Shown: positions 1 to 64,000 of the stretch, piece after piece
Layout: the number at the start of each line of letters is the position of its first letter
How positions within the stretch are numbered: the stretch's first letter is position 1
Assembly (NCBI GenBank): GCA_000004695.1
Contig: CM000152.2
Location: 256,001 to 320,000 of the forward strand
Source: Dictyostelium discoideum
Lineage: Eukaryota
DNA: 64,000 nt
Direction of reading: 5' to 3'
The notes under the pieces: generated by a model
Databases searched by the model: none
What the model saw: only the letters and a program-made list of their open reading frames with translations
Told to the model about the DNA's origin: nothing
Made by a program: the position numbers and the translations under genes

Positions 1-194
1 TAACACATATTAATACTTTTAAAAAATTAAATAAAATTAATTTGAGATTTATTTTGATAGTTTTTGAAAAAAAAGATTTATTTTATTTTTTATTTTTTAT
101 TTTTTTTTTTTTAATTATATTATTTTAAATTGTTATGTTTGCTAATAATGGTAGTCTTTTGAATGAAAATAATTTTGTAATTCCGAAATATACC

Positions 195-1992
195 TTAAAA
201 TAAAGGATTAATTTCTTTAAGAATAAACATTATATCAGTGTAGTGATCACTTGCTGGAAGATCAGTATAATTTTCAAGTTTTTTCAATGCCGAGTTCAAA
301 ACTGATATGATATGGCCCTCTAGTTGGAATCTGAAATTCTTGGTGGTACATATGTATTTAACATTAAAATTACTATTGATAGTTAATCTATCTAAATAAA
401 TTGAATTATATGTAACATATGTTACTTTTTTATCTCTTTCAATTGAAATTGTCTTTTGTTTAAAATCTTTCCAAACATCATTACCACGAAAGCTTGAATT
501 ATTTACAAAATATTCATTTTCAATTTTAGCAATTTCAGTACCAACTTCATCAATCGATGGTCTAACATTGACATCAAGTGAACACATTCTATTAATTAGT
601 GATTCAAATGATAATGGAGTACTTTCAGGATAAATTAGTTTAAATCCATCTGAACGAATCATTCTAATTTGGAACTGTATTTACCAGTCATAGCAAGTAC
701 TATTAACTTTAATAGAAGTGATAAAAAAAAATAATAACAATAAATTAATAAATATATATTAATTAAAAGGATTGATTGATTAAATGAGTAATGAAGAACG
801 TACCTCCCATAAGACGATTCCAAGAGAAAAGATATCACAATGATGATCAAAAGTATAACCATCCCCACCTAATAATGGATCCATGTAACCAGCTGTACCA
901 ATTGGTTTCAAAAGAGTTCTTTTTGTATTCTTTTGATAATCAGCTATACCTCTTCCGGTACCAAAATCACTAATAACGATTCTACCATCATTTTGAACTA
1001 AAAAGTTGGCAGTTTTAATATCCCTGTGAACCATTTGTTCATCACGAAGACATCTCATTGATGCCAATATATCATCAATGATTTTAAAAATGGAATGCCC
1101 TTTGCAAACATTTTATTGATTTCAGATGGTTTTGATTGTAAATTGAATTGAGCCATTGGCATTATCAAAAAAGCGGATTCATTCATTGAACACCAAAAGT
1201 TTTAACAACCGTAGTTCCTTCATATTTACTAACTTGACCAACAGCTGCAATTTCTTTTGCGAAATTGATGAAGCAATTATTACTACCAAAAGCCATGGCC
1301 TTAAATGCTGCCAATCTACCATTCAAGCAGCCTCCATACACCATTGCATTACCGCCAGAGCCAATAGTAGAATCCATATCAACATAACCTCTTAAAGGAT
1401 CAATATTAGTTATACGTGATAAATGATTACAAAATGATTGAGTACCCAAGTTTTTATCATTTAGTGAAGTAATTTGACATTTTTTTAAAAGTGTATCCCA
1501 AGTTAATTTAATTTCATCTTTTATAAATATTTTTTTCCATTTTTTTAGTTCTTTTGATCTTCCAGTATAATCAAAATATTGATTTATATAGTTTTCCAAA
1601 TTTTCAAAAATAGAACCGGAAGTAAACTCTAATAAAATAAATGACGGAATAAATGATGATAATTTGAAAATTTTATATGTTTTTTTGATTTCCATTACTC
1701 TATATACTATTTCTCTAGAAACTAACTTTTTAGATCTTTTTTTACCAAATTCACCACCACCCAATAAAACCAATTTAATTATATTGAGATTTGCACGTTC
1801 AATTGAATAATCTAAAACAGTACGTAGTTTATTATCTTGAATTGAATAATCATAATTTTTTATATAATTGATAATTGATAAGCAAAGGCAAACCATCGAT
1901 TCATTGGGATTTTTCATTAATGAGTGAAATGGTGTTTGACCTTTTGCATTCTTCTTTTTGATTTGAATCTCTAAAATATTTTGGACCAGCAT
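195..1992 (-). CDS. Protein kinase (eukaryotic protein kinase catalytic domain with ankyrin-like N-terminal segment). Three coding blocks with a disrupted reading frame in the hinge region, so possibly a pseudogene.
   Basis: ORF 1183-1992 ends with the glycine loop GSGGNAMVYGG, the VAIK-type lysine (AFK) and the beta4 strand TTVVKTFGV. Block ~804-1097 carries IFKIIDDILASMRCLRDEQMVHRDIKTANFLV (catalytic loop) and DFGTGR. Block 195-681 is the C-lobe (DIFSLGIVLWE ... RPSIDEV). A probable intron lies at ~682-803 (GTACGT...ACAG, AT-rich). The beta5/hinge peptide (ESAFLIMPMAQFNLQSKPSEINK) is encoded at 1098-1182 in a third frame. Two -1 shifts, each at a short homopolymer, are needed to read through. 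The N-terminal part (KGQTPFHSLMKN...LNIIKLVL) looks like degenerate ankyrin repeats. The ATG at 1990-1992 is preceded by an in-frame TAA. Confidence 0.6.
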
Positions 1993-2120
1993 GTTTTAAT
2001 AAAAAATGAAGAAAACTATTTTTTTTGAATTTCATTTTCTAGTCAAATTTCTTTGTAAACATCATATAGATTTTTGTACTTTTTACATTTATTATCAGCT
2101 ATTATTACTCCAGTTAAATT

Positions 2121-2976
2121 TTATTTAGATAACGATTTGATAGCTTCAATATTTTCATAAAAACTCTTTGTTAATGAATTTTTTGGTTGACAATTTGCTA
2201 AACTGACTAATGATTTTTCAAAATAACTATCTTTAGGAGTTTCTGGTTGAGATTGCGGTGCTGTTTGAGATTCTGATACAGATGATTGAGAATCTAATAA
2301 TGTTGATGATGATTCTGATGAGTATAATAGTTGTTGGCTTTCTAATGGTGGAGATGGTTGAGATTCTAATACAGATGGTTGAAATTCTAATGGTGATGAT
2401 GATGATGGTGATGATGATGGTGATGATGGTGATGATTGGGATAATTGTTGTTGAATTTCTAATAATGGTGATGATGATGATGATGATGATGATGGTGATG
2501 ATGATGGTGATGATGGTGATGATGGTGATGATGGTGGTAATGGTGGAGATGGTTGAGATAATTGGGTTGGAGAATCTGGTGGTGATAAGTCAATTGGCGA
2601 ACTGGTGATGATTGTAAAAGAGATGATTGAAGACTTAATTGGATTGGTGATTGTGAAGGTGATTGATTTGGTGAATTAATTACAATTAATGGTACTTGGA
2701 ATGATACTTTTGTTTCAATATCATTTGAAGAATCAGAAGCAGACTTTAAGATAAAGTCAAATAATGATAGTTTTGTATGATCAACCTCTACGGACTTAAA
2801 AACGACACCAAATTTTTCAGCTTCATTATTTTCAGGGGTTGTATCACTATTGGTTTGGGAAGTATCACTTTCAGAGACAGTGAGTGAAACAATTTTTTTA
2901 AAATCTCTATCAGGATCTTTATCAAGATGTTCAAGATTTATTCCATATGTGTCAGTACCAACAAAATTTTTATATA
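2121..2976 (-). CDS. 3' terminal exon of a Ser/Pro/His-rich low-complexity protein; 5' exons not resolved
   Basis: An open frame on the minus strand with no ATG reads ...ELYKNFVGTDTYGINLEHLDKDPDRDF...SPNQSPSQSPIQLSLQSS...PPLPPSSPSSPSS...ENIEAIKSLSK and ends at a TAA around 2121. It is entered through a tttttattacag acceptor near 2976. The ORF-track entry 2258-2608(+) is its antisense frame. Confidence 0.35.
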
Positions 2977-3685
2977 GCTCTGTAATAAAAAATAATAATG
3001 CAACTTTATAATATCCAATGGAGTCTGGGTCTACTTTTTTTTCCCTACTTTTTTTTCCCTATTTTTTTTTTTTTTTGATTATTATTATTATCATTTATTA
3101 CTATATAAAATGTAAATATTTCAATTAATATGAAAATAGTATTATTAATTTTCTTTGTTTTAAATTTTAAAAATTGTTTGGCTTCATAATTTCTCAACCA
3201 AAAGGTAATTAATTGTTTTGAAAATTATAATGATAATTTATTACCTTATAATAGACATTTTTAATTTTTAAAATTAACATGTATTTCAGAAATAGATGAA
3301 TCAATCGTCAAATCTCATGGGCTGTTCAGTAATGAATGCTTGATGCTTTCAATAGTTATTTACCCTCTTCATAAATGATGAAAAAGTAGGCATTAACCCA
3401 GAAAGAAGTGCAAGTAAATTATGACAAGGATAATGATCGTAAAATTAAAAATAAGAATTGGTTGGTGATGTAAAATAAAATAAAATAAAATAAAATAAAT
3501 AGTTTCTCCTTTCTTTATTTTTTCCACTCAAATTATCCAGTATTACCAAAAAGTTCAAAAATTATTTAATCCAGATGAAAATAATAGAGTTTAAAAATTA
3601 ATTTTATATTATTTAATTTTAAAATCCATTAGTTTATTAATTAAATTAAATAAATTACCATTTTTATTTTATTTTATTTTATTTT

Positions 3686-6139
3686 TTAATATTTTAAATT
3701 AATATTTGAATTTTTTAAAATAAAATCTTTTAATTCAATACTACCATGAGTGGAAGCGATAATGTAACAATTTAAATAATCATCTTGAGTGAATAAATTC
3801 GAATGATTTGTAAACAAATGAGAGAAAACTTCTAAAGCATTCAATTCACCAATACTTTGTAATAATTTTGATAAAAACATGGTTTTACTTTGTTGATCTT
3901 GATTACGTTTATCCATTATAAAATTTAAAAAACTATCTAATGTTTCAAAATTACAACGTTTAATAATATCACTAAAAACTGAATAAAAAAATAAATGATC
4001 AATAAAATTTATCATTTTCCCTGTAGGTTTATAAAATTCATTAAATTTATAAATAATGTTATTGTTGTTGTTACTGTCAATTTCTTTACAATCAATATTT
4101 TGATAGTATTCTATGATTTCATTAAAAATTTTAATTGTTTTACATTTTTCAATTCCAAAACTATCATAAATACCAAAACTATTTGATAATTCATCTTTTA
4201 TTAAAAAACATCTTTTAGAATCAACATCTTGTCTATTTTCTAAAACCCATTTTAATTTTTCTTTAGAATTCAAACAACTGTATTGCATATCAATTGGTGT
4301 TAATTCTGAAACAATTATTATGAATTTCCATAATGGAATATTTGCCATAGGTAAAAATGGATTTATACTATCATTTTTATTATCATCATAATTATCAGTT
4401 TCATCTAAATAATAAATATTTACTTTTTTCTCCCAATTAATTGGATTACATATTGGTTGCTGTTGTGGTTGATCTTGTTGTTGTTGTTGTGATGGTGGTG
4501 GTTTAATTAATTTTAAATTTTCAATTTCAATTAAATTAACAGAAAGTAAGAAATTAAACATTTTCTGAGATTTTATGAATTTAAAATGATTTCTTTGTAT
4601 TTTAATGTTATTTTCAAGTAAACCAACTGGATGATTAATTAAAAATTGAATTAAATCAATATTTTCATTAATTATCAATATCATTATTATGACTTCAATT
4701 TTACCTTGATATATATATAATTTTGTAAAATAATCATTTATTAAAGAATCAATGAATTTTGATTTAACCGATTCTAAATGCTTTGGATTCTTTAATAGTA
4801 ATCCAAATAATGGATATTTTGGTATATTAAATTGAGATAAATTATTTAAAGATTGGAAAGCACCAATTGATTTCAATTTTTTATAATCACCCATTCCAAG
4901 TGCAAGTCTTACAGTTTTCTTATGAGAATACTCTGGGAAATAGTTATTATCAAATTTAGCATTACAAAACATTAAATTACTTCTAAGATGTAAACTACTC
5001 GTATAAAAAATAGACATTCTAACAATTGATCTAAATGATTGATTACAACAATCTAAATCCTTAACCAAACAATTCAATTGTCGTTGTAATTGTTGTTCAT
5101 CTCTAAATTTATCAAGTTGTTCAATTGATAAAATTACATTTTCAGCTTCTTTAGATTTATTTACAAATTCAACGAATTTATAATTTTTAAATAATTCTTT
5201 TAAATAAATTATTGAATAACATGTATTTAAACAAAATTCCAATGTTTTATTCTTTACTGAAAAATCAATTAATGATGTAAAATCATCATTATCATTATCA
5301 TCATCATTATTATTAATATTAATATTATTTTGTGGTGGTATTGAAATTTTAATTGAATTTAAAAAATGAATTGATTTATTTCTATTTTCCATTGCCCCAT
5401 ATAAAATTATTTTTTTTTTATAATTTTTATTTGAATAATCAATATTAATTAATTGATAATATATTTTTGATTTTTCATCTTCACTTAAAATACAACCAAT
5501 TTCATCTTTTAAATAATTTGCAATATTAATTGAACCAACAAGAATTGATTTATAATATAATGGTGACCAATTTATATTTTTATTTTTATTTTTACTACCA
5601 CCACCACTTCTTAAAATTGGTTTAAAATTATATTTTTTAATTAATATATCAAATGCTACAACACAGTCACATAATGTTATATAAAATGCTGTTGAATTAA
5701 TAATTGAACTATTATTATTATTATTATTATCAATATCATTAATAAAATATTTTGAATAATTTTTAAAAAGATTAAAATAAAATTCTTTATTCTTTTCACT
5801 ATTTTTTTTAAAATTTTTAAAAATCTCTTGAAAAGGAATTTTATTTGAATCAAATGTAAATTTTAAAATCATTGAATTTTTAACTTTATCTCTTAATAAT
5901 CCTTTATTATTAATTGACATTAAATCTACATTTTTTAATTGATAATAATTATAATAAATTCTATTTTCCAAAATTTCATCATTATAATATTGTTGTTGTT
6001 GTTGTTTTATTTTTAAATATTTAAATATAATTGTTTTAATATATTTATTTTTCCAAATTTTAAAAAATAAAAAATCCTTATTATTATTATTAATACTATT
6101 ATTATTATTATTATTACTATTTTTGTTGTTGTTGTCCAT
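3686..6139 (-). CDS. Asn-rich hypothetical protein (817 aa), member of a lineage-specific family; paralog of the partial gene at 62473+
   Basis: Uninterrupted 817-codon ORF with a real ATG and an N-terminal polyN run. It shares the motif block ...LFKNYSKYF...(F/A)Y(I/T)...CDCVV... with the ORF starting at 62473. No recognisable catalytic domain. Confidence 0.6.
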   Translation of the reverse strand: MDNNNKNSNNNNNNSINNNNKDFLFFKIWKNKYIKTIIFKYLKIKQQQQQYYNDEILENRIYYNYYQLKNVDLMSINNKGLLRDKVKNSMILKFTFDSNKIPFQEIFKNFKKNSEKNKEFYFNLFKNYSKYFINDIDNNNNNNSSIINSTAFYITLCDCVVAFDILIKKYNFKPILRSGGGSKNKNKNINWSPLYYKSILVGSINIANYLKDEIGCILSEDEKSKIYYQLINIDYSNKNYKKKIILYGAMENRNKSIHFLNSIKISIPPQNNININNNDDDNDNDDFTSLIDFSVKNKTLEFCLNTCYSIIYLKELFKNYKFVEFVNKSKEAENVILSIEQLDKFRDEQQLQRQLNCLVKDLDCCNQSFRSIVRMSIFYTSSLHLRSNLMFCNAKFDNNYFPEYSHKKTVRLALGMGDYKKLKSIGAFQSLNNLSQFNIPKYPLFGLLLKNPKHLESVKSKFIDSLINDYFTKLYIYQGKIEVIIMILIINENIDLIQFLINHPVGLLENNIKIQRNHFKFIKSQKMFNFLLSVNLIEIENLKLIKPPPSQQQQQDQPQQQPICNPINWEKKVNIYYLDETDNYDDNKNDSINPFLPMANIPLWKFIIIVSELTPIDMQYSCLNSKEKLKWVLENRQDVDSKRCFLIKDELSNSFGIYDSFGIEKCKTIKIFNEIIEYYQNIDCKEIDSNNNNNIIYKFNEFYKPTGKMINFIDHLFFYSVFSDIIKRCNFETLDSFLNFIMDKRNQDQQSKTMFLSKLLQSIGELNALEVFSHLFTNHSNLFTQDDYLNCYIIASTHGSIELKDFILKNSNINLKY

Positions 6140-6159
6140 TTTTTAAATATAATACAAAT

Positions 6160-6197
<38 letters not shown>

Positions 6198-6492
6198 AAA
6201 AAAAAAAAAAAAAATTTAAAAAAATGAAAATAAGATGGAATTATAATTTTTAAATTAATTAATATTTAAATTTTTATTTTATTTTCTTTTTTTTTTCTTT
6301 TTATTTTTATTTTTATTTTTTTTATTTTTATTTTTATTTTTTTTTTTAAATTAATTACACACTCTTTCAAAATTCCTTATTTATATTTTTTACAACCTAA
6401 GTAGAAATAAAAAAAAGAGTGATAATTATATATATTATATATTATTTCTTTCTTGATTTTATATTATTATTATTATTTTTTTTTTTTTTTTA

Positions 6493-7444
6493 TTACAATT
6501 GTAAATCTAAAACAATTTTTCTACCATGACCAGATTGTTGTGATTTTAATAAAGCTTGATCAAATTCAGAGAATTTATGTTTTTCAATTAAAAGTTTAAA
6601 TTGTTTCTTACGGATAAGATCAAAGATAGCATCATAGACAGATTGTTTTTCAGAGTCAGTATGTTGTTCAAACCATTTATTTAACCAAAAACCACGAATT
6701 TGAATGTTACGGAAGATCAATTGAGAGGTTGGAATGGTGACTGGTTCACGAGACATACCACCATAAGTGACCAAGGTACCATTGTCAGCGAGGATTCTTG
6801 ATAACTCGGTGGCGGATTGACCACCGACGGCGTTTAATGCCAATTTTGGTGATGGTAAATCAGAGATTAATTTTCTGAATGCTGGTGTACGAACGTACTC
6901 TTCAGAGACGACGATGTCGCCACCCAACTGCTTGAGACGTTGGACGTTGTCTTCGAATTCTGAACCGTCACGAATGACATTGATGGTTTTGATACCACGT
7001 GCCTTTGCCAATTGAATGACTGACAAACCAACCATTGAGTTGGATGCGTTTTGAATGATGACATCGCCTTGTTGTAACTTTACGAAATCGTTCAATAACA
7101 AATAGGCAGTGGTTGGATTGATTGAAATGGTGGATAAGTATTCGGTTGGAATGTCTGATGGTACTTTAAATAATTGTTGTTCACTCCAAACACCTTTACT
7201 TCTCCATGATCCAAAGTGTTGTTTCATTGATGGTACTACTAAATCATTCTCTTTTAATCCTGTAACACCACTACCAACCTTTTTAACAACACCAACACCT
7301 TCCATACCTGCTACACCTCCAACTTGAACATTTGTACCATAAGTACCTTGAATAATATTTAAATCTGCTGGATTAATTGGTGCATGTAACATTTCAACTA
7401 AAACATCTTTATTTGAAATTTTATCTGTAATATTTTCATTTTCA

Positions 7445-7484
<40 letters not shown>

Positions 7485-7754
7485 AATATAGATATATTAA
7501 TATTTTTTTAATTTAATTTTTATTTATTCATTGCACTAAAAATATTGGGGAAACTTCCCCCTTCTGTGATCAACAATTTGGTTTAACCACACATACATGA
7601 TTTTTATTATTTTTTTTTTTTTTATTTTTTAATTTTTTTTTTTTAAAAAAACTTACTTTAAAGCAGTTGATGGTGAACCATGTGAAGCGATTTTAACACT
7701 TCTTGAAGTTGAATAACGACGAACTAATGAAATGATATTACGAGTAGAATTCAT
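6493..7754 (-). CDS. mecr: Mitochondrial trans-2-enoyl-CoA reductase (MECR/Etr1-like; medium-chain dehydrogenase/reductase superfamily), 2 exons
   Basis: Exon 2 (6493 to ~7447) encodes ...VLVEMLHAPINPADLNIIQGTYG...NASNSMVGLSVIQLAKARGIKTINVIRD..., which matches MECR. Exon 1 (~7657-7754) encodes MNSTRNIISLVRRYSTSRSVKIASHGSPSTAL, a basic/Ser-rich mitochondrial presequence, then a GTAAGT donor. The intron is ~210 nt. Confidence 0.8.
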
Positions 7755-7803
7755 TGTTTGATTAAATGTATGAATGAATTATATGCTGTATTAAATTGAA
7801 AAT

Positions 7804-7839
<36 letters not shown>

Positions 7840-8254
7840 AAAAAAAAAAAAAAAAAAAAAAATCAAAAAATTTTTTTTATTTTTCTTTTTTTCAAAAAAA
7901 TGAAAAAATTATTTTACGCACCGTAGTTCGAAAAACATATTTTTTTTATTTAATTTTGTTTTATTTTTTTTTTATTTTTTTATTCCATTCGTCTAAAAAA
8001 TTTTTCGTTTTATATTTTCAGATTTATTTATTTATATAAATATATAAATAATAAATAAATAAAAATAATTTTTTTTTTTTTTTTTTTTTTTGAACATAAT
8101 TTATTAAATGAATAAAATTATAACAAAAAAATAAGTAATAATAATATTTAATATTAATAATCTATAAATTTATAGTTGTATTCTTGCATACTCCAATTAA
8201 TGAAATTTTAAAAATAAAAAAAAATAAAAAAATAAAAATAAAAAAATAAAAAAA

Positions 8255-14651
<6,397 letters not shown>

Positions 14652-14729
14652 ATATATAATAAAGAAGAAAAAAAAAATCTTTTTTTTTTCCAGGTTTTTT
14701 TATTTATAAATTTAATTTTATTACAATTT

Positions 14730-14780
<51 letters not shown>

Positions 14781-14786
14781 ACTAAT

Positions 14787-15635
14787 TTAAAAAACGTCTG
14801 AAAAAAAACAGTGTTTTAAACATTGATCCCATGTTAATTTATCAGATTCTTTTTCTTTTTTACATAGTATACTCTTTATTAAAGAAATTAATGATTGATT
14901 TTCACTTTTATTAAACTTTTGAGGAATATCAATTGTTAATTGATTTTTATTCCTTATAAAATCTGCCATGGCTTCAAATGAATCAAATGGTGAAATTCCA
15001 GTTAAACATTGATATAAACAACATCCAAATGACCACATATATGTATGATCATATGAATATGGATTATTTGGTTTTAAAAAGATATCTTTTTTTTTTTATT
15101 TAATTTTTTAAAATAATTAATTAATAAATAATTAATAAACTCTTTTAATATTTAATTAAAAAAAAAAAAAGATTATTATAATAATTATTATTTACCTGGT
15201 GATAAAAATAATAGATTATAAATTACATTTTCGTCATGATCAAGTCTTGGTGTTAAACTATCATTATTTATAATAATACAAGTTAAATTAAAAAATTTAT
15301 TTGCAAATTTACAAAATAAGTTTGGATCTATAATAATTTTATTAAAAATTGATTGAATCATTTTAGGTGGTAAAGGACCATGTGATTGTATTATCTGTAA
15401 TAAATTTTTATGATCAAAATCACCCTAAAATTAGATTTAAAAAAAAATAAAAAAAAAATTAATAATTGGACAATACATTATTGTATAGAAAAAAAAAAAA
15501 AAAAAAAAAAAACCAGTTTAACAAATACATTTTTATATTTTAAATATATTTGATTTAATCTTTCTCTTTCATAACTATTTCTTGATTGATATCCAATTTC
15601 AATATTTGAATATCTGATTTGAACTCTTGATGATG
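14787..15635 (-). CDS. Protein kinase-like gene, C-terminal exons (kinase subdomains IX-XI); 5' part uncertain
   Basis: Last exon 14787 to ~15095 encodes ...DIFLKPNNPYSYDHTYMWSFGCCLYQCLTGISPF...LTWDQCLKHCFF, the D-x-W-S-x-G and C-lobe motifs. The preceding exon (~15196-15424) encodes GDFDHKNLLQIIQSHGPLPP...NLLFLSP, between a GGTAAAT donor and a ttttag acceptor. A further exon at ~15529-15635 encodes ...RLNQIYLKYKN. A possible first exon lies at ~16050-16110 (MMIYKSCKENDTGAHSFVR then GTGAGC). The activation-segment region is unusually long, so this may be a pseudokinase. Confidence 0.45.
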
Positions 15636-16534
15636 CTATTTTTGAATTTCAAAAAAAAAAAAAAAAAAAAAAAAAAAATGTATAACTAAAATTATTAACT
15701 ATAAATAAAAACAATTATTAAAAAAAAAAGTTTAAAACAGAAAAAAAAAAAATGAGATACAAAGTAAATAAATACTATTGGTAAAAAAATATTTATAACA
15801 TAAAAAGTAAAATAATTATAATTTAAACTAAAAATAATAATATAAAAAAAATAAATAAATAAAAAATTAAATATAAAAAAAAAAAAAGATTAAAACGAGG
15901 TTTAAAAAAAATAAATAAAGAATAATAAACTATTAAAAATAGAACATTGTTATTAAAAATTTTGTTTATCTGTTTTTGCTCTATTAATAAAAATAATTAT
16001 AAAATAATTATTAATAATTTAAAATTTTAACACCAAAAATAAAGCTCACCCTCTCACAAAACTATGTGCTCCCGTATCATTTTCTTTACAACTTTTATAA
16101 ATCATCATTTAATATTAATAATTCAATTTGAACTATTAATAGTGGTAAAAGGGGGTGAAAAAAAAAAAATTTTCAAATATATATTTTTTTTTTTTTTATA
16201 TAATAATCTATGTTTAAACAGAATATAAAAAAAAAAAACCGTTGATAAATGATGGAGTTGAATTATTTGAATTTTTTCTATTTTAATATTTTTTTTTTTT
16301 TTTTGATCACAACCAACATTATTAAATTTTTTTTTTTTTTATTAATTTTTTTTTTATTTTTTTTTTTTATTTTTTTTATTGTTTATATTATATTTATTTT
16401 AATAGTTTTAGAACACAAAAAAAAAAAAAAAAATTGAGTCTTAAAATAACATTTTAAAATATTAAAAATACAAAAAATTGGACATAGTCGAATAAACTTC
16501 CAATTTCTTTTTTTTTTTTTTTATTTATTTTCAT

Positions 16535-16740
16535 TTAATTTCTTTCAATTTTAATTCTAACAGTACCTTTAACATTATTTTTATCATCTTCAAATTTGAC
16601 GACTTCATCAAAAATACCTGATCTTACACGACCCATACTTATAATTTGACGTCCAATGAAATCATTTTTAACTAAATCTTCATCATACAATTCAACTAAT
16701 AAATCATTAACATAATCTTTTACCTTTATATAAAAAATTG

Positions 16741-16782
<42 letters not shown>

Positions 16783-17185
16783 TTTAAAATTAATATATTA
16801 GGTAAAAATTAATAAAAAAATAAAATAAAATAAAATAAAAGATGGATGATCATTTACCTTAATTTTGTCATATTCATTCCATGCTGGATTTAAGGTGGCT
16901 TTCTTTACTGTACTTTTGAATAAAACTTTTGAATATGTACCATCTGTTTTAATTGCTCTAACTTGAACAAAAGGATCAGCTTTTCCTATTAATTTTAAAT
17001 ATAATTAATTTTCAATTTGTTAATAATTATGGTTGTTTGTTTGTATATAAATAATAATGATAATAATAATAATAAAAATTCAAAGATAATAATAAATAAA
17101 TACCATTTAAATCTTGAGCTTCATAAACTATGCCTTGGTAGAGTCCGAATTTGAATTCTTGTTTTGGTTGATTTTCTTTACCCAT
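16535..17185 (-). CDS. Small single-C2-domain protein, 3 exons (about 17104-17185, 16858-16985, 16535-16723)
   Basis: Spliced product is MGKENQPKQEFKFGLYQGIVYEAQDLNG/GKADPFVQVRAIKTDGTYSKVLFKSTVKKATLNPAWNEYDKIK/VKDYVNDLLVELYDEDLVKNDFIGRQIISMGRVRSGIFDEVVKFEDDKNNVKGTVRIKIERN. This is the classic C2 pattern (DxxGxSDPYV...TLNPxWNE...D...G...I). Donors are GTATTT and GTAAAT; acceptors are ...attaatag and ...tataaag. Phases are consistent. No ORF-track entry, because the exons are short. Confidence 0.7.
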
Positions 17186-17540
17186 TTTCTATTTATATAA
17201 ATTTCTGGTTTTTGGTCGATTTTTTTTTTTTTTTTTTTTTTTTTATGTGATCAAAAAATAAAAAAAAAAAAAAGAAAAAATAAAAAAAAATAAAAATTTA
17301 ATAAAAAAAAAAAAAATTAAGATATTTATTTTCTTTGAAAGTTTTTGTATTAAAAATTATTTGTTAAAGGTTAAAAAAAAGTCTAAAAAACCCCTCCCAA
17401 GTTATTTTTAAAACAATAAAAAATGATTATATGAAACTACAACAAAAAAAAAAAAAAATAAATAATAAAAAATTAAATAATAAAATAATTTTAAATTTTT
17501 TAATTTTTTTTATTTTTTTATTTTTTTATAATTTTTTTTT

Positions 17541-19022
17541 TTAAATACTATAAGTAGTAGAATGAGTTGAACCACCTCTACCAGTCCAATTTACATGAAC
17601 TGGAGCACCTTTTGGATCATCAAGTAACTGGAAGGTATGAGCACCAAAGTAATCTCTTTGAGCTTGAACGAGATTGGCAGAGAGTTTAGCACAACGATAA
17701 CTGTCATAGTAGGAGAGGGCAGAGGTGAAAGCTGGAGTTGGGATACCGTGGAGTACTGAAATTGAGGCAACTTGTCTCCAACCATCTTGAGCGGCAGCTA
17801 ATTTATCTCTGAACCAACAATCGGTTAAAAGATTGTCAAGTTGTGGATTCTTATCAAAGGCTCCCTTGATTTCACCGAGGAAAGTTGAACGAATGATACA
17901 ACCACCTCTCCATAAGAGGGCGATATTACCATAGTTGAGGTTCCATTTATATTCTTTGGCGGCAGCTTTCATCATGGTGAAACCTTGAGCGTATGAAACC
18001 AATTTTGAAGCGAATAAAGCTTGTCTAACGGCTTCGATAACTTGTTCTTTGTCACCTGTGAATTTCTTGTTGGCTTCGTTTGGATTTGGACCAGCGAGAA
18101 TGGTTGAAGCTTTAACTCTTTCCTCTTTGAAAGAAGATACACATCTGGCGAAAACACTTTCGGCAACCAAAGTTAATGGGATACCGACATCTAAAGCATT
18201 GATAGCAGTCCATTTACCAGTACCTTTTTGACCGGCAGAATCTAAAATTGTATCGACAACGTAGGTGTTTGGATCCTTTTCACATTTCTTTGCGAAAATA
18301 TCGGCAGTGATTTCGATTAAATAGCTGTCAAGATCACCAGTGTTCCATTTGGCAAAAGTTTTTTGTAATTCATCATTGCTGAGACCGAGGTAATGTTTGA
18401 GGATGAAATAGGCTTCACTGATCAATTGCATATCACCATATTCGATACCATTGTGTACCATCTTGACGTAATGACCAGCACCACCATCACCAACCCAATC
18501 ACAACATGGTTGATCACCTGGTTGAACTTTGGCAGAGATTGCTTGGAAGATTGGTTTAACATGTTCCCATGCCTTTGGGTTACCACCTGGCATGATTGAT
18601 GGACCGAGGAGAGCACCTTCTTCACCACCAGAAACACCGGTACCAATGAAAAGGATACCCTTGGCATCTAAATCCTTTGTACGACGATCTGAATCGGTAT
18701 ATAATGAATTACCACCATCAATGATGATATCACCCTTTTCTAATAATGGTAATAAGAGTTGAATGAAATGATCAACGACTTCACCAGCTTTAACCATCAA
18801 CATAACTCTACGTGGGGTTTTTAATGATTGAACTAAAGTTTCTAATGAGTGACAACCAATGAATTTCTTTCCTTTACCTCTACCTTGAACAAATTCGTCA
18901 ACTTTGGATGTAGTTCTATTATAGACTGAACATGTGAATCCACGACTTTCCATATTTAATACTAAATTTTCACCCATAACGGCTAAACCAATTAAACCAA
19001 TATCACCTTTTGCTTCTGTCAT
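17541..19022 (-). CDS. gnd: 6-phosphogluconate dehydrogenase, decarboxylating (pentose phosphate pathway)
   Basis: Single 493-codon ORF. It has the N-terminal Rossmann motif IGLIGLAVMGENLVLN and the conserved 6PGDH segments ...GGNSLYTDSDRR...HYVKMVHNGIEYGDMQLISEAY.... Confidence 0.95.
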   Translation of the reverse strand: MTEAKGDIGLIGLAVMGENLVLNMESRGFTCSVYNRTTSKVDEFVQGRGKGKKFIGCHSLETLVQSLKTPRRVMLMVKAGEVVDHFIQLLLPLLEKGDIIIDGGNSLYTDSDRRTKDLDAKGILFIGTGVSGGEEGALLGPSIMPGGNPKAWEHVKPIFQAISAKVQPGDQPCCDWVGDGGAGHYVKMVHNGIEYGDMQLISEAYFILKHYLGLSNDELQKTFAKWNTGDLDSYLIEITADIFAKKCEKDPNTYVVDTILDSAGQKGTGKWTAINALDVGIPLTLVAESVFARCVSSFKEERVKASTILAGPNPNEANKKFTGDKEQVIEAVRQALFASKLVSYAQGFTMMKAAAKEYKWNLNYGNIALLWRGGCIIRSTFLGEIKGAFDKNPQLDNLLTDCWFRDKLAAAQDGWRQVASISVLHGIPTPAFTSALSYYDSYRCAKLSANLVQAQRDYFGAHTFQLLDDPKGAPVHVNWTGRGGSTHSTTYSI

Positions 19023-19850
19023 TTTTATTTATTTATTTATTTTTATTTTTTTTATTTTATTTTTATTTATTTTTATTATTATAAATGTATATTTGTATAT
19101 AACCAAATAATATTAATACACACCAAGAGAATGAAAATATTAAAAAAATTAAAAAAAAAAAAAATTAAAATTTTTTATTTTTTTTATTTTTTTTTTTTTT
19201 TTGAAGAACACCCCAATTTAATTAAAAAAAAAAAAAATAAATAAAATAAAAAAAAATAAATTCCGATCAAAAATTTGTTTCGGGAATATTTCGGCCAACC
19301 TGTCATGGTTTTTTTTCATATTCATGAATATTAATAAAAAAAAAAACTAAAAAAAAATTTATTATTTTGTGTATGGGAATTGTCAATTCTGGTATTATAA
19401 TCTATTTTGAATGCGTCCTGTTCTTCATATTAATTAAAAAAAGATAATAAAAAAAAAAAAAAAAAAAAAAAAAATTCAAAAAAATTCAAAAAAAAATAGT
19501 AATAAAAAAAAAAGAAACACTATCTAAAAGTTCAAACTCCAAATTAAAATTAAACCACACAGCATATAATTTTATATGTGAAAAATAATAAATTGTTTTT
19601 GGTAAAAAAAATAAAAAAAAATAAAATTAAAGCCATCATTGAAATAAAAAAAAAAAAAAAAAAAAAATAAAGAAACTTTCAAAATGAATGGAATTGGACC
19701 AATAATTTTAATAATATAATCAAAAAAAAATAAAATAAAATAAAAATAAAAATAAAAGTGAACTTCAAAATTCTATAAATAAAAAATAGTTAATTTTGGA
19801 TTTTTTTTTTTTTTTATTTTTTTTTTAAAATTATTTCCACTTTTGAATTG

Positions 19851-19896
<46 letters not shown>

Positions 19897-20715
19897 AAAT
19901 AAAGGGTTTTAAAAAAATATCGAAATATAAAAAGAAAAAAAAAAAAAAATAAATAAATAATAATAAAAGATTTGTTAAAAAAAATTTTTTTTTTTAATTT
20001 TTTTAAATTTTTTTTTTTTTTTTAATTTTTTTTTATTTTTTTTTTTATTTTTTTTTTTTTAATTTTTATTTTTTTTTTTGAATCAACTATCTATGACATA
20101 CAATAATATACAACACCAATAATATTACTATTATAAAAAATTTATTATTTATATAGTATTTGTTTTATTATTTGTTTTTTAATATCACTTTCACTTACCA
20201 TTTTTAGACTTTTTTTTTGTGTGTTTGTTTTCAACTTAAAAAAAAAACCACCAAAGTTTCAGACCTTGCTATTTATTTTTAAATATATTATTCTAAACAC
20301 AAAAAAAATAAAATAAAAATAAAAATTAAAATTAAAATAAAAATAAAAATAAAATAATATATTAGTACTCTTTTTTTTTTTTTTTTTTAAATAAAATATA
20401 TTTTTTTAATAGTTATAAAATAATTATAATTATAATAGTTAGTTAAACAATTAAATTTTCAAATCTAGATTGTATTTTTTGTGTGGGATTCAAAAAAAAA
20501 ATAAAAAAAAATAAAATAATAATAATAAAAAAAAAAAAAAAAAAATTAATTTTTTTTTTTTTTCTCTTCCATATTTATTAATACTACACACATGTACCAT
20601 ATATAAAATAAAATTTCTTATCATTAGAAACTTTAAAATTCAATATCATACTTCTTTTCTATTAAATTTTTCTTTTTTTTTTTTTTTTTTTCAAAAATAA
20701 AATAACAACATACAT

Positions 20716-20760
20716 AAACACACACACACACATACATACATACATACATACATAGATCAA
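20716..20760. repeat. (CA)n/(CATA)n compound microsatellite about 50 nt upstream of the Amt transporter ATG
   Basis: Sequence is aacatacataaacacacacacacacatacatacatacatacatag. Confidence 0.8.
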
Positions 20761-20801
20761 ACACATACACATAAATAATTATATTGTATATATAAATTTA
20801 A

Positions 20802-22197
<1,396 letters not shown>

Positions 22198-22390
22198 ACG
22201 AAAAAAAAAAAAAAAAAACTAACAAAAAAAAAAAAACAAAAAAAAAAAAACAAAAACCCATTTATATATATATTTTGTGTAAAATTGATAAATACTAAAC
22301 TATTTATTATATGTTTTTTTTTATAGAAAAAAAAAAAAAAAAAATTTAGTTAATTATTATAATTATAATAATAATAATATCAATTAAAGC

Positions 22391-22421
<31 letters not shown>

Positions 22422-22741
22422 TATGAAGATATTTTCAAATCTATTTTTGTTTTTTTTTTTTTCTAAAAATAAATTAAAAAAAAATAATAAACATTATGCT
22501 CAAATTAACATTTATAAACCATTTCAGATCTGTTTTTTTTTTTTTTTTTTTTTTTTGAAAATTTTTTAATTTTTTTTTTTTTTTTTTAATTGATTTTCAT
22601 TGTTTGGTTTTAAATATCTTATCATTTTTATTATTATTATTATTTTTTTTTTTTTTTAAAAACATAAAAAAGGAGATTAAATAATTTTTTTTTTTTAAAA
22701 TTAGTTGAAATCAAAGAAAAAAAAAAGAAAAAAAAATAAAG

Positions 22742-23896
22742 ATGTTCAAATTTACTGAAGATGAGGATATTTTTTTTTCAAAATATTATGTAGATGGACA
22801 ATGTATTAAAGAATTAAGTAATACACAAATTATTGGACAAATTAAGAAAAGAGACCCTTTATTTGCAGGTACAAAATTAAATAAAATACCATTATTAGAT
22901 ACATTAGTTGAATTACTTGATAAAGAGAAACAAAAAATGAAAACACCAACAAAAAATAATGGTACAAATGGTCAAACACCATCTAAAAAGAGAAGTAATC
23001 AATCTACAGTTAATGAAACAAGTTTTCAAGGTTCCAATAAAAAACGTAATACCAGAGAAAATTCATATGATAATCATCAAGTTGAAGAAGAAGCAGAGCA
23101 AGAAGATGTTGAGGAAGAAGATAGTTTTAAATTACCAAAAGAAATTGATCAATTAGGTATCAAAGAATTGGAATCAATTTTAAGAACTAAAAGATTAAAA
23201 CAAGAATTAGATTTTAAAAATAAAGAAATTAATTCATTAGAAAATAAAGTTAGAGAGCTTGAAAAAATTGCTGCAAAAAGTCCAGCAAAAGTAGGAACTC
23301 CATTAAAATCCACCCCACAAAGAGCACCAAATTCCAATGATACACCACCACCAAGATCAAATTCCTCACAAACCACCGAAACATTGATTGTAAAACCTGA
23401 AGATTTAAATAGTACTTTCGCATTGAAAATATATAATAAAGTTAGCAAAGGTTTCAATTTTCACAAGGTTGCACATAAATTAGCAAGTGATTACCATATG
23501 GATGCCGAAACCATTGCAAAGATTCAAAAGGAGTTTACTAAATTCATGGTTCTAAAGGTGTTAGATAATGACTATGATGTTAAATTGCCATCAAAGTTAG
23601 CACCACCACCATTGATTCACAAATTTTGGAAAACTCTTTGCTTGGATTCCTTTGGTTATTGTCAATTCCTTAAGGTTTTGGGTGTAAATGTTCATCATAA
23701 ATACGACGAAAATGAAGATAGATTAGATTATATTAGAACTAGAGATTTGTATAGAGATTATTTCCCAAATTCAGTCTCTGAATTAGATCATAAGAATATT
23801 ATGGAAAATGGTAGTTGTTGGCCATGGGATTACTTGGTACCAACTCCACCACAATCACCACACTCAAAACCCTCAACTCCTTCAAAAAGAAAATAA
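22742..23896 (+). CDS. Hypothetical protein (384 aa) with central coiled-coil/basic region; no recognisable domain
   Basis: Single ORF with ATG start and ordinary, not extreme, composition. A KR-rich central linker with a heptad-like segment (LESILRTKRLKQELDFKNKEINSLENKVRELEKI). The C-terminal third is Cys/Trp-containing and globular. Confidence 0.55.
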   Translation: MFKFTEDEDIFFSKYYVDGQCIKELSNTQIIGQIKKRDPLFAGTKLNKIPLLDTLVELLDKEKQKMKTPTKNNGTNGQTPSKKRSNQSTVNETSFQGSNKKRNTRENSYDNHQVEEEAEQEDVEEEDSFKLPKEIDQLGIKELESILRTKRLKQELDFKNKEINSLENKVRELEKIAAKSPAKVGTPLKSTPQRAPNSNDTPPPRSNSSQTTETLIVKPEDLNSTFALKIYNKVSKGFNFHKVAHKLASDYHMDAETIAKIQKEFTKFMVLKVLDNDYDVKLPSKLAPPPLIHKFWKTLCLDSFGYCQFLKVLGVNVHHKYDENEDRLDYIRTRDLYRDYFPNSVSELDHKNIMENGSCWPWDYLVPTPPQSPHSKPSTPSKRK

Positions 23897-23946
23897 TCTT
23901 ATCAATTAATTTCAAACATTCTCCGTTGAACTAAAAATAGATATTT

Positions 23947-23982
<36 letters not shown>

Positions 23983-24165
23983 AATAAGTCTTACAACTTT
24001 TAAAAAAAATGAAATGGTTTTTTTTTTTTTTTTTTTGATTTTGTTTTATCTATAATTTTATACATTTAAATGTATAAAAAAAAGTTTTTGTCTATAATTA
24101 ATAAATTTAAAACAAGTTTTTTTTTTTTTTTTCTATAATTTTGATTGGTTTTTTTTTATTTTAAT

Positions 24166-26713
<2,548 letters not shown>

Positions 26714-27109
26714 TTTTTTTTAATTGACAAAAAAAAAAAGCACAAGGCGCGCTGTTAAATTGAAAAAGTAATTTAAAAAATTTAAATGAAAGAAAAAAAA
26801 AAAAAAAAATAAAAAATAAATAAATGAAAAATTCAAAAAAAAAAAAAAAAAAAAAAAAATTTAAAAAAAGTAAAAAAAATTATTAAAAAATAAAAATTAT
26901 ATTAAATAAGGTAATATAATATAATTAATTTAAATTATTTAAATTATTTTTTTAAAATTATAAATTGATTTCTTTAATTATCAAATTATTTTTTTTTTTT
27001 ATAAAAAAAAAAAAAAGAAAAAAAAAAAAAAAAGAAAATTTATTTTTTTATTTTTCATTTTCAATTTTTGTAAAAACATATCATTTTATTATTTGTATAA
27101 AAATACTTT

Positions 27110-27160
<51 letters not shown>

Positions 27161-27163
<3 letters not shown>

Positions 27164-27844
27164 TCAATTAATTTAGATAATGAAGAATTAAAAAATGAAG
27201 ATTTAGTTGCAAATATGAGAAAAGATTATAGAATGGGAGAATTAAAAGAAGAAGGATTATTAGAATCACCATTTAAAATGTTTGATATGTGGTTAACTCA
27301 AGAGATTGAATTGAAAAATGAAGGAGCAGAACCAAATGCATTCACATTAGCAACATGTTCAATAGAAAGAAAACCATCAGCAAGAGTTGTATTATTAAAA
27401 CATTTTGATCATCAAGGATTTGTATTCTATACAAACTACAATAGTAGAAAGAGTAAAGAGTTATCAGAGAATCCATTTGCGTCAATGACATTCCTTTGGA
27501 CACAAAAACAAGTTAGAATTGAGGGTAGTGTTGAAAAAGTCGATCGTTTAGAGAGTGAAAAATATTTTAAATCACGTCCACGTAGTTCACAAATTGGTGC
27601 ATGGGTATCAGAATTTCAATCATCAGAAGTAACCAAACAACATTTAGAAGAGAAAACAATTGAAATGGAGAATAAATTCAAAGATCAAGAAGTACCTTTA
27701 CCACCATTTTGGGGTGGTTGGAGAATTAAACCTTATGCTTTTGAATTTTGGCAAGGTAAAAGTGGTAGAATTCATGATAGATTTAAATACGTTCCAACTG
27801 ATTCAAATAATGATAATTGGATTACAAAGAGATTATCTCCATAA
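27161..27844 (+). CDS. pnpo: Pyridoxamine 5'-phosphate oxidase (PNPO/PdxH family, FMN-dependent)
   Basis: Single 227-codon ORF. PNPOx motifs: ...ATCSIERKPSARVVLLKHFDHQGFVFYTNYNSRKSKEL...MTFLWTQKQVRIEGSVEKV...YFKSRPRSSQIGAWVSEQS..., with the C-terminal dimerisation segment WGGWRIKPYAFEFWQG. Confidence 0.92.
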
Positions 27845-27983
27845 AAAAAATATATTAAAATATACAATTTAACATTTAATCTTTATATTATTATTTGTTA
27901 ATTTTAATTTTTATTTTATTTGTTAATTTTTTTTTTTTATTATTATTATTTATTATTATTATTATTTATTATTATATTTCTTC

Positions 27984-30396
27984 CTAAGGTATATTATTGA
28001 ACATACCCTTTGATTCACTACATTGACTTCCATCATTTGAAACTTTAATGTTAACATTTGAAGGTTGATTTGGTGCATTTGGTGGTACCTGACAAATGAT
28101 AGTACCTTGTTCATAAAAAGTGGCAGTTACACTAGTTGAACCAAAATAAACTTTTAGATCACCTGTATTTGAAAAGTTTGAACCTAGAATTACAACTCTT
28201 GTACGAGCTTTTGCTGATGCTGGAATAATTTCGCTAACAGTTGGTGGAAATGGTACTATAATAATAATAATAATAATAAATAAATAATAAATGATAATTA
28301 GTATATATGCATATTTTTAAACTATTTTAAAATAAAAAAAAAAAAAATTTACCATCTTGTTTATCAATTAAATAAATTGTATGAGAGAATACTTCAATTG
28401 GATCAGAAAGTACAGTTGCTTCAGGAAAAGTTTGAGATTCATTTGATATATATTTTTTTAAAACAAATTTTAATCTAAAAAGTGTTCTTAATTGTTGAGT
28501 AGTTGATAAAATTTTTAATTTTTTGAAAGGAGCGAAACCACCAGTGATACGTGATGTCTTTGTACCATCGATATAATTGACCAATTCAGTTTGATTATCA
28601 TTTCTTAATAGGGTTACTTCGACATAGAAATTTGAGAAATTCTCTGTATCTACACCAGGTCCACAAATCATAACTTGTGGGAAAGGTTTTAAAATTCTTT
28701 GATAAACAGTTTTTGGTGGTGGTTGTCTTGCAATCTTTAAATAAAAACAATCTGATGGATTATTATTATTATTATTATTATTTGGTGTTATCGCTAATTG
28801 ACGTTGTGGTGTTTGAGTTGGTTGTGATGATGATTTTGATACAGGTGTTGTTAAATTTGGTGTTGATGGTACTGACATAATTGGTGATAGTGGTTCTTTA
28901 TAATTATTTATAAATGGTGAAGATGGAGCGGATGAATTTTCAAAATTATTATTATTACTTTGTACAGGTGAGGTTGGTATTTCTACAGATATATTATTTA
29001 TATTATTATTATTATTATTATTATTTATACTATTTATATTACTATTATTATTATTATTATTATTCCCATTATATATTGGCATTGGTAATGAAATATTATT
29101 ACTACTATTATTATTACTATTATTATCATTTAATTTATTTTGCGGTATTATTGTATTATTTAAAATGTTATTATTTTTATTATTATTATTTTCATTTGTA
29201 AATGTTACACTTGTTGCTAAAATTCTTTTTAAATCTAAAACTGTTGAAGAATCTAATTGAAGTAATGCTAATAGGACAGCTAATAATTTTTTAGATAAAT
29301 TTGAAAACCAATGATGAAATAAGTAAAGATCAGATAGAGGTAACGAGATGATACCAGCAACGAAATGAATGATATCGATTGGTATTGAAGAATCTAAAGA
29401 CATGATTTTTTGAATGTGTAAATAGGTGTTTGAGAGGGACTGATCACCACCCAATGACTGATTGAAAATTCGTAACCTATCAAATGAGGCCAATCTAAAA
29501 TATTCTTGAACATTTAGAAAGAAATTGAATTGAAACTGTGGTGAACCTGGTGGAATGATATTATTGGTTAAATGAAACAATTGCAAATAGCTTATCTTGC
29601 ATAGTAAGTTTGCCAATTCTTTGAAATCCATAAACAACTTGAATGCATGGTTATTCGGATCCTGTAAATAGGTGCTATGATTGGCGATACTCAACAATGG
29701 TATCATCTGTGGCATATCGCTAAACATCTTACTTAACAATGGGAATCGCAATTCCTCGGTCAAATGAGGTTGTAACACCTTACAGAGGAAGAATAAATGT
29801 TGAATGGATTCATGTGCTAATGTCTCCAAATTGCTCAACAACTCGGTCAATTCAGTATTAATATCACCTGTTATAAATGTTTGTTCCATTTGTTGGATTT
29901 GTTGTTGTAATCTTTGAATTTCATTTTGTTCTTGTTGTAACTTTTGTTGTTGTTGTTGCTGTTGTAATAGTAATTCATTTTGTTGTTGCTGTTGTTGTGC
30001 TGCTATTGCTGCTTGTTGTTGAGCTTGTTGTTGTTGTTGAGTTTGTAATAACTGTTGTAATTGTGCTGCTTGTTGTTGTTGTAAAAGTTCAGCTTGTTGT
30101 GTTGCTTGTTGTTGTTGTAATAATTGTTGAGCTTGAATTAATAATTGTTGATGATGTTGTGTTGATGGTTGTGGTTGTGGTGGTAGTTGTTGATGATGAT
30201 GGTGGTGATGATGATGATTGTTTTGTTGTTGTTCAAGTTCAAGTTGATGTGAAAATTCACTAAATGAAGTTAAATTATATCTATTATTTACATTACTAAC
30301 ACTATTATTTAATCCGTATTGATTTGCAAACCCTGTTAAATCAATAGATTGTGATAATCTAAAGCTATCAAATGAGAAATTGTCTGAATTTGACAT
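27984..30396 (-). CDS. Gln-rich putative transcription regulator with a C-terminal beta-sandwich DNA-binding-like region followed by an IPT/TIG domain; 2 exons (28353-30396, 27984-28255)
   Basis: ORF 28327-30396 contains very long Q/A runs (QQQAAQLQQLLQTQQQQQAQQQ...) and a block YLKIARQPPPKTVYQRILKPFPQVMICGPGVDTENFSNFYVEVTLLRNDNQTELVNYIDGTKTSRITGGFAPFKKLKILSTTQQLRTLFRLKF.... It ends in a GTAAAT donor (...IDKQD|G). The downstream exon, after a 97-nt intron, encodes VPFPPTVSEIIPASAKARTRVVILGSNFSNTGDLKVYFGSTSVTATFYEQGTIICQVPPNAPNQPSNVNIKVSNDGSQCSESKGMF. That is a textbook IPT/TIG domain (P.I..I.P..G...GGT.V.I.G.NF......V.FG...............I.C..P). Confidence 0.7.
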
Positions 30397-30964
30397 TTAT
30401 TTATTTTATTATTTTATTCTATTTTATTTATTCCCTACTTATTTTTATTATTTTTATTATTATTTATTTATTTTTTTAATTATAATTTTTTTTTATTGTT
30501 TTATTAGTATAAAACAAATAAAAAAAAAAAATAAAAAAAAAAAACTTCAAATAATTTTTTTTTTTTAAAAAATTATTTTTTACTTTTTAATTAAATTTAG
30601 TTATTTAGATTTTTTTTTTTCTTTGGTTGACGGATGAGGGGATAGTGTAAAATAATATGAAAAAAAAATTTGAAAAATTTTAAAAAAAAAAAATAAAAAA
30701 AAATTGGAAAAAAAAAAAAAAAAAAAATTCAAAAAAAAAAATAAAATAAAATAAAATAAAAAAAAAAAAAATTCAACCGTTGTGATTTTGAAGTTTGTAT
30801 GAGCGATTAAGGGTTCATATAAAAAGTGTTTAAAAAATAAAATAAAATAAAATAAAAATAAATAAAAAAAATAAATAAAGATATAATCGGTGTGAAATTT
30901 TTTTTTTTTTTTTTTTTTTAAATGGTTTTATTTAAAAATGATACTAAAAAACACTTTCTCTGTG

Positions 30965-30995
<31 letters not shown>

Positions 30996-31041
30996 GTAAA
31001 TAGATTTGAAATTGATATTTTTTGTGATTGGCAGGAAATTT

Positions 31042-31076
<35 letters not shown>

Positions 31077-31422
31077 ATTTACTAATTGTTTAAATTCTTT
31101 ATAAAACAACCCATTTTTTTCATTTCGGTTGGTTAAAAAAAAAAAAAAAAAAAAAAATAAATAAATTATAAAAAAAAAAAAAAAAATATCTTTAACAAAT
31201 CGAGAAATTTTTATACTAATTTATTTCTTTTATTGTTATTATGTTTTTTTTTATTTGTATTTTGCTTAAACTTTTTATTTTTATTTTATTTTATTTTTTT
31301 TTTTTTTTCATTTTTTTTTTTTTTTTTTTTTTTTTGTTTTTGATTACAACTTTTTCGGTATAAATTTATTTTTATTTTTATTATTATTTATTTAATTTAA
31401 TTTATTTTTAATTTATTTTATT

Positions 31423-32337
31423 TTATTCAGAAAAATAACTACCTTTCCAACCAACTTGAATGCCTTGTTGTTGAGCATCAATATAGATGAAAGAATCTTT
31501 ATCTAAACCAAAAGATTCAAATGCTTTTTCAGCATTTAACATATAGGAATGAGCACTATTACTAATATCGATTTTTTCATTTTCAGTTAAATTTCTAACA
31601 AATTTAGCTGGTTTACCAACCCAAAGTTCACCAGATTTAATACGAGAACCTTTGGTTAAGATTGAATTTGAACCTAAAATTGAGTTTGCTTCAACGTATG
31701 ATTCTGGTTCCAAAATTGAACCCATTCCAATCAAACAATTCTCTTCGACAGTACATGCTTCAAGTATACAACTGTGACCAATTGTTACTTGATCACCAAT
31801 GATTGTGCTGCCATTGTGGTCCAATGATATTGGCTCATTGGCTTCTCTAATGATTGTACCATCTTGAACATTTGTAAATGCACCAATATGAATGTAATTA
31901 ACGTCTGCTCTAATAACACAGTTATCCCAAACTGATGATCCTACACCTAAATTAACATTACCAATAATTGATGCTGATGGTGCTACAAATTCCCCACCTT
32001 CTCTTGGATATAAACCTGTAATTGCTGGTGTTGTAATTGAATTCTTATCAAAAAATGGTACAAATGTTTTATGTTTATTATCTAATTATTTTTTAAATAA
32101 TATTTATATATATTAATAATTATCAATTCAATTACAAAAAAAAGAAAAAAAAAAAAAATACATACATAAATCGAAATATTTTGATGATGTATTTGGTGAG
32201 TCTTCAACTTTTTCAATTGGATCTGTGTTATATGGTAAATTATTATTTCTATTTTCAAAGTATGAGCAATATTGTCTTTTACCAATATTATTGGCTAATT
32301 GTTTTGTGATATTTAATTTAGTTAATTGCTTTATCAT
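31423..32337 (-). CDS. Gamma-type carbonic anhydrase-like protein (left-handed beta-helix, hexapeptide-repeat; mitochondrial complex-I-associated gamma-CA family), 2 exons (~32166-32337, 31423 to ~32081)
   Basis: Exon 2 encodes ...GEFVAPSASIIGNVNLGVGSSVWDNCVIRADVNYIHIGAFTNVQDGTIIR...TIIGDQVTIGHSCILEACTVEENCLIGMGSILEPESYVEANSILGSNSILTKGSRIKSGELWVGKPAKFVRNLTENE, which aligns with plant and amoebozoan gamma-CA. Exon 1 (ATG at ~32337) encodes MIKQLTKLNITKQLANNIGKRQYCSYFENR..., a presequence-like peptide, then a GTATGT donor. The ORF-track start at 32364 is a TTG. Confidence 0.85.
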
Positions 32338-32614
32338 TATTATTTTTATTGTGATGCGCTTCAAGTGAGAGCTTTGAAAAAAAAAAAAAAAAAGAAAAAA
32401 AATAAAAAAAAAAAAAGCAAAAAAAAAAAAAAAAATTGAGTTTTTTTTTTTTATTTTTTTTTTATTTTTTTTTTTTATTGATAAATTTGCGACATTCTTT
32501 TTTATTATTTTCCATTAAATAATTTAATTTTATTTATTTTTAAAACGAATTTAGTATAAAAAAAAATAAAATAAAATAAGTAGACCACTCTAAAATACAC
32601 AAAATGATATAAGG

Positions 32615-32645
<31 letters not shown>

Positions 32646-32910
32646 TAAATTTAATTCATTTATTTTTTGATTTAAAATTTTTTATTAAAATATTTGCAAT
32701 TTTGTAGTAAAAAAAAAAAAAAAAATAGTATAAAAATTAAAAAATAATAAAAAAAAGAATAAAAAAATAATAAAAATAGTTATTTTTTTATTCTTTTTTT
32801 TATTATTTTTTAATTTTTATACTATTTTTTTTTTTTTTACTACAACATTGGTGAAAAGTAATTTTACGAGGCGCTGGTGAGTTGGTCGCCTTTTTTTTTT
32901 ATTTATTTTT

Positions 32911-35900
32911 TTATACACACCCCGCTACTGAAACATAGTCTGGTAGTTTTCCCATTTGATTTTCAGATAGTGGTGTTTGTGGTGGTCTTGTTGGTGGAGG
33001 TGTTGAGGATGAAGATGCTTCTTGTTCTTCTGTTGTTAGAGTACGTTCTCCTCCACTAGGTAACCCTCTAAGAGTTTTCAAATCAGATCTGTATCTAATT
33101 TTTTTTAAACTTATCTGTACTCCATCCATTGCATTTGAAAGTTGATTTTTCATATGAACAACAGTTCTTTTATTTCTATTTATACGTATTATCAATGCAA
33201 AGCCTCCACAAAAAGCGATAAATCCAGCAATTGCCATAAATGGTATTAACCATTTCTTTCTTTCAAATATACTTTTATATTTATCACTATCACCATTATT
33301 ACAACCATCAAATATTTTTTTACCAGTATTGTTTCTATTATTTTCAGATGATTGGTTACCTAGATCACCTTTATTTGGATTTTCAATATAAATCATTAAA
33401 TAGTTACCACCACTTTCCATTAATTGTAACATTTGCATATTGTTGTTGTTGTTGCTCTTGTTGAGTATTATTTCCATTTAAAGGTTCAACAATGCATGAA
33501 ATAATCATTGAATTAATAAAAGTAGGATCTGAACATCTTCTTTTACCAATTGATATTTCAATAGTTTCATTATAAAATTCATTTCCAAAAATTGTGATAA
33601 TACCCCCAATTGATGAATTTGAAATCATTGTTGAGTTTAATACAATTGGTGGAATATGAAATTGTTATGTTTTTATTTTGTTTTTCACCATTGAATTTGA
33701 TTTGACAAATTTGATCAAATGGTCCAGCCAATTCAATATCACACGAAATGGAAGTATAGTTTTCAAATGAACAATTATATATTTGTTGATTAGAGAAGCA
33801 ATAAACACTTGTATTATCACATGTGTTTGGAATAAAGTTTTCACCATTAATTATTATTTGACCGTCTGTGGAATTGAAAACTGGATAGTTGTTTATTTGA
33901 GTAAGTGTTGGTGATATATTAACTTTAAAACCTGTTGATGTATCATCGCATACGATTAAAGAAAGTTCACTTGATCCATATTCTGGTTTTAATGGGAAAA
34001 AAAAGAAGTTACTTTCAAATTTTATTTTCTTATTTGGGATATCATCAAATACTATCCCATTTGAAAATTGGATTTTAACTTTACCATTTTCATAGTAGTT
34101 AACATTGTTGGCATAATGGCCCGAACAACGAATCATTTGATCACTACTAATTGAACAGCTTGTAACATTTGGTAATTTGTAAAAAAGTTCAGTACGTGTA
34201 GTTTGATTTCCAATTGAAATTGAAATAAGATTCCTTCCACAACGCTTTGGAATTGGGAATGAGTACGTATGTGTTGAATACTCATTTGAATTTGAATTAT
34301 CAATACCTTGAATAGTTGTGTTATACATAAATGTAAGAATTGGTACACTAGAATGATTTAAAATATTAACATTATATAATTTAAAGTTTACAATTTGACC
34401 AAGTACTGATGGTGATGATGGTGATAATTTAACAAAGAATGATGAATCAATTTAGATTACATTTGATTTTTTACCATTTACAATTATATATAACTTTGAA
34501 TTTTTTATTTGATTTAATGGTGTAAATGATAGAGTTGTTTGTTTATCATTTATATTGGTTGTTAAATTTAATTGTTGGATATCATCAATATAGACTTGAG
34601 TTGATTCATTTGAACCTAAACAATCACCAATTAATTTAACATCTCCTTGAGGTAGAATAAAACCAGAAATAAAAGGTACATCAAATGAAAACAATAAAAT
34701 ATTATCATTAGCAATACCGTCTATTGAAACATTAACTCGTAAACCAGTTGAATCATTAATAGCACCAATTTGAACAGGATCTAAATTACATGTTATTTCA
34801 TTTATAGAAGAAATAACATTTTTGCATTGATGGTTACCAATTTTAACGATTATCAATGAATTGATTTTTTCAGATGATAATCTTTCTCCAGATAACAATT
34901 GTTATCTAACCACCTTTTGACTTTGGAATACTATTTATCTTTAAAAGAAAAGATCGGAAATCAAATTTGATTTTATTTGATTCTAAACCGACTGAAATAA
35001 TATTTACATAAATTGATTTACAATATTGTGAGGAGTATCTTAATTGAAAGAATTCATGATCAATTGAAAATAAAATTTTTTTATCAACTCGAACACCATC
35101 AATAAAGATATTGGCATCGGTTGAATTACAAAAATTTGAACCAATTGCAACCAATGAAGAATTATCACTAGAAATTTTATCAATGATTGGACTCGTGTGA
35201 TTAAACGAATACTTGAAGCCATTTGACCATTCAAATGTTATTTCGCCGCAACCACCTTTATAATCAAGAAATAAATTAGTTGCATCAAATGATTCATCAC
35301 CAATGTTGCCGACAAAAAAAACTTTTGTATTTGGAATTATAGTCAAATAAGTTGAAATTTAAAGAAGTAAGTAATATCCTTTGATTATAGAGCGACCACC
35401 TTTTGTTGAAGGTTTAAAATCACCTTGAATTAATGGAACTGGAAAATCCTTTGTAATATTTGTTGCTACACCACATGCATTAGAACCATCTACATCCATT
35501 ATTATTGATGATATCACAGCCCCATGAAATTTTTTTGGCAATTTCTTCATCTATATCTGCTGTACATGTTCTTATTCTGCTACCATTTTCACAAGTAAAT
35601 GGTAAAACATATTTTATATCAGGAAAATAAAAGCTTGAAAAAAATAAACCATTTGTTGGAGGTTTAAAATCACCTTGAATTAATGGAACTGGAAAATCCT
35701 TTGTAATATTTGTTGCTACACCACATGCATCAGAACCATCTACATCCATTAAACATGATGTCACACCACCATGTAATTTTTTGCAATTACTTCATCCATA
35801 TCAGCAGTGCATGTTCTTATTCTGCTACTATTTTCATAAGTAAATGGTAAAACATATTTTAAATCAGTAAAAGAAAAGCTTGAAAAAAAAACCATTTATG

Positions 35901-36081
35901 TCATATGTATAAACCAATGATTTATTTGTACCCTGAATACTTATAGAAATATTAAAATTAAAAGTGTTAAATTATTGCTATGATTTTTTAATTTTTAAAA
36001 TTTATAAATAATTACCAATAGGATGAGGAATATAAATCCCATCAATTTTTGAAATTAAAAAAACAAATAAAAATAAAAATA
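32911..36081 (-). pseudogene. Decayed gene for a secreted type-I membrane protein with repeated IPT/TIG-like (Ig-fold) domains, tgr/lag-like; in-frame stops, frameshifts and an internal ~240-bp tandem duplication
   Basis: A signal-peptide exon (MKVLFLFLFVFLISKIDGIYIPHPIG then GTAATT) lies at ~36016-36081. The body is split over ORF-track entries 35480-35764, 35359-35550, 34906-35346, 34452-34898, 33579-34328, 33404-33628 and 32911-33477. Adjacent pieces are separated by in-frame stops (TAA at 35359, TAA at 34449), a stop plus shift (TAG at 34906), or overlap in different frames (~33600, ~33440). Introns are not possible at these points because the gaps are under 60 nt. The content is IPT-like ([17 protein letters not shown]...ISCIVEP). 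The terminal block has a TM helix WLIPFMAIAGFIAFCGGFALII and a cytoplasmic tail. The unit 35386-35625 is repeated at 35626-35865 with about 90% identity. Confidence 0.45.
35386..35865 (-). repeat. Tandem duplication of a ~240-bp unit (2 copies, about 90% identical) within the 5' region of the tgr-like pseudogene
   Basis: The string ggaggtttaaaatcaccttgaattaatggaactggaaaatcctttgtaatatttgttgctacaccacatgcat(t/c)agaaccatctacatccat occurs at ~35390 and ~35630. Flanking sequence also matches. Copy A has one A fewer in a polyA run than copy B. Confidence 0.85.
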
Positions 36082-36759
36082 AAACTTTCATATTGTAAAA
36101 ATGTATAGATTGTGTAGTTTTAATATACAATATGTCGGCAAATAAAAATAATTAAAATAAAAAAAAAAAAAAAAAAAAAAAAACATATATATATAAGAAT
36201 AAATTTTTTTATTTTTTTTAATTGTTTGGACACACTTTCCCACACAAAAAAGTTTTTCTTTTTTTGATTTTCCATTATTATTGCCAAGCCATAAAAAATT
36301 TAATATTGGTGATGTTAAAAAAACACATCACACACTTTCAAATATAAAAAAAAATAAAATAGAAATCGAATTTTAAATCTCAATTATTTGAAAAAAAAAA
36401 AAAAAAAAAATTAAATTAAATTAAATTATAACCTGATTTCCATATATTTTTTTTATTTTTTATTAAAAAAAATGCATTATTGAAGTTTTATTATTTAACC
36501 TTGTGGTTGGGCGAAACAATTTTTTAAAAATTCATAGATATGGTGATATGGTTGTTTTTTTTGTTTAATTTTGTTTTTATTTTTATTTTTTTTGGGAATG
36601 TAATATTAAAGTATTTAAATAAAAGATTTTTTAAAATTCAAATAATAATTTTAAATATTATAAAATAAAAAAGATAATTAATTTAATTAATAATAAGTGT
36701 TGTTTTTTTTTTTATTTAATTTTTTGGATTGTAAAATTAAAAAGGTAAACTCTATTAAT

Positions 36760-37419
36760 TTATTGATCTGGATTTAATAATTTTTGAACTTTTTGGTAAT
36801 ACTGAATAATTTGAGAAAAATAAAGAAAGAAAGGATTAGTATTTTTTAAAAAATAAGACGATTTTTTTTTTTTTTTTTTTTTGTTTTTTTTTTTTGGTAA
36901 TCAAAAAATTTAAAACTTACTACTCTTAATTCTTTGACTGTAATGGTACCATCTTTATTTGTATCCATTTCAGTTAAAATAAAATTGGCACTCTTTTCTG
37001 GATCTTTAGCACCAGTTTCTTTGAATCCTTGAATTAATTCATCTTTAGTAATATCAGTATTATCATCTTTGTTATGTCTTAAAATGAATGCTTCAATATC
37101 TTCTTCAACTTCAGCTTCTTGTTGTTTAGATTTTGCTTGTTTTTCTTTATATTCTTTAAGAGCTTTATCGAAATCGATCTAAAAAATAAAAATAAAAAAA
37201 ATTAATTAATTTATTATTATTTTATTTTATTTTAATTTATTTTATTATTTTAATATTTACATCACCAGCTAATTCTTTAATTGTAATTTTACCATCATTA
37301 TCCTTATCATAAACTTGGAATAAATAAATTGCACTTCTTTCTGGGTTGAAGGCCTCTATTTTTTTTTTTTTTTTTTTTATTATAAAAATAATTTATTTAA
37401 ATATGTGTGTGAGATTAAT

Positions 37420-37464
<45 letters not shown>

Positions 37465-37617
37465 TAATTTTTAATTAAAGAATAATAAAACTAATTCCAT
37501 ACTCTTTCCTTTGAAATATTCAACAGCTTCAGCTTTTGTGATTTCACCATCTTTGTTGGTATCATAGGTATCCAACATTTTTTGAACTTCTTCAACAATA
37601 TTTTGGGTGCTTGCCAT
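36760..37617 (-). CDS. EF-hand calcium-binding protein (4 EF-hands), 4 exons (about 37503-37617, 37261-37355, 36921-37178, 36760-36801)
   Basis: Spliced product is MASTQNIVEEVQKMLDTYDTNKDGEITKAEAVEYFKGK/KAFNPERSAIYLFQVYDKDNDGKITIKELAGD/IDFDKALKEYKEKQAKSKQQEAEVEEDIEAFILRHNKDDNTDITKDELIQGFKETGAKDPEKSANFILTEMDTNKDGTITVKELRV/YYQKVQKLLNPDQ. The canonical DxDxDGxI/TxxE loops are DTNKDGEIT, DKDNDGKIT, NKDDNTDIT and DTNKDGTIT. Donors are GTATGG, GTAAAT and GTAAGT. Confidence 0.75.
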
Positions 37618-37972
37618 TTTTTTTTTTTTTTTTAAAAATAAGAATATGTGTATTATAACTAATGATTTGGAAAAAATGATTTTTTTTACTTAAATATTAT
37701 TTTTTAACAACAAAAAAAAAATAATTAAAAAAAAAAAAAAAAAAAAATAATTGAAAAAAAATTATTTTAATAATCAAAAGAAAACATCTTTATTTTCAAA
37801 TTACAAAATTAAATTTTTACCTTTTTTTTTTTTTTTTTCTTTTTACCAATTTCAAGAAAAAAAATAAAAAAAAAAAAATTGATGAAAATATCCAAATCTT
37901 AAGATATAACCCCCTTTTTTTTAATAATAAAAATAATAAAAAAAATTAATAAAAATCATTGTTATCAAATTT

Positions 37973-38006
<34 letters not shown>

Positions 38007-38307
38007 CAAATAAAATTAAATCTTGCGAATATACTCTTTATTTAATAATGGTCTTCAAATAAAATAAAATAAAATACTAATCTTTTTTATTTTTTTTTTA
38101 AAGATATTTCTCTTGCTTTTTAGATTTTTTTTTTTTTTTTTTTTTTTTTTAATTATAAATAATAGTTGGTAAATAATTTCTATAGATCAGGATTGATTTT
38201 GTGTTCATTCTACTTGTATTATTATTTATTATTATTTATTATTATTTATTATTATTATTTATTATTGTATTTTATGGTTGTATGTGAGGTAAATATTTTT
38301 AAAATGA

Positions 38308-38871
38308 TTAATCATCATCCTCAATTGTTCTTCTTTTCATTGTAATTGTTGTTTTTTTTGTTTTTTCACTTAATTGTTCCAATAATGAGATAAGTTTAGC
38401 ATCATCAACTCTCTCTGTTAATTGACCAGTTTGTGCTGCCCTTATTATTAAATCCTCAATTTGACGTGATTTCTCTGGTTTGACAATTGTAATTCTTGAT
38501 ACTTTTTTTTTTTTTTTTTTATTTTTAGTTGAATGAAAAATTAGAATCAAAGTAATCTAAAAATAGCCAATAATAAAAATAATAATAATAATAATAATAA
38601 TAATAATCAAAAAAATAATAAACGTACATCTTTCTCTAGCATCTGGTGTCAAAATTTGAATTAAGATACCTTGTCTTCTTTCATTTGCTTCTTGTCTTTG
38701 AGCCTCTTGTCTTTGTTGGGCTTCGGGCTATTTAAATGTTTTTTTAAATTAGATTATTTTTTTATTTTTTTTTTTCTAAATATTTTATTTTCTCTCCTAC
38801 ATACATCAAAACCTTGACCTTGCATTTGTGATAATTGTTGTTGAATTTCTTTTTCGCTGCTCATTTTTTTT
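38308..38871 (-). CDS. pdcd5: Programmed cell death protein 5 (PDCD5/TFAR19; dsDNA-binding domain family), 3 exons (about 38809-38871, 38624-38726, 38308-38494)
   Basis: Product is MSSEKEIQQQLSQMQGQGFD/...PEAQQRQEAQRQEANERRQGILIQILTPDARER/LSRITIVKPEKSRQIEDLIIRAAQTGQLTERVDDAKLISLLEQLSEKTKKTTITMKRRTIEDDD. This matches PDCD5 (...[24 protein letters not shown]...YGQL...TTVKFNRRKV..DDDD). Donors are GTATGT and GTACGT. Confidence 0.75.
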
Positions 38872-39248
38872 TTTTTTTTTTGTTTTGTATATCTGTTTTG
38901 ATGGGGTCCAAATTTATAAAAATAAAAAAAAAAAAAGAAAAAAAAAAAAAAAATTATTTTCATTTTTTTTTTTTTTTTCATTTTATTTTACATTTTATTT
39001 TTTATTTTTAGAATTTAATTATTTACCACCATTCATTTTTTGTAATTGTTTTTTTTATTTTGGGGAACTTCAAGAGGGAATATATTTTTAATATAAAAAA
39101 AAAAAAAAAAAAAAAATTAAAAAAAAAAAAATTAAAAAAAAAAAATTAAAAAAAAAAAAAAATAATCTAGATTTAATTTTTAAAAAATTTAAAAATATAT
39201 ATATAAATTATTAACTATTAATTATTAATTAAATTTTAATTTATTTAT

Positions 39249-39926
39249 TTAATTTGTTTTTTTAATATTTGTAGTTGAACCTTTTTTATGAGAAGCAATA
39301 AACTTCTTTCTTTGACCTAACATATAAGTGTAAAGATATGGTAAACCAATAACGTAGAAACCTAAAGAGAAAATTAAAATATTATGGAAGTCGAATGCGA
39401 AATTCAAAGAATTTGGCATTGTCAATGTCATAAATTTAGTGTTCTTGACGAATTCCAAACTTGTCCAAATTGTACCAGTTTCACCAGTGACACCGGTTGG
39501 ATAGAGTATGATGAAAGTTGTGTATCTTAACCAACCCAAAATGTAAGAATCGATCTTTAGAATTGAAAGTGCGTAAAAACTATAACGAATTACTTCTGTA
39601 ATTGACCATGACATTAACATCAATGAAAGGAAGAAATGGTTTTGAGTGGTTGGTACGTTTTGTGCCAAGAATACACATGCAACACGTGAAAATACTTGAA
39701 TAAATGTTGTAGCTGCTGATGTCTTTACTAAACCAAATACTGAATGAACAATCTCCAATACTGCTGCATATTGAAAAATTGATACTAACGCTCCAACTTT
39801 TTCCCAAACTCCAACTGGTGATTGAGTTTCAAATAAATGAATACTTAATTTAAATAATATAATACTCCATCCAATTGTTTGTATAACATTATATAATACT
39901 AAATATAAATTTTTAATTGATACCAT
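39249..39926 (-). CDS. Very-long-chain 3-hydroxyacyl-CoA dehydratase (HACD/PTPLA/Phs1 family)
   Basis: Single 225-codon ORF. It has the PTPLA-family opening YLVLYNVIQTIGWSIILFKL, multiple TM helices and the conserved ...YPTGVTGE... segment. Confidence 0.85.
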   Translation of the reverse strand: MVSIKNLYLVLYNVIQTIGWSIILFKLSIHLFETQSPVGVWEKVGALVSIFQYAAVLEIVHSVFGLVKTSAATTFIQVFSRVACVFLAQNVPTTQNHFFLSLMLMSWSITEVIRYSFYALSILKIDSYILGWLRYTTFIILYPTGVTGETGTIWTSLEFVKNTKFMTLTMPNSLNFAFDFHNILIFSLGFYVIGLPYLYTYMLGQRKKFIASHKKGSTTNIKKTN

Positions 39927-40601
39927 TTTATTTTTTTTGTCAATTATTTAAAATAAAACAATGTTTTTATTTTTTTTTTTTGGGTGAATGAACGATCAAA
40001 AAAAAAAATAAAAAAAATAAAAAATTTTAAAAAAAAAAAATAAAAAATAAAAAATTTTTAAAAAAAAAAAAAAAAATCTAAAAAAAAATAAATTAAAATT
40101 AATTACAAATAAAAATTATTATTATTAGTAAAAAAAAAAAAAATATACAATATATTATTTTTTGATTATAAAAAAAAAATAATAATAATAATTTTTTAAC
40201 CTTATTTTATTAAATTTGTAATCTGTTTTTTAAAAATAAATAAAAAAAACACACTCCTTTTTTGATATCTAATCGTATTTTAATTAAAAAAAAAAAAAAA
40301 AAAAAAAAATTATGACGACTCAAATAAAAAGTTTTTATCAAGGTGTTTTTTTTAAAAATCCCAACTATTTTTCATTTTGTCATTTATTTCCAATTAAAGA
40401 AAATCATAAAACCATATTTTTAATTTTTTTTTTTTTTTTTTTAATTTTATTTTAAATAATTTTAAAAAAAAAAAAAAAAAAAAAATAGTTGGGAGTACAT
40501 TTAAATAAAATTTTTTTTTTTTTTTTTTTTGTATTTCTATTTTCACAAAAAAACAAAACACTTTTGTGCTTTAACAAAAAAAAAAAAAAAAAAAAGGAAA
40601 T

Positions 40602-41545
40602 ATGGGTGCCCAAAAATTACCAATATTAGAATATCTTCAAGCAGAAAATGATTCACCATTACCATATGAAGGTGAAGATAGACCATTGGTAGTAGTTTTA
40701 GGTTGGATGGGATGTCGTCGTGAACATTTATTAAAATATGTTGACCAATGGAGAAAACGTGGTTTCAATACATTTTCATTTTGTTCAAAACCAATTCAAT
40801 TGTATTGTATCATTATTTTAAAATAATTTGTAAATATTAAATAAATACTAACCCTTCCCCCTTCCCCCTTCCCCCTTCCCCCTTCCCCCTTCCCCCCTTT
40901 TTTTTATTTTTTTTTTTTAAAATATTTAGATTGGTTCCAGGAGTAATTCAAAATAAAGGTGATGAAATGTTAGAACAAATTAAAAAATATTTAAAAGAGA
41001 ATAGAAATTGTAAAAGTGTAATATTTAATGCATTTTCAAATGGTGGTGGATTTTATTATGCACATATGATTCGTCAAATTCATGAAAGAGAGGATTGCAA
41101 GTGGATGGCTCCTTTGGTAAAGGGAACTGTGTTGGATTCGTTGCCTGCAATTAGACCATTATCCATCTATTCAGCATTCCGTTTAACTAGTCCAAATATG
41201 TTTGTAACTTTCTTATTAGCATTGGTAGTACCATTATTTGTAGTTTTATTTTGGAGTAAGATGTCATCGTATCAACAAATTTTAACCTCAAAAAAGAATC
41301 AATGGCAACATTTAATTTTCTATTCAAAAGCTGATACTATAGTTCATTCTGATGATATCGATAATTTAGTTGGTAAAATAAAGAATAATTTATCAGATGT
41401 CAATCATCTAGATTATAAATGTTTCGACGATTCACCACATGTTCTCCATATGAGATCACATCCAAAAATATATGAAGATAAATTAAATCATTTCGTTACT
41501 TCAATTAAAAATTCAAATTTGAAAAAATTACAAAATAAATAAATA
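40602..41545 (+). CDS. TMEM53/DUF829-family protein (alpha/beta-hydrolase-like), 2 exons (40602 to ~40806; ~40934-41545)
   Basis: Exon 1 encodes MGAQKLPILEYLQAENDSPLPYEGEDRPLVVVLGWMGCRREHLLKYVDQWRKRGFNTFSFCSKPIQ(L) then GTATTG. A ...aaaatatttag acceptor follows. Exon 2 encodes LVPGVIQNKGDEMLEQIKKYLKENRN...NAFSNGGGFYYAHMIRQIHE...YSKADTIVHSDDIDNL.... This is the PLVVVLGWMG / FS.GG / YS..D pattern of TMEM53. The ORF-track 'M' at 40931 is a TTG. Confidence 0.7.
40852..40897. repeat. (CCCCCTT)5-6 heptamer repeat, C-rich island inside the TMEM53-like gene intron
   Basis: Sequence is ccctt(cccccctt)x5 cccccc. Locally over 70% GC in a roughly 15% GC intron. Confidence 0.9.
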
Positions 41546-41892
41546 AAAAAAAAAAGTGTATAATTACAATAAAAACAGAATTCTATTTTTTTTTCTATTT
41601 AAAGATTTTTTATTTATTTTTATTTAATTTTCCCCCTTTTTTTTTTTTTTTTTTTTTTAATTTTTTTAATTTTTTTAATTTTTTTTTTACTTTTTTTTAT
41701 AATTTTTTTTTTTTTTTTATTTTATTTTATTTTTTTTTGTTGTTGATGTCATTGCACAAAAAAAAAAAAAATATCTTTTAAAAAAACTAAAAAAAAAAAA
41801 ATATTAAATAAATCACAAAATTAATAGAGGTTATGTCAATTGATATTTTATAATAATATTAACAATAATAACATTAAACTATACATATTACA

Positions 41893-46229
<4,337 letters not shown>

Positions 46230-46307
46230 CTATTTGGTTGACATCATCATAAAAATAAAAAAAAACACACTTTATACATATAGATTACAACTTGTAATTC
46301 ATATTTT

Positions 46308-47514
46308 TTAAATGAATAATTTATTTAACCAATTTTTATATTTTTTTAATTTACCGCTATTTACACTTTTTTTTATATTATTTTTTTTTGCTATATATGG
46401 AATATTTAAATAACCAGATTTTAATATATCATCCTCTATTAGTGAATCTTTTTTTTCTTTTACAACCATTTTAAAAGTTTCATCATTAAAATTTTTTAAA
46501 ATAATTTTTGAACCTTGTTTGTGATCAAACACTATTGAATGTTTCATTATTCTATTATTATCAATAGTTTCTCTATATCTATGAGTAAAAATGGAAATAA
46601 ATGAACGAACCATATTTGATTTATCTTGTTTATTATTATTATTATTATTATCCTTCTTTTTTATAAATTCTTTAAATTCTTCATTTTTTAATGATCTAAC
46701 AACTCCAATATCACCATCTTTAATTTTATCAAATTTGAATCTGTCAAATATTTCTATTTTAGAGTTTGATAATTATAATTATAATAATAATAATTAAATT
46801 TTAGTAAATATAATTTTAAAATATTAACAAAAAAAAAAAAAAGAAATAGGGATAATAATTACTAATTGATGTTTTTCCTTTAAATTTGGCCATAGTAACA
46901 CAATTAATGTTTGGGCCATTTGATTGACTAATTTCAACATTTTTAAATTTGTTTGTTGAATTATTTGATTTCTTTTTTATATAATAAAATTCCTATTTTT
47001 AATTTAAATATTTAAAATTTTAGTATTAATAAAAAAAGAAAAAAAAAAGAAAAAAAATAATGTTTTATAAATATAATAATTTAAAAAATGAACTTACAAA
47101 TGGAATATCATCTAAATTACAAATTGTTAAATATTCAGCTCTATATAAAGCTCTATTTTTATCAACTTCATTGGAATAAGGATATTCATAATGAAAAAAT
47201 TTAGAATTTGTGAGATATTTATCAACTAGTATTGTTGAAATAAAAAATACATAAAACCCTATAACTATAAAAAGAAAAAAAAAAAAAATACATTAATAAA
47301 AATCCAATTAAATTCAAATTTATAATAAAAAATAAAAAATTAAATAAAAAATTTGAAATTTACTTGATAATAAAACAAAAACTAATACATAATGTGCTAT
47401 AACTTCTATCTTTCTTGAAACTCTATTTTCTTCTTCCTCCTCTGGCGTTAATGGTGGTAAATTTGGTGGTGCAAAATAATTTGTTTGAAATCCGACTCTT
47501 ACCTCTTCATCCAT
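46308..47514 (-). CDS. Hypothetical small protein, about 4-5 exons (about 47395-47514, 47095-47230, 46860-46980, 46308-46757); possibly a small membrane subunit (PIG-P-like?), function unassigned
   Basis: E1 encodes MDEEVRVGFQTNYFAPPNLPPLTPEEEENRVSRKIEVIAHYV. A following exon encodes a hydrophobic GFYVFFISTILVDKYL... segment then a GTAAGT donor. The terminal exon reads, in continuous frame, ...IFDRFKFDKIKDGDIGVVRSLKNEEFKEFIKKKDNNNNNNKQDKSNMVRSFISIF...YIAKKNN.... Boundaries are approximate. Confidence 0.4.
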
Positions 47515-48184
47515 TTTTTTTTTTTCTTATTTTAAATTATAAAAATAAAATTGAAAATATTTTATGATTACTCTTTTAAATTCCCAATTTTTTTTTATTT
47601 ACAAAAATAGAATTGCAAATATTTTTTTTTTTAAAAAAAAAAAAATTAATTTATAAAATAAAAAAAAAAAAAAAAAGGCTTTTATAATTTCAAATAATAA
47701 ATAAAACATTGGCAAAAAGATCTTAAGACTTGGAGATACGAGATCTTTTTTTAAAATATTTTGACATATTTTTTTTTTTTTTAGGGTTTGTAAAAAAAAA
47801 AAATAAAAAAAAAAATAAAAAAATAAAAAAAATAAACAAAAATTTAAAATATTTTTTTATATTTCCAAAAAAAGAAATTTTTTAATATTTTATTTTATTT
47901 TTTTTTTTTATTTTTTTTTTTTTTTTAAGTTTTTACTTTTTTTTTTATTTACTTATTTTTTTACATTTTTTAAATCTGGCCATATTACTTTTAAAAAATG
48001 AGATGGATTTTTGACTTTTTTTTTGTAACTTTACAATTTAAATAATGGATTTGAAGTTAAAAATCAATTGGGTTGGATTGTTTTTTTTTTTTTCAAAATA
48101 AAATTAAAAAAAAATAAAAAAAGAAATAAATAAAAAAATAAAAATTGAATAAACAAAAATAAATAAAAACAAAACAAAAAAAAA

Positions 48185-48233
<49 letters not shown>

Positions 48234-48341
48234 AATACTTTTTTTATAATTTTTATTTTTTTACTATAATCTCTTTTTTTTCAATATATAAAATTTAACT
48301 CTTGGAAATAATTGAAGGTAGTTGAATGAGTTTTATATATG

Positions 48342-48372
<31 letters not shown>

Positions 48373-48396
48373 AAAATTTTTATTTTTTTATCTCAT

Positions 48397-49683
48397 TTAA
48401 ATGACTTTGAATTTATTTTTAGCTTCAAGAGCTTTTACATGCCATACGACAATGTTACCATCTAAACCAGAGGTACTGAAATCAGAGACGACACCACCTA
48501 CACTCTTGAATGGAACGATTGAAGTAATACAATTTTGATGAACGGTTGTTAACTTTTTATCGGCAGATTTTGATTCACCAAGGTCTACTTTATTTTGGAA
48601 GAGTTTACGAGCAGAGGTTTCAGAGCCAGCGGCAGCACCACCTTCAGAGGCCTTATCCATTTCACCAGAATATTTCCAACCGTTTTGATTAGTGATTAAA
48701 AGTGGAGCACAATCGTAACCAACACCGGCGATAGAGTTTTCAGTGATGTAAAGGAGATCACGTAATGGTAAATTACGAACTCTGAGTTTTTCGATGGTTG
48801 GTGGATTGGTTGAAAAGTTTGCAACGGCAAAGACACCATCGTGTGAGGAGTAAGCCAAGGTACTACCGGATGGGGACCATTTGAGGGCATGGACCCATGA
48901 GGCGCATTGGTCAAATTCAAAGACTGGTTCACCAAAAGCGACTTCACCGTATGGACGAGTGACACTACGACCATCGGCTTTCTTTATGTAGGCGTCGAAT
49001 ACTCTAACCTTGTAGTCAGAGGATGAGGTTGCCAATAATAAATTGTTTGGATGCCAGTCAACCTTTAATACGGTTGATTTATGCTTCTTGATATGATTTG
49101 ATGCCCACCAATCATGTTCCTCTTCAAAGAAACAAATACATACCAATTTGGCACCAGTTGCAACAGCAAATTTGTTTTCTTGTGGTGACCATTTAACATG
49201 AGTGGCTGCTCTATTAATACGAAGTAATACTAATACTGGTTTCCATTGACCATCTTTAAATGTCCAAACGTATGCATTACGATCTTGTGATGATGTTAAA
49301 ATACGATTAGTTTTTGGTGCCCAATCAATTGATGTAACAAGTTGATCATGCTATTAAAATTTAAAATATTTATTTAAAATTAAATATTTGTTTTTTTTTA
49401 AATATATATATACATTATATATAATTTTAATTATAAAAATAAATTAATTGGTTAGCATTATTAAATTTTTAATCATATATTATTCTATATTTTATTTTAT
49501 TTTATAATAATACTCACTTCAGCTAAAACATGTTCAACAACCCATGAGGTTCCTTGTTTGGCATAAATGTGTACTTCATTATTATTTGGGCATAAAGCGA
49601 CTCCTAAAATTATTTTCAATATTTAAAAAATAAAATAAAAAATAAAATAAAAATTTTATTAGTATTTAATTTCTTTATTATTC

Positions 49684-49764
<81 letters not shown>

Positions 49765-50032
49765 TAATAATCATTTCATTCATTCATTCTTCCATTCATC
49801 CATCCATTGATAAATTATTAACATATTTTGAAAAGTGTAAAATTTAATTTTTTTTTTTTTTCATTGCAAGTGATGATCACTTTTTTTTTTTTTTTTTTTT
49901 TTTTTTTGAATGGAATTGAATGATTGATTATTATTATTATTGATTATTTAACATTGATAATTACTTGATCTATCAGCATTCCATGCGTGAGCAGTAATGC
50001 AACTTGCTAAATGTTCAATTTCGAAAGCTGAC
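48397..50032 (-). CDS. arcA: Actin-related protein 2/3 complex subunit 1 (ARPC1/p41, WD40), 3 exons (about 49963-50032, 49529-49608, 48397-49350)
   Basis: Product is [23 protein letters not shown]/(R)[110 protein letters not shown].... This matches human ARPC1 ([22 protein letters not shown]...[30 protein letters not shown]). Donors are GTAATT and GTGAGT. Intron 1 carries a (TAA)27 microsatellite. Confidence 0.9.
49684..49770. repeat. Intronic (TAA)n microsatellite (~27 units) in arcA intron 1
   Basis: Perfect aat/taa repeat at 49684-49770. Confidence 0.9.
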
Positions 50033-50839
50033 ATTTTTAATTATTTTTTTTATTTTTTTTTTAAAATATTATATATAAAAAAGGTGATTTTAATATGGAA
50101 AAAAAAAATATGAGGTGGAATATAATACAATGTTTTTTATTTAATTTTTACAAGGGTTTACACTATAATTGATTTGTTTTAATTTTTTATTGATTAAGTA
50201 AAAAAAAAACAAACACACAAATCTTATATAGTTTATAATTTGGATAATTAAAAAAAAAAAAAAAAAATTTTAAAAAAAAAAAGATATTAAAAAAAAAAAA
50301 AAAAATTTTTAAAAAAAAAAAAAAAAAAAAAAATTTATTGAAAAAAAAAAAATAAACCCAATTTTTTAGAGCCACTCATTTTTCATATAAAGATTTGCAC
50401 TCCATATTTTTTACAAAAAAAAAAAAAAAAAAAAAAAAAAAATAAAAAAAAAATAAAAAAAAAAAAAAAAAAAAAAAATAAAATAAAAATTCTCTTTCTA
50501 GCGAAAAGAAGTTCACGGTTATAAATGAAAATAGTAATAATAAAAAAAAAAAAAAAAAAAAAAACAAACAAATAAATAAATAAAATTCTTTAAAAAAAAA
50601 AAAATTAATCATTACAATTTTGATTTTAAACCTTTTATTTTTCATTTTTTTTTTTATTTATTTTTTTTTTTTTAGTCACTGATTGAATTTCATTAAAAAG
50701 TCAAAACACACAATATTAAATTTTGATGACACCCAAAAAAAGTTAAAAAAAAAATTGAAAAATGAAAAATTTTGTGTTTTTTTTTTTTTTAAAAAAATTT
50801 CATTTTTCAATTTGTTGTGTATATATATAAATAAACTTT

Positions 50840-51279
50840 TTTAAAAAAAATGAAGTATGGATTTACAATAATTCAATCACCTTTTTTTTATATTTTATAA
50901 AATTAATTAATTAATAAATGAATAAATATAAATATATATATATATGATATATTAATATAAATTTCATAAATAATAATTATTATATTTATATAGGCGTCCA
51001 TCAACTCAAAGAGCACCAGCAACTGTCAACAAAGGTGGTAACAGTATGATGAAATTTTACTCTGAAGATGCTATTGGTTTAAAAGTGTATGTATTTATTT
51101 TAATTTATCATTTATATTATTAATTTTACTAACAAATAATTAATTTTTTTTTTTTTTAAAAAAAAATAAAAAAAAATAAAAAAAAATTCAGTGGTCCAAC
51201 TGCTGTTCTTTTTATGAGTTTAATTTTTATTGCTTTTGTCATTATTTTACACATCATGGGAAAATACACCAGATCATAG
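50840..51279 (+). CDS. sec61b: Sec61 beta subunit (protein translocon; tail-anchored), 3 exons including a 5-nt initiator micro-exon (50840-50844; ~50994-51086; ~51192-51279)
   Basis: ATGAA is followed by GTATGG. After a ...tatatag acceptor exon 2 reads (K)RPSTQRAPATVNKGGNSMMKFYSEDAIGLKV then GTATGT. After ...aattcag exon 3 reads (V)GPTAVLFMSLIFIAFVIILHIMGKYTRS and a stop. This is the Sec61beta signature ([42 protein letters not shown]). Phases are consistent (2, then 2). Confidence 0.8.
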
Positions 51280-51680
51280 ATTAACAAATACTATATAGGT
51301 TGATGTAAAAAAGAAAAAAAAAATAGTAATAAACGGAATAAAACTTTAAAGAATAAAAAAAAAAAAAAAAAAATTAAAAAAATAAAAAAAGATTAAAAAA
51401 AAAAAAAATATACATATATCTTATGTATAAGATATAAAAGTTTATTCGTTTTTGGTTTTTTATCTTTAAAAATTTGGACTATTTTTTAAATAAATATCTA
51501 AATTTTAGGCACAGAAAAAAAAAAAAGACAGAGGAAAAAACTGCTTAAATAATGGATTTTTGTGAAAATATGTCTATCCTTCTTCCCCTCCCCAACATAA
51601 AGTATCAATTATTCACTTCAAACACTTGTTTTTTTTCTAATTTTGTTTTTGGACTTGGAGTGTTGTCGTACTTCCAGCAT

Positions 51681-51769
51681 TTATTTTTGATGGCTTTGTT
51701 CTTCAAGTTCCATTTCTTCATCGTCATCATCATAGTCACAACCATAATCATCACCATCACCATCATCAC

Positions 51770-51826
<57 letters not shown>

Positions 51827-51871
51827 CATAATCATCACCATCATCATCATCATAATCATCACCATCATCAC

Positions 51872-51902
<31 letters not shown>

Positions 51903-53046
51903 TTTATTATAAACATTATCATAATAATAGTAATCATTTTCACTTTCATCTTGGTATTGTTGTTGTTCCATTTTTATTTGATTTTTTAAATTTGATTCTA
52001 TAATTCTTTCAGAATTTATTAATTTTAATAATGAATTTGGTGGTTTTTTAAAATGATCAATTGGTTCTAAAGTTGAATCTTTTCTTTTAAAATGATTTAA
52101 AGCGTCAAATGTTAATTTATTAATTCTAATTGGTTGATAAGAGATTGCAAAAGAGTTTGCGATATAAGGTTGATTCGAAGAGATTCTATTGAAAATAGTG
52201 GTTACTAAAGATGTAATTGATTCTTGATTTGTTAAATCTGCAAATTGATAACTTATTTTCAATTTCTTTAAAACTATTTCCAATTCTTCATTTTCAATAG
52301 CCATTAATTCATTTAAGTCCTCTTTTGAACCTATAACTGTAATTTTACACATTGAATAATACTCAATATCAATTTCACTCTCTAATAAAAATGATTTTAT
52401 AAATCCCCAACTTTCTCTACTAGTTATATCAAATAAACATATTATAAAATCAAATTCTTTTTTTTCAAAATAATCAACATCACTATCATCACTATCATCA
52501 CTATCATCATCACTATCACTATCACTATCATCACTACCATCACCATCACCATAACCATCACCATCACCATCACCATCACCATCACCATCACTATCACCAT
52601 CACCATCACCATCACCATCACCATCACCATCACCATCATCATCATCATCATCATCATCATCACTATCATCATCATCACTATCATCATTACCACCATCTTC
52701 TTTATTATCATTTACTTTTTTGTTATTATCATCATCTACTTTTTTATTACCATCTACTTCTTTATTTGAGATGAATTTAGATGTGGATATTCTGAATGTT
52801 TTTTTAAGTTAGAATAAATTATATTTTTATTTTTTTAATTGTTTGTTATATATGAGTGTGTTTATATAGTTACATATGTAGATTATATTTTATTTTTGCT
52901 TCTGTGACTTTGGTTATTTGAGAATCTGCATATGCATAACTGAATTTTTGACGGTTTAATACAGAAGGGTGAGAATAAAGTGCATTTGAAAGTGTTGTTT
53001 TTCCAGTTCCTTTATCACCAATTATTAAAATATTTAGATCGCTCAT
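51681..53046 (-). CDS. Atypical small GTPase-like protein with an Asp/Gly (DG, polyD) low-complexity insert of about 150 residues; 2 exons (~52871-53046; 51681 to ~52805)
   Basis: Exon 1 encodes MSDLNILIIGDKGTGKTTLSNALYSHPSVLNRQKF... (P-loop GxxxxGKT), with a GTAACT donor at ~52870. Exon 2 starts after ...acattcag and encodes ...NKKVDDD...(DG/D)n...KKEFDFIICLFDITSRESWGFIKSFLLESEIDIEYYSMCKITVIGSKEDL...(a Ras-like ...YDITsreSF... and NKxD-like SKED), then a second acidic tail. No DTAGQ switch-II motif is evident. Confidence 0.55.
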
Positions 53047-53086
53047 ATATATAAATATGAACATGAATAATTAGTAAAATTTTTTG

Positions 53087-53119
<33 letters not shown>

Positions 53120-53380
53120 TGAAAAAAAAAAAAAAAAAAAATTAAAAAAAAATATGACATTGTTTATTTTTAGATGTCAAAAAAAAAAAAATATCCGCCT
53201 CATCCCCACTTTATTTTTAAATTAATCATTTTAAAATATTATATTAGATTTTTTTATTTTTTTTTTATTTTTTATTTTTTATTTTTATTATTTATTTAAA
53301 TAAATATTATTATTTTTTTATAGCACATATTTTATTCTTGTTTTTTGATTTTATTTTTTTTTTTTTTGATTTTATTTTTT

Positions 53381-53989
53381 TTAATGTAAAACTAATGCAC
53401 CAGTATTGGTGTAACCACTTGGACCAAATTTAGATTGATAACATCTTGGACAATAAATTAAACCTTCTTTTTCACTGTATTGACCACTTACTAAGTTTTT
53501 ATTACATGAGAAACAAGCGAAACAACTAATATTTATTTTATATTTTATATTTTTATTTTTTGATTAATAAATTTTTTTTTTTTTTTTTTGATTTTTATTT
53601 TTGAAAATAAATTGAAATAAATAAATAAATAAAAAGTACATACGTCTTATGCCAATCACGAGAGTTATAAACTTTAAGTTCATTAAAGTATGCTTTCTTA
53701 CCACATTTTGGACAATTGGTTGGGAATAATTGAACTTTAACTTCTTCAGTTGGTGTTAAAAAAGTTGGAGGTGGGGTTGGTTCGACTGGAGTTGTAGTTT
53801 CAACTTTTGGTGCTGGTTCAAAACTGTCTGCAACAACACCACCACCTCTGTAACCTGCTTGTCTAAATAATCTATCATAATCCTATTATTTGTTTTTGTT
53901 TTTGTTTTTGTTTTTTTTGTTTTTATTTTTTTCATTTAAAAAATTTGTTATTTCATTAGTAAATAATTGTTTTAAAATTCTTTTTTTTT

Positions 53990-54041
<52 letters not shown>

Positions 54042-54345
54042 ATAATTTACAGTTTTGCAATATGGTTGACCATCACGTTCAGAGTACTAAATAAAAATAA
54101 AAATAAAAATAAAAATAAAAATAAAAATAAAAAATGTTAGCGATTTATTTTTATTTTTTTTATTTTTTTTTTTTATTTATTTTTTTTTTTTTAATTAAAA
54201 TGATTGTGATACTTACTTGACCTAATTGAAGGATTTTATGACAATGGAAACATTGAAGACATAATTTATGATATTGTTTTTCACATGCTTTAACAGCTTC
54301 AGCTGCATAAACTCTTTTAGTGCATGTTGGACAGATAGAACTCAT
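53381..54345 (-). CDS. LIM-domain protein (two LIM zinc-finger domains, CRP/Lim-family-like), 4 exons (about 54211-54345, 54039-54074, 53645-53874, 53381-53525)
   Basis: Product is MSSICPTCTKRVYAAEAVKACEKQYHKLCLQCFHCHKILQLGQ/YSERDGQPYCKT/DYDRLFRQAGYRGGG...PTFLTPTEEVKVQLFPTNCPKCGKKAYFNELKVYNSRDWHKT/CFACFSCNKNLVSGQYSEKEGLIYCPRCYQSKFGPSGYTNTGALVLH. Each LIM domain has CxxC...HxxC...CxxC...C spacing. Donors are GTAAGT, GTAAAT and GTATGT. Confidence 0.8.
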
Positions 54346-54703
54346 TTTTTTATTAAGAATAAGTTATAATAATGACAGATAAATAAAAAAAAAAAAAAAT
54401 AAAATTGATTTTGATTTTTTTTTTTTTTTTTTTTTTTTAATTTTTAATTTTTTTTATTAATATTTTGATTTTTTTTAGCGATGTTTTTGATGAAAAATTT
54501 ATCCCACCAAAAGCCATTTTTTTATTTTTTTTTTATTTTTTTTTTTTTTTTTTTTTTAGCGATGTTTTATTTGTGAAAATATTCAAAGAAAAATGCTATT
54601 TGATCAAGAATAATCCTCTTTGCACTTTTTTGTTTATGCACAAAGTCATAATTTATTTGAAAATCATATTATTAATATTACTTTTTAAAAAAAAAGTGTT
54701 CCG

Positions 54704-54734
<31 letters not shown>

Positions 54735-55160
54735 AGTTCACATTAAATAATTGAAAAGTTTTAAAACTAAAATTAAAACTAAAATTTTTTATCATTGGAA
54801 TTGTTTATTTTTATGCGAAGTTAATAATAATAATAAAAAAAAAATATAACTTTTGGTTAAAAAAAAAAAAAAAAAAAAATACAATCATTTTATGTTTTTT
54901 GAGTGCTCTATTTTCAAAAACTAAATTCTTAATGTATTATAACTATTTAAATCAATTAGTAATTAGTAGTATTGCATTTGGTTCATTAACAATCCCAATT
55001 TTTGATTTTTAAAGTTTTTTTTAACCTTTTTCAAAAGATTCCAATTCATTTTCAATTAAAAGTATACATTCAATTTATACACTTTTTCAATGACTTTTTT
55101 TTTTTATTCACTTTTTTTTTTTTTTTTTTTTCACTTTTTTTTATTTTATTTTAAATAAAG

Positions 55161-55662
55161 ATGTCCAACACAGATTCTTGGAGAGTTGAGTTATTAATTG
55201 AAGAAAAATTGAAAATAGCATTGTTGTGTTCAAAAGTAAGATATATATAGTATTACAAATACCTATTAATTATTTATATTAATGATGATGTATTAGTTTA
55301 TAGATTCAATAAATGAAGATCTTGAAGAAATAATTGAAAGCATATCAATGCTTCAAACTCGAGATACTTTAATTCAAAAATATATCATTGAAATGGAAAA
55401 TCCACAAATTAACAATACTAATAATAATAATGATATTAATAATAATAATGATATTAATAATAATAATAATGATGATGATGATGATAGTGATGATAATATA
55501 AAAACAAATACATTACTCTTAGACTACCATACGAAAAATGATACTGATAGCAATGCAACTAACAATGATAACAAAGACACCAACAGTGATAATGATAATA
55601 ATAAACAACTTGATCAAGAAATGCAGGATATTAAATCAATTAATGAAAATAATGATAAATAG
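55161..55662 (+). CDS. Small hypothetical acidic/Asn-rich protein, 2 exons (55161-55235; ~55297-55662)
   Basis: MSNTDSWRVELLIEEKLKIALLCSK is followed by GTAAGA at 55236. The ...gtattag acceptor at ~55296 leads in frame into FIDSINEDLEEIIESISMLQTRDTLIQKYIIEMENPQINN...(N/D-rich tail). The N-terminal 60 aa could form a short helical or coiled-coil module. Confidence 0.5.
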
Positions 55663-55964
55663 TCAATAGAAATAAATGTACACAAACACACAATTAGAAA
55701 TGGAACCAAACAAACAACAAATTGAACTTCTTATTATTATTATTACTATTATGGTAGACATTTAGTTTTTTAATGATCCAATTATACAAACAACAAGTGA
55801 TCACTCTATAATATGTTATCAAATCAATATTTATTTTATTTTAAATCATTTAATTTAGTGAAGATAATTAGTATTGGTAATAGAAAAACACACTAACACA
55901 CAAATACACACTTCAAATAAATATATTTGAAAATAAAAATAAAATATTGTATTACACAACTCTT

Positions 55965-55974
<10 letters not shown>

Positions 55975-56020
<46 letters not shown>

Positions 56021-56028
56021 AAGTTCAT
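55975..56028. repeat. (TTTA)12 microsatellite at the 3' end of the 56009-57085 gene
   Basis: Sequence is tattatttatttatttatttatttatttatttatttatttatttattta. Confidence 0.85.
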
Positions 56029-57085
56029 TAATAATTGGTAAAATATTTTTATCAATATCATTATCATTTTGTGGGGTTGGAATATCATTGATTTGGAATA
56101 GATACCATTTTTCAGTTAAAAGTTGTACAAAAGGTGTTGATGTTTTAATTCTTGATGGTGATGAGACATCGATTGGTGGTGATAATGGTGGTGTTGGTTC
56201 TAAAGTTAATAATTTACCAACAGTTTCTAATTCTAAAATGTCATCATCAGTGTAAACCTCAACATTTGCACCAAGATCAACTTGTAAATCTTTGGTATCT
56301 GTATCAATGATTTTTACAAATAATGTTGAATTAGTGATTGATGCACTCCAACCACTATTAACACGTGAGCCAATTTTATTTGAACCAATGTTTTCCAATG
56401 ATTTATCTTGTTGTTGAACCATGATATATTTATTACCAAGTGTGATTCTTGGGTCTTGAAGTTTGGTATAGTTCCATAATGAAATTGATGTTTTTGGAAG
56501 TAACCCATTTGCAGAATCATTAGAGAGGGGAATGATTGCCTTTGTGTCTTTTGTCATAACTGAGATTGCCCATGGTGCACATTGGATTGGCCAAATTCCT
56601 TTATTCTCTAGGTAATGGTTGACTTGGATATACGATAATCTGCTACCATCACCAACACTACCACCACCACCACCACCACCACCTTCTTTAATCTCCAATG
56701 TGATGGTTTTCTTCACACCTGTTAAATGCTCGATGGCTTGTCTCATTATAACCATTGTACCATCATTTACAATTTCAATTTGAATTGGTTGATTATCTGG
56801 ATAATAAGTTCTACCTGCACATTCTGGTGCGTGCCATAAACGATGTCCACCGAAAAGATTCCATTGATCATTCAATGAAGAATGATTACCTTCACCACCA
56901 ATAGTTGATGGTGTTGATAGTGTTGATAAATTATGAGATTTCATTCCAAAAATTGATTGATTATCATTATACGATAATGATAAAACTCTTGGTCCAACAT
57001 CTTGAGTAATTATTAATTTAAAATGATTCCATGTAATTTTAAAACAATTTTTAAATCCTTGGAATTCAATTTTTTCAATTGTCAT
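56009..57085 (-). CDS. Hypothetical protein (358 aa); ordinary composition, no domain recognised from memory (contains ...GGHRLWHAPE... and a GGGGGGGG linker)
   Basis: Clean single ORF with an ATG start (MTIEKIEFQGFKNCF...), mostly non-repetitive sequence and a beta-rich character. Confidence 0.6.
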
Positions 57086-57758
57086 TTTTTTTTTTTATTT
57101 TTTATTTTTTATTGGTAATCTTATTATTTTTTTTTTATTATTTTTTTTTATTATTATTGTTTTATTTTGTGTGTGAGAAATTAAAAAATTAAAAAATAAA
57201 AATTAAAAAAAAAACATGAACTCACTTTAATTTTTTTTTTTTTTTTTTGTTTTTATTTTTAATAATCATTTTTAAATCATTTTTAAATTTTTTTTTGTTT
57301 TTACTTTTAAATCATTTTTAAAATTTTTTTTTTTTTGTTTTATTTTTTTATTTTTTTATTTTTTTTTTATTTTTTTTTTTTATTTTTAGCACACCCCAAT
57401 CATTTTTAATGGGGGTGGTGGATTCTGAAAATTTAAATTAAAATAAAAAATAAAAAATAAATTAAAAAATTAAAAAAACAAATAAAAAAAAAAATAATAA
57501 ATAATTAAATTATATAGATTAATATATTAATTTAACTTTAATATATTTTCGTTTTTCCAACACTTACAAAAATTAAAAAAATCTTTTTTTCTTTTTTTTT
57601 TTTTTAATTTTTTTTTTTTTTTTTTTTTTATGAGCGACTCGTTTGTAGGATTTTTTAACAGTTTTCAAAAAAAAAAAAAAAAAAAAAAACTATTTTTTAT
57701 TTTTTTTTTTTTTTTACTTTTATTTTTTTTTTTTTTTTTTTAAAAATACATTTATAGA

Positions 57759-58112
57759 ATGGTTTTAGCATCAGTTACATGTACTGCACCAGTTAATATT
57801 GCAGTTATCAAATATTGGGGAAAGAGAGATGAAAATATTATTTTACCATTAAATTCATCACTCAGTGGAACTTTACATCAAGATGACCTCAAGACAACAA
57901 CAACTATTGTTGCATCAGAAGATTACACTGAAGATGAACTTTACTTAAATGGAAAGTAAGTTTTTTTTTTTTTTTTTTTTTTTCATTTTTTTTTTTTTCA
58001 TTTTTTTTTTTTTTCTAAAAAAGTTAAAAATAAATATTAATATTTAATTATCTATACCCCCCTCCTCATTCCATCACCCTCAACTCATTCAATTCCTTAT
58101 TCAATTTATAAA

Positions 58113-58158
<46 letters not shown>

Positions 58159-59215
58159 TAATTTTTAAAATTTATTATAATTATTTTAAATAATAATAAA
58201 TTTAATTTAATTAAATTTATTATTAAATTTAAATAGAAAAGAAGATATTAATGCAGTTAGATATCAAAATGTTTTAAAAATGATTAGATCAAGAGCAACA
58301 AAATTAATGGATAAAAAACATTGTGTACATATTGCATCAATTAATAATTTCCCAACAGCAGCAGGATTAGCATCAAGTGCAAGTGGATATTGTTGTTTAG
58401 TATTTACATTGGCACAAATGTATGGTGTCGATGGTGATATTAGTGGTATTGCAAGATTGGGATCAGGTAGTGCATGCAGATCAATGTATGGTGGATTTGT
58501 TAAATGGGAGATGGGCACCAAAGACGATGGTTCCGACTCGATTGCAGTTCAAGTGCAACCAGAATCACACTGGCCAGACATGAACATCATCGTATTGGTT
58601 GTCAACGATAAGAAGAAGGAGACATCAAGCACTGATGGCATGCAAAAGAGTGCTGCCACCTCGGTGATGATGAAGGAGCGTTGTGCAGTCACTGTACCAA
58701 ATAGAATGAGAGATATCGAGGAGGCAATCAACAAGAAGGATTTCCAAACCTTTGGAGACATCACCATGAAAGATTCCGACGACTTCCACGAAGTTTGCGC
58801 CACCACCACACCACCAATCTACTATCTCAACGACACCTCTCGTTACATCATGAATTTAATTCACCGTTATAATAAACTCAGTGGTTCCATTAAATGTGCC
58901 TACACATTTGATGCTGGCCCCAACGCTTGTATCTACTTACCTGCTGAAAGCACCACTGAGGTACTCTCACTCTTTATGAAACATTTCCCTGGTGATGATA
59001 TGCAAACCTATTATCGTGGTCCAAAGGAAAACATTCCATCAATTGAAAATTTCGTTCCATCTGAAAAATTAGCTTCCCTCTACACTCCAGATACTACCTT
59101 TGTTAATTCTCTCAAATATATCCTTCATACTAAAGTTGGTCCAGGTCCACAAATCTTATCAGAATCTGAATCTTTAATTGATAATACAACTGGTTTACCA
59201 AAACAATTAAATTAA
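57759..59215 (+). CDS. mvd: Diphosphomevalonate (mevalonate pyrophosphate) decarboxylase, GHMP kinase superfamily; 2 exons (57759-57955; ~58237-59215)
   Basis: Exon 1 encodes [25 protein letters not shown]...LYLNGK and ends in GTAAGT with phase 2. An AT-rich intron of ~280 nt carries an (AAT)n run. After ...aaatag exon 2 encodes [18 protein letters not shown]...[27 protein letters not shown]...[16 protein letters not shown]..., the invariant MVD motifs. Confidence 0.92.
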
Positions 59216-59449
59216 AATTCAAATAATAAAAATAAAAATAAAAAATAAAAATAAAAAAATAATAATAATTAATAATAAATAAATAAATAAATAATAATTA
59301 CTATTATAAATTATTTTTATATATATTTATTTTATTTTTATTTTTATTTTTTTTAAAACAAAATTTAATTAATTATATTGGTTTCTTTTGAAATAAATAA
59401 TTATAAATAATTAAAATAATAATACTAATAATTATATTTTATTAATTTC

Positions 59450-59488
<39 letters not shown>

Positions 59489-59860
59489 AAAAAAATATTA
59501 AATATTATTATTCAGTAAAAAAAAAAAGAGAATAGAATATTTTTGTATCAATTAAAAATAGAAGAATACAGATAAAATAATTTGTCATTAAATATCTTTA
59601 TAAATCTGATGGTAAAAAAAAAAAAAATAAAGGCAATTAATTTGCTTTAACACTAAGTTTTTTTTTTTTTTTTTTTTTTAAATAAAGAAAATCTATTTTA
59701 TATCTATTATTATTATTTTATTATTTTTTTATTTTATTTTTATTTTTTTTATTTTTTTAAAAATTGGGTCATAATGGTTTTTGTTAAAAGGAACGGAGTG
59801 GAGGGTTGAATAAAAAATTAAAACCCAACACACAATCGTGCATAATTGGGATATTTTATG

Positions 59861-59899
<39 letters not shown>

Positions 59900-60045
59900 T
59901 TTTTATTTTTTTTTTATACATGTGAAATATTAATTTATTTTTAACTTTTTTTTTTTTATAGTTTTTTAAAACTTTTTTTTTTCATATAATATTTTTAGAT
60001 TTTCAGACTAATCACATATTTGAAAAAAAAAAAAAAAAAAAAAAA

Positions 60046-61868
60046 ATGAATACAATTAAATATTTATTATTAATAATTTTAATAATAAATTTATTAATAG
60101 TAATTTCAGTAAATGGTAATCAACTACAATCACAAATTAATCAATTTAGTTATTCAAATGTTACAATACCAAGTGAAAATTCGGATGATCCATGTTCATT
60201 TTGTACAGTAGGAAATGAAAATAATTATTATTGTCCATCACAAAAAACATGTATTACCGATTTAAATAGTGGTAATAGTAGTTGGCCAACTTGTAAAGGT
60301 GGTTATTGTAATTCCGATTCATGTCAATGTTATGCTCAATGTATGAATACAATTTGGCCATGTAGTAATACTGTCGTTGGTGATTTAATGTTAATGGCTG
60401 CTTATGGTGTATTATTAGCATTTGGTGCTAAATTCATTAGTGATGGTAGTGAAGGTTTAATGGAAGTAAGTTTTTAATAATAATAATAATAATAATAAAT
60501 TAAAATATGAAAAATATTAATATTAATTTTTGTATTTTTTTTGTTTCTGTTTTTTTTGAAAAGATTTTAGATCCAGGTTTAATTGGTGGTTTAGTTTTAC
60601 CAATTCTTTCAGCATTACCAGATGCAATTATTATTGTAGTTGCAGGTGCATTTGGTAGTAATCCACAAGCACAATTAAGTATTGGTATTGGTACATTAGC
60701 AGGTTCAACAATTATGTTGATGACAATTCCATGGTCATTAAGTTTAATACTTTCAAGATGTGATATTAGAGGTGGACAATCAGTTGATGGCACATTAACC
60801 AATAAGTTTAGTTTAACAAAAACTGGTACAACAGTTGATGATGATACACCAACCAATGCAAAAGTTATGATTTTGACAAGTATTAGTTATTTAATTGTTC
60901 AAGGTGTTGCATTTGCATACCTTAAAGATCCAGATAGTGGTAAATCTGTTGAAAAATGGTTTGCATTGGTTGGATTTATTGTGTGTTTTAGTTTGATGGC
61001 TGCATATTGCACCTATCAAGTAATTTCACCAAAATTACAAGAGAAAAAAATGACAGAAGCAAAGAGAAGTTATCTTCAAAAACGTATCATTCATCATTTC
61101 ATTCATAATTTAACAATAAAAAGAAATTTATTCCAAAAGGGTGATAATACTCAATCGCAATTAATTACTTCTGATCAGAATGGTAATGGTGAAAATTCAC
61201 CATTAATTTCAAATGAACATAAGAAATTACCAGTTGATATTAAAGCAATGGGTTTAAAATGGAAAAAGAATGCTCATGAACAAGCTATTCAACATCAACA
61301 ACAAGGTAGTAGTAATGGTGAAACTTCAATTCAAGTTGACGAAAATGATGAAAAAGAAGAAAAAGAAGAAGGTCCAATTAACAAGAAAAAGATTGCATTA
61401 CAATCTGCTGGTTATTTATTACTAGGTACTGCAATGGCATCAATTTTCTCTGATCCAATGGTTGATGTTATCACTAGTTTTGGTGAAAAATTAGATATTG
61501 GTTTATTCTATATCTCATTTATAATTACACCATTTTGTTCAAATGCATCAGAATTAATCTCTTCTTTAATTTTCTCTTCAAAGAAAAAGAAAGCAAATTC
61601 ATCACTATGTTATTCAGCTTTATATGGTAGTGCAACTATGAATTCTACACTTTGTCTTGGTATTTTCTTTGCTTTAGTATTCTTTAGAAATTTGACATGG
61701 GAATTCTCTGCTGAAGTTGTTTCCATCTTATTTGTTGTAGTTTCCGTTGGTCTTATAGGTTCAACTCAAAAAACTATGAAAACTTATTTAGCACCAATTG
61801 TATTATCTTTATATCCATTATCTTTATTATTAGTTTTCTTATTAGAAAAGTTTGCAAATTGGCAATAA
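60046..61868 (+). CDS. CaCA-superfamily cation/Ca2+ exchanger-like membrane protein (two alpha-repeat-like segments) with Cys-rich extracellular N-terminal domain; 2 exons (60046-60465; ~60564-61868)
   Basis: Exon 1 encodes a signal peptide plus a Cys-rich ectodomain, ends ...SEGLME, and is followed by GTAAGT. The ...gaaaag acceptor leads to ILDPGLIGGLVLPILSALPDAIIIVVAGAFGSNPQAQLSIGIGTLAGSTIMLMTIPW, an alpha-1-like G(S/T)NxPE-type repeat. Later ...FYISFIITPFCSNASELISSLIFSSK is alpha-2-like. About 10 TM helices surround a hydrophilic loop. Confidence 0.7.
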
Positions 61869-62472
61869 ATAAATAAATCTTCATTTTTTATTTTCTCTTT
61901 TTATAATTAAAAAAAAAAAAGTTTATTTGATTAAACTCATATTGTATTTAATTATATTTTTAATAAATCTTTATGTTTAAATAAAAATATAAATGAAAAA
62001 CAAAGGAGTAATTTTTATTATTAATATAATTATAAAAAAAAAATAATGTGGGTTAAAAAACACTTTTTTTTTTATTTTCTTCATTCCAACAATAATTGTC
62101 TCCACCAAATGTTTTGTTTTTTTTTTTTTTTTTTATTTAAATTTATTAATAATATTAATATTATTTGCACGTAAAAAAAGTTTAAAAATAGAAAACTTTT
62201 TAATCCACTTTAATTCCTATGTTTTTAAAATCTATTTTTATCATCACACACACTCACCAACCACAAAAAACATTGTACACAATATTGGAAAAAATTATTT
62301 ATTTATTTTTAATTATTATTTTTTTTTTTTATAATTTTTTTTTATTTATTTTGTATAAATAATATTTTTAAATCAAATACTTAATTTTTTTTTTTTTTTT
62401 ATATTAAAAAAATTAACCACCATATTACAAAATATACCCCTTTATTTATATATATATTTTTTTTATTAAACA

Positions 62473-64000
62473 ATGGATTATAATAAAGTTTCAAATATTT
62501 TTAATAATTTATTAATTAAAAATTTAAATAATAATTATAGTTTTAATAATAATATAAATAATATAAATAATTTAAAAGATAAAATTGAATTAACAGAAGA
62601 ATTAATATGTGATTTTAAAGTAATTAATATTCAAGAGATTTTAAAAATTAATAAAGATCTATTAAAAGAAAAAGTTAAAAGAAATCAATTATTAGATTTT
62701 AAAGTAAATAATGAAGAAAGTATTGATAATTGTGGTTTTGGTGTTGGTGGTAGGGTGAATAATTATTTTGAATTAATTTTTAATAATTTTAAAGATGAAA
62801 TAATGGATATTGAATTTTATAAAAATTTATTTAAAAATTATTCAAAATATTTTTTACCATCAATTTTTTACACTGCAAATTATTTATTAAGATGTGATTG
62901 TGTTGTTGGGTTAAATGTTTTAATTGAACATTTTTTATTTAAAATACCAATTAATTTATATCCAAAATCAATTGAATTTGGTTCAATTAATATTTCAAAT
63001 TATTTAGTAAAGGAATATAAATGTAAATTAACCTTGGAGGAACAAAATAATATTTGGTCACTTTTATTAAATAAACCATATAAAAATGAAATAATTTTAA
63101 AAAATTTAAATAAATCATTTCATTATTTAGCAAGTATAAATACAATTTTACCAACAATACCAATAAAATTTGTAATTGATTTCCCAATTAAATCAAAATG
63201 TTTAGATTTTATTATTGATACTTGTTTTTCAATTTCATATATAATCAATTCATTAAAATCATTACAATTTTCATATACTTCAAAAGATTCCACTGAAAAT
63301 CAAATTAAATTATTATCAATAATTGAAATTGAACAAATTAGAAATAAATTTTCAAGTGTAGAATTGGAAACACTTGTTGAAGATTTAGATAATAGTAAAT
63401 ATTCAATTAAATTATTAGTTAAAATGGCATGTTATTTTACAAGTTCAACGTATAGAGATGAAAATTTTACATTTTATAATTTAAAATTTGAAAATAAATT
63501 TGATATTCAAAATTATACAGAACATCAATTAATAGAAAGTTCAATACTTTCATGTAATTATGGTATCTTATCAAAACTTTATGAATTTCATTTAAATGAA
63601 AATGAAAATGATAAAAATTCAATATTTTTAAATATACCAAATGAATATATTACAAATGATCCAAAACAAATATTTAGATATAGTTTACCATTATCAAATG
63701 ATTTAAAAAGACAAAAAATGTTTATTGAATGTTCAATAAATGATTATTGTAATAATAAATTAAATAACAATAGAAAATTCCCAATTAATCATTTAATTAA
63801 AATAATTTTATTATTTAATAATCCAACATTAGTTCAATATATGTTGGATTTAATTATAAAATTTAAACCGATAATACCAAAAATTAAAAATAAAACTATA
63901 ATTTCATGGATACAATCAACCCAGGTTTTTGATTTATTATTTCAACAAAAACAAGAACCATTAATAATTAAAGATTTCAAATTTAAACATTTATTATTAC
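62473..64000 (+). CDS. Asn-rich hypothetical protein, 5' part (open to the end of the window); paralog of 3686-6139
   Basis: From the ATG at 62473 (MDYNKVSNIFNNLLIKNLNNN...) the frame stays open over more than 500 codons to position 64000. It is absent from the ORF track because no stop falls inside the window. It shares ...LFKNYSKYF...ANYLLRCDCVVGLNVLIEHFLFKIP with the 3686-6139 protein (...LFKNYSKYF...AFYITLCDCVVAFDILIKKYNFKP). Confidence 0.55.
   Translation, partial: MDYNKVSNIFNNLLIKNLNNNYSFNNNINNINNLKDKIELTEELICDFKVINIQEILKINKDLLKEKVKRNQLLDFKVNNEESIDNCGFGVGGRVNNYFELIFNNFKDEIMDIEFYKNLFKNYSKYFLPSIFYTANYLLRCDCVVGLNVLIEHFLFKIPINLYPKSIEFGSINISNYLVKEYKCKLTLEEQNNIWSLLLNKPYKNEIILKNLNKSFHYLASINTILPTIPIKFVIDFPIKSKCLDFIIDTCFSISYIINSLKSLQFSYTSKDSTENQIKLLSIIEIEQIRNKFSSVELETLVEDLDNSKYSIKLLVKMACYFTSSTYRDENFTFYNLKFENKFDIQNYTEHQLIESSILSCNYGILSKLYEFHLNENENDKNSIFLNIPNEYITNDPKQIFRYSLPLSNDLKRQKMFIECSINDYCNNKLNNNRKFPINHLIKIILLFNNPTLVQYMLDLIIKFKPIIPKIKNKTIISWIQSTQVFDLLFQQKQEPLIIKDFKFKHLLL

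What the first reader, a model, noticed from the sequence alone, without database searches (positions are those of the whole stretch)
1098..1182. Protein kinase gene with two -1 frameshifts inside the beta5/hinge coding segment
Upstream (1183-1992) the frame ends ...TTVVKTFGVQ-TGA. The indispensable beta5/hinge peptide ESAFLIMPMAQFNLQSKPSEINK is present but sits in frame +2. The catalytic-loop exon resumes (NVCKGHSIFKIIDDILASMRCL...HRDIKTANFLV...DFG) in yet another frame. Each shift maps to a short homopolymer (tttgg/gtg region and aataaaatg). Adding one base at each point gives a continuous, fully canonical kinase. The 85-nt stretch is too short and too GC-balanced to be an intron. That leaves three options: (a) sequencing or assembly indels, (b) a very recent pseudogene, or (c) programmed frameshifting, the least likely.
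Basis: seen in the sequence. Interest (0 to 1): 0.6.

Follow-up and report, generated by a model that had tools for sequence, protein, structure and literature searches.

The report
Known dead kinase gene in Dictyostelium
The two reading-frame breaks are real small deletions in a Dictyostelium discoideum protein-kinase pseudogene that was catalogued in 2006, so the finding is correct in outline but ordinary.

Summary
The window is D. discoideum AX4-type DNA; the neighbouring ORF is exactly DDB_G0278093.

Break 1 is the loss of one T from a TTT run at 1190-1189. Break 2 is a 7-nt deletion (TTGGAAA, junction 1095/1094). It is not a 1-nt slip at 'aataaaatg'.

These two breaks are not the only lesions. 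Against intact syntenic orthologues in two sibling lineages, the gene also carries:
- two in-frame stops (TAA 2123-2121, TAG 2041-2039);
- +1 nt near 2054, a 41-nt deletion at 1964/1963 and a 31-nt deletion at 675/674;
- an 11/23-nt insertion at 2609-2587 and +1 nt near 201.

A second D. discoideum assembly is identical across the locus, so sequencing error is very unlikely. A 99.5%-identical allele from six SRA runs shares the older lesions but lacks both hinge frameshifts and the TAG. Those three are therefore late hits specific to the AX4 lineage, probably in a gene that was already disabled.

Goldberg et al. 2006 list this exact sequence as pseudogene DDB0204413ps (family Other/Dicty6), with the same two frameshifts marked. 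Verdict: already known, low interest.

The parts
156..2938 (-). Whole pseudogene DDB0204413ps (family Other/Dicty6): a Ser/Pro-rich N-terminal region, an Ank-like region, a protein-kinase domain and a C-terminal extension. This is the span homologous to the intact 922-aa orthologue P0001.
   Evidence: tblastn of P0001 against the window tiles residues 16-917 through frames -3, -2, -3, -1, -3, -2. DNA alignments to L001 and L010. Table S2 of PMC1420674.
1183..1992 (-). A 269-aa ORF fragment holding the Ank-like repeats and the kinase N-lobe up to beta4 (GSGGNAMVY, AAFK, AKEIAAVG). It ends at the premature TGA 1185-1183. Its ATG at 1992 is accidental, brought into frame by the 41-nt deletion.
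   Evidence: weak Ank_2 hit, no kinase hit on its own; annotated as KAM9948692.1, hypothetical protein ACTFIT_009890.
1189..1190 (-). Frameshift 1. One T is lost from a TTT run: GGTGTTTCAATG becomes GGTGTTCAATG. It is specific to the AX4 lineage.
   Evidence: The base is present in the Logan allele L003 and in L010 (GTTTCA), and in L001 as GTCTCT.
1094..1189 (-). Beta5/hinge/alphaD coding segment (S)MNESAFLIMPMAQFNLQSKPSEINKMFAKGI. It is stranded in its own frame between the two frameshifts.
1132..1133 (-). In-frame 9-nt deletion that removes the residues KLS. It is shared with the Logan allele, so it is older.
1094..1095 (-). Frameshift 2. A 7-nt deletion (TTGGAAA, or equivalently TGGAAAT) removes Trp-Lys from GIWKSIFKI. 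It is specific to the AX4 lineage.
   Evidence: The 7 nt are present in L003, L001 and L010. W is invariant across the family alignment.
804..1093 (-). Catalytic core in the third frame: SIFKIIDDILASMRCL..., HRD at 1028-1020, DFG at 968-960, up to ...SLGIVLWE.
   Evidence: Pkinase 62.1 bits for this piece..
1100..1193 (-). Cryptic in-phase GT..AG pair, 94 nt, 30.9% GC, with a weak donor GTGTTC. It would join ...VVKTFG|HSIFKII... and skip beta5/hinge. This is a bogus intron, not a real one.
   Evidence: The general description of such masked lesions is in PMC1420674.
707..803 (-). True intron, 97 nt, GTACGT...AAAG, 16.5% GC. Its position is conserved in the orthologues.
   Evidence: The P0001 protein joins LWE|LIVLAMTG.
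674..675 (-). A 31-nt frameshifting deletion in the alphaF-alphaG region; the residues RPITTLFKGD are lost. It is shared with the Logan allele, so it is older.
195..662 (-). A 155-aa ORF fragment holding the end of the kinase C-lobe (..NVRPSIDEV..) and the C-terminal extension. An extra base near 201 gives an early stop.
   Evidence: (annotated as KAM9948691.1, ACTFIT_009889).
1963..1964 (-). A 41-nt frameshifting deletion inside the first Ank-like repeat. It is shared with the Logan allele.
2039..2041 (-). TAG stop in the orthologue-matching frame. The Logan allele and L010 have AAG here. It is specific to the AX4 lineage.
2053..2055 (-). A 1-nt insertion in an A run (ACAAAG against AC-AAG). 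It shifts the frame and is shared with the Logan allele.
2121..2123 (-). In-frame TAA where both intact orthologues have TTA (Leu). It is shared with the Logan allele.
2587..2609 (-). Extra 23 nt relative to L001, or 11 nt relative to L010. Both are 2 mod 3, giving a frameshift in the Ser/Pro-rich N-terminal region. The Logan contig does not cover this site.

Best explanation
This is a unitary, multiply disabled pseudogene of a Dictyostelium-specific protein kinase: DDB0204413ps, group Other, family Dicty6. It lies next to DDB_G0278093 in D. discoideum of AX4 type.

The ancestral gene encoded about 920-965 aa: a Ser/Pro-rich N-terminus, Ank-like repeats, a kinase domain and a C-terminal extension. 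It is still intact at the same syntenic position in two sibling lineages. In the D. discoideum lineage it acquired a nonsense codon, a 1-nt insertion, a 41-nt deletion and a 31-nt deletion.

Later, in the lineage leading to the reference strain, ordinary replication errors added three more lesions:
- loss of one T from a TTT run (1190-1189);
- a 7-nt deletion (1095/1094);
- an AAG to TAG change (2041-2039).

They put the beta5/hinge peptide in its own frame.

The lesions themselves and their polarity are shown by the data. That the gene was already non-functional before the two hinge lesions arose, and that no functional product is made now, are inferences.
For: Identity of the locus:
- GC is 22.9%.
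- The 817-aa neighbouring ORF is identical to XP_642117.2, DDB_G0278093 of D. discoideum AX4.
- Table S2 of Goldberg et al. 2006 (PMC1420674) gives this very sequence under DDB0204413ps/DDB0233273p, 'Other, Dicty6, pseudogene'. It marks X at the same two places...EGTTVVXNFWCSMNESAFLIMPMAQFNLQSKPSEINKMFAKxHSIFKII....

The lesions are real:
- Assembly GCA_054883475.1 (L002) matches window 1..14159 with 0 mismatches. It differs only in the length of four long intergenic A/T runs, so it is a separate record yet identical across the gene.

Intact orthologues:
- P0001 (922 aa, D. cf. discoideum) is 79% identical to the repaired protein. It has a continuous ORF through the whole kinase region and a full-length Pkinase match of 99 bits.
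- L010 (GCA_054859385.1) has open stretches of 803 and 204 aa, and P0001 aligns to it in a single frame.
- Both loci are colinear with the window's flanks.

Lesion catalogue and polarity.

Relative age:
- The Logan allele (L003-L008, six SRA runs, 11 SNPs in 2094 nt) shares the TAA, the +1, the 41-nt, 9-nt and 31-nt deletions.
- It reads straight through both hinge sites (...GVSMNESAF...AKGIWKSIFKII...) and has AAG instead of TAG.
- It carries its own deletion of about 190 nt at the 3' end.

Divergence from the intact orthologue gives dN/dS 0.45 at dS 0.19, an intermediate value compatible with partial relaxation of constraint.
Against: - No expression data could be examined, so a residual transcript or a truncated product cannot be excluded. 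An example would be the 269-aa Ank/N-lobe ORF.
- The claim that the gene was dead before the hinge lesions rests on lesions that could in principle be bypassed. The TAA, the +1 and the 41-nt deletion lie upstream of possible internal start codons. The 31-nt deletion can be skipped in frame through the acceptor ACAG|TTCC, as in the 2006 model (LWE|FQIRM...).
- The 11 SNPs between the two D. discoideum-type alleles split 7 non-synonymous to 4 synonymous. That is too few to prove neutrality.
- The strain behind the SRA runs is unknown.
- The independence of the second assembly's reads is inferred only from homopolymer-length differences.
Confidence: 0.95

Rival explanations
1. The gene is intact in the organism, and the two shifts are sequencing or assembly indel errors in this record.
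For: The first shift lies in a short T run (TTT to TT), a classic site for such errors. A closely related allele is in frame at both sites.
Against: - A second assembly of the same strain type is identical at every base of the gene, although it differs from the window in long homopolymers elsewhere.
- The second shift is a 7-nt deletion in non-repetitive sequence, which is not a homopolymer miscount.
- The same record carries intact ORFs of 817 and 1416 aa nearby.
- The gene has at least six other disabling lesions, so repairing these two would not restore it.
- The 2006 kinome paper classes this locus as a pseudogene and states, as a general method, that individual reads were inspected where frameshifts or stops blocked the best gene model.
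Confidence: 0.02
2. The kinase core was still functional until very recently, as a truncated gene using an internal start and an alternative acceptor. On this view the two hinge frameshifts are the actual inactivating events in the laboratory-strain lineage.
For: - The Logan allele keeps a 381-aa ORF from an internal Met through the N-lobe, hinge, HRD and DFG. Its Pkinase score is 78 bits over profile positions 4-190 of 263.
- The older lesions lie upstream of that Met, or can be spliced around in frame.
- The SNP pattern between the alleles (7 non-synonymous, 4 synonymous) is not clearly neutral.
Against: - Relative to two intact orthologues, the shared lesions remove the roughly 300-aa N-terminal region and part of the first Ank-like repeat.
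- They also remove either 10 residues plus the frame, or with the alternative acceptor about 21 residues, of the alphaF-alphaG core of the C-lobe.
- The Logan allele has independently lost about 190 nt of the 3' coding end, which fits a locus that is already unconstrained.
Confidence: 0.1
3. Two programmed -1 ribosomal frameshifts produce a full-length kinase from the shifted frames.
For: Both shifts go in the -1 direction. A U_UUA_AAA heptamer at 1088-1082 lies in the correct register inside the overlap of the second pair of frames.
Against: - There is no slippery heptamer in the permitted interval of the first shift, 1203-1186.
- Such heptamers occur about 66 times per kb per strand in this AT-rich window, so about one is expected by chance in that overlap.
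- The TTTAAAA heptamer is ancestral coding sequence, read in frame as S-I-F-K-I in the intact alleles.
- The region has no unusual RNA structure (z = +0.39).
- Relatives encode the same peptide in a single frame, so the shifts are deletions and not conserved recoding signals.
- Five or more further lesions would remain.
Confidence: 0.005
4. The segment 1193..1100 is a genuine intron, and the gene encodes a kinase-like protein without beta5/hinge.
For: The GT at 1193 and the AG at 1100 are in compatible phase and give an open product ...VVKTFG|HSIFKII....
Against: - The stretch has 30.9% GC, against 16.5% for the true intron and under 15% typical for the species (PMC1420674).
- The donor is weak (GTGTTC).
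- The stretch encodes conserved residues that four relatives read in frame as exon.
- Removing beta5, the hinge and alphaD is incompatible with a kinase fold; this point rests on established knowledge of the fold.
- The other lesions remain.
Confidence: 0.02

Closest known systems
DDB0204413ps / DDB0233273p, one of the 15 ePK pseudogenes of Goldberg et al. 2006 (PLoS Genet 2:e38, PMC1420674)
   Same: It is the same locus and the same sequence, with the same two frameshifts marked X and the same classification (Other group, Dicty6 family, pseudogene).
   Different: As far as the stored text shows, the published model starts at the accidental ATG (1992), marks only these two lesions, and splices LWE|FQ across the 31-nt deletion. 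The present comparison adds four things:
- the N-terminal region of about 300 aa;
- at least six further lesions;
- the exact nature of the second shift (7 nt);
- the finding that the locus is a unitary pseudogene and not a decayed duplicate of a Dicty6 paralogue.
Functional Dicty6 kinases DDB0229339 and DDB0231196, and the DDB0229339-like P0004
   Same: They share the architecture: a low-complexity N-terminus, Ank-like repeats, a kinase domain with KEIAAVG, VVKT.GV, GIW.SIFKI, HRD.KTANFLV and SDFG, and a C-terminal extension.
   Different: P0004 is only about 35% identical to the repaired protein. These are paralogues, not the source of a recent duplication.
Intact orthologues ACTFIY_005107 (D. 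cf. discoideum, P0001) and the 965-aa gene of GCA_054859385.1 (L010)
   Same: They occupy the syntenic position between the DDB_G0278093 orthologue and the downstream gene of about 855 aa. Nucleotide identity is 81-86%, and the intron position is the same.
   Different: Their reading frames are open throughout. They define the ancestral state at every lesion.
Unitary pseudogenes, that is lineage-specific loss of a single-copy gene such as primate GULO (named from general knowledge)
   Same: There is an orthologous intact gene in sister lineages, no functional copy at the locus, and an accumulation of stops and indels.
   Different: Here some of the lesions are still variable between closely related strains. 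The reference lineage and the Logan allele each carry private lesions.
Programmed -1 ribosomal frameshifting
   Same: Only the direction of the shifts matches, plus a chance heptamer at the second site.
   Different: There is no heptamer at the first site, no stimulatory structure, and no conservation. Relatives read the segment in frame.

Membership tests
Pseudogene (disabled copy of a protein-coding gene) | Full-length homology to a functional protein-coding gene | tested here: met
   tblastn of the intact 922-aa P0001 covers residues 16-917 on the window. DNA identity to L001 is 86%.
Pseudogene (disabled copy of a protein-coding gene) | Frameshifts and/or stop codons inside otherwise conserved coding sequence | tested here: met
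   Five frame switches before the intron and one after it, plus TAA 2123-2121, TAG 2041-2039 and TGA 1185-1183.
Pseudogene (disabled copy of a protein-coding gene) | The lesions are real in the genome and not errors of one record | tested here: met
   A second assembly is identical over window 1..14159 apart from four long intergenic A/T runs. Four lesions are also present in contigs from six SRA runs. Raw reads could not be inspected here.
Pseudogene (disabled copy of a protein-coding gene) | Relaxed selective constraint | tested here: inconclusive
   dN/dS against the intact orthologue is 0.45, and 0.91 in the N-terminal region. Between the two D. discoideum-type alleles there are 7 non-synonymous and 4 synonymous SNPs. 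No close outgroup branch test was possible.
Pseudogene (disabled copy of a protein-coding gene) | No functional protein product | not testable with these tools
   This needs RNA-seq, RT-PCR or proteomics. The 2006 paper reports residual transcription for 9 of its 15 pseudogenes, but the per-gene figure is not held.
Unitary pseudogene (as opposed to duplicated or processed) | An intact orthologue at the syntenic position in sister lineages, with the intron retained | tested here: met
   L001 and L010 are colinear with the window's flanks and carry open genes of 922 and 965 aa. The intron at 803..707 is conserved.
Eukaryotic protein kinase domain (Pfam PF00069), Dicty6 family | A Pkinase profile match that includes the VAIK-type Lys, HRD and DFG | tested here: met
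AAFK, HRDIKTAN and DFG are present. As encoded, only fragments match. The Dicty6 assignment is taken from PMC1420674.
Programmed -1 ribosomal frameshift site | An X_XXY_YYZ heptamer in register at each shift | tested here: not met
   There is none in 1203-1186. One heptamer (TTTAAAA, 1088-1082) lies at the second site, at chance frequency.
Programmed -1 ribosomal frameshift site | A downstream stimulatory RNA structure, and conservation of the shift in relatives | tested here: not met
   The fold z-score is +0.39. All four relatives are in frame.
Spliceosomal intron of Dictyostelium | GT..AG with compatible phase | tested here: met
   1193..1100, 94 nt, gives an open product.
Spliceosomal intron of Dictyostelium | AT-rich (typically under 15% GC) and non-coding | tested here: not met
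   The stretch has 30.9% GC against 16.5% for the true intron. It encodes the conserved beta5/hinge, which is exonic in relatives. The criterion comes from PMC1420674.

The most novel reading that the evidence does not exclude
The locus is a unitary pseudogene caught in ongoing decay that differs between strains. The reference-strain lineage has private lesions: the two hinge frameshifts and a TAG. Another D. discoideum-type lineage has a different private lesion, a 3' deletion of about 190 nt. Two sibling lineages keep the gene intact.

This revises the 2006 view of the locus as a decayed duplicate of a Dicty6 parent. It also offers a small, datable series of neutral mutations, in which about a third of the events are indels, in a genome of 23% GC.

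A bolder version is that the kinase core remained functional, as a truncated gene, until the hinge frameshifts arose in the NC4/AX4 lineage.
Probability: 0.75. Interest if true: 0.2.

Novelty: already known. Interest (0 to 1): 0.1.

Why it matters
It matters little beyond annotation hygiene. The frameshifts are a documented feature of a catalogued kinase pseudogene.

The practical points are these:
- GenBank still carries the fragments as separate hypothetical proteins: KAM9948692.1, KAM9948691.1 and a 296-aa piece.
- The published pseudogene model is incomplete at both ends.
- The locus is an example of lineage-specific loss of a Dictyostelium-specific kinase, with lesions that vary among close strains. 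It could serve as a strain marker or a small neutral-mutation sample.

Tried and rejected
- Programmed frameshifting was rejected. I searched for slippery heptamers and folded 1215..1060 as RNA. There is no heptamer at site 1, a chance-level heptamer at site 2, and no structure.
- An intron reading was rejected. I enumerated GT/AG pairs. One pair is in phase, but it was rejected on composition and on the coding conservation of the stretch.
- Sequencing error was rejected from the comparison with a second assembly.
- I looked for AX4-type contigs in SRA-derived assemblies using the 269-aa ORF. Only the NCBI assembly was returned.
- I tried to identify the strain behind the SRA runs by full-text search of the accession numbers. 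There were no hits.
- The main text of the kinome paper does not mention this pseudogene by name, and the per-gene EST and RT-PCR data of its Figure 6 are not held.
- tRNA and Rfam scans of the whole window found nothing.
- The SNP-based neutrality test between the two alleles was too small to decide.
- The 5' end was left unresolved. The orthologue's first mini-exon MLPIFSLEYL has no ATG counterpart around window 3100, but the orthologue's automated 5' model is itself uncertain.
Full report
**What is in the sequence**

The window has 22.9% GC. On the minus strand the reading frame that carries ...GSGGNAMVY...AAFK...AKEIAAVGQVSKYEGTTVVKTFGVQ stops at TGA 1185-1183. The peptide MNESAFLIMPMAQFNLQSKPSEINKMFAKGI is open in a second frame. 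SIFKIIDDILASMRCLRDEQMVHRDIKTANFLVQNDGRIVISDFG... runs in a third frame.

- The 269-aa upstream ORF alone gives no kinase hit.
- The catalytic piece gives 62.1 bits.
- A conceptual repair gives 90.7 bits across profile positions 4-257 of 263.

**Identity of the locus**

The neighbouring 817-aa ORF (3686-6139, minus strand) is identical to XP_642117.2, DDB_G0278093 of D. discoideum AX4.

Table S2 of Goldberg et al. 2006 (PLoS Genet 2:e38, PMC1420674) contains this very sequence as DDB0204413ps/DDB0233273p. It is classed 'Other, Dicty6, pseudogene', with frameshift marks at the same two places...EGTTVVXNFWCSMNESAFLIMPMAQFNLQSKPSEINKMFAKxHSIFKII.... That paper describes 15 ePK pseudogenes recognised by frameshifts or stops in conserved regions. 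It says these were often masked in automated models by bogus introns or truncation, and that as a general method reads were inspected where frameshifts blocked a gene model. The finding is thus already known.

**Exact nature of the two shifts**

Its locus L001 has a continuous ORF through the whole N-terminal, Ank-like and kinase region, and a second exon after one intron.

The DNA alignment is 86% identical. Together with four-way alignments, it shows the following:
- Shift 1 is the loss of one T from a TTT run: GGTGTTTCAATG becomes GGTGTTCAATG (window 1190-1189).
- Shift 2 is a 7-nt deletion, GGCAT[TTGGAAA]TCCATT (junction 1095/1094). It removes Trp-Lys from the family-conserved GIWKSIFKI.

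That placement is wrong, and so is the junction SEINK|NVCKGHS.

**The gene has many more lesions**

tblastn of P0001 on the window tiles through frames -3, -2, -3, -1, -3, -2. Relative to both intact orthologues, the window has:
- an 11/23-nt insertion at 2609-2587;
- an in-frame TAA at 2123-2121, where the orthologues have TTA;
- +1 nt near 2054;
- a TAG at 2041-2039;
- a 41-nt deletion at 1964/1963;
- the two hinge deletions;
- a 31-nt deletion at 675/674, in the alphaF-alphaG region;
- +1 nt near 201;
- several in-frame indels (15 nt, 9 nt and 3 nt).

Adding two bases therefore does not give a complete kinase or gene.

**Not a sequencing artefact**

Assembly GCA_054883475.1 (L002, locus tags ACTFIT) matches window 1..14159 with no mismatch. 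It differs only in the lengths of four long intergenic A/T runs, near window 7844, 7812, 7452 and 6197. It is thus a distinct record, yet identical through the whole gene. Its annotation splits the pseudogene into three hypothetical proteins of 296, 269 and 155 aa.

**Orthology and polarity**

L001 (D. cf. discoideum) and L010 (GCA_054859385.1, labelled D. discoideum but about 9% divergent in the flanks) are both colinear with the window's flanking genes: ADH, the DDB_G0278093 orthologue, the kinase, and a gene of about 855 aa. Both carry open kinase genes of 922 and 965 aa; L010 has open stretches of 803 and 204 aa. The window's gene is therefore a unitary pseudogene. Every lesion listed above is derived in the D. 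discoideum lineage.

**Relative age of the lesions**

Cluster look-up of the 269-aa ORF turned up a 381-aa protein, P0041, from SRA-derived (Logan) contigs in six runs. These contigs, L003-L008, are identical in their core. They cover window 2429..87 and differ from the window by 11 SNPs in 2094 nt.
- They share the TAA, the +1, and the 41-nt, 15-nt, 9-nt and 31-nt deletions.
- They read straight through both hinge sites (...TFGVSMNESAF...MFAKGIWKSIFKII...) and have AAG instead of TAG.
- They carry a private deletion of about 190 nt (window 343..154, microhomology TACCA) that removes the 3' coding end.

The two frameshifts of the finding are therefore late hits specific to the reference lineage. 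They struck a locus that already carried four disabling lesions, and the other lineage has decayed independently.

One caveat applies. The older lesions lie upstream of possible internal starts, or can be skipped through the alternative acceptor used in the 2006 model (LWE|FQIRM). A truncated gene that stayed alive until recently cannot be strictly excluded. The SNP split (7 non-synonymous, 4 synonymous) and the pairwise dN/dS of 0.45 at dS 0.19 do not settle this.

**Rivals**

Programmed -1 frameshifting:
- There is no X_XXY_YYZ heptamer in the interval allowed for shift 1.
- The in-register TTTAAAA at 1088-1082 is expected by chance. Such heptamers occur about 66 times per kb per strand, and TTTAAAA itself occurs 300 times in the window.
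- That heptamer is ancestral S-I-F-K-I coding sequence.
- The RNA fold is unremarkable (z = +0.39).
- Relatives read the segment in one frame.

Intron:
- One GT..AG pair (1193..1100, 94 nt) is in phase and would give ...VVKTFG|HSIFKII....
- It has 30.9% GC and a weak donor, and it encodes conserved beta5/hinge residues.
- It is therefore the kind of bogus intron that the 2006 paper warns about.
- The true intron is 803..707 (97 nt, 16.5% GC).

**Verdict**

It is a published pseudogene, so the novelty rating is 'already known' and interest is low. The new increments are modest:
- a fuller lesion map;
- the 7-nt nature of shift 2;
- the unitary status of the pseudogene, with intact orthologues in two sibling lineages;
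- lesions that vary between closely related strains.

Noticed in passing
window 154-343 (compare L003 2090-2094): The SRA-derived D. discoideum-type allele has its own deletion of about 190 nt. It removes the last ~47 codons and the stop of the C-terminal ORF, and is joined at a TACCA microhomology. The same pseudogene is decaying independently in another lineage.
   Followed up: partly
window 195-662, 1183-1992 and about 2100-3000; L002 10882-13945: GenBank assembly GCA_054883475.1 annotates the pseudogene fragments as three separate hypothetical proteins of 296, 269 and 155 aa, including KAM9948692.1 and KAM9948691.1. Old UniParc entries hold the 269-, 92- and 155-aa pieces. These are annotation artefacts of a dead gene.
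   Followed up: partly
L010 (GCA_054859385.1) against window 46-14000: An assembly labelled Dictyostelium discoideum (locus tags ACTFIR) is only about 91-92% identical to the window in the flanking genes. That is about as divergent as the assembly labelled D. cf. discoideum (85-91%). This suggests cryptic species or a labelling problem within 'D. discoideum'.
   Followed up: no
window 6197, 7452, 7812, 7844: The only differences between the window and the second AX4-type assembly over 14 kb are length differences of 3 to 8 nt in intergenic A/T homopolymers longer than 17 nt.
   Followed up: yes
window 2400-2560: A (CAT/CAC)n-type triplet repeat in the N-terminal coding region reads as Ser/Pro-rich in the gene's frame and as poly-His in another frame. 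It is expanded by 69 + 30 nt relative to the D. cf. discoideum orthologue.
   Followed up: no
window 3686-6139: DDB_G0278093 (817 aa) has no Pfam domain and evolves fast. It is 90% identical to the ACTFIR orthologue (723 aa model) and only 34% identical to the D. firmibasis homologue. The search returned only three homologues at E <= 1e-30.
   Followed up: no
window 1-64000: The 64-kb window has no tRNA genes (ARAGORN) and no Rfam family at gathering threshold.
   Followed up: yes
window 1990-1992: The ATG that opens the 269-aa ORF is accidental. It lies out of frame in the orthologues (K-H-A-G-P) and is brought into frame only by the 41-nt deletion. In the Logan allele it is ATT.
   Followed up: yes

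Follow-up and report, generated by a model that had tools for sequence, protein, structure and literature searches.

The locus and its architecture

A single gene of the Tgr family lies on the minus strand between positions 36091 and 32911 of the window, the whole 64-kb stretch of Dictyostelium discoideum AX4 chromosome 3 that we analysed. No second Tgr-like locus was found in this window. The gene is flanked by an EF-hand gene and by a dynactin-p25-like (hexapeptide; DCTN5-like) gene. In a three-frame translation of the minus strand, the stretch from 36091 to 32911 breaks up into long open reading frame pieces with repeated switches from one frame to another, and the following features can be recognised along it.

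36016 to 36091, minus strand: exon 1, with the ATG, a hydrophobic signal peptide MKVLFLFLFVFLISKIDG and a GTAAT donor at its end (sequence, translation and alignment to exon 1 of intact copies)
35941 to 36015, minus strand: remnant of intron 1, 9% GC, acceptor AG lost (alignment with intact copies in assemblies L004 and L006)
35655 to 35897, minus strand: copy 1 of a duplicated 82-codon N-terminal module, with two frameshifts (alignments)
35405 to 35654, minus strand: copy 2 of the same 82-codon module, with a +1 shift at ~35538 and an in-frame +3 (alignments)
35197 to 35355, minus strand: first TgrO1-like Ig domain, a partial match (Pfam PF24612, E = 2.4e-9)
34701 to 34853, minus strand: first IPT/TIG domain (Pfam PF01833, E = 3.5e-6)
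34194 to 34421, minus strand: second TgrO1-like Ig domain (Pfam PF24612, E = 8.9e-13)
33470 to 33625, minus strand: second IPT/TIG domain (Pfam PF01833, E = 7.5e-5)
33187 to 33252, minus strand: transmembrane helix WLIPFMAIAGFIAFCGGFALII, a 22-residue hydrophobic segment (translation and hydropathy)
32911 to 33186, minus strand: 91-residue cytoplasmic tail, ended by the stop codon at 32913-32911 (translation)

The two Ig_TgrO1 and two TIG matches were obtained with open reading frame fragments, all of them lie above the curated Pfam cut-offs, and their order along the gene is that of TgrA1 and of the intact orthologues described below. The N-terminal signal peptide typical of Tgr proteins is present, as judged by alignment and by hydropathy (mean Kyte-Doolittle value of 2.87 over 13 residues) rather than by a dedicated predictor. 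At the other end, the only transmembrane segment is C-terminal, and it is followed by RINRNKR and the 91-residue tail. An earlier note, made from the sequence alone, had proposed a tgr/lag-like IPT/TIG gene that ends in a transmembrane helix and a cytoplasmic tail, and each of these elements is borne out. The note had also placed a signal-peptide exon at 36016-36081; the exon is genuine, but its ATG is at 36091, such that exon 1 runs from 36091 to 36016.

Ten lesions in the coding sequence

Codon-by-codon alignment to intact relatives shows the gene to be disabled ten times over, by three nonsense codons, by six indels that shift the frame and by the deletion of an intron acceptor AG. The nonsense codons and frameshifts are located as follows.

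Near 35889, minus strand: frameshift of -2 in a T run of module copy 1 (alignment)
Near 35782, minus strand: frameshift of -1 in an A run of module copy 1 (alignment)
~35538, minus strand: frameshift of +1 in module copy 2 (alignment)
35359 to 35361, minus strand: nonsense codon TAA, GGA (Gly) in intact copies (codon alignment)
34906 to 34908, minus strand: nonsense codon TAG, TTA (Leu) in intact copies (codon alignment)
~34892, minus strand: frameshift of +4 just after the TAG at 34908-34906 (alignment)
34452 to 34454, minus strand: nonsense codon TAA, CAA (Gln) in intact copies (codon alignment)
33652 to 33656, minus strand: frameshift by a 2-nt deletion at ~33654 (translation and alignment)
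33413 to 33417, minus strand: frameshift by a 2-nt deletion at ~33415 (translation and alignment)

The tenth lesion is the loss of 2 nt between 35947 and 35946, and with them of the acceptor AG of intron 1. At this point the intact copies in L004 and L006 read ...TTTAG followed by CTATTAGT, and the AG dinucleotides that are left in the AX4 intron remnant join exon 1 to the downstream sequence out of frame only. Outside this set of lesions, module copy 1 carries a tyrosine in place of a conserved cysteine. The ten lesions are independent of one another, and the ATG of the signal peptide cannot yield a full-length protein; even when the genuine intron is removed, the frame is interrupted.

All three in-frame stops of the earlier note were recovered, although the one it gave at 34449 lies a few bases away, at 34454-34452. 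Its frame switches near 33600 and 33440 correspond to the true 2-nt deletions at ~33654 and ~33415, and the shift it associated with the TAG at 34906 is the +4 insertion at ~34892. Its count of at least three frameshifts holds as a minimum, and the alignments raise the number to six in addition to the lost acceptor.

Pseudogenisation of a member of the Dictyostelium Tgr/lag family is the correct core reading of this locus. More specifically, the segment from 36091 to 32911 is very probably an unprocessed pseudogene that derives from a tgrA-type Tiger gene and no longer functions. A processed origin is contradicted by the intron, which is kept at its ancestral position, and by homology to other copies that extends upstream as far as 36296. 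Substitution rates do not point statistically to relaxed constraint, since the pN/pS values of 0.41 for the AX4 branch and 0.29 for the intact (L004) branch do not differ significantly (Fisher p = 0.43). Either inactivation is recent relative to the length of the AX4 branch, or the test is underpowered.

Tandem arrays at the same place in related genomes

By using neighbouring proteins and homologues as guides, we retrieved the locus from four assemblies of the discoideum clade: L004 (GCA_054859355.1), L005 (GCA_054859235.1), L006 (GCA_054859385.1) and L007 (GCA_054859205.1). Comparison by blastn and self-comparison shows that L004, L005 and L006 carry a tandem array whose units recur every 2.9-3.7 kb. 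The EF-hand gene flanks the array in L004 and L006, and the DCTN5-like gene lies downstream of it in L005. Genes for PTPLA, dsDNA-binding and EF-hand proteins are found upstream in L004, L006 and L007, and the gene list of L007, which is all that was used for this assembly, places tgrA-like gene models of 393, 128 and 886 aa at the same position.

The arrays hold 3-6 tandem units, each with a single 246-bp module. A typical unit includes the promoter and follows the gene through its 5′ two-thirds, as far as the counterpart of window position 34060, where a different and short 3′ end takes over, and these short units encode proteins of ~680-700 aa that have no transmembrane helix. The last unit is full length in L004 and L005, both of which could be read to the end of the array, and the L006 sequence ends inside its third unit. 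Uninterrupted open reading frames are present in all three of the arrays inspected (L004, L005 and L006). Specifically, L005 has five long ones, of 680-685 aa and of 926 aa (926 codons), the latter in its last copy. In L006 the open frames run to 675 and 569 codons. In L004 there is an intact short copy and an intact full-length copy, copy 4, in which exon 1 and the two splice sites are preserved and 932 codons stay open until the fetched DNA ends.

When its frame is repaired, the AX4 gene can be translated and aligned to the terminal full-length copy of L004 with 82.6% amino acid identity over 917 aa, and the intron falls at the same position in both. The pseudogene itself is 89-90% identical to this copy, and the flanking regions of L004 and L006 are ~88-96% identical to AX4. 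Thus, the distance between the pseudogene and the L004 copy represents ordinary orthologous divergence. Intact orthologues in L004 and L005 lie between the same flanking genes as the broken copy, which identifies the AX4 locus as a unitary pseudogene.

A similar short-short-long arrangement occurs in D. firmibasis (L008, locus of P0005), where the genes downstream are different ones, and given this difference synteny with the AX4 locus is not established.

Placement within the Tgr family

Protein searches with the repaired translation return Dictyostelium Tgr-like proteins only. The best matches in AX4 are P0013, P0014, P0010, P0009 and P0025, which are encoded in the tandem cluster on chromosome 6 and on chromosome 2 and have 52-58% amino acid identity to the repaired translation. 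For the tgrA subfamily genes of AX4 as a set, identity to the locus is 46-58% in amino acids and ~72% in nucleotides. By exact coding sequence length and chromosome, P0013 matches tgrA1 and P0025 matches tgrA5 (Table S3, bioRxiv 10.1101/2025.10.22.684067). P0010 approximates tgrA3 in length and chromosome, and P0009 is equal in length to the tgrO4 entry. From these gene lengths, rather than from annotation or a named tree, we infer that the gene is of tgrA type within the TgrA/H/I/O clade, a set of proteins whose function is unknown (PMC12745789).

No AX4 protein corresponds to the locus, the top AX4 match having less than 60% identity, which fits a locus that is not annotated as coding. The sole close match to a ‘protein’ is a gene model, P0002, that skips the stops. 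Another candidate, P0004 (911 aa, 74%), was considered as an intact orthologue and set aside: it is not syntenic, just a 3.8-kb block aligns, and the frame switches twice beneath the ‘introns’ of the model.

There are no TgrB or TgrC proteins among the homologues retrieved. The locus probably sits in the fast-duplicating tgrA-type clade, outside the kin-recognition pair tgrB1/tgrC1, and the link to polymorphic kin-recognition genes that the earlier note had drawn does not hold for a gene whose nearest AX4 relatives are apparently tgrA-type.

An internal duplication that is not recent

The N-terminal module of the AX4 gene is present as a tandem duplication of 35897-35655 (243 bp) and 35654-35405 (250 bp), which blastn aligns with E = 3.7e-93. 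Tandem Repeats Finder, when run on the window, missed this duplication of ~250 bp, which was caught by a repeat search and pairwise alignment. The module is single-copy in every homologue examined and measures exactly 246 bp in the intact ones. Since this unit amounts to 82 whole codons, the duplication was in frame when it formed. The junction between copy 1 and copy 2 falls at AAA[A/T]GGT, an imperfect 7-nt microhomology present at either end of the unit, and this indicates an origin by slippage or unequal exchange.

The two copies are 89.5-90% identical: 231 of the 257 aligned columns match, there are 20 mismatches, and the indels measure 2, 2, 2 and 1 nt. A tandem duplication of ~240 bp had been noticed from the sequence, with limits of 35386-35865 that prove to be displaced, and its copies had been described as differing by a 1-nt change in a poly(A) run and a 3-nt indel, which falls well short of the 20 mismatches and four indels in the alignment. 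It had also been called recent. North American strains are reported in the tgr literature to differ by ~0.3%, and there are zero differences in the duplicated region between AX4 and a second assembly, GCA_054883475.1. With copies that are only ~90% identical and strains that differ by ~0.3%, a recent date is not supported, and the duplication is old relative to strain-level divergence.

Its timing relative to inactivation is a separate matter. Compared with the closest outgroup copies, 12 derived substitutions are common to both module copies and seven are private to each. Nothing in this distribution shows that the duplication took place after or during decay, as had been suggested. These substitutions do not tell the order of the two events, and the duplication could equally date from the time of a working gene.

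Origin of the single copy in AX4

The identity of the AX4 gene to the array copies changes along its length. In a sliding window, the segment 36296-35454 is 87-93% identical to short-form copies of one kind, which we call type A, versus 72-79% to the others. The core at 34853-34404 is 95-97% identical to all array copies, and over 34403-34104 the best agreement, 91%, is with the terminal full-length copy, versus 73-83% with the others. The AX4 copy thus combines a type-A 5′ end with the 3′ end of a full-length copy, a mosaic that suggests the collapse of an array.

Such a collapse could be accomplished by unequal homologous recombination, in which a short-form copy would be joined to the full-length copy that ends the array. 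A crossover within the homogenised core, with its breakpoint somewhere between 35454 and 34404, would remove all of the DNA between the two, and the resulting chimera would then have decayed, or would already have been decaying. We favour this origin of the single AX4 copy only tentatively, at somewhat less than an even chance, because it is read from the pattern of identity along the gene. The same mosaic could come from gene conversion, or from an ancestral single copy that already had a type-A 5′ end.

The collapse may be placed in a wider setting. Perhaps the AX4/AX2 lineage lost, by one unequal recombination, a whole tgrA array of short copies lacking a transmembrane helix and a full-length copy possessing one, an arrangement that would be common to the discoideum clade and D. 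firmibasis. This proposal is plausible, though somewhat less likely than not. If the array was indeed lost in this way, then a group of surface proteins still intact in wild relatives is missing from the standard laboratory strains.

Could the locus still be used?

There are several ways in which a gene with this appearance might escape classification as a dead one. The first is that the locus makes no Tgr protein and yet is kept for use, either as a conversion donor for tgrA paralogues or as the source of a non-coding or truncated product. Pseudogenes and partial copies are proposed in both tgr papers as a source of diversity for the expressed tgr genes, the array copies of other genomes share a homogenised core of 95-97% identity, and pN/pS on the AX4 branch is below 1. 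However, identity to the chromosome 6 tgrA cluster of the same lineage is flat at ~72%. A search for gene-conversion tracts of at least 90% identity with this cluster found none, and hence nothing points to recent exchange with it; nor does AX4 have a remaining partner copy at the locus itself. An example of a candidate truncated product is the 188-codon open reading frame that carries the transmembrane helix and tail, but it lacks a signal peptide of its own. We consider continued use of this kind to be unlikely.

Far less credible is a functional gene in which short unannotated introns or recoding bypass the stops and shifts. The automated GenBank model P0002 (ACTFIT_009899) does join the pieces through introns, and chance GT...AG pairs exist around two of the stops. 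However, every lesion is embedded in sequence that matches the intact homologues codon for codon, and the 80-150 nt around each one align gaplessly to their coding sequence and have a coding-like GC content of 20-32%, compared with 9% in the genuine intron, which has itself lost its acceptor AG. No consensus donor permits an intron to span the TAA at 35361-35359, and the GT...AG pairs at the remaining stops would cut out conserved domain residues. The earlier note had judged the gaps at the frame switches too small for introns, and splicing cannot remove the lesions. The P0002 model (830 aa) has an internal Met as its start and no signal peptide. Its invented introns jump each stop at the cost of conserved domain residues, and two stretches are translated in the wrong frame, which makes the model an artefact of annotation rather than evidence that the gene works.

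Equally hard to sustain is the view that the true allele is intact and that the reference contains sequencing or assembly errors, for even though several indels sit in error-prone A or T homopolymer runs, three lesions are substitutions that create stops rather than changes in homopolymer length, and an independent de novo Nanopore and Illumina assembly, GCA_054883475.1 (L001), is identical at every base of the gene. This assembly aligns to window positions 45765-22856 at 99.56%, and across 32705-36295 it differs from the window only at 36153, upstream of the gene. Judging from the strain table in PMC12745789, it is most likely that of AX2-214; the strain labels AX2-214, CR116C, OT3A, M4B and S6B are all probable assignments to GCA accessions by way of Table 1 of that paper. 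The NC4-derived laboratory lineage truly carries the lesions, which disposes of the sequencing problems and strain-specific allele that the earlier note had offered as an alternative to a pseudogene.

Relation to known Tgr genes and pseudogenes

AX4 is reported to have 26 tgr pseudogenes, such as tgrC_ps1 (PMC12745789; bioRxiv 10.1101/2025.10.22.684067), and other strains have intact versions of some of the AX4 tgr pseudogenes (bioRxiv 10.1101/2025.10.22.684067). The class to which the present locus belongs is already catalogued, and the locus is an ordinary member of it. As with the annotated examples, it has internal stops, fits a birth-and-death pattern and has intact counterparts elsewhere. 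Unlike them, it is a lone copy outside the tgrBC hotspot, among genes of housekeeping type, and it contains an internal duplication of 82 codons. No dictyBase name for a pseudogene at 36091-32911 was found in the literature.

The plan of the gene is that of the AX4 tgrA genes, namely signal peptide, N-terminal Cys module, Ig_TgrO1, TIG, Ig_TgrO1, TIG, transmembrane helix and tail, although those genes are intact and reside on other chromosomes. With TgrB1 and TgrC1 it shares the superfamily and the general domain plan, but it lies outside the tgrBC locus and has no head-to-head partner with which to share a promoter, its neighbours being the EF-hand and DCTN5-like genes. Against the syntenic arrays of its relatives, AX4 has one broken copy in which the module is doubled, and this contrast at the level of the locus is the only element that is mildly new.

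The reference stretch should accordingly be read as a dead Tgr gene rather than as a mis-assembled live one, and it is a concrete case, at a single locus, of the birth-and-death dynamics that earlier work has described in the tgr family. Automated GenBank models such as ACTFIT_009899 and ACTFIY_005201 hide the stops and shifts with invented introns, and they can inflate counts of tgr genes. Studies of TgrA function that are conducted in AX2 or AX4 cannot see this locus.

Other features of the window

A GC-rich 24-mer lies 3′ of the stop codon. It was considered as a tRNA fragment and rejected, there being zero tRNA genes in the window. A long AT palindrome, also 3′ of the gene, is missing at the homologous positions in other genomes and thus is not part of the repeat unit. 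A 689-aa open reading frame at 28330-30396 has no Pfam match when searched alone. The window as a whole is ~22% GC, and other open reading frames in it are identical to AX4 DDB_G0278113, DDB_G0278093, DDB_G0278103, 6-phosphogluconate dehydrogenase and pyridoxamine-phosphate oxidase (PNPOx).

Tandem arrays of tgrA-like genes

At the syntenic locus, AX4 carries a single, broken copy of the tgrA-type gene; three discoideum-clade genomes carry there a tandem array that repeats every 2.9-3.7 kb. Its units are short, tgrA-like and devoid of a TM segment, many have open reading frames, and at two loci (L004 and L005) one full-length unit follows the short ones. A further genome has several tgrA-like gene models in the same place.

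L004 (GCA_054859355.1) 9795-22339: array
L005 (GCA_054859235.1) 1-19994: array
L006 (GCA_054859385.1) 13923-20678: array
L007 (GCA_054859205.1) 14143-20572: several tgrA-like gene models
L005 10138-12180: short copy, example of the hydrophobic C-terminus
L008 (CM069765.1) 1-12970: D. firmibasis array

The short-form proteins (the L005 short copies and protein P0020) have a hydrophobic stretch at their very C-terminal end (…IQYNIILIILPIISFLAHNFLTSQLF), a putative signal of the GPI-anchor type. The same architecture is found in D. firmibasis, where genes of 672, 648 and 967 aa are preceded by a 674-aa copy that is cut by the start of the locus. Because the short forms have a conserved alternative C-terminal region in common (…FDSFSFQLNK…NVCN.LLPI.NIE…), the short/long arrangement of tgrA-like copies looks old.

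An apparently relocated block

L002, the locus of the 911-aa protein P0004, holds a block homologous to the AX4 pseudogene region, lying on the same contig as the syntenic locus, approximately 200 kb away from it, with unrelated genes as neighbours.

L002 9811-13314: 3.8-kb block, 84% identical at the nucleotide level to window 36271-32500
L002 9065-9299: 235-bp fragment preceding the block, matching window 34297-34061

The end of the 235-bp fragment is the breakpoint of the array units, and the 3.8-kb block looks like a unit relocated from an array.

Deposited gene models

Stops and frameshifts are masked by invented introns in two deposited models, P0002 from the second lab-strain assembly and P0004, and deposited models of 1,325-2,238 aa are array copies joined together.

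L001 10001-12839: P0002 (ACTFIT_009899)
L002 10001-12941: P0004 (ACTFIY_005201)

At the P0004 locus the frame changes twice, near 11600 and 12495, with 13 and approximately 33 conserved residues missing at the respective switches.

The chromosome 6 tgrA cluster

The lab-lineage cluster (L009 and L010; GCA_054883475.1, JBTAPE010000005.1) is a tandem series of 844-1087-aa genes. Their sizes run in the order 846/963/844/856/963/844, a pattern that suggests a recent multi-gene segmental duplication.

Flanking sequence and neighbouring genes

Window 32866-32890 (-): GC-rich 24-mer GGCGACCAACTCACCAGCGCCTCG, directly 3' of the pseudogene stop
Window 32703-32770 / 32780-32847: near-perfect AT-rich palindrome, approximately 65 nt downstream of the stop
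Window 28327-30396 (-): gene two downstream of the pseudogene
Window 27161-27844 (+): pyridoxamine-phosphate oxidase

The flank around the 24-mer is otherwise approximately 12% GC, and a tRNA identity for this element was ruled out. The palindrome (68-nt arms, 96% complementary, 9-nt loop) recurs in L001, from the second lab-strain assembly, whereas the corresponding sites of L002, L005 and L008 lack it. The gene two downstream has no similarity to the pseudogene detectable by tblastn, and its 689-aa ORF, searched alone, gave no Pfam match; the second-assembly model (771 aa) includes a TIG domain. That near-identical assembly differs from the window by 23 mismatches and 17 gaps over 22.9 kb, and its pyridoxamine-phosphate oxidase differs by one residue (FKYLPTD, versus FKYVPTD in AX4).

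Follow-up and report, generated by a model that had tools for sequence, protein, structure and literature searches.

In animals, CENP-M serves the inner kinetochore (CCAN) as a constitutive structural subunit of the CENP-H/I/K/M module and does not act as a switch (PMC4080450; PMC9235857). It binds CENP-I, and this kinetochore role is itself constitutive (PMC4080450; PMC9235857); human data show it wedged between CENP-I, CENP-H/K and the CENP-L/N dimer (PMC4080450, PMC9235857). The human L163 region (C-terminal segment) contributes to the binding of CENP-I. CENP-M is a small-GTPase-fold protein derived from a Rab-like ancestor. It belongs to a pseudo-GTPase class in which the switch machinery has been lost and the P-loop is retained in distant members of the CENP-M family (PMC4080450). 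Human CENP-M (4P0T/4WAU; chain M of 7QOO and 7PKN) has neither the P-loop glycines nor the alpha1-beta2/beta2 region and does not bind GTP (PMC4080450). The motif G..G.GK is kept in the CENP-M proteins of Capsaspora, Acanthamoeba (ACA1_135600/P0009 cluster), Branchiostoma and Nematostella and in the metagenomic sequence P0006. Several of these P-loop-bearing proteins also carry T[KRH]xD at G4, and all have a short 'LPLP' beta3-beta4 linker and no beta2-region residues.

For Dictyostelium discoideum, a review lists CENP-H, I, K, M, L, N, O, P, S and X, with CENP-C, -T and -W not identified. The dataset of van Hooff et al. (2017) holds D. discoideum CenpI (DDIS008819), CenpL, CenpO and CenpS, and no D. 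discoideum entries in its CenpH and CenpK files; the text of the Tromer 2019 preprint does not mention CENP-M. We analysed a stretch of 64,000 nucleotides of contig CM000152.2 (hereafter the window), in which a two-exon gene lies on the minus strand. After splicing, its 427-aa product is identical to the entry Dictyostelium_discoideum_DDIS008194_CenpM (Dataset EV1, van Hooff et al. 2017). This locus encodes the CENP-M orthologue of D. discoideum AX4, already catalogued in 2017, and four ORFs of the window match AX4 proteins exactly. The gene, its CENP-M identity and the Rab-derived pseudo-GTPase nature of a family with P-loop-keeping distant members are thus already known, and the significance is slight beyond correct annotation. 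The original prediction, which spoke of a non-canonical or nucleotide-binding-only protein, was right on several points and missed the specific identity. The features of the gene are as follows.

52874 to 53046, minus strand: exon 1, 173 nt (aa 1-57 plus 2 nt), with the ATG at 53046-53044; it holds beta1, the P-loop, alpha1 and a segment of switch I length up to ...KYNLH
52996 to 53019, minus strand: Walker A / G1 motif GDKGTGKT (aa 10-17)
52792 to 52873, minus strand: intron, 82 nt, GTAAC...TTCAG (GT-AG), phase 2, in frame
51681 to 52791, minus strand: exon 2 (aa 58-427), 1111 nt with the TAA stop (51683-51681) counted in
52773 to 52787, minus strand: G3-equivalent STSKF (aa 60-64) at the end of beta3, placed by hhalign to Rab1A and by a 34-sequence alignment
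52476 to 52754, minus strand: acidic low-complexity insert (aa 71-163, 93 residues) in the beta3-beta4 loop
52095 to 52475, minus strand: second half of the G-domain fold (aa 164-290), from Pfam Ras, a custom CENP-M HMM and AF2, with beta4 FDFIICLFD, an ID..YY motif and alpha5
52317 to 52328, minus strand: G4-equivalent SKED, within aa 164-290
52230 to 52244, minus strand: G5-equivalent FADLT, within aa 164-290
52098 to 52124, minus strand: C-terminal motif INKLTFDAL, in the end part of aa 164-290
51942 to 52094, minus strand: C-terminal extension (aa 291-341), predicted helix
51684 to 51941, minus strand: acidic tail rich in Tyr, Asp and Gly (aa 342-427), with (GAT)n and GATGGT repeats as its coding DNA

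The outer bounds of the coding sequence (51681-53046, from the ATG to the TAA on the minus strand) had been correctly predicted. The 65-nt intron proposed at 52806-52870 had not: it has no GT-AG borders, and splicing it out leaves a length that is not a multiple of three, with a stop directly past ...NLHM. Splicing at the 82-nt intron is what yields the 427-aa ORF. Exon 1 measures 173 nt and ends in phase 2 in the seven orthologous gene models compared (7/7), and the intron position is common to ACTFIR, D. purpureum and three further isolates. Identical DNA is present in L003 (12013-13378), where it was called as a 427-aa gene. The core has a dN/dS of 0.12 over 244 codons and evolves under purifying selection. 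The extension at aa 291-341 is conserved within the D. discoideum complex, and none is found in D. purpureum or P. violaceum.

The N-terminus MSDLNILIIGDKGTGKTTLSNAL carries GxxxxGK[ST] as GDKGTGKT, in agreement with the predicted G1 motif. All seven dictyostelid sequences keep GxxxxGKT, for instance as GSSRTGKT in D. purpureum and GLPRTGKT in P. violaceum. The Ras-like second half (FDFIICLFDITSRESWGFIKSFL...KITVIGSKEDL) was likewise found in the product. Alignment to Rab1A sets STSKF opposite DTAGQ and SKED opposite NKCD, so that the reported absence of DxxGQ and the replacement of NKxD by SKED both hold. The two DxxG residues, Asp57 and Gly60, are substituted (S..K), and F64 of STSKF stands at the position of Ras Q61. 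With STSSF in D. purpureum and STSNI in P. violaceum, the Q61-equivalent is hydrophobic throughout: Phe in D. discoideum and D. purpureum, or Ile in P. violaceum, versus the invariant Leu of Basilico 2014. The D. purpureum match of Basilico et al. is gi|330794657, which may correspond to P0002 / XP_003285394.1. At G4 the Asn of NKxD is gone and the Lys and Asp are retained, giving the pattern [ST][KR]xD; at G5, FADLT lies opposite ETSAK, SAK becoming ADL or SNL. In the dictyostelid proteins, the alpha1-beta2/beta2 (switch I) region has about 22-25 residues more than the CENP-M profile and is of Rab-like length in the alignment, which gives them a more Rab-like appearance than other CENP-M proteins, where this segment is missing. 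The C-terminus (...EEMELEEQSHQK) has no CAAX, CC or CXC, whereas the Rab-like matches aligned with it have CC or CXC at their ends. INK[LI][TL]FD[AT]L is an invariant motif of the Dictyostelium species; in P. violaceum the sequence is ITPNLLLLDTT. By eye, INKLTFDAL and ITPNLLLLDTT resemble the [ST]P.LL.D.T of Nematostella and Branchiostoma, the HMM alignment stopping just before the motif.

For the fold, an AF2 model was made on the orthologue P0001, an earlier run on a 4-sequence alignment (mean pLDDT 40) having been discarded. The residues of P0001 equivalent to aa 164-290 have a core pLDDT of 81-97. Values fall below 50 at residues 34-49 (switch I region) and are mostly below 60 over the beta3-beta4 loop of P0001 (below 50 at 93-108 and 126-130). 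Foldseek retrieved Rab and Ras structures as well as the CENP-M chains 7pkn_M, 7qoo_M and 4wau_A at about 1e-7, the TMt of 0.72 for 4wau_A being the highest among the matches listed. Since both groups are reached at about 1e-7 and the fold alone is indecisive, Foldseek was dropped as a discriminator between CENP-M and Rab. The protein has a Rab-like small-GTPase fold with an intact Walker A.

We then assessed the family assignment with profiles in both directions. In the forward test, a profile of the dictyostelid orthologues was run against 1.84 billion representatives (exhaustive HMMER). The best match outside the dictyostelids was P0006 (E=2.3e-11, 60 bits), and P0009, P0025 and P0031 were matched too. 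All four are Pfam CENP-M proteins (84-170 bits), and P0006 matches the PDB CENP-M 4p0t at 3e-10. In the reverse test, we left all dictyostelids out of a CENP-M HMM and compared it with the dictyostelid proteins and with more than 30 Rab-like controls. It gave 55.7 bits for the D. discoideum core, 48.2 bits for the full protein, 57.1 for P0002 and 59.8 for P0005; among the controls, the best Rab-like protein reached 35.8, Rab1A 19.9 and HRas 8.1 bits. By these profile scores, reciprocal similarity to CENP-M exceeds that to the other small-GTPase families. The predicted Ras-superfamily origin is supported by Pfam Ras, with 31.9 bits for the full protein and 39.5 bits once the insert is taken out (gathering score 21.6), the latter match spanning model positions 2-160 of 162. 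Pfam PF11111 (CENP-M) leaves the D. discoideum protein unmatched even at E<=10 and gives the D. purpureum protein P0002 12.9 bits (E=0.07), below its gathering score of 25. This miss reflects the reach of that one model and not the biology of the protein. Comparing the dictyostelid profile with human CENP-M alone by hhalign also gave no signal; the link required the intermediate, P-loop-bearing CENP-M sequences. Word-indexed protein searches had returned two orthologues only, and the exhaustive HMMER search was required.

Compared with human CENP-M, the Dictyostelium protein shares the Rab-like fold (Foldseek TMt 0.65-0.72), the loss of DxxGQ, a hydrophobic residue at the Q61 position, the absence of a lipid-modification motif and a D..[FY][FY] motif before beta5. 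Unlike it, it keeps GxxxxGKT, [ST]KxD and the segment of switch I length, and is longer by the acidic insert (93 aa) and by some 140 aa of C-terminal extension. With the P-loop CENP-Ms, which are the top non-dictyostelid matches of the dictyostelid profile, it has in common G..G.GK and, for several of them, a G4 of the same type, and its C-terminal motif resembles their [ST]P.LL.D.T by eye; it differs from them by its beta2 region and its long beta3-beta4 loop, and they pass PF11111, which it fails. Rab1A, Rab27, Rab35 and the Entamoeba tandem pseudo-GTPase EhRabX3 (5C1T) resemble it in the fold, in G1 and in the FDIT..SF signature of beta4/alpha3. In contrast to these proteins, it has no DxxGQ, NKxD Asn, SAK or C-terminal Cys prenylation motif, and a disordered acidic loop stands in the place of the switch II helix. 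Among the CENP-Ms compared, the dictyostelid orthologues are the most GTPase-like (GxxxxGKT, [ST]KxD and a beta2-length segment), so that they lend themselves to testing whether nucleotide binding outlasted catalysis.

The acidic insert sits between beta3 and beta4, the former site of switch II / alpha2. It had been reported as about 150 residues of Asp, Gly and Ser only. The tract is real but shorter: of the 93 residues of aa 71-163, the 73 at aa 91-163 are 96% D/G/S, and the whole loop after STSKF (106 aa) has a D+E fraction of 0.50 and 75% D/G/S. Its unit is a hexanucleotide rather than the hexapeptide of the original prediction, (GATGGT)n encoding a (DG)n dipeptide run, with (GATAGT)n and (GAT)n encoding (DS)n and (D)n. 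TRF detected repeats at 52473-52674 (period 6, 33.7 copies, score 250) and, in the tail, at 51718-51902 (period 3/6, score 244); these repeats are far beyond chance. The predicted polyD tract at the C-terminus is present as well, with 48 Asp among the 86 residues of aa 342-427, and the length and composition of this tail differ among isolates. In five D. discoideum-complex isolates, the beta3-beta4 loop measures 106, 93, 75, 70 and 42 aa, with a D+E content of 24-50% (37-45% in the tail) and a composition of (DG)n, (DS)n or, in ACTFIZ, N-rich. It measures 24 aa in D. purpureum (D+E 4%) and 20 aa in P. violaceum (D+E 30%). The acidic insert is absent from these two species and is therefore not a conserved domain. 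Conservation in other dictyostelids, which had been proposed as a check, thus extends to the core and the intron and not to the insert; the large acidic insert called unusual does exist, as a hypervariable microsatellite loop. As a simple repeat that changes fast within a surface loop, the Asp/Gly/Ser tract is a real but ordinary finding. We suggest that a slippage-prone coding microsatellite expanded in the solvent-exposed loop that replaced switch II, where it would be tolerated and not required; the poly-Asp tail may be the same kind of feature. The CENP-M of Mortierella (van Hooff dataset) also has a long low-complexity insertion between its beta3-equivalent and beta4, so that this loop tolerates insertions within the CENP-M family. 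The Mortierella insertion is Pro/Ser/Thr/Ala-rich and not a repeat-encoded acidic one, and represents an independent event. Across the 64-kb window, triplet-repeat runs comprise 52 (AAT)n, 15 (CAA)n and 13 (GAT)n.

Several other explanations were weighed against these data. That the two exons come from separate transcripts, or that the locus is a decaying pseudogene, is extremely improbable. An exact look-up of the 427-aa protein in the protein collection gave no match, which would fit such a reading, but seven gene models, drawn from at least four species or lineages, agree in the position and phase of the intron, the dN/dS of 0.12 spans both exons, and the 427-aa product was already called on identical DNA. 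Moreover, the P-loop of exon 1 and the rest of the G-domain in exon 2 make one fold only if joined. The original prediction was right to treat both halves as a single gene. A functional role of the acidic insert and tail, in histone or basic-protein binding or in DNA mimicry, as a compensation for the CENP-C/CENP-T linkers, is very unlikely. The tracts are retained in 5/5 D. discoideum-complex isolates, and the reviewed absence of CENP-C, -T and -W in D. discoideum would leave room for it. However, their length and composition vary freely between isolates, they are missing in D. purpureum and P. violaceum, their coding DNA is pure microsatellite, and triplet repeats are widespread over the window. 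It is also unlikely, though less so, that the gene encodes a dictyostelid-specific, strongly divergent Rab-like GTPase with a non-kinetochore role, whose likeness to CENP-M would come from Rab ancestry and convergent motif loss. Pfam Ras is above threshold where Pfam CENP-M is not, the best PDB sequence matches are EhRabX3, Rab27 and Rab35, and the beta2-region length missing in CENP-M proteins is kept. Against this, the dictyostelid-free CENP-M profile scores the protein about 20 bits above all Rab-like controls, and a CENP-M is the top non-dictyostelid match among the 1.84 billion representatives. D..[YF][YF], [ST][KR]xD and the hydrophobic Q61-equivalent are shared with CENP-M, the C-terminal motif is LL.D.T-like by eye, the CAAX/CC prenylation motif of the Rab-like matches is absent, and the published orthology assignment is CENP-M.

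The nucleotide raises another alternative: a CENP-M orthologue that permanently holds a guanine nucleotide, i.e. a hydrolysis-dead scaffold, an evolutionary intermediate between Rab and the empty human pseudo-GTPase. On its motifs, we regard this as less likely than not. The full Walker A in 7/7 dictyostelid sequences, the guanine-specificity Asp kept in [ST][KR]xD and the retained segment of switch I length argue for it, and Basilico et al. propose this very order, with hydrolysis lost first and binding later (PMC4080450). The substitution of both Asp57 and Gly60 in DxxG, the change of SAK to ADL/SNL at G5 and the modelling of switch I at a pLDDT below 50 argue against it; conservation of the P-loop could also be purely structural. 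The stronger statement that Dictyostelium CENP-M is a 'living intermediate', with its guanine nucleotide held and neither hydrolysis nor switching, appears rather doubtful from the sequence. If true, an inner-kinetochore subunit would have retained nucleotide binding as a structural cofactor well past the transition from Rab to CENP-M. As a whole, the data are probably best explained by the AX4 CENP-M orthologue being a non-switching scaffold with a tolerated microsatellite loop. A literature search for Dictyostelium experiments on CENP-M localisation or CENP-I binding found none, and we infer the kinetochore function in this organism. The Dictyostelium protein would act as a scaffold binding Dictyostelium CENP-I and not as a cycling switch; this putative partner has a gene in the same genome (DDIS008819_CenpI, van Hooff dataset). 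In close relatives, the loop replacing switch II takes 20 to 106 residues, an expansion of coding microsatellites in a structurally permissive loop.

The window, with a G+C content of 22.9%, is D. discoideum AX4 DNA: four single-exon ORFs located elsewhere in it correspond exactly to AX4 proteins (DDB_G0295725, DDB_G0278093, 6-phosphogluconate dehydrogenase and DDB_G0278103). The CENP-M gene starts with an ATG at 53046 on the minus strand (protein beginning MSDLNILIIGDKGTGKTT...), and its unspliced frame runs into a TAA at 52872-52870. The gene model is as follows:

GT at 52873, AG at 52793-52792, minus strand: CENP-M intron (82 nt, phase 2, GTAAC...TTCAG)
53046..52874 + 52791..51681, minus strand: CENP-M spliced ORF (427 aa)

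The original prediction had placed the intron at 52806-52870, which lacks consensus ends, gives a spliced length not divisible by three and leads to an immediate stop. Its observation is nevertheless real, although corrections are needed to where the intron lies, how long the insert is and how the repeats are described. The 427-aa product does have the P-loop that it reported, a Ras-like second half and a poly-Asp end. The same product was called on window-identical DNA of another assembly (L003 12013-13378).

The Pfam Ras model (gathering score 21.6) gave 31.9 bits with the full protein and 39.5 bits after deletion of the insert (model positions 2-160 of 162). The original interpretation was partly right, in that the protein descends from the Ras superfamily and is non-canonical, but its specific identity as CENP-M had been missed. 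PDB sequence matches were weak and Rab-like (EhRabX3, Rab27, Rab35). We used a forward profile, built from D. purpureum and window fragments, in an exhaustive search of 1.84 billion representatives. It retrieved dictyostelid orthologues first, then the metagenomic protein P0006 (E=2.3e-11, 60 bits) and P0009, whose cluster includes Acanthamoeba ACA1_135600; it also picked up P0025 and P0031, amid Rab-like proteins at ~1e-5 or weaker. P0006, P0009, P0025 and P0031 are bona fide Pfam CENP-M proteins (at 84, 94, 123 and 170 bits), and P0006, which carries GMPKSGKT, matched a PDB CENP-M at 3e-10.

The locus is the CENP-M orthologue of D. discoideum, already known from the literature, and its coding microsatellites are typical of Dictyostelium. 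The entry “Dictyostelium_discoideum_DDIS008194_CenpM” of van Hooff et al. 2017 (PMC5579357, Dataset EV1, CenpM.fa) is identical to the spliced 427-aa model at every residue, and a 2022 review (PMC9252888) includes CENP-M in its list of CCAN subunits that have been reported from this species. Despite this listing and the L003 call, the 427-aa protein was found neither by exact look-up in a 15-billion-protein collection nor by word-indexed searches. This looks like a database inconsistency, of which low-complexity filtering may be the cause. The annotated orthologues are the following:

P0001 (locus L001): D. discoideum-labelled isolate
P0002 = XP_003285394.1/F0ZD76 (locus L002): D. purpureum
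P0005 = KAF2070026.1: P. violaceum
Loci L004-L006: three further D. discoideum-complex isolates

In every orthologue for which we had DNA, exon 1 measures exactly 173 nt and the phase-2 intron interrupts the same codon. Neighbours of the orthologues match those of the window, with a LIM-domain gene upstream and a WD40 gene downstream. Between AX4 and the isolate ACTFIR, 244 core codons gave a dS of 0.114 and a dN of 0.0137 (dN/dS 0.12). CENP-M is thus one gene under purifying selection.

The directly upstream LIM-domain gene (window 53391-53536, minus strand, and upstream; L001 4751-5692; L003 10729-11682) has a last exon ending ...CPRCYQSKFGPSGYTNTGALVLH* (Pfam LIM, 36.5 bits) and a 182-aa product in relatives. 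This LIM/CENP-M neighbourhood is kept in all D. discoideum-complex isolates examined, whereas the upstream gene differs in D. purpureum (GATase/SIS). The downstream gene has a large exon at 48397-49146 (minus strand) and encodes a WD40 beta-propeller (Pfam WD40; 369 aa in relatives), with a putative resemblance to the Arp2/3 subunit ARPC1. With a dS of ~0.11 in the CENP-M gene between ACTFIR and AX4, and a 124-nt intron, N-rich loop and different C-terminus in ACTFIZ, divergence among the isolates of L001 and L004-L006, labelled D. discoideum or D. cf. discoideum, seems high for one species, suggesting that “D. discoideum” includes cryptic species.

CENP-M adopts a Rab-like fold that has lost the signatures of switch I and switch II; it binds CENP-I, and the human protein cannot bind GTP (Basilico et al. 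2014, PMC4080450); the iterative CENP-M search of these authors also returned a D. purpureum hypothetical protein. As originally noted, DxxGQ is missing and SKED replaces NKxD: STSKF and SKED lie opposite DTAGQ and NKCD of Rab1A, and a 34-sequence alignment of Rab-like and CENP-M proteins concurs. GxxxxGKT, STSx[FI] and [ST][KR]xD are constant across five D. discoideum-complex isolates, D. purpureum and P. violaceum. In contrast to other CENP-M proteins, dictyostelid proteins retain ~22-25 residues at the switch I/beta2 deletion, and have Phe or Ile instead of Leu at the Q61-equivalent. Moreover, PF11111 (Pfam CENP-M) fails to reach the D. discoideum protein, and we found no experiment on Dictyostelium CENP-M in the literature searched. 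There is therefore room for two other readings. That the protein is a divergent Rab-like protein instead of CENP-M seems to us improbable. A reverse CENP-M HMM (built from the published orthologues other than Dictyostelium, with P0006 and P0009 added) gave 55.7 bits for the D. discoideum core, 48.2 for the full protein, 57.1 for P0002 and 59.8 for P0005, vs. 35.8 for the best Rab-like control, 19.9 for Rab1A and 8.1 for HRas. That D. discoideum CENP-M still holds nucleotide, the more interesting of the readings left if true, is a rather unlikely possibility.

As a CENP-M, by analogy with human CCAN work (PMC9235857), the protein would stabilise CENP-I as a constitutive, non-switching scaffold and form a bridge to CENP-H/K and CENP-L/N. 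The 2017 dataset (PMC5579357) also holds D. discoideum CENP-I, -L, -O and -S.

We predicted the structure of P0001 (its core 97% identical to that of AX4) with AF2 and a 34-sequence alignment. The pLDDT reaches 86-94 for beta1, P-loop and alpha1, 81 for beta3 and 81-97 from beta4 through alpha5. In the insert it mostly stays <60, dropping to <50 at residues 93-108 and 126-130; residues 34-49 and the greater part of the tail are likewise <50. This profile places the insert in the beta3-beta4 connection, the site of Ras switch II and alpha2. Foldseek matched Rab, Ral and Ras structures and CENP-M chains at ~1e-7 in the PDB (7pkn_M at rank 5, 7qoo_M at rank 7), 4wau_A having the highest TMt (0.72) among the matches listed. 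The predicted model confirms a small-GTPase fold, which is unable to separate CENP-M from Rab.

The insert had been described as ~150 residues of D/G/S only, in hexapeptide repeats. It comprises 93 low-complexity residues (aa 71-163), of which 73 (aa 91-163) are 96% D/G/S, and the sixfold period is nucleotidic: TRF detected arrays of period 6 (52473-52674, 33.7 copies) and of period 3/6 (51718-51902), which encode (DG)n, (DS)n and (D)n. These repeats are labile. The beta3-beta4 loop measures 106, 70, 75, 42 and 93 aa in five D. discoideum-complex isolates, with (DG)n, (DS)n or N-rich (ACTFIZ) content, 24 aa (Ser/Thr/Asn-rich) in D. purpureum and 20 aa in P. violaceum. The acidic C-terminal tail varies likewise among isolates and is absent outside the complex. 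Mortierella CENP-M proteins of the published set have a long insertion in the same loop, unrelated to that of Dictyostelium. The insert is most simply explained by replication slippage, which would have expanded it within a permissive surface loop; slippage-expanded repeats are typical of the repeat-rich AX4 genome. Triplet repeats are frequent in the window, which has 52 (AAT)n, 15 (CAA)n and 13 (GAT)n runs of at least four units; the CENP-M gene holds six of the (GAT)n runs.

Long ORFs that cross the CENP-M repeats in another frame or antisense to the gene (51552-51989, plus; 51605-51949 and 52442-52711, minus), encoding poly-Ile or poly-Met/Val, are side effects of the GAT/GGT repeats and do not represent genes. 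In the 5' flank (53075-53190), sense-strand T homopolymers of ~20-35 nt alternate with short unique segments; long T runs are typical of Dictyostelium intergenic and promoter sequence. A 453-aa ORF at 60507-61868 (plus), matched exactly only in raw-run assemblies (Logan) and by no named AX4 protein, could represent a single exon of a bigger, multi-exon gene. Perfect triplet arrays of great length are found at 10410-10508 ((AAT)33, plus), 24388-24501 ((AAT)38, minus) and 14454-14558 ((CAA)35, plus), at least the first and last of which are part of long ORFs, where they encode poly-Asn and poly-Gln tracts.
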